The notes: generated by a model from the letters alone, not told the origin. A stretch of DNA of 64,000 nt from Ramazzottius varieornatus (GCA_001949185.1 BDGG01000016.1:124001-188000), one strand, 5' to 3'; positions 1 through 64,000 are shown, counted from the stretch's first letter. Numbers and translations: made by a program.

Positions 1-778
1 CATGAATGAAGCACCCCAGTACCAGTGACGCAAATAATTTTTACTAATCACTGCGACAAAACCGGCGTCGAAGTTCTGTTTCGACGACAAAACAATTCGC
101 TTTAATCCCACGCTTCACAGAAACCTTCTCAAAAAAAGTCCTGCTATGTGTAGGTTTGACAAAGAATGCTCACTTAGGCAATCCACGACTGGTTTGGTAC
201 TTCCGGGATGATACAGTTCGATTTCTTCCGTAATGGCTGGGGATCCTTCTGACAAGGGATTTACGCCAGTCGGTCCACTCCAACTCTAAAAGCAATAAGA
301 TGGAAAATTAGAAAAGGGTTTACTCCATAAAACAGAGCGGACGGTATCGGCGGAACTAATTCCTGGACACCACTGCGAAATTAGGGAACAGAAGAACTAT
401 TGTCGTACACTAGCGTACAAGTCTGGTGCAATGACGTGATACTCTTGATTGAGACTTTTTCATCGACAATGAGGTGAACAGCTGATCGGACTTGACGTCT
501 TGCCGCTCCAAATTGCGCACGATGAAGTACTTCAGCTACAAGACAGCAAGCTGACAACACACTCTTCGCCGATCAGCCGATCACTTCCTTCTCAATCAGG
601 AATCAAATCAAAGTGCATTACGTCGAAGCGTTTGGTTACGTCGTTGGGACGGAGCCGTACGGCCATTGTATCCCTGTTCCCGAATTTTGTAGTAGCGTCC
701 AGGAATTATTTCCGCCGATGCTGCCTGCCTCTGTTTATACTACTTATATAGCGAACTGGTTTCAGAGCTGGAGCGTCT

Positions 779-997
779 GAAGGCTCGGCGAACTAAAATA
801 AGCCGCTTTCGCCGTTCTTAGCCGTGGCTAAAAGTATTTTAGCCGCGGCTAAAGCAGCTANNNNNNNNNNNNNNNNNNNNNNNNNNNNNNNNNNNNNNNN
901 NNNNNNNNNNATTTTAGCTGCTTTAGCCGCGGCTAAAATATTTTCAGCCACGGCTAAGAACGGCTAAAACGGCTTATTTTAGCTTCGCCGAGCCTTC
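779..997. mobile_element. Foldback/MITE-like element with ~82-bp inverted arms spanning the assembly gap (N 861-910)
   Basis: 779-860 (gaaggctcggcgaactaaaataagccg...taaagcagcta) is the near reverse complement of ~911-997 (...tagctgcttta...cttcgccgagccttc). The arms contain internal tagccgcggcta palindromes. No clear TSD. Confidence 0.7.
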
Positions 998-1158
998 TAT
1001 ATTGGAGTGGACCGACTGGCGTAAATCCCTTGTGAGTACCACTGTATATACGAAAGAATGGTGTACTTGCCTATAATGCACCGAGAAACTCATCGAAACA
1101 GTTTGTGATGAGATGTGTAAAATTAGACGTCTTGGATGAAGGGTTTCACCTCGAATCC

Positions 1159-4100
1159 ATGATCAGGATTCAGGATGATGAGAGCCCGTCCAATTTGCCG
1201 CGTTCGTAAATATTAGTTTATCCCTTACGGCTCACCGTGCACTGAGGGCGTCACCGGAAATAAACTTGAAAATTATTACGGACTGCGCTACTGTGTCAAG
1301 CAGTTGGATACATGCATCAGCTGAACATGCAACATTGCGGTCGTCGAACTATTATTAACACCGATACATGAACATCGCCCTATTTTTGTGAACATCTTCC
1401 TTTGGTATTTTGCAGGAGGACCAGCGGTAGCAAGGTTAGACCCTCCAGTGATTGGATTGCCCAGACCGGGTATCGTAAATTCGGAATGCAAACCAGTGAT
1501 GGTTCTCTGGTCCAAGCGAAGAAACCCGATACGGTCGATGTCCGCACCAGCGCCTATCCCTTCCTGGACAGTCTATGCAGGGTCTGCAAATCCCCATCGA
1601 CCGGAGTTCATTATGGAGTCTCTACGTGTGAAGGTACGGACCCGGCGAGACGCGGAAGTTATTGGTTTTGGCTTTAGCATGCGTGATGTTCGGAGAGATA
1701 ATCGCGTATCTTTGTCATTGCAGGCTGCAAGGTGCGGATTGTAATGGATAACAACGAGCAAGAATTGTCAGAATGGCCTGACAAATTAGTGGATTTTCTG
1801 ATTGTTCAAAGCATTGTTACCGATTTTATAAACCGCGTGTTTGATGATTTTCAGACATGTATGAAGTATCTCTATCTTTTTCTTAGGGCTTCTTCAAAAG
1901 AAGTATTCCTAAATGTCAGCATTACAAGTGCTACTTCGGTGGGGACTGCGATATTACGAGGGAAACGAGAAATCGATGCAAGTCTTGCCGGTTCCAGCGA
2001 TGTCTACAAGTTGGAATGGCCCTCGAAGGTATCTCAGTGGTATCCTTCGACGATTTTCGCTGTCCTCTAGCGGTTTCAAGTACTTCTGTTCCCATTGTCT
2101 GTTTTCAGCCGTCAAGATGGGACGAATTCCCAAAGGCGAGCGCGAACGAGCCATGCGCGCTGGTCGAACGGGGCAGCCAGAACGCAGTACCAAGCCGGCT
2201 CTGAAAGCCATCGCTCCCCTGCCTTTCCTTACACCCACTCCACAGTCAATCCAGCTAGCAGTCGGAAACGGCAGTACGTTACTCGATAGCTCAAAGTCTA
2301 GTCAACGCGGCAGTGAGACATCGCTGTCCACCATTCCAGAAAATATCACAGTCAAACAAGAAACCCCGCTAACCAGTCCGTCGAGCACATCGCGCAAAGA
2401 CGTCTTTACGTTCTCCTCGAACAACTCCAGTTGCTCCAGCGATGATACTACCACGTCAGTAGCCAAGTTCAGACGTACAGCAGCAGCTGGTTCCCGATTG
2501 GAGGACTTTGCTGATGCGTCCGACTTTAGCCGTTACGAATCGAAGCAGTTCTTCGATGAACAGACTTACTCTCCCATTCTGTCACCCACCACTTCACTCA
2601 ACTTTTCCAACCACAGCACACACTACTCGACACAGTCGAACGTCCTAGCGGAAGAGTCTTTGGGGATCCTGAGGACGTCTTTGCAGAATGTCCTGCAGAG
2701 CAACGAGGAAGCTCTGACAAGTTGGGCTGTTCCGTTCTCCGCTCCACGCGCAACAACTTCTCACATGGCCAACGTCCGTTCCCCGCCAAAGATGGGCCAC
2801 GAAGTCCAGTATGACTTTGACAGTAACATTCCCAGCTGGAGCGCTCCAACCTTCGGACGAGGTGGACAGTGGGTTTCGCCACCTGTTGCAGCTGGTCAGT
2901 TGGCTCTGCAGCAGCAATCAATTCGGCACCGCGAGCCGAACTCGAACCGAGACCGAGGCGAGTCCATCAGTTCCGGTGAATCGTTCTCCGGCCAGATTCC
3001 GGTCTCGTCCTCTAAGTTGAGCTTGACGTACGAGCCCAGCTTCGAATCGGGCTTCGACTCCCGATGCAGCAGTGTCTCGGGTGGAATGACTGTCCAGCGG
3101 TCAGCCGAGTCTCGAACATGGCAGCCGTTGTCGTTGTCCACACAAGTAATCAAGCAAGAGCCGGTTGATCAGTGGTTCGGAAGAGCTTCCGGTGAGCAGG
3201 GAAGTTTGAATTCATCGATCCCTTCAACATCGTCTGTCATTGACGAGGATGAAGCTCGACGATGTAGTAAGCTGGAAGAGATCATCACCAAGCTGGACCG
3301 GGCTGGCAACGAAGTGTATCGGGCAGAAACAACCAGGAAAGTCGAATTCATGGTCCGCATGTGGACTGAAGGACACCATTCTGCGGTAATTCAGAGCTCG
3401 AACAAACTGTCTCGGACATACACAAAATCCTACCGAATATCGTCTTGTTTTAAGGAGTCTGGGTCCGAAGCCCCGAGCGTCACGCTGGCGCAAGTTCGAC
3501 AAGCCATCAAGAATAAAATCAATAAAGTGGCGGACGAGTGCATCAAATTCGCCCAAAAGATCCCCGGTATCACGACGATTCCGCCTGCCGACGTCCGAAT
3601 CCTGCTGGACAGTTCAGCTTTTGAGATGTGGATGGTAATATTATCCAGAGCTCCTGACGGGCTTCCTTACTGACGAAACCTTCTTTCCCAGCTTCAGAAT
3701 GGAGCGTTCATGGTGAACGGCGACAGTTACGTTCCACTGGAGTTGCAAGATGGTAGCACGATCCAGTACACGCGATCGTGGATGAGCCACTTCCTACCAC
3801 CAGTCATGATCGACGCGCTGATGACGTTTGCCGACGAGCTCAACAGTCTTCAGTTGTGCTTTCTGGAGCTGTCGCTTCTCAAAGCAATGGTCGTCGTTTC
3901 ACCCGGTAAGTGTTCCTCCAATTCCCTTCTGGGCTTGCTCAACTGATTGTAATGCTGTTGTATTTGTAGATCGACCAGGACTACAAGACGTGGCGTCGGT
4001 GCAGTCACTCCGAAGTACGCTGTGTAGTTCGTTGTTGCTTTCATTGAAACGACGAACCAGCGTAACGAACCTTGAGCTGCTGTACGAGAAGGTTCTTCAG

Positions 4101-4458
4101 CTCCTACCCATGTTGGCTCACATCAACACGATGAACAGCCGATTCAACGCTCCCATCAATATGAATGAAGAGTCAGGTAAGGCGCAAGATCGTTCATCCA
4201 CGTGATACACGCTCTCAGCCGATACAACCTAAAACGTGCGCCACTTGGAAAACTCAATAGGATTGTTTTTCAAGTTGCGCACAGTTTTGGTGTTATTGAT
4301 TAGGAGCGTGCGTCACTTGGATATACTATCTTGTCGAGTTTGTTTGCCGAGCTGCCATCTACTTCGGGCTATTACCATCTTAATATATCTGTTGTTCTGT
4401 AGTTTATAACTGGCTTGGAGCTACTCAGCCGATCTCTATCCGTTGCACGACGGGCTGA
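1159..4458 (+). CDS. Nuclear hormone receptor, NR1-like (C4 zinc-finger DBD, long Ser-rich hinge, divergent LBD); multi-exon
   Basis: Spliced DBD reads CRVCKSPSTGVHYGVSTCE|GCK|GFFKRSIPKCQHYKCYFGGDCDITRETRNRCKSCRFQRCLQVGMALE|AVKMGRIPK (P-box CEGCKG). LBD signature is CIKFAQKIPG...DVRILL and LQLCFLELSLLKAMVVVSP|DRPGLQD. The start (1159) is uncertain. The end is either unspliced at 4205 or via a terminal exon 4403-4458. Confidence 0.9.
4199..4353. repeat. Fixed-spacer palindromic element (family A), tandem dimer
   Basis: Two units of caagtggcgcac-like/N25/gtgcgccacttg, ending in ...gtttgtttgccgagct. Confidence 0.8.
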
Positions 4459-5161
4459 GAAACGAGGAACCTAAGGAGCAATAATGCGACAGCGATGAAA
4501 GTATTGCGTCACTACCGAAAATAGAGTTTTCACAAATTAGCGTATCCAGATTCCCTCCACAGCGGTATTTTCTCAATGCAAAGTGATAGAGCCACAGTTT
4601 ATTTTTGCGCTTTCAACCAAATCTTGTGTCTGAGTAATTTATACTTTTTTCGAAGCCTTCGTCGAAAATAAGCACATGTTGTTGTTTTGCTACAATACGA
4701 GTGTTGAGCTTTAACCGTCCTCCCCTTTCTGATGCCACATTCCCGTCAACCTCTTAGTGAACTCATTGAATATCACTGAGTTTATGCTCGCGCTGTGTGA
4801 ATTCGCAGATGATTATTTTCCTGAGTGTTATGAATCACTTCCGGCACTTGCGCTACAACGTTCTCTTTTTCTTCAAATATTACGAGCTTGCAAACTGAAC
4901 AAGGTATTCTGTGTATTTCCCACATGTTTGCGCTGCAGGGAATACGTGAGAATCTGTAAAATCTCTTCAGAAGCACATGCCGTGTTTATCGAGAATCTTC
5001 ATCACTTGGTCAGATGGAAGCGGAAGTCGTTTCTGATGCGGTATACGGGTTAGGTTTACTCCCCTCTTACGGCGGTGTCCGGTTTCTGATCAGCACCATT
5101 CACTTCAATAAGCTCCGCTAGAGCTTTCGAGTGCAGAAGGAAAAAGCATTGCGGATCAAAC

Positions 5162-6368
5162 ATGACTTCCTGGTTGAAAGGCGGAAACGCCAGGTTTTTG
5201 CCAAAAGGGCAGTTATCATCTGAGGTACGTACTCATCCGTATTCACGCTGAGAACCAACTTCTGCTTCGTTCAAATATGTGGTTGTGCATTCTAGGAGAC
5301 CGAGGAGTTCGTCCGCAAGAAGGCGGACGTAAGGGATCGTCTGGTGCATCAGGTCAAGGCAAAGAAAGGCATCAAGAAAGGATTCCTCAACCCTGAACGG
5401 AAACGAAAACTTCGAGTAAAATCATCGTTTGATTGCTCACTGTCTCGAAACCTGGATTTGTTTTTGTCCGTAGGAACTGCTTTTCAAAAAAGCTGCAGAA
5501 GATATGAAAGCCGAACAAGAAAGAAAGGCTCAAGAGCGCCGTCGCATTTTGGAGGAAAGGATAGGCCACGACAAGCACAGCGCACTCAACGACGCCAAGG
5601 CTTTGGGGGAAGTGTGCCGCCAGTACTATGAGCGTGTTCTTAAGCTGGTCGAAAGCAGCTACGATCTGGAAGTCAAAGTGCGCGTCAAAGATTACGAGGT
5701 GAGTGAAAAATGAACTAAACCGACACCTAGACAGGCAAACTCGACAAGAGTATGTCCCCAAGTGGCGCACGGTTACAACCAACGACAGTAGAAATGTGCG
5801 CCATTTGAAAAACAATCTTGTCGACCTTGTTTGCCGAGCTCTGACCTATTGAAATTTTTTCCAAGAAAAAATTATCGTTCTTTGAATTTTACAGATAAAC
5901 GAGATGACTATCCAGGTGAGACCCTGTCATTCCGTACGAGTGTTTAAATACCCACAGTACCATACGTACTCGCCCGGACAGGTGAATGATTTGCGCGGTA
6001 AGTTCGTGAAGCCAACGCTCAACAAAGTCAAGCGGGCCGAGTCGCAGTAAGTTGTATTTTGCATCTCCCATTGCTTTTGCCCCTTTGAAAACATGGCCAA
6101 AGACTGACATAATGAATTCACCATAACTTAAGGACCCAAAAGATGGAGAAGATAAAGAACGAGCATGGGCAAGCGTTGCAGTACCGCAAGAGCCTCAAGT
6201 CCAGCGGTATCAGCAAGTTCGCCATGGACGACGAAAGCAAAATCGTACGCATAATTATCGTAACGAAGTACTGGAGTTCTGTCCACTTAAAATCTATGCA
6301 TATTTTTCCAACAGGCCAAAACCAAACACGACTGGACTGCCAAAGACAAGGAACAGGATGCCATTTGA
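5162..6368 (+). CDS. TnI: Troponin I (invertebrate type), 7 exons
   Basis: KKGFLNPERKRKLR|ELLFKKAAEDMKAEQERKAQERRRILEER...YDLEVKVRVKDYE|INEMTIQ|VNDLRGKFVKPTLNKV, which includes the inhibitory-region motif. GT-AG introns are in frame. Stop TGA at 6366-6368. Confidence 0.93.
5727..5841. repeat. Family A palindromic element in troponin I intron
   Basis: caagtggcgcac-N25-gtgcgccatttg with flanking aactcgacaag / cttgtcgacc...tttgccgagctc. Confidence 0.85.
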
Positions 6369-6373
6369 AGTAC

Positions 6374-7558
6374 TTACGAGACTTGCGATGGGTTGTCCCC
6401 TTTCGACTGAAAACGAAATGTAATCGTGGCTCCAGAACGAATGGGATTGGGTGTCTCAGTCGAAATCAAGCAGCCTTCAGGTGCTTTGACCTGCAATGAT
6501 GCGTGAACCGAATAAAATATCTGATCGAATACATTCAACTGAATAAAGCTATGAAAAATAGCAGGTAGGTACGCACTCTTCCAAGAGAGTCCTCCGAGGT
6601 ATACTCCCATACTCCATCAGCTTCTGATGCCCAAGGACCTATACTCTCGACTTTAAGGCACCCTCCCGGTGCGACAGTTGGCTGTACAACAAGACCAAAG
6701 GGGTTGACCGAGTCTTTGGGATGCGCTTCCCTGTATCGAGCCGCGGCTTGAGTCATGACATCGTACACCGTAGCTTGTGGCCGAAGAGGGAGAGTCGTGG
6801 CGTAGGCTTGACCATCCAGCCCGTGCACGACAACCGTCACCCGCGGCTGCAACGGCAAGAAACCAGGCGAAGTTAACCAGGAAAAATGTGAGCCAGGCAA
6901 ACCAAGTTGTTTATTCCAAGTGGCGCACGTTTTCATTGTTATCGGTGAGAATGGTGCGCCACTCAATATGTCAACCGTGTACAATTCGTTCGTCCAGGTT
7001 CGTACCCCGTTTGAATCTATTCGATGACTGTAGTATTTAACTTACCGGATGGTTGGCCATCCTAGTTCCTAGCATGCGCATCGGGTTGGCCTGCTTTTCG
7101 GAGCCTCGTCGGAAGGCAAACGCGGCTGCTGGTGAATATCCGTTAGCAATAGGAGACAGACGCACTGGAGGTTTATAGGCCAGCGGGGATTTCGCGGAAG
7201 AGTCAGTTAGCCACTTGGGCGGCCAGGTGTAGTTTGGGTCCACAACACGACCGAGGCGAGCTCGTGGAGAGCGACGACCACGAAACAGACGAAAAAGCGA
7301 AGAGCCGGAGTGCGTCGGCCATGTGCATTGTTGGCAACCAGTAGAAACACGCAGATGGCTCTGCCTTGTCCAGCCCTACAGCAGGAAAGGCAAATTTTAT
7401 TTTATGCTCTGACGGTACGTTTCAGATTCAGAGAATGTTTAATAGTACCACCTCACCGGAAATTCGTCATCGCGTCTGGAATGGAAGCGCCATCCGCTAC
7501 AAAGTCCGACGATACCGGGAAAAGCCAAGACGAGGAACACGAGCAGAAAGATCTGCAT
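6374..7558 (-). CDS. Secreted protein with C-terminal transcobalamin/intrinsic-factor beta-domain-like (DUF4430-like) fold; 4 exons
   Basis: Exons 7558-7457 (signal peptide MQIFLLVFLVLAFPGIVGLCSG), 7375-7046, 6846-6577 and ~6491-6374 join in phase 0. The C-terminus ATVYDVMTQAA...VESIGPW...WEYT...G...SGATITFRF matches the DUF4430 pattern by eye. Confidence 0.7.
6890..6975. repeat. Family A palindromic element (intronic)
   Basis: caagtggcgcac-N25-gtgcgccactca. Confidence 0.8.
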
Positions 7559-8212
7559 CCTCTGCAAAACCAACCATCAAAAAAAGTGAAGGAAATCAAG
7601 GAGATGTGACGAATTTGCAAAAGCCCCCACGTACCTTGCAGGGCTCTTCGATAAATGCGGTCTAATAGCGTTGCTCCGTATATGCTGGAACCCTTCACGA
7701 GGATGATAGTGTATCAGCAAGCTCATTGAAACACCTAGTGTAAACAGCCGTTTCCTGTTTTCATCGCCTTTAAGGGTCTTCACCGGATCGCCTTCCAGGT
7801 TTTCGGGAAATGAAAAAAGCGAAGACAAGTTGCTCCTGACGCATTCAACTGTCATGGTAGAAGCCACGACACAATAGGTAGCGCTCGTCACCACATTCCA
7901 AGTGCCACTCGGCAGATAATTTATTTCCTCTCAGCTTGGGTCTTCCCTTCACACCTTGATTACAAAACTAAACATCCGCCTTTTGTACGGGCGAAAATAA
8001 ACAGGGCGAATACGAGCCGGACCATGATTAGTTTTGCAGCAGGTGCACTGGCTTACAGCACGCGACCATCAATCAGTGCCACTCCCTTTCGAGTACGCAA
8101 TCCCACCTTCCGATTTAGCTGAGCAACGAAGCTACCTTATAAACGAAACTACCTGCAGTGCACTGAAGCCTGGTACATTCACACTTCCATCAAAACCAAG
8201 AAAAAAACGAGG

Positions 8213-8329
8213 GAGCTCGGCGGACAAGCTCGATAAGATTGTTTTTCCAGATGGCGCACATTTTCACTGTCACTGGGTGGAAACGTGCGCCACTTGGAAA
8301 GACGATCTTGCATGGTTGATTTTTTGCCG
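8213..8329. repeat. Family A palindromic element (intergenic)
   Basis: gagctcggc...agatggcgcac-N25-gtgcgccacttgg...tttgccg. Confidence 0.85.
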
Positions 8330-8600
8330 CCGTTTGTTTTAGAATTTTGTTTAATTGGTGTATAATATGACAAACCAGAACTTCTCGTGTGCTTCTGTAG
8401 GAACTTTCAACGGACAGAAGCAAAAAGCTTCTCTAAAAACATACAAAACGTATAAAAGTCCAGCAGAGGTGCCATCAGAACTCTTCTCGTAGGGTCTGAG
8501 ACACTCATACTGTACGACTCACAAAACCAATCAACGGAAAAGAAGAACCGTCGTGTTTGAAGACTTGATAAGAGAGGCGATTAAGTTGTTGAGCAAAGTA

Positions 8601-11600
8601 TTATGAGCGTTTGGCTCTCTTACTGGAGGAACCAGACGAGGGAGTCTTTTCGGCTGGCTCGCTGAACAGGTAATCCAGCAATCCCGGGCTCTTCCTAGTG
8701 CGTGGCGCCTCTGGGATCCCCGAGGGCCTGAAACAAAAACCAACAATGTTAATTCCATGTCCTTCTCTTCGTACTTCATTTTAAAAATGGATAAATTTAT
8801 TCCCGCATTGGTTTCTCACAGTAAAATTCTACAAAGTTCAGTTGGACTTGGACAAACAAAGTCAACGCTCATAATACCGGGGGTACAACTCGGTTTCGCA
8901 GCGCACGGTTACCTGACCGCAAATCACTTCCTGTGCAGCTTTGGCGGTTCAGTATTTGTTTGCCTGTAGTGGCAAGTTCTCTATGACATGTAGCTGGTGA
9001 TCGCTGGCTAAACACTACGTACCGAATTAGAAATATTTTAGTGGGTTCGAGGGCAAACTACTCCCAACACATGTTCCAGGTCCTTCTTCACGCGTTCAAC
9101 AGCTGGAAAAAAATTCAGAATAACTCACAATCACTTCTTTACAACATTATATCTCCAGCGTCCAACTAGCGGTTGTCCAGTGGTCAGACAAAAAATCGCA
9201 AGTTGCACGTTGTTTTTCGACATATGGCGCAGCTTATGACGTCACGAACGATACTACCACTGGTGGCGCCGCCAAGATGGCAAGAATTCAATTTTTCAGA
9301 TTTCTATTTTACGCATTGCCGTTTTACGCATTTCACGCATTGCCTTGTCCCAGAAACCCTGAGCGAAGAACGATGATTGTTTGTGGCTCATGTAAAGTTC
9401 ATGTTTGTGCAGCGCACAGATTAACGAAGCAGAGTGTTGTTTGTTTAGATTGCAGCAAGAAGAAATCGAAATAAGTGTAGCGAAAAATAAAATGAAATAC
9501 ATTGGCGTACCCCGGTCATGTGGCGGAACATTACGTTGGTTTTGCGCAGTAACATTCGCAATTTCATGGGGGAGCACCGTGATTGGTCTGTACACGCCTC
9601 TATCGTGCTTCCAGCCAGTAAAAAGGCTGCGAAACTCAGTTGTAGCCCCGGTATTCTGCCAGCATGAAATTGCCCGGTATTACCAGTGTTTACAAACTTA
9701 GTATGACCGTTGTCCAAGTGATGCACATTTCTAGTCAGTAAGATCGAAAACGTGCGCCACTTGAAATAACAATCTTGCCGACCTTCCCAGGTGGCACACT
9801 CTTCCAGCTAATAACAGGGAGAGCGTGCGCCACTGGAGAAAACGATGCTGCCGGGTTCGTTTGCCGAGGTGCAATGTATGTGAAAAATTTTCAGCCTACT
9901 TACTCTGGGGCGGGTGCTTGTTCTTCTGGACCATCCACTTCAAACGACACAATCTCGTTTTCCAAGTTGAAGGACACTCGCTTCTTGGTTTTCGGAGTCA
10001 ATTGACTGCTTTCGCTTGACGGCTGTGACGTACTGGCAGTCGGTGTCACACTGGGCCCTCGCAGCTTCCTGGTAGTCTGTCGCGTGCGTCCCAGTGGCAC
10101 ATCCGTGGGCGTCGCTGGAGAACTGGCAGGTGTAGGTGGTGGAGTAGCTGGTACTGCGGGCAGACCAAACAATTCATGGACTGCCGGCTGTACCTTTTGC
10201 GAGACCGGTGTGGAGTTCTTCTTGATTCGTTTGGGACTTGGGCTGTCTTCCGCGTCGCGTTTGGCCGGTGAGCGGGCACTAGAGCGCGCAGCTGGGTACA
10301 GGTTGTCCGTGTCTTCGCGGAGCTTGGCTCTGAGGTCTCCGGACAGTGACAAGTCAGCTGCAACAAACAAGAAAATTTTGACAACCGTTCCGAACAGACG
10401 AACTGACGCAGGACTCGACTCGTTAGAACCCCAACGGAAAAGAGGAGGTCGGCAAATAAAACGTCACGATTACTATGTTGAATGTCGCACGCTTCCTGTT
10501 AATAACAATGGAATCATGCGCCAAACAAAAAGCACAAAACTGTCAGCAACCACGACGACATGCGCCACTTGAGAAAACGACAGTTTTTACCTTCTGTCTG
10601 CCGACCTCAACGCACAACATGACAATAAATTTCGAAAAGAGTTGCTTCTCGGCGACAATCAAGTACCTGCGTGTTCTCTGGGTACGGCTTCCAGGTTGTT
10701 GAGTTCCTTGAGCATGGCGTTGGTGGTCCGGTCGATGGCTTGACGGACCCAGTCGACGTTGAGTGATGGTGACAAGCTACTGCCCATCAGTTCGCTCTTG
10801 CGACGTGGCGGAGGCCGAACAGCCTAAACGTGAAGCCAATATATTGTTACTGCACCCTTCCTCACAGTAAACTAGGTAAAGTAGGCAAAGTAAAATATAC
10901 AATACTACCTTCTGGGCTTCTCTCTTCTGTCGTTGCGCCATCTCGTAATAACGTTCCCGCTCAGCTCGCGCTTCCTCCATGTCCGCTCTGGCTTCTTCTG
11001 CTTTCCGCTTGGTTTCAGCTAGCTCTGCTTCAGCTTGTCGTTGGGCCAAGCTCTTCTGGTATTCGGCAAAGGCCAGCTTTGGGTCTTGCGCAGGTCTCGC
11101 CGGGGGATCTTGCGGCACTTTAAAGCTGGAAAGCGAAACATACAATATCTGATCAGTTCTTTTAGAAGACGTTTACAGCTTCTCTTACACTCCATCGGCT
11201 GTGGTCTTGCTTCCAGAATCCCCCCAGCCTCCACCAGAAGACCCTGCATCGCCCCACCCGCTTCCCCCATCACCAGCGATATCACCCCAGCCACTTCCGG
11301 CGTTGGTGGCTTCGTCAGCCTTGGTGGCAATGGTGGCATCTCCCCATCCATCGCCACTCGCTGTGGCACCAGAGTCTCCACCATTTCCCCAACTGTCACT
11401 TGTGGGAGGATTAGAGTTACGAGGACCGCCGCCACCGCTAGCATTTCGTGGCTGCGCCCATTCAATCCGCAGGAAACGACCATTTGGAAAAGGCTTGCTA
11501 CAGAAACAAGCAGGTCCCTTCCACACACTTCAACAAAGTGCTGCACTAAAACCGAATCTGTCAAAGTCATACTTACGTTCCGTTCAACATGGTACCATAC

Positions 11601-14600
11601 TTTTCGCCTTCTTCCATGCTATTGAAGGAAGCAAAGCCAAAGTGCTTTCCTTCCGGTACAAAGGCATTTGATACCGTGGCTCCTTTAGCTTCGAAAGCGG
11701 CTTTGAGATCATCAGATTTGACGGTTCCGTCGTCACCTAGGAAAAGCTGCACTAAACGAAGAGTTCTCAGACAAACTCGCACAGGAACTCGCATTACGAC
11801 GAAGTGAGCCACTGCGGTTAAAGTAAAATAACTTACCAAGCCCAGTGATTCTCAGCTTCCATTTGCCTCTATCTTCTACAGGCGTTCCTCCAGGCCTAAA
11901 AAGATAGAAACGGTGGATGAAGTCGCTCTCAATAAGATCACCGAACAAAAATGTAAGACAAAGGCATTCGATAACACTTACGGTTTTCCTCCCTGTCCAT
12001 CAAAGTTGTGCGATCTCCCACTGTTCGGAGGAGCCGACGGCGTACTACCCGTGTCACCCCAACCACTGCCGGAAGACGCCGCAGGGTCGTTGGCAGTAGA
12101 GGATCCATCTCCCCAGATGCCACCGGTGGAGCCAGCATCGCTACTTGTCGTCGTACTGTCACCCCAACCTCCACCAGAAGCAACTGTTGGTTCAGAGCTG
12201 GTAGCGCCGGCATCACCCCATCCACCACCAGCAGCACCATCTGTCGATCTGCAAGTACCGCCCCAACTATCCGTGGTACCTCCGGTGGATGTCGTGCTGG
12301 TGCTGACGCCGGGACAGTTGTTGGCCATGTGTCCGTGCTGCTGACACTTGAAGCAGTTGCGACCACCGCCACCAGCACCGCCTTTAGGCAGCGCCCATTC
12401 GACTTTCAGGAAGCGACCGTTCAGGAAGGGCTTGCTGTAAACATGGAGCTGTTAGACATCGTCTTTTGTCTCAGTTGGCAGAAAAAAAGTCGAACTCTGC
12501 TTACCTTCCGTTCATAATCGCCCCATACTTTTCGGCGTCTGCTTGCGTATTAAAGGAAATAAACCCAAAATGCTTTCCTTTGGCTACGAAGACGTCAGCC
12601 ACCGTAGCGCCCTTTGCCTCGAACGCAGCTTTCAGGTCTTCCGCCTTCACTGAACCCTCATCTCCTGCAAAATTATCATCCTCGGTCAGTCACGAAACTA
12701 ATGACGAACAGGAATCACGAGCATCATAATACGGGAAAATCTGCTCCTGTCATATCAGATGGTGTTCTTCACCACGACTTCAGGTCTGACAGGGATAACT
12801 TAGTCATCATGACAACTCCCCACTCTTTCTGACTCGTCAGAAGACTTACCGAAACCAACAACACGCAACTTCCACTTCCCACGGTCTTCCAGCGGAGTTC
12901 CGGTAATCCTTCAAGAAAAAACAACTGAACAGTATATCCAGACTGAAAGAAGACGAATCGAAGCAAAACACAGCCACAATCCTTACGGCTTCCCTCCTTG
13001 TCCATCTCGGTCACGGCCAGCGTTACTTGGAGCAGCCGTTGACGGAGCACTAGACACAGCACCCCAATCGCCTCCTCCCCCGCCGCCGGAAGTATCACCC
13101 CAACCACCGCCCCCATTGTCCCCTGCTTCTGTCGTGGTCGTTCCAGCATCGCCCCACCCGCCACCGGTGGCAACTGCTGGCTCAGTGGTAGCGGCACTGG
13201 CATCCCCCCATCCACCACCAGTACTCTCTGACGTAGTGCTCGGCTCACTTACAGCAGCTCCCCAACTGTCCGTGCTACTGTCGTTCGATGCCGTGTTGGT
13301 GTGGACGCCTGGACAGCTGTTGGCCATGTGACCAGACTGATGACACTTGAAGCAGTTGCGACCACTTCCGCCGCCGCCACCACCACCACCGGCGGCAGTT
13401 CGGGGCTGCGCCCACTCGATCCGCAGGAAACGACCTTTCGGGAAAGGCTTGCTGAAAATACAAGGAACAATCAATAAAAAACCAGCTGAAATACGAACTT
13501 CATCGAAACTGAATCCAACAAGTCACACTTACGTTCCGTTCACCATGGTACCATACTTTTCGCCTTCTTCCTGGCTATTGAAGGAAACAAAGCCAAAGTG
13601 CTTTCCTACCGGAACAAAGGCGTCCGGTACTGTGGCTCCTTTGGCTTCAAAAGCGGCCTTCAGATCGTCTGATGTTACGGCTCCGTCATCTCCTGTCAGA
13701 CAACCACATTAAACTCAGAGTTCACGGACGAGCTCGCGCAGTGAGTTCGCGTTGGATACAATAAGATGCGCCTGCCTAACTACAGCGAAGAAACTTACCC
13801 AAGCCAGTAACTTTCAGCTTCCATTTGCCTCTGTCTTCCGTCGGTGTTCCTCCAGGTCTAAAAACAAGGTAACAAATAAACTCATGCTGAGTATCTTCCT
13901 CCTACAAAATCTACCACAGAAGCACCCAAAAATACTTACGGTTTGCCTCCTTCTGCGCCGAAGTTCTTCGATCTCTCAGTGTTCGGAGGAACCGATGGTG
14001 AACTTCCCGAATCGCCCCAGCCACTGCCTGCAGACCCAGCAGCGTCGTTGTTGGTGGAGGATCCATCTCCCCAGATACCACTAGTAGCGCCAGCATCGCT
14101 GCCAACCCATCCACCGTCAGAAGCAGCCGCTGGTTCAGAACTAGCAGGAGCGCCATCACCCCATCCGCCACCAGCTGCGCCATCTGTTGAAGATGAAGCA
14201 GAAGTACCACCCCAAGTATCCGTGCTACCTCCGGTGCATGCAGCGCTGGTGCTGACGCCGGGGCAGTTGTTGGTCATGTGCCCCGGCTGCTGGCACTTGA
14301 AGCAGTTGCGACCACCGCCACTGCCACCCCCACAACCCCCTCCAGCCTTGGGAAGTGCCCATTGGATGTTCATGTAACGACCGTTCGGGAACGGTTTGCT
14401 GCAAAAAGTGTTACTCATCTCATTGAAGGCATAAAAATTTTCGGTTTGGTGAAGAAGAGAAAGGAGAAAGAAGCCGCCAAGGAAGCCGGGACAGAATTTG
14501 TGACGATGAAAGTAAAAAACACGATTGCTGCCGACCAGTGGCGGCCCCAACAAATTCAATTCGTTTTACCGGACGCAAAAAGCAGTCGAGTTTCAAATGT

Positions 14601-17600
14601 GCGGCCTCGGCTCGTGGAGCCGAACCGAACCGTTACGATATTTTCTGGTGCAACGTATCCCGACCTGACGACCCGGAACCGCCAGACGTTTGAGTTTCTG
14701 ACTACTAAGAATTAGAATTGTTTGGGCCACCACTGCTGCGGACCAACCTGCCATTCATCATGGTTCCATATTTCTCTGCATCTTCCTGGCTGCCGAAAGA
14801 GACGAAGCCAAAAGGCTTTCCTTGAGGAACATAGGCGTCCACCACTGTGGCTCCTTTCTCCTCAAAGACAGCTTTCAGACTGTCTGCGTTTACCGAGCCA
14901 TCGTCGCCTATAAAACGAACCGTCTCCACATCGTGCTCACCGACGCACAGGAGCCTTCACATATCAACGGACCAAAAGAAGCTTATACCGAATCCGACGA
15001 CGCGCAACTTCCACTTTCCCCGATCCTCATTTGGAGTTCCCGTCAACCTGCAAACATTTCATCTACTAAATTATTCTAGCACTACCAACAACCAGCGGAA
15101 ACACCCAAAATGTTTGGTCGCTCGACCACTTCACTAACGGTTTTCCGCCTTGTCCACCACGGTCACGGCCAGCACCACTGGAGGCCGGCGTGAAAGAAGC
15201 ATTCGATCCAGCGCCCCAGTCGCTACAACCCCCACCAGCAGCGTCGCCCCAACCACTTCCTCCGCTCGAGCCTTCGTCAGTCTTGGTAGTAGTCTCCCCA
15301 TCCGCCATTACCGCTGCGTCTCCCCATCCGCCATTACCGCTCGTTGGGGCACCAGAATCACCGCCCCCTCCCCAACTGTCACTTGTGGGAGCCGAGACCT
15401 GAATACTGGGAGGGGGATACGAGTTGGAGTTACGAGGACCGCCACCAGCGGCATTTCGTGGCTGCGCCCATTCGATCCGCAGGAAACGACCATTTGGAAA
15501 AGGCTTACTGAAAAAAAAACCCGTTACTTCGATACAGGGAAAATACTCCGCAGGACACTGAAATAATCAACTATTTCAGACCGAAGCAGTTAAGCGGCAC
15601 CTACGTTCCATTCATCATGGTGCCGAACTTCTCACCCTCTTCCTGGCTACTGAATGAAACAAAGCCAAAGTGCCTTCCTTCCGGGACAAAGGCATCCGGT
15701 ACCGTGGCTCCTTTAGCTTCGAAAGCGGCTTTGAGATCATCAGATTTGACCGTTCCGTCGTCCCCTGCAATACATCACAGTCAAAGCCGGAGTTCTAGAC
15801 CAACTTGCGCAGCAACGCGGTGTTAAATACGAGGAAATGCGGGAGCCTCACCGCAAAGCGACATACCGAGACCTGTTACTTTCAGTTTCCATTTGCCCCG
15901 GTCTTCCACCGGTGTTCCTCCAAGCCTGAAATGCCACACAGTATACGAATCTCCCTCCACAACTACATCAAATTCCATCTGTCCTAAAGGAATCCACAAA
16001 CACTTACGGCTTCCCTCCCTGCCCACCAAAGTTGTTCGATCTCCCAGCGTCGGCAGGAGCAGACGGCGTACTTCCCGCGTCGCCCCAACCACCGCCCGAA
16101 GTACCAGCAGCGTCGTTGTTGGTAGAGAATCCATCTCCCCAGAGGCCAGCAGTTGAGCCAGCATCGCTACTTGTTGTTGCACTGTCACCCCATCCACCGT
16201 CAAAAGCAGCTGCTGGTTCAGAACTGGCAGTTGCGCCATCACCCCATCCACCACCAGAAGATGAAGCAGAAACACCACCCCAACTGTCCGTAACGTTTTC
16301 GGTGGATGTCGTGCTGGTACTGACGCCGGGACAGTTGTTGGCCATGTGTCCGTGCTGCTGACACTTGAAGCAGTTGCGACCACCGCCACCAGCACCGCCT
16401 TTAGGCAGCGCCCATTCGACTTTCAGGAAGCGACCGTTCAGGAAGGGCTTGCTGTAAACATGGAGCTGTTAGACATCGTCTTTTGTCTCAGTTGGCAGAA
16501 AAAAAGTCGAACTCTGCTTACCTTCCGTTCATAATCGCCCCATACTTTTCGGCGTCTGCTTGCGTATTAAAGGAAATAAACCCAAAATGCTTTCCTTTGG
16601 CTACGAAGACGTCAGCCACCGTAGCGCCCTTTGCCTCGAACGCAGCTTTCAGGTCTTCCGCCTTCACTGAACCCTCATCTCCTGCAAAATTATCATCCTC
16701 GGTCAGTCACGAAACTAATGACGAACAGGAATCACGAGCATCATAATACGGGAAAATCTGCTCCTGTCATATCAGATGGTGTTCTTCACCACGACTTCAG
16801 GTCTGACAGGGATAACTTAGTCATCATGACAACTCCCCACTCTTTCTGACTCGTCAGAAGACTTACCGAAACCAACAACACGCAACTTCCACTTCCCACG
16901 GTCTTCCAGCGGAGTTCCGGTAATCCTTCAAGAAAAAACAACTGAACAGTATATCCAGACTGAAAGAAGACGAATCGAAGCAAAACACAGCCACAATCCT
17001 TACGGCTTCCCTCCTTGTCCATCTCGGTCACGGCCAGCGTTACTTGGAGCAGCCGTTGACGGAGCACTAGACACAGCACCCCAATCGCCTCCTCCCCCGC
17101 CGCCGGAAGTATCACCCCAACCACCGCCCCCATTGTCCCCTGCTTCTGTCGTGGTCGTTCCAGCATCGCCCCACCCGCCACCGGTGGCAACTGCTGGCTC
17201 AGTGGTAGCGGCACTGGCATCCCCCCATCCACCACCAGTACTCTCTGACGTAGTGCTCGGCTCACTTACAGCAGCTCCCCAACTGTCCGTGCTACTGTCG
17301 TTCGATGCCGTGTTGGTGTGGACGCCTGGACAGCTGTTGGCTATGTGACCAGGCTGCTGGCACTTGTAGCAGTTGCGACCACCGCCACCGCCGCCTCCAC
17401 CACCCCCTCCAGCCTTGGGAAGTGCCCATTGGATGTTCATGTAACGACCATTCGGGAAGGGTTTACTGCAAAAATTTCGTACAGGAACGACGGGGTATTA
17501 TGGGCCAGTAAAACCTACCGACCAGGCGGAAAAGACGGCAAATTTACAGTGGAAGTCAGAAACAGAAATCGGACAAATGACGTAACGTGGTAAAATTGTC

Positions 17601-20022
17601 ATGGACCGTGCCCATCAGCCGATCAGCTGTTTGACTTTTGCGTTTCGAGACTGCGGATTGTTCATTTACTTTCTTCCAGCGACGCTCCTCGAAAAGAAAA
17701 GAGATGTTCCTGCAAAACAGAGATCTATCTACTGTTATACACTGACATTTTCAGCTCCTTGGCTCAATATTCAGCACGTACGTACAGCAGTCCGGCCTTC
17801 GATGCTGTTTTTACTTGTAGCAAGAATCACCTGCCCGTGCCGCCGTAGCGGAAGGGCCTGGTCCGTAATTTTTACTGGCCAATTATATCCCGTCGTTCGT
17901 GTACATCTCGTTTTCTCAAAAATTTCATACAAAATTTTCGGTTTAGTGAAGAAGAGAAAGGAGATAAAACCCGGGTAGAATTGTAACGAACAGAGTTCGA
18001 AACACGACTGTTGCGGACCAACCTGCCATTCATCATGGTTCCATATTTCTCTGCGTCTTCTTGAGTAGTGAAAGAGATGAAGCCGAAAGGCTTTCCGTCC
18101 GGGACATAGGCGTCCACCACAGTGGCCCCTTTCTCCTCAAAGACGGCTTTCAGACTGTCTGCGTTTACCGAGCCATCGTCACCTGTGAGACCCAACCGTC
18201 TCCACAGCGTTATCTACTCGAAAATGCACAACTTTTCGAACTTGGAGCTTCTCTTACCAAAGCCGACGACGCGCAACTTCCACTTGCCACGATCTTCAGT
18301 TGGAGTTCCGGTCAGCCTGCAAACATTTGGGTCTCGAGACATTCTAAATTTTTTCCGAAAGCCACCGAGATCCAGATGTGATGTGCGATCGTTATACACC
18401 TACGCCTTTCCGCCCTGTCCACCTCGTTCACGACCGCTGTTCCCACTGGAGACGGGCGCCGCAGCAGCAGGTACAAAACCCCAATCGGTACCATTACTTG
18501 CAGCAGCTGCACTACCATCTATACCAGCTGCTCCTTCATTTCCCGCCGACTCCGCTATGGCACTTCCAGTCGCATTTGCCGAGGTACCTGGACAAGTGTT
18601 GGCCATGTGGCCAGACTGTTTGCATTTGTAACAGGTCCGTGAAGTACCACCACCATTCCTTGGCAGCGCCCAGTCGATCTTCAAGCACCGACCAGAAGGG
18701 GACGGCTTGCTGAAAACACACGCCCAGGTTACAAAGGCAAAGAGACTTTGGCTGATTTCTGATCAATCAACAAATTTCGCAAGTTGCTTCCGCAAATCTT
18801 ACCTTCCGTTCATTTCTGCGCCATACTTCTCTGCCTCTTCCTGACTGCTGAATGATACGAAGCCGAAATGCTTGCCTTCCGGGACGAAGCAGTCTATGAC
18901 AGTAGCTCCTTTGGCTACAAAGGCAGCTTTCAGGTCCTCCGTTTTCACTGCGCCATCGTTGCCTAAGAACAAACTAACAGTTAGGCCCGCCATAAAAATG
19001 TGCCGGAACCCACGCAGGCCGGACAGTTACTTAAACAAGAGACAGCTACGGCTCGCCTTCATTAACTCACAAACGTATGACTCGCCATAAAACCAAAACA
19101 CTCGGTCGAGGCCGGCGACACAAGCGAAACCAGTACAGTCCTACCTGTGAGATTGTCACAATTGCTTCTTCTGTAACCGAACAGCGTTTCTGCACGAGAC
19201 TGCTGGCCACGCACTGCGCAGCAGGATCAGCTGATCGATGTCCGGTTGTCTTTTGACTTGCTCAAGCAATCAAGCGACTTCCGATCAGCTGATCGGTCTC
19301 ATACGCACAGCATGGCGAGCAAATCCGTGCACACATGAACCGTCCGGAACTGATTTCGGGCGTTTGAACTGTCACATCTCACAGCTAGGACTGTAGTCAT
19401 AAGTAGCCTACCTAAACCGACAACTCGGAGCTTCCATTTGCCATTTTCCTCCATCGGAATGCCATCGATCCTACCAGATACATCGAAGGTAAAGTACGGA
19501 GTAGATACTCGAAGCATAAGGAAAGTCTTACGGTCTTCCAGACCCATAGTGTCGTCCACTGGAGGCTTCGCCATTCTCACCGACAGGTGTCGCGTTCAAT
19601 GGGCATTCTGTCGACAAGTGGCCTATTTTCTTACAGAGATGACACCCGGCTGCCTGTACAAGCCAAGGGAGAACTTATGAGTTATGTTGCGAACATTGGT
19701 CAGCTAAAAAAAACGACATACCAGCTGGTCTAATGCGATTGAGTAAGCTTGCAGCTGCAGCTGAAATTCGTCTGGAGCTTCGGAAACAAGGGAAGTTGAA
19801 GCAAACATGTCGTAATTTCCGAGAGAAGTTCGGTTCTTCTCTGGAGACTGTCGCTCGTGATTCTGCGAAGAGGAGACAGTAGTTTTCTCAGTTCAGATAC
19901 CGGTTCCTCACTCTGTCAAATTGTCAGCAATCAGGTGTTACCTCCGGAACAAAAAGGGGTTCTGTCTTGATCTCCTCATCGTCAGATACTTCTCCTTCTT
20001 CGTCCTCGCTAGGCCAACCCAT
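8601..20022 (-). CDS. ~2,100-aa multi-module RNA-binding protein: 8 RRM, 7 CCHC zinc knuckles, ~34 WG motifs, coiled coil and basic/Pro-rich tail (~31 exons)
   Basis: A 3-exon cassette is repeated 8 times: (A) GTPxEDRGKWKLRVxGLG, (B) DDGxVxxxDLKAAFExKGATVxDAFVPxGKHFGFVSFxSQEEGEKYGTMxNG (RNP1-like), (C) KPFPxGRFLRIEWAxP-(G)n-RNCFKCQQxGHMANxCP followed by a GGWGD-rich tract. Putative ATG at 20022 (MGWPSEDEEG). A GTAAGT donor after 9904 joins terminal exon 8727-8601 in frame. Confidence 0.85.
8866..9688 (+). mobile_element. Internally deleted piggyBac-like DNA transposon relic in the last intron of the RRM-WG gene
   Basis: 30-bp inverted repeats at 8873-8902 and 9626-9655 match at 27/30. Degenerate termini are cgctcataataccggg / cccggtattaccagtg, flanked by tcaa and ttta (each one mismatch from TTAA). 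A remnant ORF to 9474 encodes CPRNPERRTMIVCGSCKVHVCAAHRLTKQSVVCLDC, resembling the piggyBac C-terminal Cys-rich domain. Confidence 0.7.
9715..9869. repeat. Family A palindromic element, tandem dimer (intronic)
   Basis: Two N25-spaced units about 74 bp apart, ending tttgccgagg. Confidence 0.8.
10445..10608. repeat. Family A palindromic element, degenerate dimer (intronic)
   Basis: Termini gaggtcggca...tgccgacctc with two atgcgcca half-sites. Confidence 0.7.
12283..13324. repeat. Copy 1 of a ~1.04-kb near-identical internal duplication
   Basis: Matches 16300-17341 (offset 4017), introns included. The ORF track shows identical ORFs at 12466/16483, 12614/16631 and 12769/16786. Confidence 0.95.
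16300..17341. repeat. Copy 2 of the ~1.04-kb internal duplication
   Basis: Matches 12283-13324; one mismatch noticed near the left edge (12302/16319). Confidence 0.95.
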
Positions 20023-20878
20023 GTTACTGCCTGTAATGAGACACCTAAAGCTCACATACATTTCACTATGAACGAAAGGCGCTTCTGTTGATACTTACCC
20101 GAGAGACGGTCTGGAGAAAAATGCGCATCAAGATCGCCTTCTGGGTGAGATCTGCGCTGAGAACAACCCTGCAACAGGATCCAGTAAGCTGAAGAAGTGC
20201 TCCAACAAGTAGAAAGCTCCAGTGACAGAGATTGTGAAATCCTCGATGAGGAAACTGTCTACACTGCTCAAAAGGGCACTTGAGAAATTTTTCGAAAACG
20301 AAAGAAGGTTGCAGCTGCACTGCTGCAGAATCCGGGCTGGAAAAATCGTGCCGACGAAAGTCATGCAAAAAGCGCGACAGATGCCCTTCCCCCTAACGCT
20401 TTTGATTGGCTGACCTCGACCTGAAGTCCAGGCACTGTAGTCTGGAGGTACACTGCGGCCTGCCATCAGTGTAGGAGTGACGGATGTTTGGTGGCCCAGT
20501 GGCATTTCAGCCTTTTCCGTTTAGCCTAGGTGATGACTCCGGAACGTGGGGCCGGAAATGCAGCGAATTTGTAGAGCCGGAGCTCCAGCCTACAGATGAA
20601 ATGGTGAGGTTTCTGTTTTATCTCCGAGTTCCTACAGGGTTGTAACACTCTTGTCCCATTGTCCGTTACTCGAGAGGAGGAAACGCATCGATCTGTGGCG
20701 GAATAAATGCAAATAATATTCCGAAGCGGGTAAAACACCTGTTTTACGTTGTAGTGATTTGAGTTTACCCATAAATTCAACATGCATGCTGTTTTACAGA
20801 GCTGAACCCGATTCACAAGATAATTATAATTCGGTAAAGTCAGGAACTAAACTTGGGCACATTGAAAGCGCCTTAATT

Positions 20879-23800
20879 CTACACATTTAAGGATTCAAAG
20901 CTACGGTGCAAAGCAAGCCTTTCCGGAAGACTCTTGGAAGGCCGAAGCATCCCAGCCGCGACGTGCCCATTCCGAAGCTGCTGGTCCACCTGTTCTTTCG
21001 TTCTTCTGCTGTAATGGAGAAGGACCACCGTCCGGTAAACTTGGAGAACAATTACCTGTAAGAAGAGCTTTTAGGAGAAAAGTGGAAAATTTTTTCAGGT
21101 GTCCAAGTCTACGCATCCGAAGCTCCACTTCCGGCTCGCTCGCTTCACATACCAAGGAGTTCTGCAAAGACACGAAACAGGTAGGATTGTACGGTAAGAC
21201 TTTGTAGAGTACATGAAACAGATAACCATACCTTTATCGTGAAGAAGACGTTGGAGTAAGATACGACGTTGTAGCGGAAGAGGAACGTCAAACGCAGGCA
21301 GAGGAAAGGCCCATCTTGGAGGATCAATGTCGTCAGGATACCCCAAATATCCGCGGAGCACCACCAGCAGCACGAACAGGGTCCGCCGGCGTCTTCATCG
21401 TCCAGCAGATCAAACTGATCGAAAACAAATGAGGTGTGAGTCCCTGCTCTGGGCTTCCTCGCTTTGGTGGCGGTGAGGATCAAGGTAAATTGCATGAGAC
21501 TCCATGTCCATAAGCTGTGAGATACAAAAAAACGGAGCTTCGTTCTTATATTTTATGCTTTCAGGGCTGCAACGAGCAAAACATTTACTTACGCAAGAGT
21601 GGTATAGACTAGCTCGATGGTTTGGACAACTTTGGGTTCCTAGAAGAGAACATAAAGCTTCCTCGAGTATTTTCCCTGGTGGTCACACTGAACATCTGGG
21701 ATCAATCGTCACAAAAAGGTTAGAACTTCGAAGAGGATTCAGCACTTGCGGCTTGGCACAAAATTACGATTAAAATCGACACGCTGAGGACGGAAAGAGC
21801 AGATCAAGCGGAAGTAAGGGGATTCAAATTGAATGCCATTAATTACTGGTTGCTGATCGGTAGTACATAGTATTAATATAACGCATCACTTCAGGGAGCT
21901 TACCCGGAATGCCTCGAAGATCTCGATTATATCCGCTGCCATGCCGATGTACACCAGAAGCAGCTGCGAAAGCTGGTCGCGAGTCAGTTCTCCTGAAAAA
22001 GTCAGTTTCACACGTAAGTCACGTTTAATTGGCAGCGTAGAATGAAAAGCTAACTTCCTTCCCTCACCTTTTGGCAGGAGCCAGCGACCGACGATCAGAA
22101 TCACCATGAGGGCCTGCTCGAAGATCTTGAGCCAGTCCGAGTCCGACAACTGGTTCACGTCCTGTAGGAGCCCCAAAAGACAACAATGACTCCCTGATGA
22201 CATTCATCGATCATCATCATGGCCTCACTTGCCGTCACCAAGCGCGACAAATTACAGCCGAAAGTTCTGATGTCTGGAGCCGCAAGTAAGTAAAGCTTAC
22301 AATTTTAATCGGAAGGCTGCTGTCGTGGGTCGCTGCTTGAATGACTACTGTCACCACATCGCTGCTTCCTGCTGTCTCATTTCTCACGTCGATAATGCCC
22401 GCTGCCGCTTTATAAGCCCTACAAATCAAGATAAACTATTGTAACGAAATAAGAATTAAGAATCACAGCATAATAATTAGAAATTTGGGAACGGGACGTC
22501 CATGGGCAAACGGATTCAATCAAATCGTTTCCCAAGTGGCGTACATTTTCACCTAAAAACAATGAGAAGGTGCGCCGCTCGAGATAACGCTATGGTTCAG
22601 CTCATTCACCCACGTTCCAAATCATAAAAAAATTATCTGGTACATTTTACCTGTCCAGTTCGAGGAACCATACGCTGGGACATACGGTGGCCAGGTAGAA
22701 AAAGACACTTGGCGAGAACCTGCAAGTAAAATTACCCCATATCGATTAACACTGTTCAAACGATATCGCCAGGAAAGTGAACAGGAAGCATGTAACATTA
22801 AGTTGGACACTAATGCCAGATAGTCTTCCGGGATGGACCGAGTTCGATCGTGTCAAGTACCACAGCACACCGCAAAGAAGCTACAGTTTATAGACATGGG
22901 ACGCTGTCAAGAACCATCGAGGATCTCATCAAGGACTTGGTAAGTATGGGACGTCATTACAGAGATAACGGCGGACACGTTTTTGGCACATGATACGATG
23001 TCATGGACAACTGTAACACAAAGAATATAGATGAAGAATTTATCAGCACTTGATATTTATACGGTTCATAAATTATTTAGAGGACAAATAACGGGACGCA
23101 AGGGAAGAAACGGAGTCGATGACGGCACTTACCAACTGGAAGGATTTCAACAGACAGGTGAGACAGCGGTTAGTCCCCAAATGCCAGCATGAAAAACGAA
23201 GAAAAATTTGAGGTTAATTCGCCCGCAATAGTTTGGCTAATTTTCCCTGACAAGTATCTAGTCTGAGAACTGGGAAAACGTAACGTACAAGATCGTTTTC
23301 CCAGGTGGCGCACCTTACCAGCCAACAACAATGAAAACGTGCGCCACTTGAGATAATCATCTTGTGAGTCTCGTTACCCCAGTCCAGCTTCCATCTCATG
23401 TGGCAGGAAATCGTTTCCGTACAGACGAAGGTGACCTTTTCTCTTCGCAAGGGAGTTTAAAAACAAGAGTATGGATGTGATAGTATAAAATATGGGTATC
23501 ATTGGCACAGCACAATTTGTCGGTTTGTGACAATGATAAATTCTTTTTACGAGCACTTCCGGGTGGTGGGGATGAGCTCAGTATGCATGGCAATGATTGT
23601 TTACCGCTGGTAATTATTGGTTCTGACAGTATGACCTTGTAGATCAAACACAAACTTGCCATTTCAGTTCTTCGCCTTGTCTAATGCAGACGCTGAGGAT
23701 CGTCTCGAAGAAAAGGCATCCCAGGGTTCCACAAAGATAATAAAACCTGGTTGGGAAAAAACATCAGCCTTTATAATCAAATAGCCCAAGACAAGCAGAC

Positions 23801-24055
23801 ATGTGTTTACCTATTATTGTTGTAAATCACAGTAACTCTCCAAATGGCAATGAACCCATGAATGGCGAAAATCAGCCTTGCAAGTATGGCTTTGAAGACT
23901 TTGAAGCAAGCTAATGTCTTCTTCGCCCGTGACTTTTTGCTTCTTGCAGGTATGGGATAACCGGGGTACTCAGGAGGCAGGTTACCGACCGACTCTGGCG
24001 TCGCCAGTGGAACAGGACCATGATCGTAAGTACTGGTATAATAAGGTCCGAGCAT
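20879..24055 (-). CDS. TMEM26: Transmembrane protein 26-like
   Basis: KAILARLIFAIHG; LIVGRWLLPKG|ELTRDQLSQLLLVYIGMAADIIEIF; WSLMQFTL; LQDGPFLCLRL; FFTIK|NSL|VIVLQVYR. Includes a 9-nt micro-exon at 21153-21161. Confidence 0.9.
22503..22614. repeat. Family A palindromic element (TMEM26 intron)
   Basis: caagtggcgtac-N25-gtgcgccgctcg. Confidence 0.75.
23270..23382. repeat. Family A palindromic element (TMEM26 intron)
   Basis: caggtggcgcac-N25-gtgcgccacttg. Confidence 0.85.
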
Positions 24056-27000
24056 TTTCCAGTATAATGAGATACGTCTTTCCGTCACTTGTCAGTTTTG
24101 GTGAGAAAGGTCATCACAGAAATGTCCATCACAGTCACTTCCATCAGGGTCGCCATACCTCAAATAGAAAATATATTGTCAGGAAAGTCTAATAACCGGT
24201 GACATGAAAAGCAGAGACCTCTCAGCAATGCGCTTTTTCTCCCCGCGTCAAAATTATTGACATGTCCGCCATAAAAGGTCCATGGCGGGTCTCCCAGGGA
24301 CCTGAACAAGGGCGAGCACAACATACAGCAGCCAATTATGCTGAGAAAGCTTTTTGGGTAAAAAGCTCAGGGATTCGTCTCACCAGAGAGATAAGTTCCT
24401 TTCCCGCGTATAGCCTGACAAGTACTTGGAGCAATGTAATTCATAATAATGTCTGGGTATGGGTTCCTCGGAAAGAAAGGGGAAACAGCGAATAAATGCT
24501 GACGTGAGTATACTGGGCGGATATAATTCGATCATGGATTACCGTCTGATCCAGATGACCGTATACAGACAGAGTACTTTCCAACAGGAAGCCTGGAAAT
24601 AGAATGAGGGAACCATACTCTTCGGGAAGCGGAAGCCGAGGCGTGGTTAAGGACTTGATGAAATGTAGCGCCCTGAATTGGCCACGACAGTAACGTCTCG
24701 TTTCCCCCTCTTCCCTCCATTCCACCTTTGAGTGAATAGGCTTCTAAACGCGTTATGTTGCTGACTTGGCGACAATTGGATTTTTTAATAGCTTTCCTTT
24801 CTTTTTTCCCTCGACTAGCCTGACAAGCCTTGCCTGGATGACGAGGAAGAAAGGAAATGGCCTGTTTCTCTTCCTTTCGGCCAGGCGGAAGGCAATATGC
24901 TAGAGTCTTAATGGGAGAAGCTTGTAGATGTTACGTCAGGCAGAGCATAAACGCCGCTGCCAGAAAGTTGAGGAAAAGTACTGCATGACAGCGTACTTAC
25001 GAGTGTCTGGCGACCAACTGGGTGCGTCAACGACACACCAGTTGTTGTGAATGTAAATAATCGTTTCACAGGCTGAATGAGCGCGCAGGCTTACAATGCG
25101 GAAGGACCCCGCAAAAGAAGTCCACAGGGTTAGTCCACCTAAGTTTAGGCCAGTGACGTACACCCCGGGCCTGATATACTGTCTGGCGCCCAGCGCCAAA
25201 CTTGATTGGCGAATGGCTGTTGAAATGCATACACTGCCAGATGATTTTTACGGGTACGTCACGTGACTGAGCAGAACCTTGGAGATTGGAGGGAATGTGT
25301 AAAGCTTTGGTACAGTCACTGTATACCACGCTTCTTCCCGAGCTTGTGTACCCGTGATACCACCAAAAGCCCGCCCAACACGATAGCCCTCAATAGCCCC
25401 TCATCGCCTTAAGGTGAACGCGATACAATCTGTTCTAATCTATTTCTACCTCTGCTACGAACTCGGGGTTTTCGATACCAAAAATCGACGATGGTACGAT
25501 CGAAGGCTAGAGGGTGAACAACGGGTTTGCCGTTGTCGATAGTCGGAATGTCCTTCCGTTGAACTTTAAACAGAGTTTAAAGTTGAAACTCCCAAACGCT
25601 GCTAGTAATTCATCTCATAAAATTTTTTTGAATTTGGCATACCACTGTGGCCACCACGCCGATGTCTAACCATTTCTTACTCGATACTTTTACAGCGCAT
25701 CGGCAACCGCAGTTAAATTTTAAAACGTGTGTTTTTGGGACGTATGTGGCGAATTCTTGATGAAGGAATGATGGCATCCTTACCAAAAGTAAGAAACAAA
25801 AAAAGTTCATTGTGGTCTATCGTGTGGATTTTGTTTCGGACTTTTCAGCGTGAATTTAACACTTTCAGCACGATCGTTTTCATGTTTGCAGAATACTACC
25901 GTCCTCTTTGTGTATACAGGAATTTTATTGGCTGGTACCGTGTTGCGGAGGCTGGTCAAACCAATAGGCAATCTTCGAAATTCCAAAATTCGGATAATTG
26001 ACAGGCCATGAACGCCAAATCTCAAAAGGGAGAACTGGTCGTCTTGATTTTCTTCTGACCGCACTGATGACTACAAAATTTATCCCAGGCTCGGCTTCGA
26101 TAGATAAGACTGTCCCCAGTGCTCCAGTTTTTTTCTAAGCGAATTCCGTGCACGTGTCTCGCGGGAAGAGACGAAACACCAAATTTCGCCAAAACCACCC
26201 GAAACCGTAGAAACAATTTCCAGCGTGCTGGGGCTCTGCTGACCGCTGGTCATTAGTGTTGCTTCGGTGAGAAGACCGAGGTACATGCAAGCAAAAAGAC
26301 CCAGACTCGAGAGACCAATAGCTAAAACTGGGAGGTGAATAAAACTGAGTGATTGTATACAAAAAAAGAGGGCGATCGTACGCAGAGTGTTAAATGTGAA
26401 TAGCCACAGCGTGGTCAGCGCCTGCTTTCTATAACTTCCTGGTTGACGCTATGATGGCTGCTCGACTCACACAGACGTTGCGAGATACCGTTTCATGTAT
26501 AGGCTTCTTGATACCTATTAGTGTCGGGGATATCGATAGACAGAGACTATCCAAAGAGAAAACCATGAATTCCAGCCTAGTCAGGAGGCAAACTTTGCCT
26601 ACAAACCTACCCCACAAAACTCGCGCATTTCCGGGACTTGCGAAAAATCCAATTTTGCCTCGCTCACGACTAATTTCCGTTGATCAAGCAAACTCAAATT
26701 TTAAATCAACCGTTTGCCACATAAACAGCTCGTCGTGAGGAAGACTATTGAAAGTGACCACTGTCCACTCAAACTCGATTAACTCGTCTGTGCTTCCTTC
26801 TTTTACATTTCTTCTAGCTGTATACCAGCAGTTTCTTCGAACCTTCGGCCTTTCGGCTTCTTTGCAATAACTTTCCTATCGATGTGCCTCTTGGAAGCCG
26901 AACTGGAAAGCTTAGATTTTCGGGGCATTTTATCACGAAAGAAAAAGAGAAAAAAATATTAGAGCGCTCCGGCTATCGGACACGGCCGATGAAACGAAAA

Positions 27001-27474
27001 GAAGAAGAATCAACCTTGAATGATATCAAGGAAGCATCGAAGAAAAGTCAGCGCTGAAGAGCGCGGTGTCTTCTGTTTACTTGGACGTAATTACCCGCGC
27101 AATAAAGGGAACACCTTGTTGCAATTTCGCGTTGGATATTTTCTTGAGTCGCAAGGCAGATCACTTGCGCTCTCTGAGATGGACCATCTAAATAGAATCT
27201 AGAGGGTACACTGGCTAATTGCGGGTTCCACATATTCATATGTCATGCCGGTCTTCGTTGTGATTCAGATCACTTTTCATTTTTGTGAGAAGCATCGAAA
27301 AACGCCCGATTTTTTGAATCTAGTATCGAAAACCTGGCACGACGCGTTTTTATTTGTATCGCTTCCACTTTATGAGTTTCCTTAGTCGGTCAGACGCTCC
27401 GACAAGTTCGATCCGTAATCCAAACCTATCCAAACCTACAGCTGCCACCAATGGGACTGCCGGCCAGACGCAGC

Positions 27475-27953
27475 CAGGTCCCGTCCCTAACCAGCCTGCT
27501 TCAGGCGCTGGGGAGACACCGGTCATGGTCATTAATAAACCGACTTTCGTGTTGAAAAAGGACAGGAAAGATAAATGGGCTAAGGCAGCCCAAGCGGAAA
27601 TCTGACGAATAACACGATTGTTCGAGAAACGGTTTCGAAGTTTTGGCACTCCAGGGGCAATCTTCAGCTGCTAATGCGATCTAGTATAATAAACATCGAG
27701 CAACCAGATTCTGACATCCATTTGTCATTTGACTAGTGGTCAGTTGGCTACGTCGCTGAAAGTCTGAAGGGGTTCAAGATTTTCAACTGGAAAAGTTCTG
27801 ACGTCACAATGACATAATGTAGCATGAAAATGCGTAGGTAGGCGTTCTGGCATTCAGGCAGGTCCCGTCCCTAACCAGCCTGTTTCGGGCGCTTGGAAGA
27901 CACCCGTCATGGTTATTGATGATGGGCCGACTTTCGTGTTGGAAAAGGAAAGG
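27475..27953 (+). repeat. ~95-bp diverged direct repeat (27475-27567 vs ~27858-27953)
   Basis: Both copies begin caggtcccgtccctaaccagcctg and end ccgactttcgtgttg.aaaagga.agga. Confidence 0.8.
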
Positions 27954-28389
27954 AGCGACAAATCCTTGCTCTTGCCGTCGTAGATACAACGGCTCAACAC
28001 CTGATCGCCGCTTTTGAAAGCTCAGTTTTTGCGGCGTTTGCCTATGGTTTCCTTCCTATTATGCACGAGTGCGGAAAAATAGGGGTCGCTGAGCGAGAAT
28101 AATAGCGACAATCGAGTTGCGAGAGTGATATCCTTAGTGCCGTTCTCAGCACGAAACAGCACTCATGTAACAGCTGAAAAGATGGACGCTAAAAGTTTCA
28201 ATCTGAGCACACATGCGGTATGAGAACGAATTGTAGAACTCACACAATGAGCTCGCTATTACCAAGGAAATCGGTAAATCCGAAAAAATAGTGAAACATT
28301 GGTCCCCTAAAAATCACAACATCGCATATCCAGGACCAGGAAAATCTCATTTGAGAACACTTGGCCCTTCCGATCGATGCTTCATCATC

Positions 28390-31300
28390 TCAGTGGCGAT
28401 GCATGAAGCAAGAGTTGTCTCCATCTTTTCCTCTAGCACCTTCGTGCCGCGCTCCTTCCATGAACTCTCCTCGTCCATACCGATGCTGAAGATGTGGCGG
28501 TAAAGAAGGCAGGGTCGTCTGGCTGGAGCTCTTTGAGAAGTAGACCGACGAAGACGAGTTTTGTCCCGGCACGTGGGAGTTAGTCACTGACGACCGCTCC
28601 GACGGCATGTGCGGAAAGTCGGCAATCTCGGCGTAGACTGCCGCCATTTGGCCGTAGTACTCGGGGTACCATAGCAAGTAGTCAAACTTCTCGCAGTGCG
28701 GCGGCGGCTGTATGCCGTCGTGAGGCAAACCTATTAGGATAAACCGGCTAAAAGACGGCCACACATTCCAACAAAGAGGAATAAAATACCTGCGCCAAGC
28801 CGCACTTTGGGCTGTGCTCGAACGCATCGACTATTACCACTGCTAGCCGAGGACGAGCTATGCGAGCACCGTTCTTGATCGCTAGGTCGCTTGTACTGTT
28901 CTTCGTCTCCACCCTCAATGTCGAACCGGTGGATGCTTTCGTGACTTCCGGGCGCGCTAGGTGGTAAAGGGACTTTCAGCGTGTAGTCACCCATCTCATC
29001 CACGTCGGGCAAACCTGAGTCTGGCATCACACTAGGAAAACTGCAAACCATCAGCCAGCAGTTAGTTTTCTTACTTTCAAACTCGACAGAAAGGGGGAAC
29101 TTACCCAGTGCCTCGTCGGCCCTTCTTGTAGGCGTTGGACGGACAGTAGCGTGCACCATACATTGTCCTAACTTCATCATCTTCGGCTGAGCCGCGTCCG
29201 CTAGACGAAGCGTCCGAACAGTGCATGAGGGTACCGTTGATGGGGTCGTGGTAGTGGTTGCCGCCATGAACCGAGTTGTCGATACCATGGAAGGCCGAGT
29301 ACTGCAGACCGTTGTCCGAGTGGACATATGCCTGTCGCCCGCGACACTTTCGTCGCTGCTTCCGTACGCAAAGCGCAGCGGTGAGAAGTAGCACCACAAC
29401 GAGGACCACGATACCCACGGCTACACCGATGATGACGTGACTTTGAGTTTGCGTAGATTGAGTGAGATCGTACTCGGGTTCGCCAAAGATCACAACCACT
29501 AACGTTGCGTCACTTTTTGAGCCTGGAAAAAGAAAAGAGAGGATTACAAGCCTAACCCAGCGTGAGACTAAGACGAAAAACCATAGTTTGATCACGCATT
29601 GTTACATGGGAGCTCGGTAAAGAAACTCGACCACATCGTTTTCCCAAGTGGCGCACGTCGGCACTAACGTAAGCTGGAAGCGTGCGCCACTTGGGAAGAC
29701 GAGCCAGAAGAATTTGTTTGCCGAGCTCCCACATGTGAAGTTCGTAACTTATGTGAAACCTAGTCGGGATAGATAATGCTTGTGTGTTTTGATACCTTCT
29801 CGTCCACTACTGGCAATGACTAGCGATGAAACTTCCGGCGTTATCACGTTGTTTTCCGTTGCCGTCGCATTATCCTGTTTCCCCGAGTCATTCTCTTTCT
29901 GGAAGTCCATCTTCATCGTAATCAGCCCTGTGGTATTGTTCAGGTACAGCATATCCGGTGCATTCTGGAACTTGTACACCACGGCTCCATCAGGCCCGGC
30001 ATCTTGGTCATGGGCCATCACTTGTCCCACTATTTCGTCTTTTTTGGCTTTGGGTGACACGTAAAACCTGTAGGCTTTCTGGGCGAAGACTGGCGGGTAC
30101 TCATCCTCACTTTCCACGTTGACCGTCACTTGCACATCGGCTCGGCGATCGCCACTGTCCCTCGCGGTGACCACGAAGTTGTAGGTGTGTTTCTGTTCGT
30201 AGTCGAAGGGAACTTTAGACAAGACTTTGCCGGAAGTGGGCTCAATTTCGAATGCACTTGAGCCTTCATCACCTAAAACAAAAATTCCCAGTAAAAACCA
30301 GCATAAAGAAGTAATGGAAAGTGACCAGCAGCCACTTTCGCAAACCTGCATACGGATAACCCACAGGGCCACGATGAGCAAGTGTATGTAGATGCATGAA
30401 ATAATCTTCATTCCACGCACTTGCATACAGGCACTCAGCGGATCATGGTAAGCTCGTGTATGCAGGCTCGTGAGGCCTTCAGACAGGAATCGGATACCTG
30501 CGATCGAGTACTGTAATTTCCCGTAGACGCCTTCATCCCTGTCGTAAGCCTGTGCAGTGAAGATTAGCGTTCCAGCTGGGGCATTCTCGATGACCCTCTC
30601 GTTGTACTTGCTGACCGAGTAGCTGGGTGCATGGTCATTAGCGTCAGTCACATAGATGGTGGCTTCGACCACCGAGCTCTGCTTTTCCATGCTCCCGCTA
30701 TCCGCAGCTTGGATCATCAGCTTGTACTCGGTCGTAGCTTCATAGTCCAGCTCACCCACCACTTCCACGATGCCCGTCACGCTGTTGATCTTGAACTTGC
30801 CGGCTTCGTTGCCGGTCAGGATGGAGTACGAGATGGTGCCGTTCTCGCCAGCATCGTAGTCTGTGGCTTTGACTTGGAGGACGGCCGTGTTCTTCGCCAC
30901 GGCTTCGTTGACGAATGTCTTGTATTCACTCTCGTTAAACTTGGGCGCCGAGTCGTTAACGTCGTCGATGTAGATGATCACTTCGGCCGTCGTGTTGCGA
31001 ACTGGTCTACCAAAGTCGGACGCGACGACCTGCATTTCATAAGAGGTTAACTTCTATTTCCATCGGTTCAAACAATCAGATTGAAAAGAAATGATCCTCA
31101 TTTATTTCACCTTCAAAGAGTACGTGGCAGTCCTTTCCCTGTCGACGTTTCTGACCAGCACAATGCCACCAGTTCGATCGTCGATCTGGAAGGCGTTCTC
31201 GACATCTCCAAGTAAAGTATATTTGACCGAGGGAGTACCGTTGGGTGCGTCGGGGTCCGCCGCAGAGACCTGCAGCACCTTGCGGCCAAGCGGGGCGTTT

Positions 31301-34300
31301 TCCGGTAGGTGGACAGAGTAAACCGTCCGTGTGAAGACGGGGGCGTTACGATTGAGGCTGGTGATGCGAATCATCACTTCGGCCAGGGAAGTCAGTTTGG
31401 GACTACCACTATCTTCTGCTTGGACACCTAACGCAGTGAGTGGCTGCGCGGGATCGTACATCAGCGTCTTTGTCGACGACAGCACACCTAAAAACGAAAA
31501 CAATCTTACTAAGCTGAATGCAATGCAATTCAAATGGCGCAATATCCAGTTGATGTATTCAGGTTTGTGATGCTTGCACGCAATAACCAGTCAAGACAAC
31601 ATCCACCTAAATACAAGCACACAAAATATTTCGTCGAGCAATGGAAAGCTTTACCCGTGGTTTCGTTGATGGTGAAGCCAGAAACAGATGGTAAAGGCAA
31701 TGTGTATTTCACTCTGCCATTGGATCCTTCATCCTTGTCGTAAGCGCGGACAGTCAGAAGCGGAGTACCCGCAGGTGTCAGTTCGGGTACCGTCACTTCG
31801 TACTTGGCTTGGGAGAACACCGGATGGTTGTCGTTGATATCGGCCACGTTGATGGTCAGCTTGGTGACAGCGGTGTGGACTTTATCGGAGGCTTGGATGG
31901 TCAAGATATCTTGTGCCTGTCGTTCGCGATCCAGTGGCGCGGCTACGGTAATGGCTCCCGTCCGTCGGTTGACGGCGAAGCGCTTGCTGTCGGAACCAAC
32001 GATCGAGTAGGTTAAGCCGTCAGAGTTGATATCGACGTCGTTGGCGGCGACAGTAAAGACTGTCGTCCCAATGGACGCACCTAAAAGACAACATCCTTTG
32101 CAATCGACGGTTCCAAATCAGACATCCGCCAGGGAGTGGCCGACTTATCAGCGCGAGCCATAGGGAGGTCCTGGATGCGTGACACGCCTTGATAAGTCGG
32201 TCATGGCTCGATTTGGAATTTCTTGAACATATTTTATCAACAGACTTTACAAAATCGAAACTATGTCTAGAAAGTAGACTTTGTGGTCGCACCTTCCGAG
32301 ACGGTGACTGGTCCGTACTGCGGAAACACCGGGTCGTTGTCGTTGATATCGACGATGCTAACTTTGAGGGTACACGTGCCGGTTCTTCGCGGTACTCCAG
32401 CGTCCTTCGCCACCACCGTCAGCTTGAAGGTATCTTGAATTTCGCGATCGATCTGTCGGTTGGTCTTGACGATGCCGCTGAAGGGTGGATCAATGACAAA
32501 GGCGCCATCGGTGTTACCGTCGACAATCTCGAAGGTCAGTTCGCCGTTCTTGCCCGAGTCGTCATCCGTAGCAAACAGCTGGAAGAGAGTATACGTCAGA
32601 TGTCTGGTTGGATTTGTGCTGTGGAGGGGTTTTTCTCACCTGTACGACAAAAGCCCCCTTGTTGTTTCCTTCAAGGACCGACGCGGTGTACCTGCTCTGG
32701 CCGAACTTGGGGGCGTTGTCGTTTTCATCGATAACATACACCAGGACGCTGGTGTGTTCTTGAAGTCGATCTGCGTCGACCGATTCAGCCAAGACGGTCA
32801 AGTTGAACCTGTGGTACTTCTCGTAGTCGAGAAGTTTCACAGATTCGGTGTTGTGACGAACAGACACCAATCCTGAAATCACAAGGAACCTTTTGAGTAA
32901 AAAATGTCTATGGTGGAAGAACGAAAGACATACCGGTATTCTTGTCGATCTGGAATATATCACCGACATTGCCATTGACAATCGAGTACGCTATCGCTGC
33001 TTTATTGCGGTCAGAGCGAGTTGCTTTGACGGTAGTGACTTTAGTACCACCTCGACTGTTCTCTGGCAGTGAAGCAGTGTACGAAGGTTGTTGAGAAAAC
33101 TGCAGGGTGGCCGAAGACATCGGTGCATCCCCCACCATGATATCCAATAATCCTGTGTACAAGAGCGAAATGTTGCTGAATGGGAAGAAATTCACTGATA
33201 CGAATGGGAGACACGTACCGGTCGAAGACTTCGGTGTGTTATCGCCTTGGTCCTTCGCCACGACCGTCATATGGAACAGCTGCCCGGGACCTTGTGGTAC
33301 GATATCGTCTTTGGCCGTTACCACGCCGGTGCTCGGGTGAATCTCAAACTTGTCCTGTGGTTTCTCGAAACTGAACAGGACGTTTGAGTTTTTGCCGGCG
33401 TCTTTGTCTTCAGCGATCACTTTCGTGATGGCTTGGCCGTTCCTGATGGCATCTTTCGCTTGCACGTGATACCTTCAATGGTGGAAAAATTCATTCGTCA
33501 GTGCTTCGTCGCTGTTTAGATTGGAACAAAAGTTACATACTTGTACTGGCTGAATTCCGGCGCACTGTCATTGACATCATCCACCATGATGTCCAGCATG
33601 ACTTTGGTGCTTTGCGACTTCTGGATACCGTTATCGGTAGCCAGGACCTCCACCCGGTATTCGCGGAGGACTTCGTGGTCGAAGATCCCTGCAGTGGTGA
33701 CCAGACCGGACGCTTCGTTGATTTGCAGCAGCCCTCGGGAATCGTTACCGATGGAGTAGCTTACTCGACCGTTCTCCCCCACATCTTTATCCACAGCTTG
33801 AACCTGACACCAGAAAAATTAAAATTATTCTCTGATAGTATTATGGGAGGTCAGTCGGAACGTATAAGACCGTTATCTCAAGTGGCGCACTTTCCCATGC
33901 CTATTGGCTGAGAACGTGCGCCGGTTAAGACAGAGATCTTGCACGTTCCGTTTCCCGGCATGTCTTGGGATAATTTGCCGGTGTTTTAGATACGTACCTG
34001 TTCGACAAAAGTTCCAACTGGTGACTCTTCACTCAAATGGACTTTGTACCAATCTTTCACGAAGACGGGGAAGTTGTCGTTCTGGTCCATGACTGCAATT
34101 TCCATTCGGCAGCTGCTGGACTTGCTAGGCTTCCCGCGGTCTTCGGCCACGACAGTCAGGACATACTTGTCTTGTTCTTCCCGGTCGAGAGGCTTACTGG
34201 ACAACTCACCGTTCTCGCCATTGATGCTAAACTTCAAGGCTTCGTTTCCGCTTTCGATGCGGAGGGAAACCCGAGCGTTCTCGCCTTCGTCGCGATCAAC

Positions 34301-37300
34301 CGCGACAAGCTTGTGCACTGTACCGAACTCGTTGTTTTCCGGTACGCTCAAACCGTGACAACTTTCGTGGAACAACGGAGCATTGTCGTTCACATCAGTC
34401 ACGGTCACCTAAAACAAAAAGAGTGTTGCGAGGAAACTTAAGCATGAACAGTGCCGCATTTAAGAACCAGACAAACCAATATTTCAATCACCAACATACG
34501 GCTTCCCGTTTTAGGTTGCCAGACACGCGTATGCAGGCAACTAATACATGAAACCCTCGCTACCTTTATCGTGGCGAAGTCGTACAACGACGGATTGACT
34601 TTGTTCGCAGCGTAAATGTTCATGAGGTACGAGCTCTTCGCTTCTCGGTCCAAAGGTTTGATCACCCTCAGATCGCCATTGCTCGGGTCGAGTGCGAACT
34701 GGCCGTAGAGGAACTCTTCGGGAATACTGAATCTGACTTGCGAGCTGACGTTCGCTGGAACGACGAAGGACAGGACGACCGTGTGGAGAGCGACGTTTTC
34801 CTCCAGAACGACTTCATAAAGCGTCTGATTGAAGATACTAAGCTGTTTGTTGGACGACTCGACCTCGATGGTCAGAGCTTGCATGGTGGCCAGACGCGGA
34901 GTACCGTTGTCGGTGGCGACGATGGTCAGTGAGTAGGACTTGGCTTTCAGCTCAGACGATGGTTTGTTCAGCGAAATCAAACCTGCAGTTTCGGTATCAA
35001 AACGTTAGTACGAAAGTGAGAGTTAAAACTTGACAGAAAAATTTTACTTACCGGTGAGAGCGTTGAGGTCGAATATCCCATCGTCATTTCCCCGCGTAAT
35101 CTCATATGTGACATTTCCACTCATAAAGGAGTCTTCATCGAAAGCCATCATCTGCGTGACAGGAAACCCTGTAGGCACATTCTCGGTGATACGGACGATG
35201 TTTCTCGAAACGAACTTTGGTGAATTATCGTTTTCCTAAAAGGAAAAGAAACTCGCTTAGAATTATTGGACCAACGCAGGACTGGGAAAAAAACGTTACT
35301 TACGTCTTCAATGACAATCTGGCATTTCAGACTGGTCATCTTTCTCCTCAGACGATCCGGGTCTTTATCGGAGGCTGTCACGATCAACGTGTAGTTTTTG
35401 TGTCGTTCATAGTCTATCGGTTCGGCCACCGACAGCACTCCAGTCATCGGATGCACCTTGAAGGAACTCTGTGGGAACTGGTGGGCGATCTCGTACTGTA
35501 CCTGCCCGAACGATCCAGAGTCGGCATCACTGGCCGAGAAGTTCCACACCGTCGTGTCAACCGCGATATTCTCCTTGACGGAGAACAAACACAGGTTCGA
35601 GCTGAACTTCGGTGGCGAGTCGTTGGCGTCGAGGACAATGACGTTAACAACCAGAAGGTTGCTCTTGGGCTTGATGCTGCTGCTGTCGACGGCTCGGATA
35701 CGCAGCATGTAGGACGGTGCCAGCTCGTAGTCCACTTCGCGCGCCGTGTAGATCTTACCAGACGTCCGACCGACCTCGAAGGCCCCAAAGACGTTACCGC
35801 GGACGATGGAGTAGGTGATGCGACCGTTCTCTCCAGAGTCGGCATCGGTAGCGAGGACCGAACCGATTTCAACACCGGCTGGCGTACCTTCATTCTGCAA
35901 TAAGTCAGGAAACATTTTAACAAGCTGTATACTGAGATAACCGCATTTTTTGTCAAGCTGCTACTGTATACTCTGTCGAATTCACCACTTCTTCATGATA
36001 TCGCTACCAACACTACATCTATCCGACAATTTTCTATACTATATTTCACAAAAGTAATCCGAGACTTACCACTTCGATGGTCATAACATTGGTGGAAAAC
36101 GTCGGGCGATTATCCTGCAACAAAATCCATCAAAATTAGCCAAAGTCAGAAAATGTAAGCTGTTCCAGCTTACATTTATGTCGACGACGTTGACGTTGAT
36201 AGCTTTCTTCGCCACCTTCACCGGGTTCCCGCGGTCCGATGCCACGACCATCAGCCTGAACAGCGCTTGTTTCTCATGATCCAGCACGACCTGGCTTCTC
36301 ACCGTCCCGCTGCTTGGATGGACGGTGAAGGCATACGAGTCTTCATCCTTCTCTAACGAGTACAGTACCCGTCCGTTCTCTCCTTCATCGGCATCTTTAG
36401 CCATCACCCGAAAGACCTCGGTTCCTTCCGGTTCGCCTTCCGGTACCCAGACAGCATCATCCACGGGTAGGACAATCACCGGAGTATTGTCATTGATATC
36501 GATCACCTTTATCGAGACAGAAGCCGATGACTCTTTTTCCCCATCACTAGCGAAGACCTCACAGGTATACGCGCCGACGTCTTCCCGGTCGAACGACCTT
36601 CTGGTACTGATTTCCCCATTAGAGCTGTCAACCTCGAACCCGGTGTCGTTACAAGTCAATCTATACGTCACGTTCCCCTTGAGACCCGCGTCTGAGTCTA
36701 CAGCAAAGACCTTACCAACCACCGTGCGACCGACTGTGTTTTCAAGAACGTTGAACGCGTAATGTGAGTTGTTTGTGAATTTGGGCGAGTTGTCGTTCAC
36801 GTCAAGAACGGTGATTTTGACGGTGGTCAGTGATCTGAACTGGGGCTGACCGTGGTCGGTGGCCTGTATGTGGAAGGTGTAGATGTCTTGAGTCTCTCGA
36901 TCGAGAGGTCGTCGCAGATAAACACTTCCCGTGTCTGGATAGACTCCGAAGATGTGGGCGACGCTAGCCGAGGGATCGAGCTGGTAGGTCACTCGTCCGC
37001 TCCTACCGGTATCCCTAAAAGAAAGACCCGTATTGTCGTTCTCACCCACCACAATCAAAGAACAAGTCGGCAAACAACGCTGCAGTTCTGTCACACATTT
37101 GCATACGTATGCATGTGCCTGATCGCTTCCTATACAAATAAGTAGTACCCATAAGCCTACATACACTTCACCATCCAAAAGTAGGTAAGCAGTGTATGCA
37201 GCTGCTTGAAGACAGCGTCAGTTTTTTCTACAAAATCAACAAAGATTTTACTAACCTGTCTGTAGCTTTGACTTTGAGGAGGACGCTTTCCACGGCCACG

Positions 37301-40300
37301 TCTTCCTTGATCGCAATTTCATAAGTAGAGTTCTCGAAGACGGGCGAATGGTCGTTGCGGTCGATGACGTCCACACGAAGTTTCATGGTGGCGTGCTTGG
37401 GCGTGGCGGTACCTAGTTCGATGGCGGCGATGGTTAGGTTGTAGACAGAAGAGGTCTCGTAGTCCAGGGGCTTGTTGATAATAAGCAGGCCAGAGGTACC
37501 ATCAATGTGGAAGTGTTCTTGCCGGGCGCTGGTGATGGCGTACTGGATAGGGCGCTTGTGGCGCGTGTCACGATCGAGGGCAACCGCTTGGAAAATCGCG
37601 TCACCTGTCACCACACTCTCCGGCACGTGAAGGTCCAGTTCGCTCTGACGGAAAGTGGGAGCGTGGTCGTCGCTGTCACCCACTGTTATTGTGATCTGTG
37701 GACAAACAACCCGACGGTTGATTTCATTATTATTTGGCAAAACTCACTCTGGAAACAGACGCGACAAAATTGTTGTCCCAAGTGGCGGACGTTTACAGCT
37801 TTACCAGCTGGAAACGTGCGGCACTTGGAAAGACGATCTTGTCGAGTCAGTTTGCCGAGCTCCCATTTTTGTTTCTGTTTAGAAGTTGTGTACTTTTGTT
37901 TTGTAAGTTTACCTGAGCAGTGTCTTCTCCAGCCTTCGACTTGTGGTGAGCCACTACGTTGAAGACATACACGGCCTTCGTTTCCCGGTCCAACACCCTC
38001 TTCGTTCGAATGACACCCGTTACCGAGTCGACCTCAAACTCTGGCGAACCCGGTAGCTGCATGACGAAAGCCAATCCCACAAGATGTGGCGCAACTTGAA
38101 GTTTACCAGCTGTGCTTCCAACTGGCTCATCCTCAACCACTATGAACTTGTACACTTTGTTCGTGAAGAAGGGCTCTTGACTGTCCACTGTGATGGCCAC
38201 TTGAATGTTGCCCATCAGCAACTTGCTGGATGCTTCACGAACGATCACGTCCAGCTTGTGAAATCCTATGTGCAGCTTCAGAGGCTTCGCAACTCGAATG
38301 AGACCTAAGTGGCGGAACACGATAAGAACAATGTCAGTTACGCACTTATCAGAATATCCATTAGGAAACAGGAAATAAAACAACATTTTAATATTCACCA
38401 GTAATATGTAATTTTCTTTGCTTTGTTTTCAAACAAAAAAGGATTCTGGAATTTATTTCCTCTAGAAAATTTTCCAATGTTGAATGAGGTGAAATCACCA
38501 GAAATGGGTTCCACTTGAAAAAGGTGGTTATCGTTCCCACCGGCGATCGAATAAACGAACTTCCAGCCAAACTGTGCTTCCTCGCTGAGGATTCCCTCTT
38601 CCTCCCCTGCAGGCTTGACTTGCACCACGGGAGTGCCGATTGCCGCCATATTGTGCACACCCGCCGAATATTTGTCTTGTCTTCCATACCTGCTTTTGAA
38701 CACAACCACAGGCGGCAAATAAATTTGCAGAAACGCCGTGGTGCTGGAATTTCCTACAAAGAATGAGACTCCAGTATCCATTCATACCAATTAATATTGA
38801 CTCATTTTCATACGGTGTATGTCAGTGGCTCGTAGCAGCATCTGCCGAATCGGATAACCGCCATTCTCTGTGGTTAGACTCTTGGCCACGCAGAGCTGGC
38901 CTGTTTTGGCGTCAATGCGGAAATGCTCATCGGACCATGCAGTGTCCAGGGCGTAATGAATTTTTCCGCTACTTGAACTGCAGCCCGATCCATCAGCGTG
39001 GACCTGCAAAGCATTCAAGAGCTTAATTAGGCGGTGATTAGTTATGCGGACAACGATCAGAACTGGACATGGATAATCAAGCTTCACACTGTTGTGGAAG
39101 CCCATCTGCAACGATACGAGAGGGACAACTGTCTCTTCCAGAATATTCTTCCGCGTAATCTACTTAGAGCTTAGCCATTCTATAATTGGACCAAATGAGA
39201 AAGTGAATGCTCTGATACCCTTGGGAAGGCCATGCTTGACCCACACACTTTTAGTGTCCATCGCACAAAGTCATGTCCTGGGACTTCCTCCTTCATCCCT
39301 ATTATTATTACATCTCTCCAATTCCTTCCGCAGTTCCGCTCGAAAACACCCTCTGGAACAAAGTCCCGATTGAACCGTGATCGACGCTTGCAACCTCATC
39401 CTGCCGCTCATTTTACGTGTTTTTCTGAAATCCCGAACAGTTTTCGGGAATCTACTTGAAATTACTGAGTGGAAGACAGGGTCTTGGTTTTGCAAAGCCA
39501 AACACAGTCTGAAGTACTCTCGATCTGTTTGTCAAGATGCAAGAAGCCCTGAAGGTTTAGATGGCTATGCTCGATTTAATAGGGAGATTCTAGTGTACTG
39601 TTGAGATGTCTCAATATAGACTCTAATTTGTTTTGCAGGGAATCTCTGGCAAAACACTCTGATGAGAAAGCTGGCATTGAGTGTGATTCTAATTTCCCAT
39701 TATCGTAATTTGAAAGCTATACATTGGACCATTGGCCAGCAGCTGATCCGAACATGCACAACAGCCTTCAGCAAGAAATCAGTATCATGATGATCCCTTG
39801 TGCGACTTCATCCCGAAGCCTGACAAGAACAAGGAGCAGATTGAGGGGGTCACTGTCATTTTTGCGCAACACGTTAAATCAACTGGAAAGATGATTTCTA
39901 ATAAAGCCTTCTCTCTGGGACTTTTTTTGCTCCAGTTAAGCCGCACAATCGTTTCGGAAGGACGAATTGGGGCATTCACTACACTGAACCTTACGATAAA
40001 TCGTTGAAAGATTGGCCCGCACAAAGATCTCACTAAGTCAAGAATGGCCACTCGACATTTCCGGTGTCGAAGCAGGACAAGAAGCTATTCAATAAGCGCC
40101 ATCAAATTGCCCAACTTTGTCTTGCTTTGTCAAGTCGCCTGGAAGAAGCCATTCAACTTTCTCGTCCGCACTCCAGAGAGATCTGGACCAGATCTGTCGA
40201 GTTTCTTTAAGCCCTAACAAGGACTCAAAAATTACAAATTTGAGTCATTTCAAGACTGGAGGAAACCGAAAGCAGAAACGCTTTGCAGGGAATGGGAGAA

Positions 40301-43300
40301 CAAAATCGAATTTCTGTCACAAATTGACAAACACTGTCAACAAGTTTGATACGTCGATTTACTCGGCTATCATGCCGATCGCTTGTTCTGAAATATTAAG
40401 CTCATCCTAAGCGACTTTAATTATTGAGATTGTCCACCCTGCCACCGTCATTGTCCAATGTTCATCAATCGATCGTAGAAGCTTCGACCAGGTCCCCGGA
40501 AAACTTCCCGCACGGAGCCGACACGCCATGGCAGCAGAAGTCCGTTTCACGAGAAGGCCTGCCTTCGGTTCAGTTGACCACAGGTCAATCCTCTCCACAC
40601 TGAAGTTCTGTTAAGCGCTTAAGTGTTTCCTCTAAACTTAGCCGCGCAGACTGCGGTCGTTTTGAAAATTACTAATCCTGTATTGAAAATTTCTCATTTT
40701 CTCGCACAAAGCTCCATTGTCCGTGCTTCCTTCCTCAGTGAAGAAGCACACTGGTAAAGGTGGCTTCAGAGTTGAGCATCGTGTTGAAGGAGCATCGAAG
40801 CATGGCGGTTCAGCGGCAGCCTTAGGTAATGATCGCTGATGAACGACCAGAGTCCACCGCAACGTCCAAAGTGCCAAACATGCTCGTTTCACGCTTCCAT
40901 CCACCCAAAAGCGAGAAAACACCTTTTCATGTCCCGATATTAAAGCCTTGGTAAACATTAATCTGGTATGCAATCCTGTAAGAAACCTCTAAGGTCTAAT
41001 CACGCTTCGCTTGACGTAATCTTAATGAGTCTGTAGTGCTGCGAGTTCATCACATTCAAGTTTCCTCGTTTGCACAACAAGCTTCGTCTGCCCCAGCAAG
41101 GAACAGAGTACGAAGACATTTTTCAATTTGACAGTTGCGGCATCGATCTGGGCTAACGTCCTCATGAATTATTCTGGATCAAATATTCTGTCATAGAAAT
41201 GTGAAACTTTGACAATGATGAGAATGTCAGGCGCGACAATCCCATCATCACCCCCAAAACCAATCAGTTCACTGTAACCAAGAAGGCGCCATTCTCTTTG
41301 GTCTTCCAGCTCGGTTCTCCCTTATCTAGAAACCAAATCCTATTTGCCCTGGAATTAAAATTTCCTGTTCGAAAGGAGGGCTCTCGTTTGTCTCCAAACT
41401 TATGGTCACCTGAAACTTGCGAAACAGTACCCTGCGAAAAACCCCCGGTCGAAATGATTCTACCAATTTTGAATAGTCGATTGTCAATTGGGAACTTCGG
41501 TTGTGGAACTTCCTCGTTTCGAACTTGCACAGTTATGAGTCTGAAATTTCAATCGGGCCGTTATTTCTGAACTGAGAGAACTGCAGGTTCAATAAAGCCG
41601 TGTTCGAGAGAAGCTGTAACGTCCACTTAGTAATCTTCCACGACTGATCAACGAAGCAACGGTCAAATAACCGTAAAACCAGACTTCGCCTCGTTCTCCC
41701 TATTGTCAGTTATCAGTGTAGAACGCCATAAACGACTGCACTAATATTCTTCTGGATCGTTATCGGGACCTCACCAAATATTCATCCATTCCTTCTGCCC
41801 ATTGACTCTATGTCAGGACCGTTCAGGCTAGAGTGACCGCCGGATGAGAAGTACGCGACAGGTAGTAAATAACTCGTTCAGACATCCCAGGCGACTCTCA
41901 AACAGATTAGAAATTTCTGTCTCTAATCTCCTCGTTAGAAAATGGTTCCTCTCTGATCTGAAGTGAGACAACATGATTAAGTCTGAATGCGATAGGGCTT
42001 CCAAAGATAGGATTTGCAAGGCTTTATCACATTTCGTCTGGAATTAGGCGCAAACCAAAACATGGATAAAAACGTTTATTCGGCGAGCCGATGGGAACAG
42101 ATTTCCTCCACTAGGACGAAGAATATTATTTCTAGCTGTACGACGGACAAAAACCTGGAATTTTCGGAGTGCACAAAGGCCGAAGGAGATCACCCATGCT
42201 GAACGCCTGTATGTGCTAATTTCTTTCTTTTATTCCGCAAATATTTCCTCAGCGTCAGAAAATGAGAACGGATGTCGCCGTTTTCCCTTCCATAAATTGA
42301 ACAACAACGACAGCCGTCTCGAATGAAAACTGGCGCGGCGAAGTATTTGCTCAGCTTCCTTTCCATGTGGTGCTTCCACCGAAAGCTAGCTACCAAAATA
42401 TTAATGTCATTTCAGTCACTTTCTCGTATTCTGCCACCGATCAAAAGACTGAATCAACAACACAATATTTTAGCAAATACTTCAGCCGGCAATACACCCA
42501 TTCTCCGTCCTTCTCAATCTGTCGTTGCGGCAATAGTCAACACAAACCATACAAGACTTGGAACAATTATCCAGTAAAGAGCCCAAACTGCGCTGCCGGT
42601 AGCATTATTCCCCATTTGACTTCACACAAGGCTAATTGCACCTTCATTTACTCCCACAGGTTTATTTTCCTTTTCTTCTCCAACACTCCTGCTGCCTCAT
42701 CAAAAGCCAAAGAAGCCTGTATCGTCAGATTAAACACCCAAACTTGCACATCTGGCAGATTTTCCGACCGGGAAGATCGAGTTTCCCTGTGTTGCTGAAT
42801 GTTGACCACTGTCCAGTACGCAGACTTGCTTTGCCGGATCCAGTAGCGCAGTGGACACACACCTGCCTACCGATCCTTCCGTCTCGGTTCGAACCCTCAT
42901 TCAACCACTTTTTAACCAAAAACCCTAAACATCTGCCATCTGTAATTTTGTACCAAGTTTTTTTTCTTGGTTTACCGCTCACCAAGATTACTCCTGTGAG
43001 GTTTAAGGTGGTTTTGTGTGGAGCCGAAAGTATCGATTGCGGACAAATTCCTGACTAAAAGGCCAAGAAGGTCAATTATCCGCTGGGCTAGCGGCACTAA
43101 TCCTCGAACCACAGTACGAAGCCCGTCTGCCGTGGTGATTGTAAGCTTAAGTCCAGCCTGGAAATGCAAAGCTTGGAAGCATGTGGTAAATGGTCGGAAA
43201 AAGGACTAGCCATTGAAGGTGGCCGGTTGCCAGCATGGCGATTTCCTTAATCCCCATCGTCCCTATTGTTTTCACCGGTCGAGTGGAAGATTAAAACCTG

Positions 43301-46300
43301 CCCGCATGACGGCGCCTTGCTCGCTCCATCCTCCATCCGCAAAAACGACAAACTTCACCACGGTAAACTTCGCTTTATTCAACTAGGAAAAATCCTAACG
43401 AAGTAAGGGAAGCAAACGCACTCAAAGTCAAATACTCCCTGTTGAAAGCTCTTTTGTCTTTGTCTTGATCCGTTCGCTACCGCAAAAGGGTAAACATGTA
43501 ACCTAAGAGGAACGTCCGGAAGACGGCATAAACAAACATCACATAGGGTAAATATACCTCAGATAACAAGTAAACCTTATTCAGTTAATTAATGGGAACG
43601 TCGGTAAATGATTTCGCCCGGTTCGTTATATCAGGTAGCGCACGTTGTCGTTGCTATTGGCCAAAATCGTGCGCCACTTGGAAAAACGATCTCGGTGAAT
43701 CCATTTGCCGACGTCCCTACACAGTAATATTAGACAGTAATATTTTAACAAGTCGCGGAAGGCAAACAGCCAACGGTCAAAATTGTGTGAATCTGCTTTG
43801 AGTGTTTTGACTGGATAATAAATTGCTAACGTGATAACCATGCTCGTAAATCATGCCTGACAAAATAGACGCGCAAGCTCATCTCATTATGAAATCCCCA
43901 ATGCAACTCTTCTCTAGCCTTTCCACACATGTTTCCTCCGATAAAAGACAAGTGATGAACCCTGACCACGACCTTGTCACCCATCCTGATTACCCTTTTC
44001 GAAATGCCGCCTCGTGCAAAACAAATAATCTTACTGTTTGGAAGATTTTGAATGATTCCAAGCAGACGCCGGCTTTCCACTCCAACGAGTCCCACAGTTG
44101 GCCAGTACGGCATTCCGGAAAAGCAATCCAGCGGAACCCTTCTTTTGTTCTAAACTGCCATTTTCTGCTTGGTCAGATTCGCCACATGCCTACACCTTTC
44201 TTTACCTAAATGACTCAAAGTCTAAAACTCGAATAGAAAACCCACAAAAACTACCAATTAGCGATTAATTTCACAAAAATACCACCTTCTGCGTTTCGCT
44301 TTCTCACCGTATCTTCAAATTTTCAATCTCAACTTAGTTTAGCGAGGAACCAGTTTGGCGGGTAAGGATCGATTTACGAATGCGACGAAAGCCTAAGAGC
44401 GACACAAACAGGTTGCCGTTTTATGGTCTTCCTTCTTCCCATTGAATAATATTTACGACAAATCAAGATCTGTTAATGATTATTACATTATAGAGCATGG
44501 TGGTCGATTGACCATCTACGGTCTTTAGGCCTTTTTACGACGTGCAGGCCAACTTCGCATAAAGGCTCGCGATGGTCATTCCACGTTTACAGCTTGGAGC
44601 ATTTCCTCTATAATCCAACACTGGACAATATTGTACAATCTGTCAAGTATGTTCACTATGCGACTTTGTTGACTTCTCGTCGACGCCGACTTGGGTGGCG
44701 AAGGCACTGCTTCTCTGAATTTAAAATTGATCCAGATTTCTCATGGCACTTGGGCGATCTGGTGTTGCTCACTTGAATAACATCAAAGCCCAGCGATCAA
44801 TGGGACATGACCAAAGGAATGCTTCGGAAGCTTTGTGACTTGTTCTCGAGGGTCACCCGAATTATCGCTCTCGTACACAAGCCCCTCTTTTCACCCAAAG
44901 ATCATTCATTGCCCACACAGACGCTAACCAGATCAGTCCAATTTGACTTCGCCCAGCTGCTATCCCAAAATATTTTAAATTCGATAAAACAAGTGAATAC
45001 ATTGAATCAGTGAAATTTTCGCTCGCAGGAACGGTCACTCTAGGCCTTGTTTCAGACATACGTGACGTGGGCAAATGAACTGAGCTGGATCGTTTCAGGT
45101 GACGCACATTTTCATTGTTTCGGGCTCGAAGAGTGCGCCACTTGGAAAACGATTTTTTCAACTCCTTTACTCACGTCGCATATGGCCAGTACCTCCTGTC
45201 TCGGATTTTCCAATTATGCAAAAAGCCCTTTATGATTTGTATGGATGTGCGGTAAAGGTAAACACCATCAAGCCGCACTTTCAAAATATCTCCTCATCCT
45301 GTCACTAACCAAGGCGGTGGCGGTGATGGGGAGGAGATAATGATGGGAGCAATTGACCAGCCGAAAGACAACTCACTCTATTCTGTACCACTGTGTGCAA
45401 TTCGACAAAAGCTTTGAATTATTGATAAAGGATGGCTGGCATGCAAAAGGCAGGAAGTGAAAAGGATTAGAGGCAATGTGGTTATTGTCGAGCCTGCAAA
45501 TGCACGCCACCGGCCATTTTCCTGTTTGAAAACAAGCTTCGATCGACAGAGCGATACAGTCGCATTACTGACAAGTTTCCCGACAAGCTACCGAAAGTTT
45601 CCCTTGCCAAATCATCCTGATCGCCAACGAAATCAATTAATGTTCCAGCGTTCAAGCATGAACCTTCGAGGACGTTCCCGAAGTCGGCAAGTTGCAACCA
45701 AGAAGACTCCCTTTCTGACGCCATATCATATCACAAAAGGAAACCCGCCTAGCACCCAATAGTCACTGCGACAACATCTCGCGATACGGCTAACGGACCG
45801 CCCAAAGACTCGGTGACCGGAGGTCCGGAGTTCTAACCTCCAGATTCGCGCGTTAGCTTTAGGTTTTCTTTTTCAAGAACAGGTTTGCTCACTAATTTAC
45901 TTTGGCTCTTTTTTTTACTTCATGCTTGTCAGCACGTTCTCGCTTCCGCCGTTTTGACATTTTGGTGTCAATACGGTCATCACGATGACTATAACCACAG
46001 CAGGAAAAACACATCTGTCCACCCCATTAATCTCAAATAACCAAAATATTTCCTCGGCATTCTTCCTTGTCCGAATTTCAAAATTCGGCCACGAGAATAT
46101 TTGTGTATCCTAATTGCGATATGTAATTGTGGTCATTATGTTGTTGATGCCCTATGCATTGCATGTCGGTGATAATTGGTACTTGTACAGCAGGAGAAGA
46201 CACACTGTCGAGGAGCTCAGATTGCAGCCATAATGGAGGCACATGTTGTCCCTAATGCATGCTCTTCCTTAAATTACCAAACTCTGCCACAGAAATGCGA

Positions 46301-49300
46301 GCCTTTAAAACCACTACCTACTGATTCAACTATGCAAATATCAACACACTACAGGGATAGTTTCATGGTCATTGGACCAGCTGGCACATATAGTCGCCAA
46401 GGCCTCAAAAGCCAAAGCGGCGTAATTTGAGCTTGCGAGATGGCAGAACGGAATCATTGGAATCGTTGGGAAAAGCCATCGCAATCCATCGTGGCGTATA
46501 TTGGCTTATACACCCGGATTAACGATGAATACATTCTGTTTGGATAGACATTTTCCCATCTCTTGGAAAAATTAAGCCATTAAAAGATAAGTTCAGAAAA
46601 ATGGAGAAAATATTCCGAAACTGATTTTCCGGTTGGCGAAACTAGATCAGTTACAGAACCGTTTTGTTTCGCAGATATTCTTCCATTAATAATCGCACGC
46701 AAACGTCCCATCAATCACTCAACGTCAGTTTGTTTCCTGTATAGTTTCGGATTTTGCCTTCATTATCCTCTGTATCGTCTTTCTGTATCGCTTGTACTTC
46801 ATTAGCACAAAGGTGTTGCTATCAAGTGACAAAAAAGTGCCGGTACTGCAGCAAGTGGCCATTACCATCACGGAAACGGAATTAATTACAGTCGTTCGCC
46901 TTCCCTGATTAATGCTAGACCGATCTCCCGTGGAGATGGCCAGTCTCACCAAAACGACAACCATTCCCCCTTCCTAATCTGATCAACATCATGTCCAGAC
47001 AAACCAAGACAAACCACACATTGAAAGAAAACCTGCCAGTCAACCCAAATGGTCACCGCATACGGCCCCCGCATTCGCGTTTTTCATCCACCTACCTACA
47101 TACCAGGGACCGCTGCTACATCACGACACGGTGCATGCAAGTGTGTGAACGACCTTCATTTCCGGCTTGCGGTCCTATTTCGGCGGACTTTCGACAGTCA
47201 AATCTTCCCACTCTCCACACAAAAATTAACTACACCATTTACACGGCTCATATACGGGACTGTCAAAACTCAAGCCGGTACTTTGTTCAGTGAAGGCGCC
47301 ACAAAAGACACAACACGCTGTTTCACAGCTTGTTTCAATGGCGTCCTATAGTTCTTACGCCTTACCTTGAGAAAACAGTTTCCGACGTGAACATCTTCCG
47401 CTTGAAGTGTCACATTGTAGAAGGGCTTTTCGAAGACCGGTAGAACATCGCTGTCCGAGCGGAAGGACAATCGCAGGGCAGCTGTCGACGTCAGTGAAGG
47501 GACACCTCTGTCGCGTACTCCAATAATCATATCCTCGCTGTGTTCAACTACATAAAATTCTATATGAATTTCATGAATATTCCTCTCAAACCTAATTAGA
47601 CCCCTACAATACTCGCTATTAAAATTATGTATCTGCTTTTGATATATAACTTTTTTACAAGTTCTTAGAAATGCAGGAATTTTACAAGATTATTTTTCTC
47701 TATTTCATTAAAGCCCTCTTGGGCCGAAAGCGCTTCCATCAAACCTTCACATTCCCAGGAAAGTGTGCTGCTGACCACACCACTGACAGGGTCGACCTTC
47801 AGCTTCCCCAGCTTATCGTTTAGCAGGAAGTATTCCAACTGAGCATTCGCTCCTTCGTCGCGATCAGTGGCGCGAACATGTAGCAGCACATTAGCGTTAT
47901 CCACAGTTTCCGAAGTCTCGATCTCGTAGGAGGAGTTCTCAAACTTAGGATTGTTGTCGTTCACATCTAAGACATGGTCGGATCAACGAAATCAATTACC
48001 AGAAGTTTGTGGAAGCATTTTACTTTTACCGATGACGAAGATAATGATGGTTTTCTCAGTGGTCAGCGCCGGTTGACCCCCGTCCGAAGCAAGCAGAGTG
48101 ACCGTATAATTCTTGGCTTCTTCGTAATCCAGCAGTGTCTTGGTGCGCAGGATATACACAGTTGATGATTCTTGCATCAGTTCAAACTTGTCGACGGCAG
48201 CTGTCAAGTTCAACATGAGTTTTGACGAGTCCACCAAGGCCTCCTCATCACTCACCGACAAACGAGCCACAAAGTGTCCCACTGGAGCATCTTCGACAAT
48301 ATACCTAAAGGGCAAAGTCAGAGAATATGCCGACTACTTCTTTAGTTTTATACTCTGAATTGAGTGTCAGGATTGAAGTTTTAGCGACTTTCAAGCACCT
48401 ACATGCAAGGGACCGCTTGTTTAGCCCGATAAGCAGTATGCAGGTGGGTGGAATCACCAGCATTTTGTTTACCGATCTCTCAGTTATTATAGGACATTAT
48501 TTTCAGAAAGAATTTCGCCATCGCTTACCCGCTGCCGTTGTTGAGAAAGACGACGCCAATCTGTGGGGCTTGATCGTTAACGTTGATGATGTCGATGTAA
48601 ACAAAGGCCGAGCTCTCCAGGACCTGCGTGCCATTGTCACGAGCCGTGACGACCAGCTCGTACGAAGCTTTATTCTCATAATCCAGAACCTTGTTCAGCG
48701 TAAGGACGCCCGTCGACGGGTCAATCTCGAAAAACACTTCGGAGTCGGACTGGCGACGGTTGATCGAGTACTGAATATGGGCGTTTGTTCCCAAGTCGGC
48801 ATCTGTCGCTTCCACCTTCACAAAACGAAACTCAAACATAGTCTTACCGAACGATATTCTCTTAAAATATCGTTTTTCTAGTAGAAAAAACCAGTTTTTT
48901 CTATCTGGGTGAAGTTCATTTGTAAGAGCTCGGCAAACAAGTCGGCAAAATTCCTTTCCCAAGTGGCGCGCGATTTTAGTGTTACTGGCTGGAATAGTGC
49001 GCCACTGGAAACTATGATCTTTTCGAGTTTGTTTACATAGGTCACATTTTGTAATTCCGAAAAACTTGATATATCATGCCATCTTGATGGTTTACCTTGA
49101 GAACGGTAGTTCCAATGGTGGCATTTTCCATGACGGAAGCATAATAGCGGCTTTCTCCAAACAGTGGCGTATTGTCATTATCATCCTACAATTAAACAAG
49201 ATTAATTTGTTTACACGCAGAAGACAGAATTCAAAAACACCCGTTCAAAATTACCTCGAGAGTGATGTCGACCATCAGGCGTCCACTCCGAGGTGGATTT

Positions 49301-50261
49301 CCGCCGTCAAAAGCTTCGACGGTGAGGAGATAGTACTCAATGGTCTCACGGTCCAGAACGCCATTGATTTCCAGATCCAAGTACAGAATGCCGTCGCGTC
49401 CTCGTCGCGAGGACAGGCGAAAGACGTTGTTAATGTTACCGGAAACGATTTCGTAGCGTTGCGTGGTGTTGATCCCCACGTCGGCATCGGTGGCCGGCGG
49501 GAGACTTCGTCGCGAATCCCGCGGCTGGCTCTCGCTAAACTGAATCTTGACCAACTCTAAAACACCAAGAAAACCCAATCAAAAGCATGCCCAAAACAAA
49601 ATCAAGTTTCAAAACTCTGCTGATAAACCAGAACCGCTTGAGAAACATGCACAAATATCCAGCAAAAAATATGATGACGTCGAGGTTTGAATTTTTTCTG
49701 TTGCATTTTAATTTGAAATAATTTGAGAGTTTGTCAACGAGCAATGCTTATTCCGCTCATCAGATTGACGTAGGAATTTCGTTTTTTATATGTGACTATG
49801 TGAAAATATACCTTCTCTGAAAACTGGGCTGTGGTCGTTGATGTCCCTGACGGTGACCTTGACGCGGATATTGGATCCACCCATCAGAGGGACCGCCATG
49901 AAGGAGTAAAAGTCCGTCACTTCGCGGTCCAGCGCAATTCTAGCCCGAATCTCGCCCGTGTTCTCGTTGATGGCCAGATCGCGATCGACATTCTCTTGGT
50001 AGGACATGATAATATAGGGCGGTTTGGGAATTTCTTCTAAAACCAAATCTGAATTTTGCTATATTCAATATTTCAGTTCGGATAACTCAATTTCCTATTA
50101 CCTTGCGAGATCGAGGCGGACACGTCGATTCTACCGATGAGCGTTCCAGGTGACGTCCCTTCGTCCACCACAAAGTCTTGCATGATATCGGCGCAAGATG
50201 ACCGCAATGAGGCCAGCAGCACCAACAACACACCGTGGACAATTATCCACAGATGCTCCAT
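28390..50261 (-). CDS. ds: Dachsous-like giant protocadherin (~30 exons, ~3,200 aa by rough exon sum)
   Basis: Signal peptide at 50261 and many cadherin repeats (LDRE/LDYE, DxNDNxPxF, AxDxDxG). Ds-type EC2 reads FRLSSRRGRDGILYLDLEINGVLDRE. TM segment VIIGVAVGIVVLVVVLLLTAALCV. Ds-type intracellular motifs SSSGRGSAEDDEV and FDYLLWYPEYYGQMAAVYAEIA. Confidence 0.92.
29607..29731. repeat. Family A palindromic element (ds intron), best-preserved termini
   Basis: tgggagctcggtaaa...caagtggcgcac-N25-gtgcgccacttg...tttgccgagctccca. Confidence 0.9.
30345..30466. repeat. Family B ~47-bp inverted-motif unit, tandem dimer (ds intron)
   Basis: cctgcatac...gtgtatgtag and cttgcatac...gtgtatgcagg. Related units at ~34491-34537, 37156-37201 and 48398-48444. 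Confidence 0.55.
33845..33960. repeat. Family A palindromic element (ds intron)
   Basis: caagtggcgcac-N25-gtgcgccggtta. Confidence 0.75.
37745..37865. repeat. Family A palindromic element (ds intron)
   Basis: caagtggcggac-N25-gtgcggcacttg...tttgccgagctccca. Confidence 0.85.
43593..43717. repeat. Family A palindromic element (large ds intron)
   Basis: acgtcggtaaa...caggtagcgcac-N25-gtgcgccacttg...tttgccgacgt. Confidence 0.85.
45063..45160. repeat. Family A palindromic element (large ds intron)
   Basis: caggtgacgcac-N25-gtgcgccacttgg. Confidence 0.8.
45780..45850 (+). pseudogene. Possible degenerate tRNA / tRNA-derived SINE head
   Basis: About 71 nt with pairing ends cgcga...tcgcg, a T-arm/B-box-like ggagttctaacctcc hairpin and a downstream T-run. 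D and anticodon arms are poor. Confidence 0.25.
48925..49040. repeat. Family A palindromic element (ds intron)
   Basis: gagctcggcaaac...caagtggcgcgc-N25-gtgcgccactgg. Confidence 0.85.
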
Positions 50262-52211
50262 CTTCCCTTCTAACTGCGTTGTTTTCTTAACAACCCATCA
50301 TTCCTCAACCTGTCCCCACCGACTCCACGGTCGCTTGACAATTCACCCAGCGAAAGATCCCGAAGAAATCTCTACAAACCAAACGCACAAAATGTCTTTC
50401 CATCAAGAACAATCATTCCAACGTAAAAATATCCACACAGTAAAATCAGACAAAATTAGTTACAGTTATACGGTATTTCTCCCAATTTTCCGGTGGTAAT
50501 GCACAGATTGACTGCAGAGAGTAAAGTTAAATTCCACGGATAAATAAGTGTGGTGGAATAACTGGCGCAAAATCGATGGATGAGTATTCCGAACCGATAT
50601 TGCAATATTTACAAGATATCGCCGTGCCAAAACGTTTTCTCTTGATAGAAAATTTGTCGGAGGTTTACTGTACAAAATAACGAGCTGCAGGAGGGCCTAA
50701 AAGGCCAGCAAATTATCGAAAATTGAGTGAGCAACTGACTGGCTATGATCGAGGCGACCCTTCCGTCCTTCCGTTCGCCTTTGATCGACTCTTCACTACA
50801 GCACTATTCCAAAAACGAGAAAGAAGACAAGCTGAGCGTAGAACAAGCTTCAAAGGCCGACGGGCAGCTCTGTCAGACGAAGATAAAAGGGTTGCTTGTA
50901 CAATCGACAGAAAGGAAGTGAAGGCAACGAGGAGTGAATACAAAGCTCACCATCGAATCGTCGACGCGATGACCACTGACCATAACCGTCTTCTTCTTCG
51001 CTGCCTCTGCTTCTTCTTCCAAGCAGCCTGAGACGCCTTTCCCTCAACAGGTGCCTTCAGCTTTCCCTTCCATCCAGTTCAGATTCTTCATTCTTCTTTC
51101 CGCTTGACTTGATACCTTTTCGTCGTTTCGTCCATAGACTCAGTGTGCGCATCTGCCTGCAGTCTCGACTGGTTTGGACAATGGTCATCTTCTTCTTTTG
51201 CCATCCGCTGGAACGAATTAATGAGCACCCTGGAACAGAAAGGAAAGTGTCTTGTAAATTTCACAGTGAGAGATTAAGTTTCGTGAACCATAAAATCAAA
51301 ACTAAGGCTAACGCTGCAAACATGCTGACTGGCCATGGCAGCGATCGCGGATCACCCAGAGCCTGGTTTCGTTTTCCCGGAGCATGTTAAGGACTAAGGA
51401 AGCATTACCGGAAGTCGACGTCAAGATTCAGGAACCCAGGGAGTCAGGGACACTCAACGCACTCGAGTCCTCGTCCAAGGGCCGGACTCTAGACCTTACT
51501 GTATGACGGGTTGACCAGTCAAACCGTGATCGGATCGGCTCTCGGTCCGGTTGTTATCCGTACAAGCGTGGGCAGTGGGGTCGTGGTTCGTCGGTTCCGC
51601 TCTGTGCAGTATGCTTTGATTGATTTCATGATAAAATTGATCAACTTTTCCTTCTGAAGTCTTCTGATTATTTTCGATTTTTGCAGAATCGATTCAATGA
51701 TTCCTTCAATTGAAATTCGAACTCTTCCTCCTTTTTGAGTGTTCGCACTTTCGGAATCTGGATTCCAGATTCTGTAGTCTTGTTGGGAGCACAGCTCTAT
51801 GATCCTCTTCATCCACACTACAGCGCTGATAATCATACTGTTTCTCCATCTCTGAATGTCTAATCGTTGGGCTTTGTTTTTGAACCAGCCGATGGTGTTC
51901 CTCTTGATGTCGATCTGTAAGTTGGGTGGTCGAGCTTTCTAGGTGCAATGCAGCAGCAGCAGAAATCTTTTGGCGTAAAAGATCCCAAATTATCTTTGAA
52001 TGCCACATTGGAACGGTATGAGAGGCTAGGTGTTCCAGCCACCAGCGCCACCAACGGATTTCCTGTGCGCCCGCAGTCTGCCCAAGGAAACAACTCAACT
52101 TCTCCTCTTGAGCAGCCAGAAGTTCCGTCTTCCGTGATCGCTCCTCCAGAAGAACACAGCCTTCCCGTTCGCCCTTAGAGTACCGTACCTTTATCTGCTG
52201 ACGTACGACAG

Positions 52212-54423
52212 ATGCTGAGCTTTGCTTGCCCTTCTGTTCCGTACACGCCGCGGCCGGTGTCGTCCGCCGGCATGGCTCCCTTCAAGTTTCCAAATTACGT
52301 TAACCACCATCGTCCGAACGAGCTTTCTGCCGCTGTGAAACGCTTCAGCGCTCTGCGATCGCCTAGCCATTCCTCATCCTCTAACCACAGCATCCACCAG
52401 AATGGCTTCAACCACAAGAACGATGCTCACGATGATCGGCTGAACAGCAACTACGAGAAGATGGACATTAGAGGTGGGATTCGATGTTGTGACTTTCTGC
52501 ACTTTGAACACATGGAGGCAGTGCGCTAGGTTATACCAAATGCACGCGGTGCAACTGCAGGCTAATGGGAGAGTTTCGAGCATTGCCACCTTGCCACGCC
52601 TAAACCGGCACTTGTTTTTATTAGATTGGCTTGTGTTTCTGCTTTCTGCTTCCTCACTTTTCTCTCCTAAAACTGATCGTGCTGCGTCTGGTTTCGTTGC
52701 AGTCATGTCAAGTTCATCTGGAAGTGGAGGTTCGAGCAAAGGACTTCAGCAGAACAAAGTGCCGAATGGCGTTCAAGATCTCCATTCAGGAACGGAAGGC
52801 AAAACTTCGAGCTCCGGGTACGAGACTTGTTCTTCGTCCAGCTTTTTCCGCCGTTTCGTCCAGACACAGCAGGCAGTCACTCATACTCCTCCAGAAATTA
52901 GAGCACAAACAGAAGCTCAAGCAGTAACCCTAGTTCAGGCAGAAAGTGAGCCCGAACCAGACACTCAGAATACAGTGACAGAAAACATGGATCCTCGCAG
53001 TTACTTCAGTCGTAGTTCTGCCAGCTCTCGCGCATCTGATCATTCGAGCAACTCTTGCTCATCCACACAAGTGAACCACGTAGAGTCCGGCATGAAGGCC
53101 TTCGCTATCACTCCCGGTTTGAACGGTCTTTCGAAACCCATTCCGAAAAGCTTCGAGAGTAACGAAGGAATACACAATGGCTACGCCACGTTTGCTCCCG
53201 ATGGCTCGGCGGTGTATGTTTCGGGACCTGCTTCTTCCAGTCAAGCGCCGGAAGTTCACCTTGAAGGCAAGTCTTCGGGAAAGCGTTCGCTGATCCTGGA
53301 GCGCGAGATGAAGGAGGTTGGAGTGGGGTCAGAGCCGCACGTTGAGCAGAATTGCTACTGGTTCGGCAAGGCTCACCCGAAGTTAATCCAGAGCTACAAG
53401 AAAGGCGACATCTTGCGGGTCCACGTCGCTAATACGATCCTCGATCCGAAGCACCTGTTTCTTGTCCACGACGAAGATCTTACATTCGGTGAGTAAACAG
53501 TGGCTTGAATTTTAGAAGGACCTTATCACACTAGCAACATTATACTTATCTAACGTGTCTTTTCCGTTCCAGATGCCAAGATCAAGGAGATGTCTGAGCA
53601 GATGAAGGCTCGGGAAGAATGGCAGATTCGCTTTCGGGAACCTCCTGCTTTAGATAGTGTCGTTTGTGCTCGTTGTCCCTCTCGCAGTAAGCTGGTTTTG
53701 TAAAGACACTTTGATACTTGTAGAACCTAGTATAATTCTTGGTGACTGGAGTTTGTAAAACTTTGAATATTGTATTCTGTAGCCGTCTCTTGACAGATTA
53801 CGAGTGGTACCGAGGTATCGTCTTCGCGCAACAAGCAGCTAGCGTCTCCGTCTTCTTCGTGGACATTGGTGAGACTGCCAAAGTATGGCTGGACGACTTG
53901 CGAGCTATATTTAAGTCCGTGATCGACGTTCCACGGCAGACCGTCTTTGTGGAACTCGAAGGTGCGTTGAGCTTCGAAAGTCCTATGGTTATTTGGGAGC
54001 TCGGCAAAGAAATTCATCTAGATTGTCTTTCGAAGTGACGCATGTATGCAGTTTTATCGGATGGTACCATGCGCCACTTGAACAACGAACTTGTGTTTGT
54101 TCGCCAAGATGCCATCTGTTAATTTTTCTCTCGGCTTGCTTTTCAGAAATTGGTGCATGTTTCTGTTCCATTCATCTATGTACTGGATCTTGATAGGTAT
54201 CGACGCTGTCAATACGGGATACTACTCAGACGAGACGATCGCCGTAACAAGGAACCAAGCCTTGCAAGGTAAAAACTTCAGGCTGATTGTGACTGATGTC
54301 CGTGGTCACGACATTTGGGGTAAACTTTACTTGGAGACCACGAACGGCGGCGTCGGGCTTCCGATTTCTGAGCTGTATAAGCAATTCGGTATCACCGATA
54401 TGAAGAAAGAGGATCTAAACTAA
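52212..54423 (+). CDS. Protein with long Ser-rich disordered N-terminus and a single C-terminal extended Tudor domain
   Basis: Spliced C-terminus reads LRVHVANTILDPKHLFL...PPALDSVVCARCPSR|NYEWYRGIVFAQQAASVSVFFVDIGETAKVWLDDLRAI...VPRQTVFVELEG|ID...LPISELYKQFG (eTudor pattern). The start is uncertain (51948, 52212 or 52705). Confidence 0.8.
53995..54108. repeat. Family A palindromic element (Tudor gene intron)
   Basis: gggagctcggcaaa...gaagtgacgcat-N25-atgcgccacttg. Confidence 0.8.
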
Positions 54424-56435
54424 GCTGAGAACTGAAGTTTCAGCTTAATCTTGAACAGACGTTAGTGTCGTTTTTGTTTGATGTTTTCTACAAACTTCTT
54501 TCCTGTATTGTTGTTGTTCTTTTCCTCCTCGTCAATATGGGAAGGACCCACGGGCTTTCTTTTCGCACAATGATGGTCGAAGAACCGACAATCCGTTTAC
54601 TTCTATCCATTCTCACAGAGTCACAACCATCGCGTGCCTTTTTCTTTGCTCACCAGCGACAAATCTTTCTGAAAACATGTTGATACGTCTACCTTCATCT
54701 CAAACGTGAACGTTGCCATAAAAACTAGCTTTCATCTTTCGCCTTCATGAATAAATCTGCTCTAACGGCAAATGTTTTGTGTAATAGTACAAACGAGCAG
54801 CGGAACCACTCGGTGAACTGCTCAGTCCGCAAGTTTCTGTGAAGCGTGTCGTTACAGTCGCCGTTAAAGTCCAAGGCAAACGGATCGCTCGGTTTATTTA
54901 CATCTCTTTACACGGATACAGCCGCGAAAATCACGAGGATATACTTTTCCCATGACGGACCTTTCTAGTACTTTACGTGTGAAAGCTCTCTATCTTACAT
55001 TGCACTAAATACATTACAACCTCAATTTTAATTTCCTCCAATATTTTCCAGGATTCCCATTCTGCCATCATGGAAGTGGAACGGGCTCAATCGCCACACC
55101 GGAAGTTTAGCCCAGTCTCCTTCCTAGCATCAGTCGGTAAGAGTCCTGGCTCCTCATGGAATTTAGTTGGAGTAACGACTCGGGTTATCAGCCGAAAGTG
55201 TTTGCCTCTGGCGTGCAGTCACTGTCTGTTATGGGTTAGCGTCACCCCATGGTCTTCCTTCACTTGCTTGTATCTCCTGGTACCGTCGTCCGATTCGAAG
55301 ATTCTTACCATTTAGAGCACACTGTACACTTTCTGGTCACGTGATCATCGTCTCGCGACTTCAGTCAATCAAGCGGTAAGTATGAGTGGTTTCGACAAGG
55401 AAATAAGGGACATTTTTGGGTCCTGCTCCGCGTCACGTGACTGGTTTAGTGATAAGTCTGAACGGGCAGAATGTAGCGAAAACATCGTTCTGCTGATCGC
55501 ACCATAAGAGATTTCCAGCAAAAACGAAAGTTGTTCGAAGCGAAGCTGTTTCGCACATGAAGTACGTTGCAAAGTAGGCTGTAGAGCCCATACGGATAAC
55601 GGAAAAGTTTCGTGCGAACTTTTATGTGACGCTGACCCATGACGATGGCTGTATTATTGGCTACTGGATCCGCGCCGGAAGCTAGGTGTAAGAATGGAAA
55701 ACTTCCCTTTCGGTAATGTCATAAATGTTCGAAAAACGCAAACAGTGCACAAGTTCAGCATCGGACAATCGTTTCCCGGTTTAGATTTGCGAACTCACGT
55801 TCCCGCGATGACGATGCGGCGCGAGACTAGCGACCCGGAAACGGAAAAACCACTGCGTTGAACGATGCAGATGAAATAAATCAAACAAGTTAGCTTTATG
55901 GGATCTCGAAATAGGAATTGAGGCTGTGCACTTATTTGCCATCGCGACCAGAACACCCATTTCTACTGAAAGACTTTTAGTCACCCAAAAATAGATTGAT
56001 TTTCTCTTCTTGTTCTTCCGCTCAGTTGCTCTTTTCCTTCTCCTCGACTGCGGCTCAAGTTCTTTCCTTCCGTCTTCCTATCCAGGTTGAAGACGAGCTG
56101 TGTTCATCGAAGTCTGGTCATGTCTAGTTGACTTGTATGATCGACGACTACCAAAACACGATCGCGTTGAAGGACTGGGAGGAAAGCAAACTTGATTCAT
56201 ACTACCCTTAAACGTGATTTAATCATTATGTGATTTTTCTGTCGCGCACGAGAATGTGGCTCGAACGCAGGGGTGACTGTGGGAGGATTTGGGTTCGGGA
56301 AATCGTTTCGTGATATTTATTTACGATTGATTTGGGCAATCAGTCGAGGCTGACACAATCGTGTCGTATCTAGTTTATTAATTCGTTATCCTTGTTTGTC
56401 CATATCCTTCCTGAAAGGAAAGGCCGTGAGGAGCA

Positions 56436-57617
56436 ATGGCTGACTATGGGTGGTCATTCAGTCTCGAAGAAACTACCTCTATAGGTAACATCGCGCGACG
56501 GCAAGGCAAAAGTTACGGCACAACCACTCGGAACTTCGACGGAAACGAAATGTACATTACACACACCATTTGCTCAAGTGATACTCTCCAAGGAATCGCC
56601 CTCAAGCATGGAGTCAGCGTAAGTATACCTTCTTCTAATCTCAACACGTACTCCTGAGAAGGACGCCCCGAAAAACGTAAAGCGAAATTTTTATGGTTTG
56701 ATGTTTACCCTGCGTCCGTTGTTTGATTGTTGATTGATAAAACCGAGACAAGTCACTTTGACATAATGACGTGACAGAAACAAGGCCGTGCCTAATGTTG
56801 AATTCCAGACGTCATGTGCGAGTTATGTTGGGTGTTTGGAATGTGGGCCTTCCGGCTGGAAATACTTCGCTGAGTGGAGTTCTCTCGACCTTGTTTAATC
56901 TCCACTTCAACATACGCTGACCTCCTGACGAAGCATGTTCTCAACCTATATTTCATTCCAGATGGAGCATTTACGGAGGGTGAACAAACTGTGGGCTTCG
57001 GACTCTATCCACCTTCGGAAGCTCTTGCTCATCCCCATCGCCGTCCCCCTGGATAGCTCCACCTCGCGCAGTAGCAGTCGCTCGGACAACGGCTCGCCAG
57101 CTACTGGCAGTCCCGAACCTGTCTTCCGCGACTCCAACTTCCCGGCTGGCTCGCGGGAGAATCCGCTGAACAAGGTGGAAGCCATGCAGCTGTTAAAGAG
57201 CTACGATAACACGGACCGTCCGGGAACGCCTGACAGCACGTCCACTTCCAGCAGCGATGCTACCCTGCCTTCCGAACCTGTCCTCCAAACTCCCATGGAC
57301 TTTTTCGCCCGCATGGACCAGTCCATTGCTTCGTGCAGGAAAAACACCGAAGAAACAGCGTCAAACTGGAGGTTGGTCTCAGTTTCCTGATACAATTTTG
57401 CAGCCGGTAGTTGAAGTGTTTTCGTTCGTTTTGCAGTTCGAGGTCCTATTCACAGGATCAGGCGGACTCCTCCAGCCTTTCAAACAGCAGAAAGGGCTCA
57501 CTGAACTCCAATGGAGGTGGTAGGTCGCCTTCATGGGGACGGGTGGTGAAAGTGCGGAAGACTGCGGGTGGCGAGCTGCAGCTGGAAGGCGTGGATAATA
57601 TGGTTTTTGAGCTGTAA
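56436..57617 (+). CDS. LysM-domain protein (LYSMD1/2-like), 3 exons
   Basis: KSYGTT...HTICSSDTLQGIALKHGVS|MEHLRRVNKLWASDSIHLRKLLLIP, a DFFARMDQSI motif and a C-terminal VFEL. Exons 56436-56618, 56962-57370 and ~57437-57617. Confidence 0.9.
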
Positions 57618-58281
57618 GTCTGTGACTGTGAATTTAACTGTGATGTTAATCTTAGTTTTCAGGGTGAAAAGACCCTCTCCCGGTGCCACAAGCGATATGT
57701 ACAATTGTTTTACTTTTAGAAGCTTTGTGCTTGGTTGTGTTATGATTAATACAGTCGATCTGATCTCCCCTTCAGTGGCCGTGGGTTAGATTTTGGGGCG
57801 GCAATTCTTTGCGAATGTATACATATGACACTTCGCTCCAGTGAAATGCTATGCGTACTCGCTTTCTGTGCGGTTGTTAACCGAGCAAAATTATAAAGCA
57901 CACTGTTTGGAACGGGTACGTACTGCGAAGGGTGTTTCATGTCAGATCGAAGTATAGTGATTGTCGTTTCGATGATTGACTATGAAACTCTACAGTTGAA
58001 CTGGGTCTTTCTGTCACTCATCATTCATCACGATCCGATCGCGACTACGGTCTACTCGATCAACGACGCTACACTTCCTTATGAAGTTAGGCCTGAGCAG
58101 GCATGGGAAGATCGCCTCGCACGAGCTTCCTTATTATCGATCGAGTAGAATGTTTAGAGAGGTTGCTGCAAGTCGCGCGCTGCGGGTTAGCCGTTCACAC
58201 ACGACTTCGAAGTCAACCAGGCGAACATATTTACAGCATGCTGGAAGCTAGTTTTTCGGATGCGTGGGTTTTGTTGGAAGA

Positions 58282-59958
58282 ATGGGGAATATGATGGGCT
58301 TTAGCGACCCTATCACACGAACACATATCTCGAAGGACGAATCAAGCCGAATCAAGTTCGGATGTGCTTCCGTGCAAGGATGGCGAATAGGTGAACCCCC
58401 GAACTACAGAAAACGTACGAGCAATACCATTTTGTACGAAGAATCCTTGCACTTCCAGATATGGAGGACGCTCACGTCAACATTCTTTCCGTTAACGGCA
58501 ATGAAGAGGTCAGCTTCTTCGCCGTCTACGACGGCCATGGAGGTACGCGAGAAGCATTTTAGCTGCCTTCTTCTTTTGTTTGCGGTATCCTTCGTTTCCG
58601 TTCAGGTTCCGAAGTTGCAAACTACGCCATGGAGCACGCACACAAGCGAATTTTTCATCATCCCAAATACAGTACGTAGCCGGATGTCAAAGTTTATCTC
58701 GTCCGGTGTCCCCGGAGTTCTTACCTCGATATCGATGGTTCAATATAGGTTTTGAAATTGTAGTGGAAGGACGGTTCGCCGATGCAATTCAGGAAGTAAG
58801 ACACATCGCCGGTTGAAATGTATCGAGCCAGGGGATCTCACCTCGTTGTAATTGCAGGGTATGCTGGAGCTCGACCGGGAGATGTTCCAGCAGGAAAACG
58901 GTATGGGTCAGCTCGAATTTCGTTCGGCGGCATGATTTCCGTTAGGAAGAAGATGTCATTACCTTCCGGTCACCAGGTGAAACCGCCGGTCGGAATGATC
59001 TTTCCGGCTCCACGGCTGTCCTCCTTCTCATCCACCGAAACAGAATATTCTGTGTAAGCGCGTTGACTAGCATAACCACCTTTCGTCCCTGCTTCGGTAA
59101 ACCCCAGTAGCTCCATACAGGGAAATATTGGGGATTCACGTGCCGTGGCCTGCGTGGGCGGACGTTCTCTGGACTTGTCGAAGGATCACAAGCCCAGTGA
59201 CAGCGACGAAGTCATGCGGATCACCAGTGCCGGTGGATTCATCGAAGGCAACCGAGTCAATGGTAACCTGGCTCTGTCCCGAGCCCTGGGTGACTTCTTC
59301 TTCAAACGTAACGAGCACAAGAGCTTGGAAGAGCAGGTCATTTCGCCGTTCGCCGACGTCATCGCGCAGGAAATAACCGACGCCTGGGAGTTCGTTGTGA
59401 TGGCCTGTGATGGAATATGGGTAACCTAAACTCATCAGTGTACTATTCAAACTATTACCGGAGTGGCTTTCTATTGCAGGATGTCATGACCAGTCGCGAT
59501 GTGGTGGAGTTTGTGCGAGAAAGAATAGCTTTGGGAATGGAACCTGAAGAAGTAAGCTTCTTATTTCCGGTCTAGAGTTCGACATCGAAGGCAACGGAAC
59601 GAAATCTATCCTATTCCCTACCTAGATTTGCGAAGACCTGGTTCTTCACTGTCTGGCTCCGGACTGTACAATGGGCGGGTTGGGCTGCGATAACATGACC
59701 GCGCAGCTCATCTGTCTCAAGAAGAGTGGTAACTATTCCGCCTTGGTGGAAGCGTGCTCGCAGCCACCGACGACCGAAGATCCTGTTCCCAAGAGGTTTG
59801 TGCACTTTGAGCAAGCATCTAGTGTAACTCTTAGCGCGTACGACAAGACGAGGTATCGAAAGAAGCTAAGGCTGCGACTGGTTGACAGTGTGGAGTATCA
59901 TTATTTGAAACACCTCCGAAACCGACGTTCGTCCCGCTTGCAAATACCGACCACTTAG
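58282..59958 (+). CDS. Protein phosphatase 2C (PPM family), ~9 exons
   Basis: VQGWRI|DMEDAH, FFAVYDGHG|G, SGSTAV, GNIGDSRA, LSKDHKP, RVNGNLALSRALGDF, MACDGIW|DV and GLGCDNMT motifs. MG N-terminus. Confidence 0.93.
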
Positions 59959-60321
59959 TCTGACAGAATCAAAAGGAACGGCCGCCAGCATTCAGATTCG
60001 TTACTGGTATATCCGGTGATGTTATTTATTTCGCTTTTTTCCACATAGACAAGGTTCGTAAAAGATCGATCAGACATGAGGATATAACTCAAAATATGAC
60101 AAGAACACTTTACTAAAAGATTATGTCGAACTGTGATTTTACAAACATTCTTCCCTCACTTTACACACAGACCGGCAACTTATCAAAAGCTGTCATCATA
60201 TGTCATGCGACGAAGGAATGCTCGTCGTTCAGAAATGAGATTATGATTTTACAGGAATTATAAAGCAAAACTAAGATACAGTACGAGGAAGGCGCAGCGT
60301 GTCCGGACCTGCTCCACTGTT

Positions 60322-61566
60322 CTACCACAACGGTCCTGAAAAGAACAAATAAAATTCAAACGAGGAGAGTCAAGCGATAAATGGGTCTCTGGTAGCCCGA
60401 AAGCAAAAGCGGAATTTACCTGAGGACTTTCCGCCCGGAGGATGGTGCATCTTGACCGAAGTATGGCCACCAGCATTCGTACCAGCTTCGTTCTTACCGT
60501 CGCCACTGTTAGACTCTATATTCGGGTCCTGCTTCTTGTTGTTCTTGCTGGAAGCGTTCGATTCTTCTTGTGTCTCTCCCGTAATCAAGTTGTAGTCTAT
60601 AGAGAGTAGAACAGTCCATCAACCCCTGTCTAGGTACGTAGTTCAGGGACAAACAAGACTTACTGCGATGGGTCTGTCCGTATTTGTTGTGAGCAGCCGA
60701 GTCGCTGGCCGAACCATCGTTACCGAAGGTCAATGAGGATCCTTGACGTGCTTTGTTGCGTGCAGCCTCTGACATGTGCTGATTTCCTCCTTGCTGTTGT
60801 TGGTTTCCACCTTGCTGCTGGTTTGCGCCTTGGTAATGGCTTGACTGACCGGGCTTGTGCATAGTGTTGTCCGAAGATTCTTCCATCTGACTCTGCAGAT
60901 CAAAACACTCATTACCGCAATCGAAATCCTCAATCAATTCATTCGGAACAAATATTGCGATTGGACATGGATGCACCGCCAGACAACTACGCGCCATGAC
61001 GCAAACCGTGCTTTGTAACCATCTGCGACACGAAGAACGATACTGTCCATTGATGCAGCAGGTTAACCGCGCCTCTTTTAAGGCAACGCGCACAAATCAA
61101 AAACAAAGCCAGTGTGAATTAATTTTTTTTGAAGGACGACGGTGATGACTGATTTGACAAGTTCATTAGTTCAAGGCTCCCTTTTTCTGAGTAAGCACAA
61201 ACCGAACTAAAGTTACCTTTTTGTTCTTCGAAGCCTCATCGTTGGGGTTGGACGTCTGGTTTCCGTTAGACTGGTTTCTGTCGCCTCCACCATTGGAGTG
61301 AGACTGAGCGTCCTGTTTCTGCTGCTGCAAGTCCGCGGCATCGTCCAGCTTCTTCTTGTCAGCAGTCGCACGCTCCTTTTCAGTGTGCCCATCTCCGAAA
61401 ACGATGCTGCTTGATCCTCCAGGTGCTTGGAATGCTCTAAATAAGAGTCAGTGACTGTAAACGAATCAACAGCGTTTAGGAAGAGATAATAATGCTGAAT
61501 AACCACAGAGGAAATCGAAAAAAATTCCTGGCTTCCCTCAAACCATGCTCACCTGCGTCCAGTCAT
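60322..61566 (-). CDS. Jupiter/HN1-like (PGG-motif) microtubule-associated disordered protein, ~5 exons
   Basis: N-terminus MTGR|RAFQAPGGSSSIVFG and C-terminus GHTSVKMHHPPGGKSS|GPLW*, with a Q/N/G/S-rich hydrophilic linker. Confidence 0.75.
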
Positions 61567-62931
61567 TTTTAGGCAGTGTGATACGTCTTCTTGCTACCCT
61601 TTAACCAGAAGCGAGTAACCAGTGAAAACTTACAAACGCACAATCCCTGTGAGCGAAGACGCCAAGAGAACCGCTGTTACATGACTTACCTCGGCTTCTT
61701 CGAACAGGAACACTTTCTGCACACGTACCTAATATTCTCAGACACAATCCTGTTCGGATGTTCTGCTACTGTTCTAGGACTACAAGTATCACAAGGAATG
61801 ACCACCGAGAAAGAAATCGTTTGCGACCGCTGAAGATTTAAGAGGTAAAATTTCTGTAGCAGTTGGAAATGCCAAATGCGTGTGACTCAAACGGATCAAA
61901 ATGAGTCAAGTGGCTTTATTATCGAAAATCAATAATCAACGCTTCACTTCTCGGCACAAAGCCACGTTTCAGAATGGACCAAGAGGCGGCGCCATACGCA
62001 CTCAGTAAAGTCACATGGTCCTCCCTGCCTAATTTGTTTGTTGTGGGCCACGTGAGAATGCCGCAAACTGTGTGAATGGAAAAACCGGGTAGCCAGCCCA
62101 TCCGACTATCCGACGCAGCCGGAAGTGGTCTTTCAGACAAATTGCACATGTATTTGATACATCTGTCCCATTTTGCCTCACAATGTTTCCGACTTGGCTT
62201 CGAAGATGGCTCCATGAGTACGAGATCCTGCTTGTAAGCCCAACTGATACTTACTGGAACGCTGAACTACAGTAACTGGGACCGCAAAGCGAGGACCAAG
62301 ATATCCGAAACGCAATGTACGCCATTTTTAGGCAACAGACAGTTTACAGGGCGAAGAGATCTATTACGATCGATAATAGTCCATGTCGGCAATCGATTCG
62401 ACACTGTCAACAATACAGAGGAAAAAAATCGAAGTAGGATTTAGCAACCGTAGTACAAAAAATACAATACAAAGCAAACCGAAACCGAAACCAGTGGGTG
62501 ATGTTGTGCACAGTGCCTCGTGCATCTGTGACCAGCACTAACATTCAGAACCTTAAAAATACAAAATACTACGACTCGACAGACAAGCGCAAAGTATAAT
62601 GGATAAAAACGACGCGCTAGAAAGGTTGCAGCGCAACAGAAAAGAACCACCAAAGCGGATGATAAAAATACAAATAGGATGATCTGCTGAAAGCGATGAG
62701 ATTTCGAAGCAACAAGCGTATAGCGTGGATGTCTTCTCAGGGAGTAATACATAGTACTACAGTAGCTTATGTAAAGAAGATCGGTGTACAAAATATCTTT
62801 CTGCAACGGGGTGCGCGCATCAGTGTAATGTGACCATAGTCCGGCTCCTGGCGGAATGTGCAGGACGTTGCTTGGGCGGATCTATCAGCAAACTTCCTCT
62901 GCCTTCCATCTGACGACTTCATGAACTCGGC

Positions 62932-64000
<1,069 letters not shown>

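What the first reader, a model, noticed from the sequence alone, without database searches (positions are those of the whole stretch)
8601..20022. Giant multivalent RRM / zinc-knuckle / WG-repeat protein: candidate Argonaute-hook scaffold
Seen: one reading frame splices through 8 tandem modules, each an RRM followed by a low-complexity G/S/T/D/A tract with 1-5 (G/S/D)WG motifs, about 34 WG in total by hand count. Six modules also carry a CX2CX4HX4C knuckle, and a seventh knuckle lies N-terminal (CHLCKKIGHLSTEC). Known: WG/GW repeats in disordered regions are the Argonaute-binding 'hook' of GW182/TNRC6, S. pombe Tas3, plant NRPE1/SPT5L and Tetrahymena Wag1/CnjB (CnjB also has knuckles). GW182 has only one RRM. 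Inference: alternating RNA-binding and hook segments suggest a lineage-specific scaffold that couples RNA to many AGO/PIWI molecules or nucleates a germ/stress granule. I do not recognise this architecture from any characterised animal protein.
Basis: partly seen in the sequence, partly recalled or inferred. Interest (0 to 1): 0.88.

Follow-up and report, generated by a model that had tools for sequence, protein, structure and literature searches.

The report
Tardigrade eight-module RRM/knuckle/WG-repeat protein
A real, expressed tardigrade gene encodes a 2105-residue protein of eight repeated RNA-binding units, each followed by a floppy tract with regularly spaced tryptophan-glycine motifs like those that dock Argonaute proteins; that binding is untested and the gene is so far only a database "hypothetical protein".

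Summary
The window is from the tardigrade Ramazzottius varieornatus. On the minus strand, 20022..8601, lies a 31-exon gene with only GT-AG introns. Its product is identical to GenBank RvY_17612-1 ("hypothetical protein", 2105 aa). Intron-less contigs from four studies confirm 15 of the predicted splice junctions.

Each module is three exons (59 + 160 + 306-465 nt) and keeps the frame. The linker tracts are modelled as disordered. They are G/S/A/T/D-rich, and Trp is almost their only aromatic residue: 35 W, 34 of them followed by G, spaced 10-25 residues apart.

The only proteins found with the same architecture are two models from the tardigrade Paramacrobiotus metropolitanus. Their tracts also carry 5 W at nearly the same spacing, while the residues in between have diverged. 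Paired WGD motifs occur in no other gene of this genome.

The protein is not a GW182 orthologue; a separate GW182-like locus exists. The genome also has about 11 Argonaute/PIWI loci. The tracts meet all sequence-level criteria of WG/GW Argonaute platforms, but binding was not testable here. CCR4-NOT recruitment or plain condensate "stickers" remain live rivals. Verdict: an uncharacterised, lineage-specific new variant of GW-repeat proteins.

The parts
8601..20022 (-). Whole CDS of RvY_17612-1: 31 coding exons, 2105 codons plus stop
   Evidence: P0117 maps exactly, all introns GT-AG; protein found
19532..20022 (-). Exons 1-3: acidic N-terminus (starts MGWPSEDEE) and the N-terminal CCHC knuckle (aa 78-91, window 19603-19644). 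Exon 3 ends like a degenerate module exon C.
   Evidence: (zf-CCHC 21.5 bits)
18404..19470 (-). Module 1 (exons 4-6): RRM, knuckle, tract with 1 WG
17004..18316 (-). Module 2 (exons 7-9): RRM, knuckle, 5 WG
16008..16925 (-). Module 3 (exons 10-12): RRM, knuckle, 5 WG
   Evidence: joint 15924>16007 in RNA contigs
15139..15925 (-). Module 4 (exons 13-15): RRM, no knuckle, 4 WG
13940..15047 (-). Module 5 (exons 16-18): RRM, knuckle, 4 WG plus one WV
12987..13857 (-). Module 6 (exons 19-21): RRM, knuckle, 5 WG
11982..12908 (-). Module 7 (exons 22-24): RRM, knuckle, 5 WG
11189..11895 (-). Module 8 (exons 25-27): RRM, no knuckle, 5 WG
10909..11125 (-). Exon 28: E/K/R/A-rich stretch read as a coiled coil (about aa 1805-1860)
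   Evidence: read by eye from the sequence; no Pfam family
8601..10823 (-). Exons 29-31: S/P/T-rich basic tail with NLS-like clusters (SPKRIKK, SKRAKRS) and KKRVSF-8 residues-F (window about 9942-9986)
12303..13324 (.). 1022-bp stretch, introns included, identical to 16320-17341. It sits inside a ~1.9-kb duplication that is ~89% identical overall, with 100-bp windows outside the stretch mostly 56-82%. Gene-conversion tract or assembly effect.
16320..17341 (.). Second copy of the identical 1022-bp stretch

Best explanation
RvY_17612 is a tardigrade-specific, expressed gene for a multivalent RNA-binding scaffold. Shown: there are eight in-frame modules. Each has an RRM with an intact RNP1 (K-H-F-G-F-V-S-F), usually a CCHC knuckle, and a ~90-140-residue acidic tract rich in G/S/A/T that is modelled as disordered. 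All but the first tract hold 4-5 (G/S)WG(D) motifs 10-25 residues apart. The modules are followed by a coiled-coil-like segment and a basic tail. Inferred: the RRMs and knuckles hold single-stranded RNA. The Trp motifs are short linear docking sites that insert into Trp-binding pockets of partner proteins. The most likely partners are the PIWI domains of one or more of the ~11 Argonaute/PIWI proteins of this genome. One molecule could then gather many small-RNA effector complexes on bound RNA and, through its valency, drive RNP condensation. It would act alongside the canonical GW182-like gene, not in place of it.
For: The gene and its splicing are real. RRM_1 and zf-CCHC score above Pfam cut-offs. 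The tract model has mean pLDDT 48.7 and only one 4-residue helix, in the knuckle. Trp is almost the only aromatic residue of the tracts: 35 W, 11 F and 3 Y, with the F largely in the knuckles and the tract ends. 34 of 35 W are followed by G, and the spacing is 10-25 residues. The Paramacrobiotus homologues also keep 5 W per tract, at spacings 15/19/17/12, although their G content is halved and the rest has diverged. A divergent set of contigs (X11) carries only in-frame indels (+9, +3, +15, -3 nt) and loses no W among 28 substitutions. The composition matches the published WG/GW platform bias (PMC2910046). The spacing meets the rule of two W at least 10 residues apart for the three PIWI pockets (PMC9262622). 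About 11 PIWI-domain loci lie in the genome. Paired WGD motifs are unique to this gene.
Against: No interaction was tested. No Argonaute sequence was available in an allowed form for complex prediction. Pfam Ago_hook does not match, though that model covers only the TNRC6 hook. W motifs flanked by G/S/T also bind CNOT9/CNOT1, and aromatic residues in G/S-rich tracts can act as generic condensate stickers. The compositional screen cited also flags many glycine-rich proteins that have not been validated as Argonaute binders. The RNP2 aromatic position is Arg (L-R-V-V-G-F), so RNA binding may be atypical. A candidate canonical GW182 exists elsewhere in the genome, so no gap needs filling.
Confidence: 0.4

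Rival explanations
1. Condensate scaffold without a specific Trp receptor. The WG motifs act as aromatic stickers in G/S spacers, as Tyr does in FUS-like low-complexity domains. Together with eight RRMs they build RNA granules or chaperone RNA, possibly linked to the tardigrade's stress biology.
For: The protein alternates folded RNA-binding domains with disordered tracts. Valency is high. The nearest solved RRMs are TIA-1/TIAR RRM2 and nucleolin RRM4, from granule and nucleolar proteins. The RNA contigs in the 2016 study have fairly high word depth, about 100, though depth cannot rank genes.
Against: Stickers are usually Tyr or Phe and more closely spaced. Here Trp is used almost exclusively, nearly always as small-W-G, and both the number and the spacing of W are conserved across superfamilies. 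That looks like a docking motif. The gene is not in the supplementary files held for the dehydration-condensing-protein (DRYP) paper.
Confidence: 0.27
2. Direct RNA-tethered recruiter of the CCR4-NOT deadenylase. The W motifs insert into CNOT9/CNOT1 pockets, as those of the GW182 silencing domain do, so RNAs bound by the RRMs are repressed without Argonaute.
For: The same motif grammar applies: W flanked by G/S/T/D in disorder. RRMs and knuckles give intrinsic RNA targeting, which makes a small-RNA guide unnecessary.
Against: Nothing here was tested. From my own knowledge, known CCR4-NOT recruiters need only a few W motifs, not 35.
Confidence: 0.13
3. Nucleolin-like nuclear or nucleolar factor. 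It would be a multi-RRM protein with G-rich tracts, an acidic N-terminus, NLS-like basic clusters and an RVxF-type PP1-docking motif, acting in rRNA or RNP biogenesis. The WG motifs would be a lineage quirk of the G-rich spacer.
For: The best PDB match is nucleolin RRM4, including the '...DWAKPKG.GG' end. The basic C-terminal clusters and KKRVSF / KSVSF are kept in both tardigrades.
Against: The match is weak (23 bits). Nucleolin's spacer is an RGG/GAR tract, while these tracts are acidic and lack Arg. The conserved W number and spacing argue against a quirk.
Confidence: 0.1
4. The eight-module form is partly an assembly or annotation effect, and the true product has six modules, as in public isoforms -2 and -3.
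For: A 1022-bp stretch is identical between modules 6/7 and 2/3. Two of the three GenBank isoforms skip exons 21-26. One low-depth RNA contig joins modules out of order, and short-read contigs break at the borders of the identical stretch.
Against: The flanks of the identical stretch differ, so modules 6 and 7 are distinct copies. A 1652-nt RNA contig runs from module 7 exon C (starting inside the identical stretch) through module 6 into module 5, crossing unique sequence. Joints for every intron of modules 4-8 are seen in two to four studies.
Confidence: 0.1

Closest known systems
GW182 / TNRC6 / Gawky (animal miRISC scaffold)
   Same: Disordered G/S-rich region with many W motifs at least 10 residues apart; contains an RRM; multivalent.
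   Different: GW182 has one C-terminal RRM, UBA, Q-rich and PAM2 regions and no knuckles. None of these match here. A separate locus on contig C1 carries the TNRC6-PABC_bdg match (31.9 bits) with UBA-like, Q-rich and GW exons. So this is not an orthologue.
Tetrahymena CnjB and Wag1 (GW-repeat partners of Twi1p)
   Same: GW repeats bind an Argonaute-family protein (PMC2910046).
   Different: Ciliate proteins with no RRM array and no regular module structure. No sequence relationship was detected in the 1.84-billion-protein search.
Arabidopsis SPT5L/KTF1 and NRPE1 WG/GW platforms
   Same: Tens of WG/GW motifs in a tract where only the WG pairs and the composition are conserved between species; each binds several AGO4 molecules (PMC2910046).
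   Different: There the platform is a single C-terminal extension of a transcription protein. Here it is cut into eight tracts that alternate with RNA-binding domains.
Single-module RRM + CCHC proteins (SRSF7/9G8, ZCRB1, plant RZ-1)
   Same: An RRM directly followed by a G-rich linker and one CCHC knuckle. This rests on my own knowledge of these families and was not tested here.
   Different: They have one module, RS or other tails, and no WG tracts. None appeared among the 113 profile hits as a close relative.
Nucleolin RRM4 and TIA-1/TIAR RRM2
   Same: Nearest solved RRM sequences (E 8e-5 to 5e-4).
   Different: Only generic RRM similarity (about 21-23 bits); the spacer chemistry differs.

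Membership tests
RRM (Pfam PF00076) | Profile score above the curated cut-off | tested here: met
   Single exons score 19-30 bits against a cut-off of 20.7. The whole protein scores 118 bits. The eight exon-B copies share 24 invariant columns.
RRM (Pfam PF00076) | RNP1 and RNP2 aromatic residues for RNA stacking | tested here: inconclusive
   RNP1 (K-H-F-G-F-V-S-F) keeps both aromatics. RNP2 (L-R-V-V-G-F) has Arg at the usual aromatic position. Read; no binding assay.
zf-CCHC zinc knuckle (PF00098) | CX2CX4HX4C with a profile score above cut-off | tested here: met
   Seven copies. Scores are 21.5-28.1 bits per exon and 96.6 bits for the protein. Modules 4 and 8 have the knuckle deleted.
WG/GW Argonaute-binding platform | Repeated WG/GW motifs in an intrinsically disordered region | tested here: met
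   35 linker W, 34 of them WG. The AF2 model of exon C has mean pLDDT 48.7 and only one 4-residue helix, in the knuckle.
WG/GW Argonaute-binding platform | Composition bias: W, G, then N, S, A, D favoured; L, I, M, Y, C avoided (PMC2910046) | tested here: met
   G 26.7, S 13.7, A 12.6, T 9.7, D 6.6, N 5.1, W 3.6 %; L 0.4, I 1.0, M 0.6, Y 0.3 %; the Cys comes only from the knuckles. The authors' scoring tool itself was not run.
WG/GW Argonaute-binding platform | Little conservation between species apart from the W(G) positions | tested here: met
   R. varieornatus and P. metropolitanus tracts both have 5 W, at spacings of about 12-21, while G drops from 27% to about 14% and the remaining sequence differs.
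WG/GW Argonaute-binding platform | At least two W separated by 10 or more residues, to fill two PIWI pockets (PMC9262622) | tested here: met
   Spacings are 10-25 in all seven multi-W tracts.
WG/GW Argonaute-binding platform | Trp-dependent physical binding to an Argonaute/PIWI protein | not testable with these tools
   The tardigrade AGO genes are multi-exonic, so no unspliced reference or database id was available for complex prediction.
GW182/TNRC6 | Ago_hook (PF10427), UBA, Q-rich and PAM2/TNRC6-PABC_bdg (PF16608) regions | tested here: not met
   No such Pfam hit on P0117. PF10427 has no match in the genome, but nothing rang in the tool's control genomes either, so that search says nothing on absence. 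PF16608 matches a different locus, C1:8956785-8956898.

The most novel reading that the evidence does not exclude
Tardigrades evolved their own RNA-tethered poly-Argonaute scaffold. Each of the eight modules would bind RNA directly through its RRM and knuckle, and dock one or two AGO/PIWI complexes through its five spaced WG motifs. A single molecule would then concentrate up to a dozen or more small-RNA effectors on a transcript and nucleate a silencing condensate, independently of GW182. This would be a new class of animal GW protein.
Probability: 0.3. Interest if true: 0.8.

Novelty: new variant of a known kind. Interest (0 to 1): 0.6.

Why it matters
As far as I know (background knowledge, not checked here), GW182 is the main well-studied GW-repeat Argonaute partner in animals. 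A protein that interleaves eight RNA-binding units with eight Trp-motif tracts would be a different design: RNA binding and effector docking in the same repeat. Tardigrades have expanded Dicer genes (PMC12505628) and about 11 AGO/PIWI loci, so a lineage-specific scaffold would fit a remodelled RNAi system. The conserved number and spacing of Trp across two tardigrade superfamilies gives a clean, testable prediction (W>A). Germline knock-out and knock-in by DIPA-CRISPR now exists for this species (PMC11175437, listed). If the tracts bind nothing specific, the protein is still an unusual natural sticker-and-spacer RNA scaffold.

Tried and rejected
1. The search for homologous proteins with the Paramacrobiotus protein, with a two-module region of P0001 and with exon C returned only the species' own proteins, one fungal RRM protein and one mite fragment. 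Low-complexity words filled the candidate list in the first two searches, and the length window excludes shorter or longer kin. These blanks say little about range.
2. The protein-atlas search on module 2 gave only generic RRM clusters at 0.76-0.78, below the useful level.
3. Pfam Ago_hook has no match on the protein or in the genome. Nothing rang in that tool's control genomes either, so this is uninformative beyond 'not a TNRC6 hook'.
4. Complex prediction was not run. The likeliest partner, an Argonaute PIWI domain, is split over several exons at every locus examined, and no Argonaute protein id was returned by any search.
The source organisms of the unnamed Logan, ENA and JGI homologues could therefore not be traced.
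6. Literature: no paper holds RvY_17612, tardigrade + GW182 or a relevant tardigrade RRM/knuckle protein. The gene is absent from the supplements held for the DRYP paper.
7. Tandem Repeats Finder found no short-period DNA repeat behind the ~18-residue W spacing. The periodicity is at the protein level, not a recent microsatellite.
8. Joined-exon step: all searches with window sequence were made exon by exon by reference, and whole-protein searches used the database proteins P0117, P0001 and P0022 by id. In scripts I concatenated exons only to check that they equal P0117 and to map coordinates.


Full report
WHAT IS THERE

The window is contig C16:124001-188000 of a 55.8-Mb genome. It is the tardigrade Ramazzottius varieornatus. 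The protein encoded at the finding is identical to GenBank entries of that species.

Six-frame reading of the minus strand between 20.0 and 11.2 kb shows eight repeats of three conserved open segments:
- Exon A reads ..GTPxEDRGKWKLRVVGFG.
- Exon B reads GDDGSV..DLKAAFEAKGATV.DAFVP.GKHFGFVSF..EEAEKYG..MNG.
- Exon C reads SKPFPNGRFL.IEWA.P., then a G run, then usually RNCFKCQQ.GHMAN.CPG, then a long G/S/T/A/D tract with (G/S)WG(D) motifs that ends ..GGQGGKP.

Every boundary has a canonical acceptor and donor with matching phases. Exon A is 59 nt, exon B is 160 nt, and exon C is 306-465 nt and always a multiple of three. Each module is therefore frame-neutral.

Pfam run on single exons by reference finds RRM_1 on exon B and zf-CCHC on exon C and on the N-terminal exon. 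The eight exon-B copies share 24 invariant positions out of 53.

IDENTITY WITH A PUBLIC MODEL

A profile of the eight exon-B pieces was scored against 1.84 billion representative proteins. The top hit was P0001 at 632 bits. This is GAV07821.1, "hypothetical protein RvY_17612-3", 1653 aa. A sister isoform -2 has 1654 aa. A later search returned isoform -1, P0117, 2105 aa.

P0117 maps letter for letter onto 31 exons from the ATG at 20022 to the stop at 8603-8601. All introns are GT-AG.

On P0117 I count 8 RRMs, 7 CX2CX4HX4C knuckles (aa 78, 214, 395, 617, 1039, 1266, 1488), 53 Trp and 34 WG. Isoforms -2 and -3 differ by an in-frame skip of exons 21-26, from module 6 exon B to module 8 exon C (452 aa).

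EXPRESSION AND SPLICING

Twenty public runs hold about half of the sampled words of window 11150-17100. That is about the exon share of this stretch by my rough estimate. Contigs of four runs from four studies were laid on the stretch. They show 15 joints whose skipped parts end CT..AC, which is GT..AG on the gene strand. They coincide with the boundaries of exons 12-27.

These contigs are therefore RNA-derived, although the run records do not say so.

One 1652-nt contig (X1, record 2) runs from inside module 7 exon C through module 6 into module 5. It supports serial inclusion of the modules that isoforms -2 and -3 skip.

Caveats:
- These are short-read contigs. They break at the borders of a repeated stretch.
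- One low-depth contig (X9, record 16) joins modules out of order.
- Eight further joints were not displayed.
The full eight-module mRNA still needs long reads.

Run X11 is 95-99% alike, so it may be another strain; chimeric assembly between the similar modules cannot be excluded. It differs by in-frame indels only (+9, +3, +15, -3 nt). Among 28 substitutions it loses no Trp, and it even turns the single WV into WG.

ARRAY HISTORY

Self-comparison shows a ~1.9-kb duplication at a ~4.02-kb offset (11571-13458 against 15599-17473, 88.7% overall). Modules 2, 3 and 4 therefore correspond to modules 6, 7 and 8.

Inside it, 1022 bp are identical, introns included (12303-13324 = 16320-17341). In 100-bp windows outside that stretch, identity is mostly 56-82%. 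I read this as a gene-conversion tract, or less likely an assembly effect.

The exon-B profile finds only these eight copies in the whole genome, so there is no paralogue.

THE TRACTS

The eight linkers total 967 residues. Their composition is G 26.7, S 13.7, A 12.6, T 9.7, D 6.6, N 5.1, P 5.1 and W 3.6 %. L, I, M and Y are each at 1% or less. In seven of the eight tracts D+E clearly outnumbers K+R, by 10-13 against 3-5; in the first tract they are about equal, 5 against 6.

Of 35 linker Trp, 34 are followed by Gly (P = 8e-19 given the G content, although the modules are copies). In 28 cases the preceding residue is G, S or T, and four more have D. In 23 cases Asp follows at +2. Spacing between successive Trp is 10-25 residues, most often 18.

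An AlphaFold2 model of exon C, built with the eight paralogues as its alignment, has mean pLDDT 48.7. Its only secondary structure is one 4-residue helix in the knuckle. This is consistent with disorder.

A DNA pattern for two WGD motifs 27-57 nt apart hits the genome 15 times. Fourteen hits are in this gene, and the reversed control gives none.

RELATIVES

Among the 113 profile hits, only two other proteins combine RRM, knuckle and W tracts. They are XP_055333546.1 and XP_055333306.1 of Paramacrobiotus metropolitanus. They are auto-named "pneumococcal serine-rich repeat protein-like" and "mucin-19-like".

Their modules have the same order, and the second one has a comparable tail: a coiled-coil-like segment, basic clusters and KSVSF. 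Each of their tracts again has five Trp, at spacings of about 15/19/17/12. Glycine is only about 14% and the intervening sequence is not alignable with R. varieornatus.

Conservation of the number and spacing of one rare residue in otherwise drifting disorder is the signature of short linear docking motifs.

Short unnamed ORF fragments from ENA and JGI assemblies look like exon B of further tardigrade-like genomes.

Hypsibius was not seen. Given 50% clustering and the length windows of the tools, that is not evidence of absence.

WHAT IT IS NOT

It is not a GW182 orthologue:
- P0117 has no Ago_hook, UBA or PAM2 match.
- The TNRC6-PABC_bdg family matches a different locus (C1:8956785-8956898, 31.9 bits). 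That locus has UBA-like, Q-rich and W-containing exons beside it.

The nearest solved RRMs are nucleolin RRM4 and TIA-1/TIAR RRM2, at only about 21-23 bits.

HOW IT MOST LIKELY WORKS

Shown: a repeated array of RNA-binding folds alternates with disordered acidic tracts that carry conserved, regularly spaced Trp motifs.

Inferred: the RRMs and knuckles bind single-stranded RNA. RNP1 is intact and RNP2 has Arg at the aromatic position. The Trp motifs dock into Trp pockets of partner proteins.

The tracts satisfy all published sequence-level criteria of WG/GW Argonaute platforms:
- the composition bias, and conservation of the WG pairs only (PMC2910046);
- at least two Trp 10 or more residues apart, for the three pockets on the PIWI domain (PMC9262622).

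The genome offers about 11 PIWI-domain loci. One of them is a miRNA-class AGO with the conserved C-terminus.

I therefore rank the Argonaute-hook scaffold first, at about 0.4. The rivals are a receptor-less sticker-and-spacer condensate scaffold (about 0.27), a CCR4-NOT recruiter through the same W grammar (about 0.13) and a nucleolin-like nuclear factor (about 0.1). These four readings of the function are alternatives to one another. Separately, there is about a 0.1 chance that the module number is inflated; that question concerns the gene model, not the mechanism, so it is not part of the same sum.

The near-exclusive use of Trp and its invariant small flanks favour a pocket-docking reading (Argonaute or CCR4-NOT) over generic stickers. 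Nothing here discriminates Argonaute from CCR4-NOT.

NOVELTY

The gene model is already public but unnamed and unstudied. No paper in the library mentions it. The architecture is a tandem array of [RRM - CCHC - WG tract] units. It was found in no characterised protein, and only in tardigrades in the searches that could see it. I class it as a new variant of a known kind (GW-repeat platform proteins), with function unproven.

LIMITS

The following were not possible or were blank, and none of them counts against the finding:
- No interaction prediction was possible, because no Argonaute sequence was available in an allowed form.
- The protein-atlas search and two of the three homology searches were uninformative because of low complexity or length windows.

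Window sequence was searched exon by exon by reference. Exons were concatenated only inside scripts, to verify identity with P0117 and to map coordinates.

Noticed in passing
window 9942-9986 (-), aa 2037-2051 of P0117: KKRVSF followed eight residues later by F. This is an RVxF-type motif as used for PP1 docking; the spacing recalls the Ki-67/RepoMan motif, from memory. P. metropolitanus has KSVSF at the matching place in its tail.
   Followed up: partly
window 12303-13324 and 16320-17341: A 1022-bp stretch, introns included, is perfectly identical between the two places, within a ~1.9-kb duplication of ~89% overall identity at a ~4.02-kb offset. Gene conversion between modules, or an assembly effect.
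   Followed up: yes
G000:C1:8956785-8956898 and L011 about 7200-9750 (-): Candidate canonical GW182/TNRC6 gene of the tardigrade: a TNRC6-PABC_bdg match of 31.9 bits, with UBA-like, Q-rich and W-containing exons next to it.
   Followed up: partly
G000:C16:52846-53950 (+), about 70 kb from the window start: One of about 11 PIWI-domain loci of the genome lies on the same contig, not far from this gene. The others are on C1, C3, C4 (two), C5 (two), C12 (two), C14 and the far end of C16.
   Followed up: no
P0017 and P0022 (Paramacrobiotus metropolitanus): The two homologues both report a longest contig of 1,762,499 bases, so they are probably on the same contig. One ends abruptly inside a module and the other starts inside a WG tract. 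They may be halves of one gene of about 8 modules, and their automatic names (serine-rich repeat protein, mucin-19-like) are misleading.
   Followed up: no
P0002-P0009, P0019, P0023 (Logan transcript assemblies, source unknown): Proteins with 2-7 RRMs of a similar short-loop type (..TDVYIP.GK.FGFVRF..) separated by G-rich linkers, several of them rich in W (for example runs of GWG). They have no knuckles. This could be a parallel RRM/W-linker design in another, probably protist, lineage.
   Followed up: partly
P0119 (Medioppia subpectinata, oribatid mite, partial 265 aa): An RRM, then three (D/G)WG motifs in a G run, then RGG, then three CCHC knuckles of the CFNCGEEGHMSRECP type, which from memory recalls the Vasa N-terminus. 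Only the knuckle aligns with the tardigrade protein.
   Followed up: partly
window 11981-12126 with 15136-15762 (run X9, record 16): A low-depth RNA contig joins the end of module 7 exon C to module 4 exons B and C through an exon A. That order does not exist in the genome. It is probably a short-read assembly chimera between similar modules.
   Followed up: no
window 28734-38398 (-): Large multi-exon FAT-like cadherin gene (Cadherin and Cadherin_FAT4_N domains). It has no evident link to the finding.
   Followed up: partly
window 861-910: A run of 50 N (assembly gap), far from the gene.
   Followed up: no
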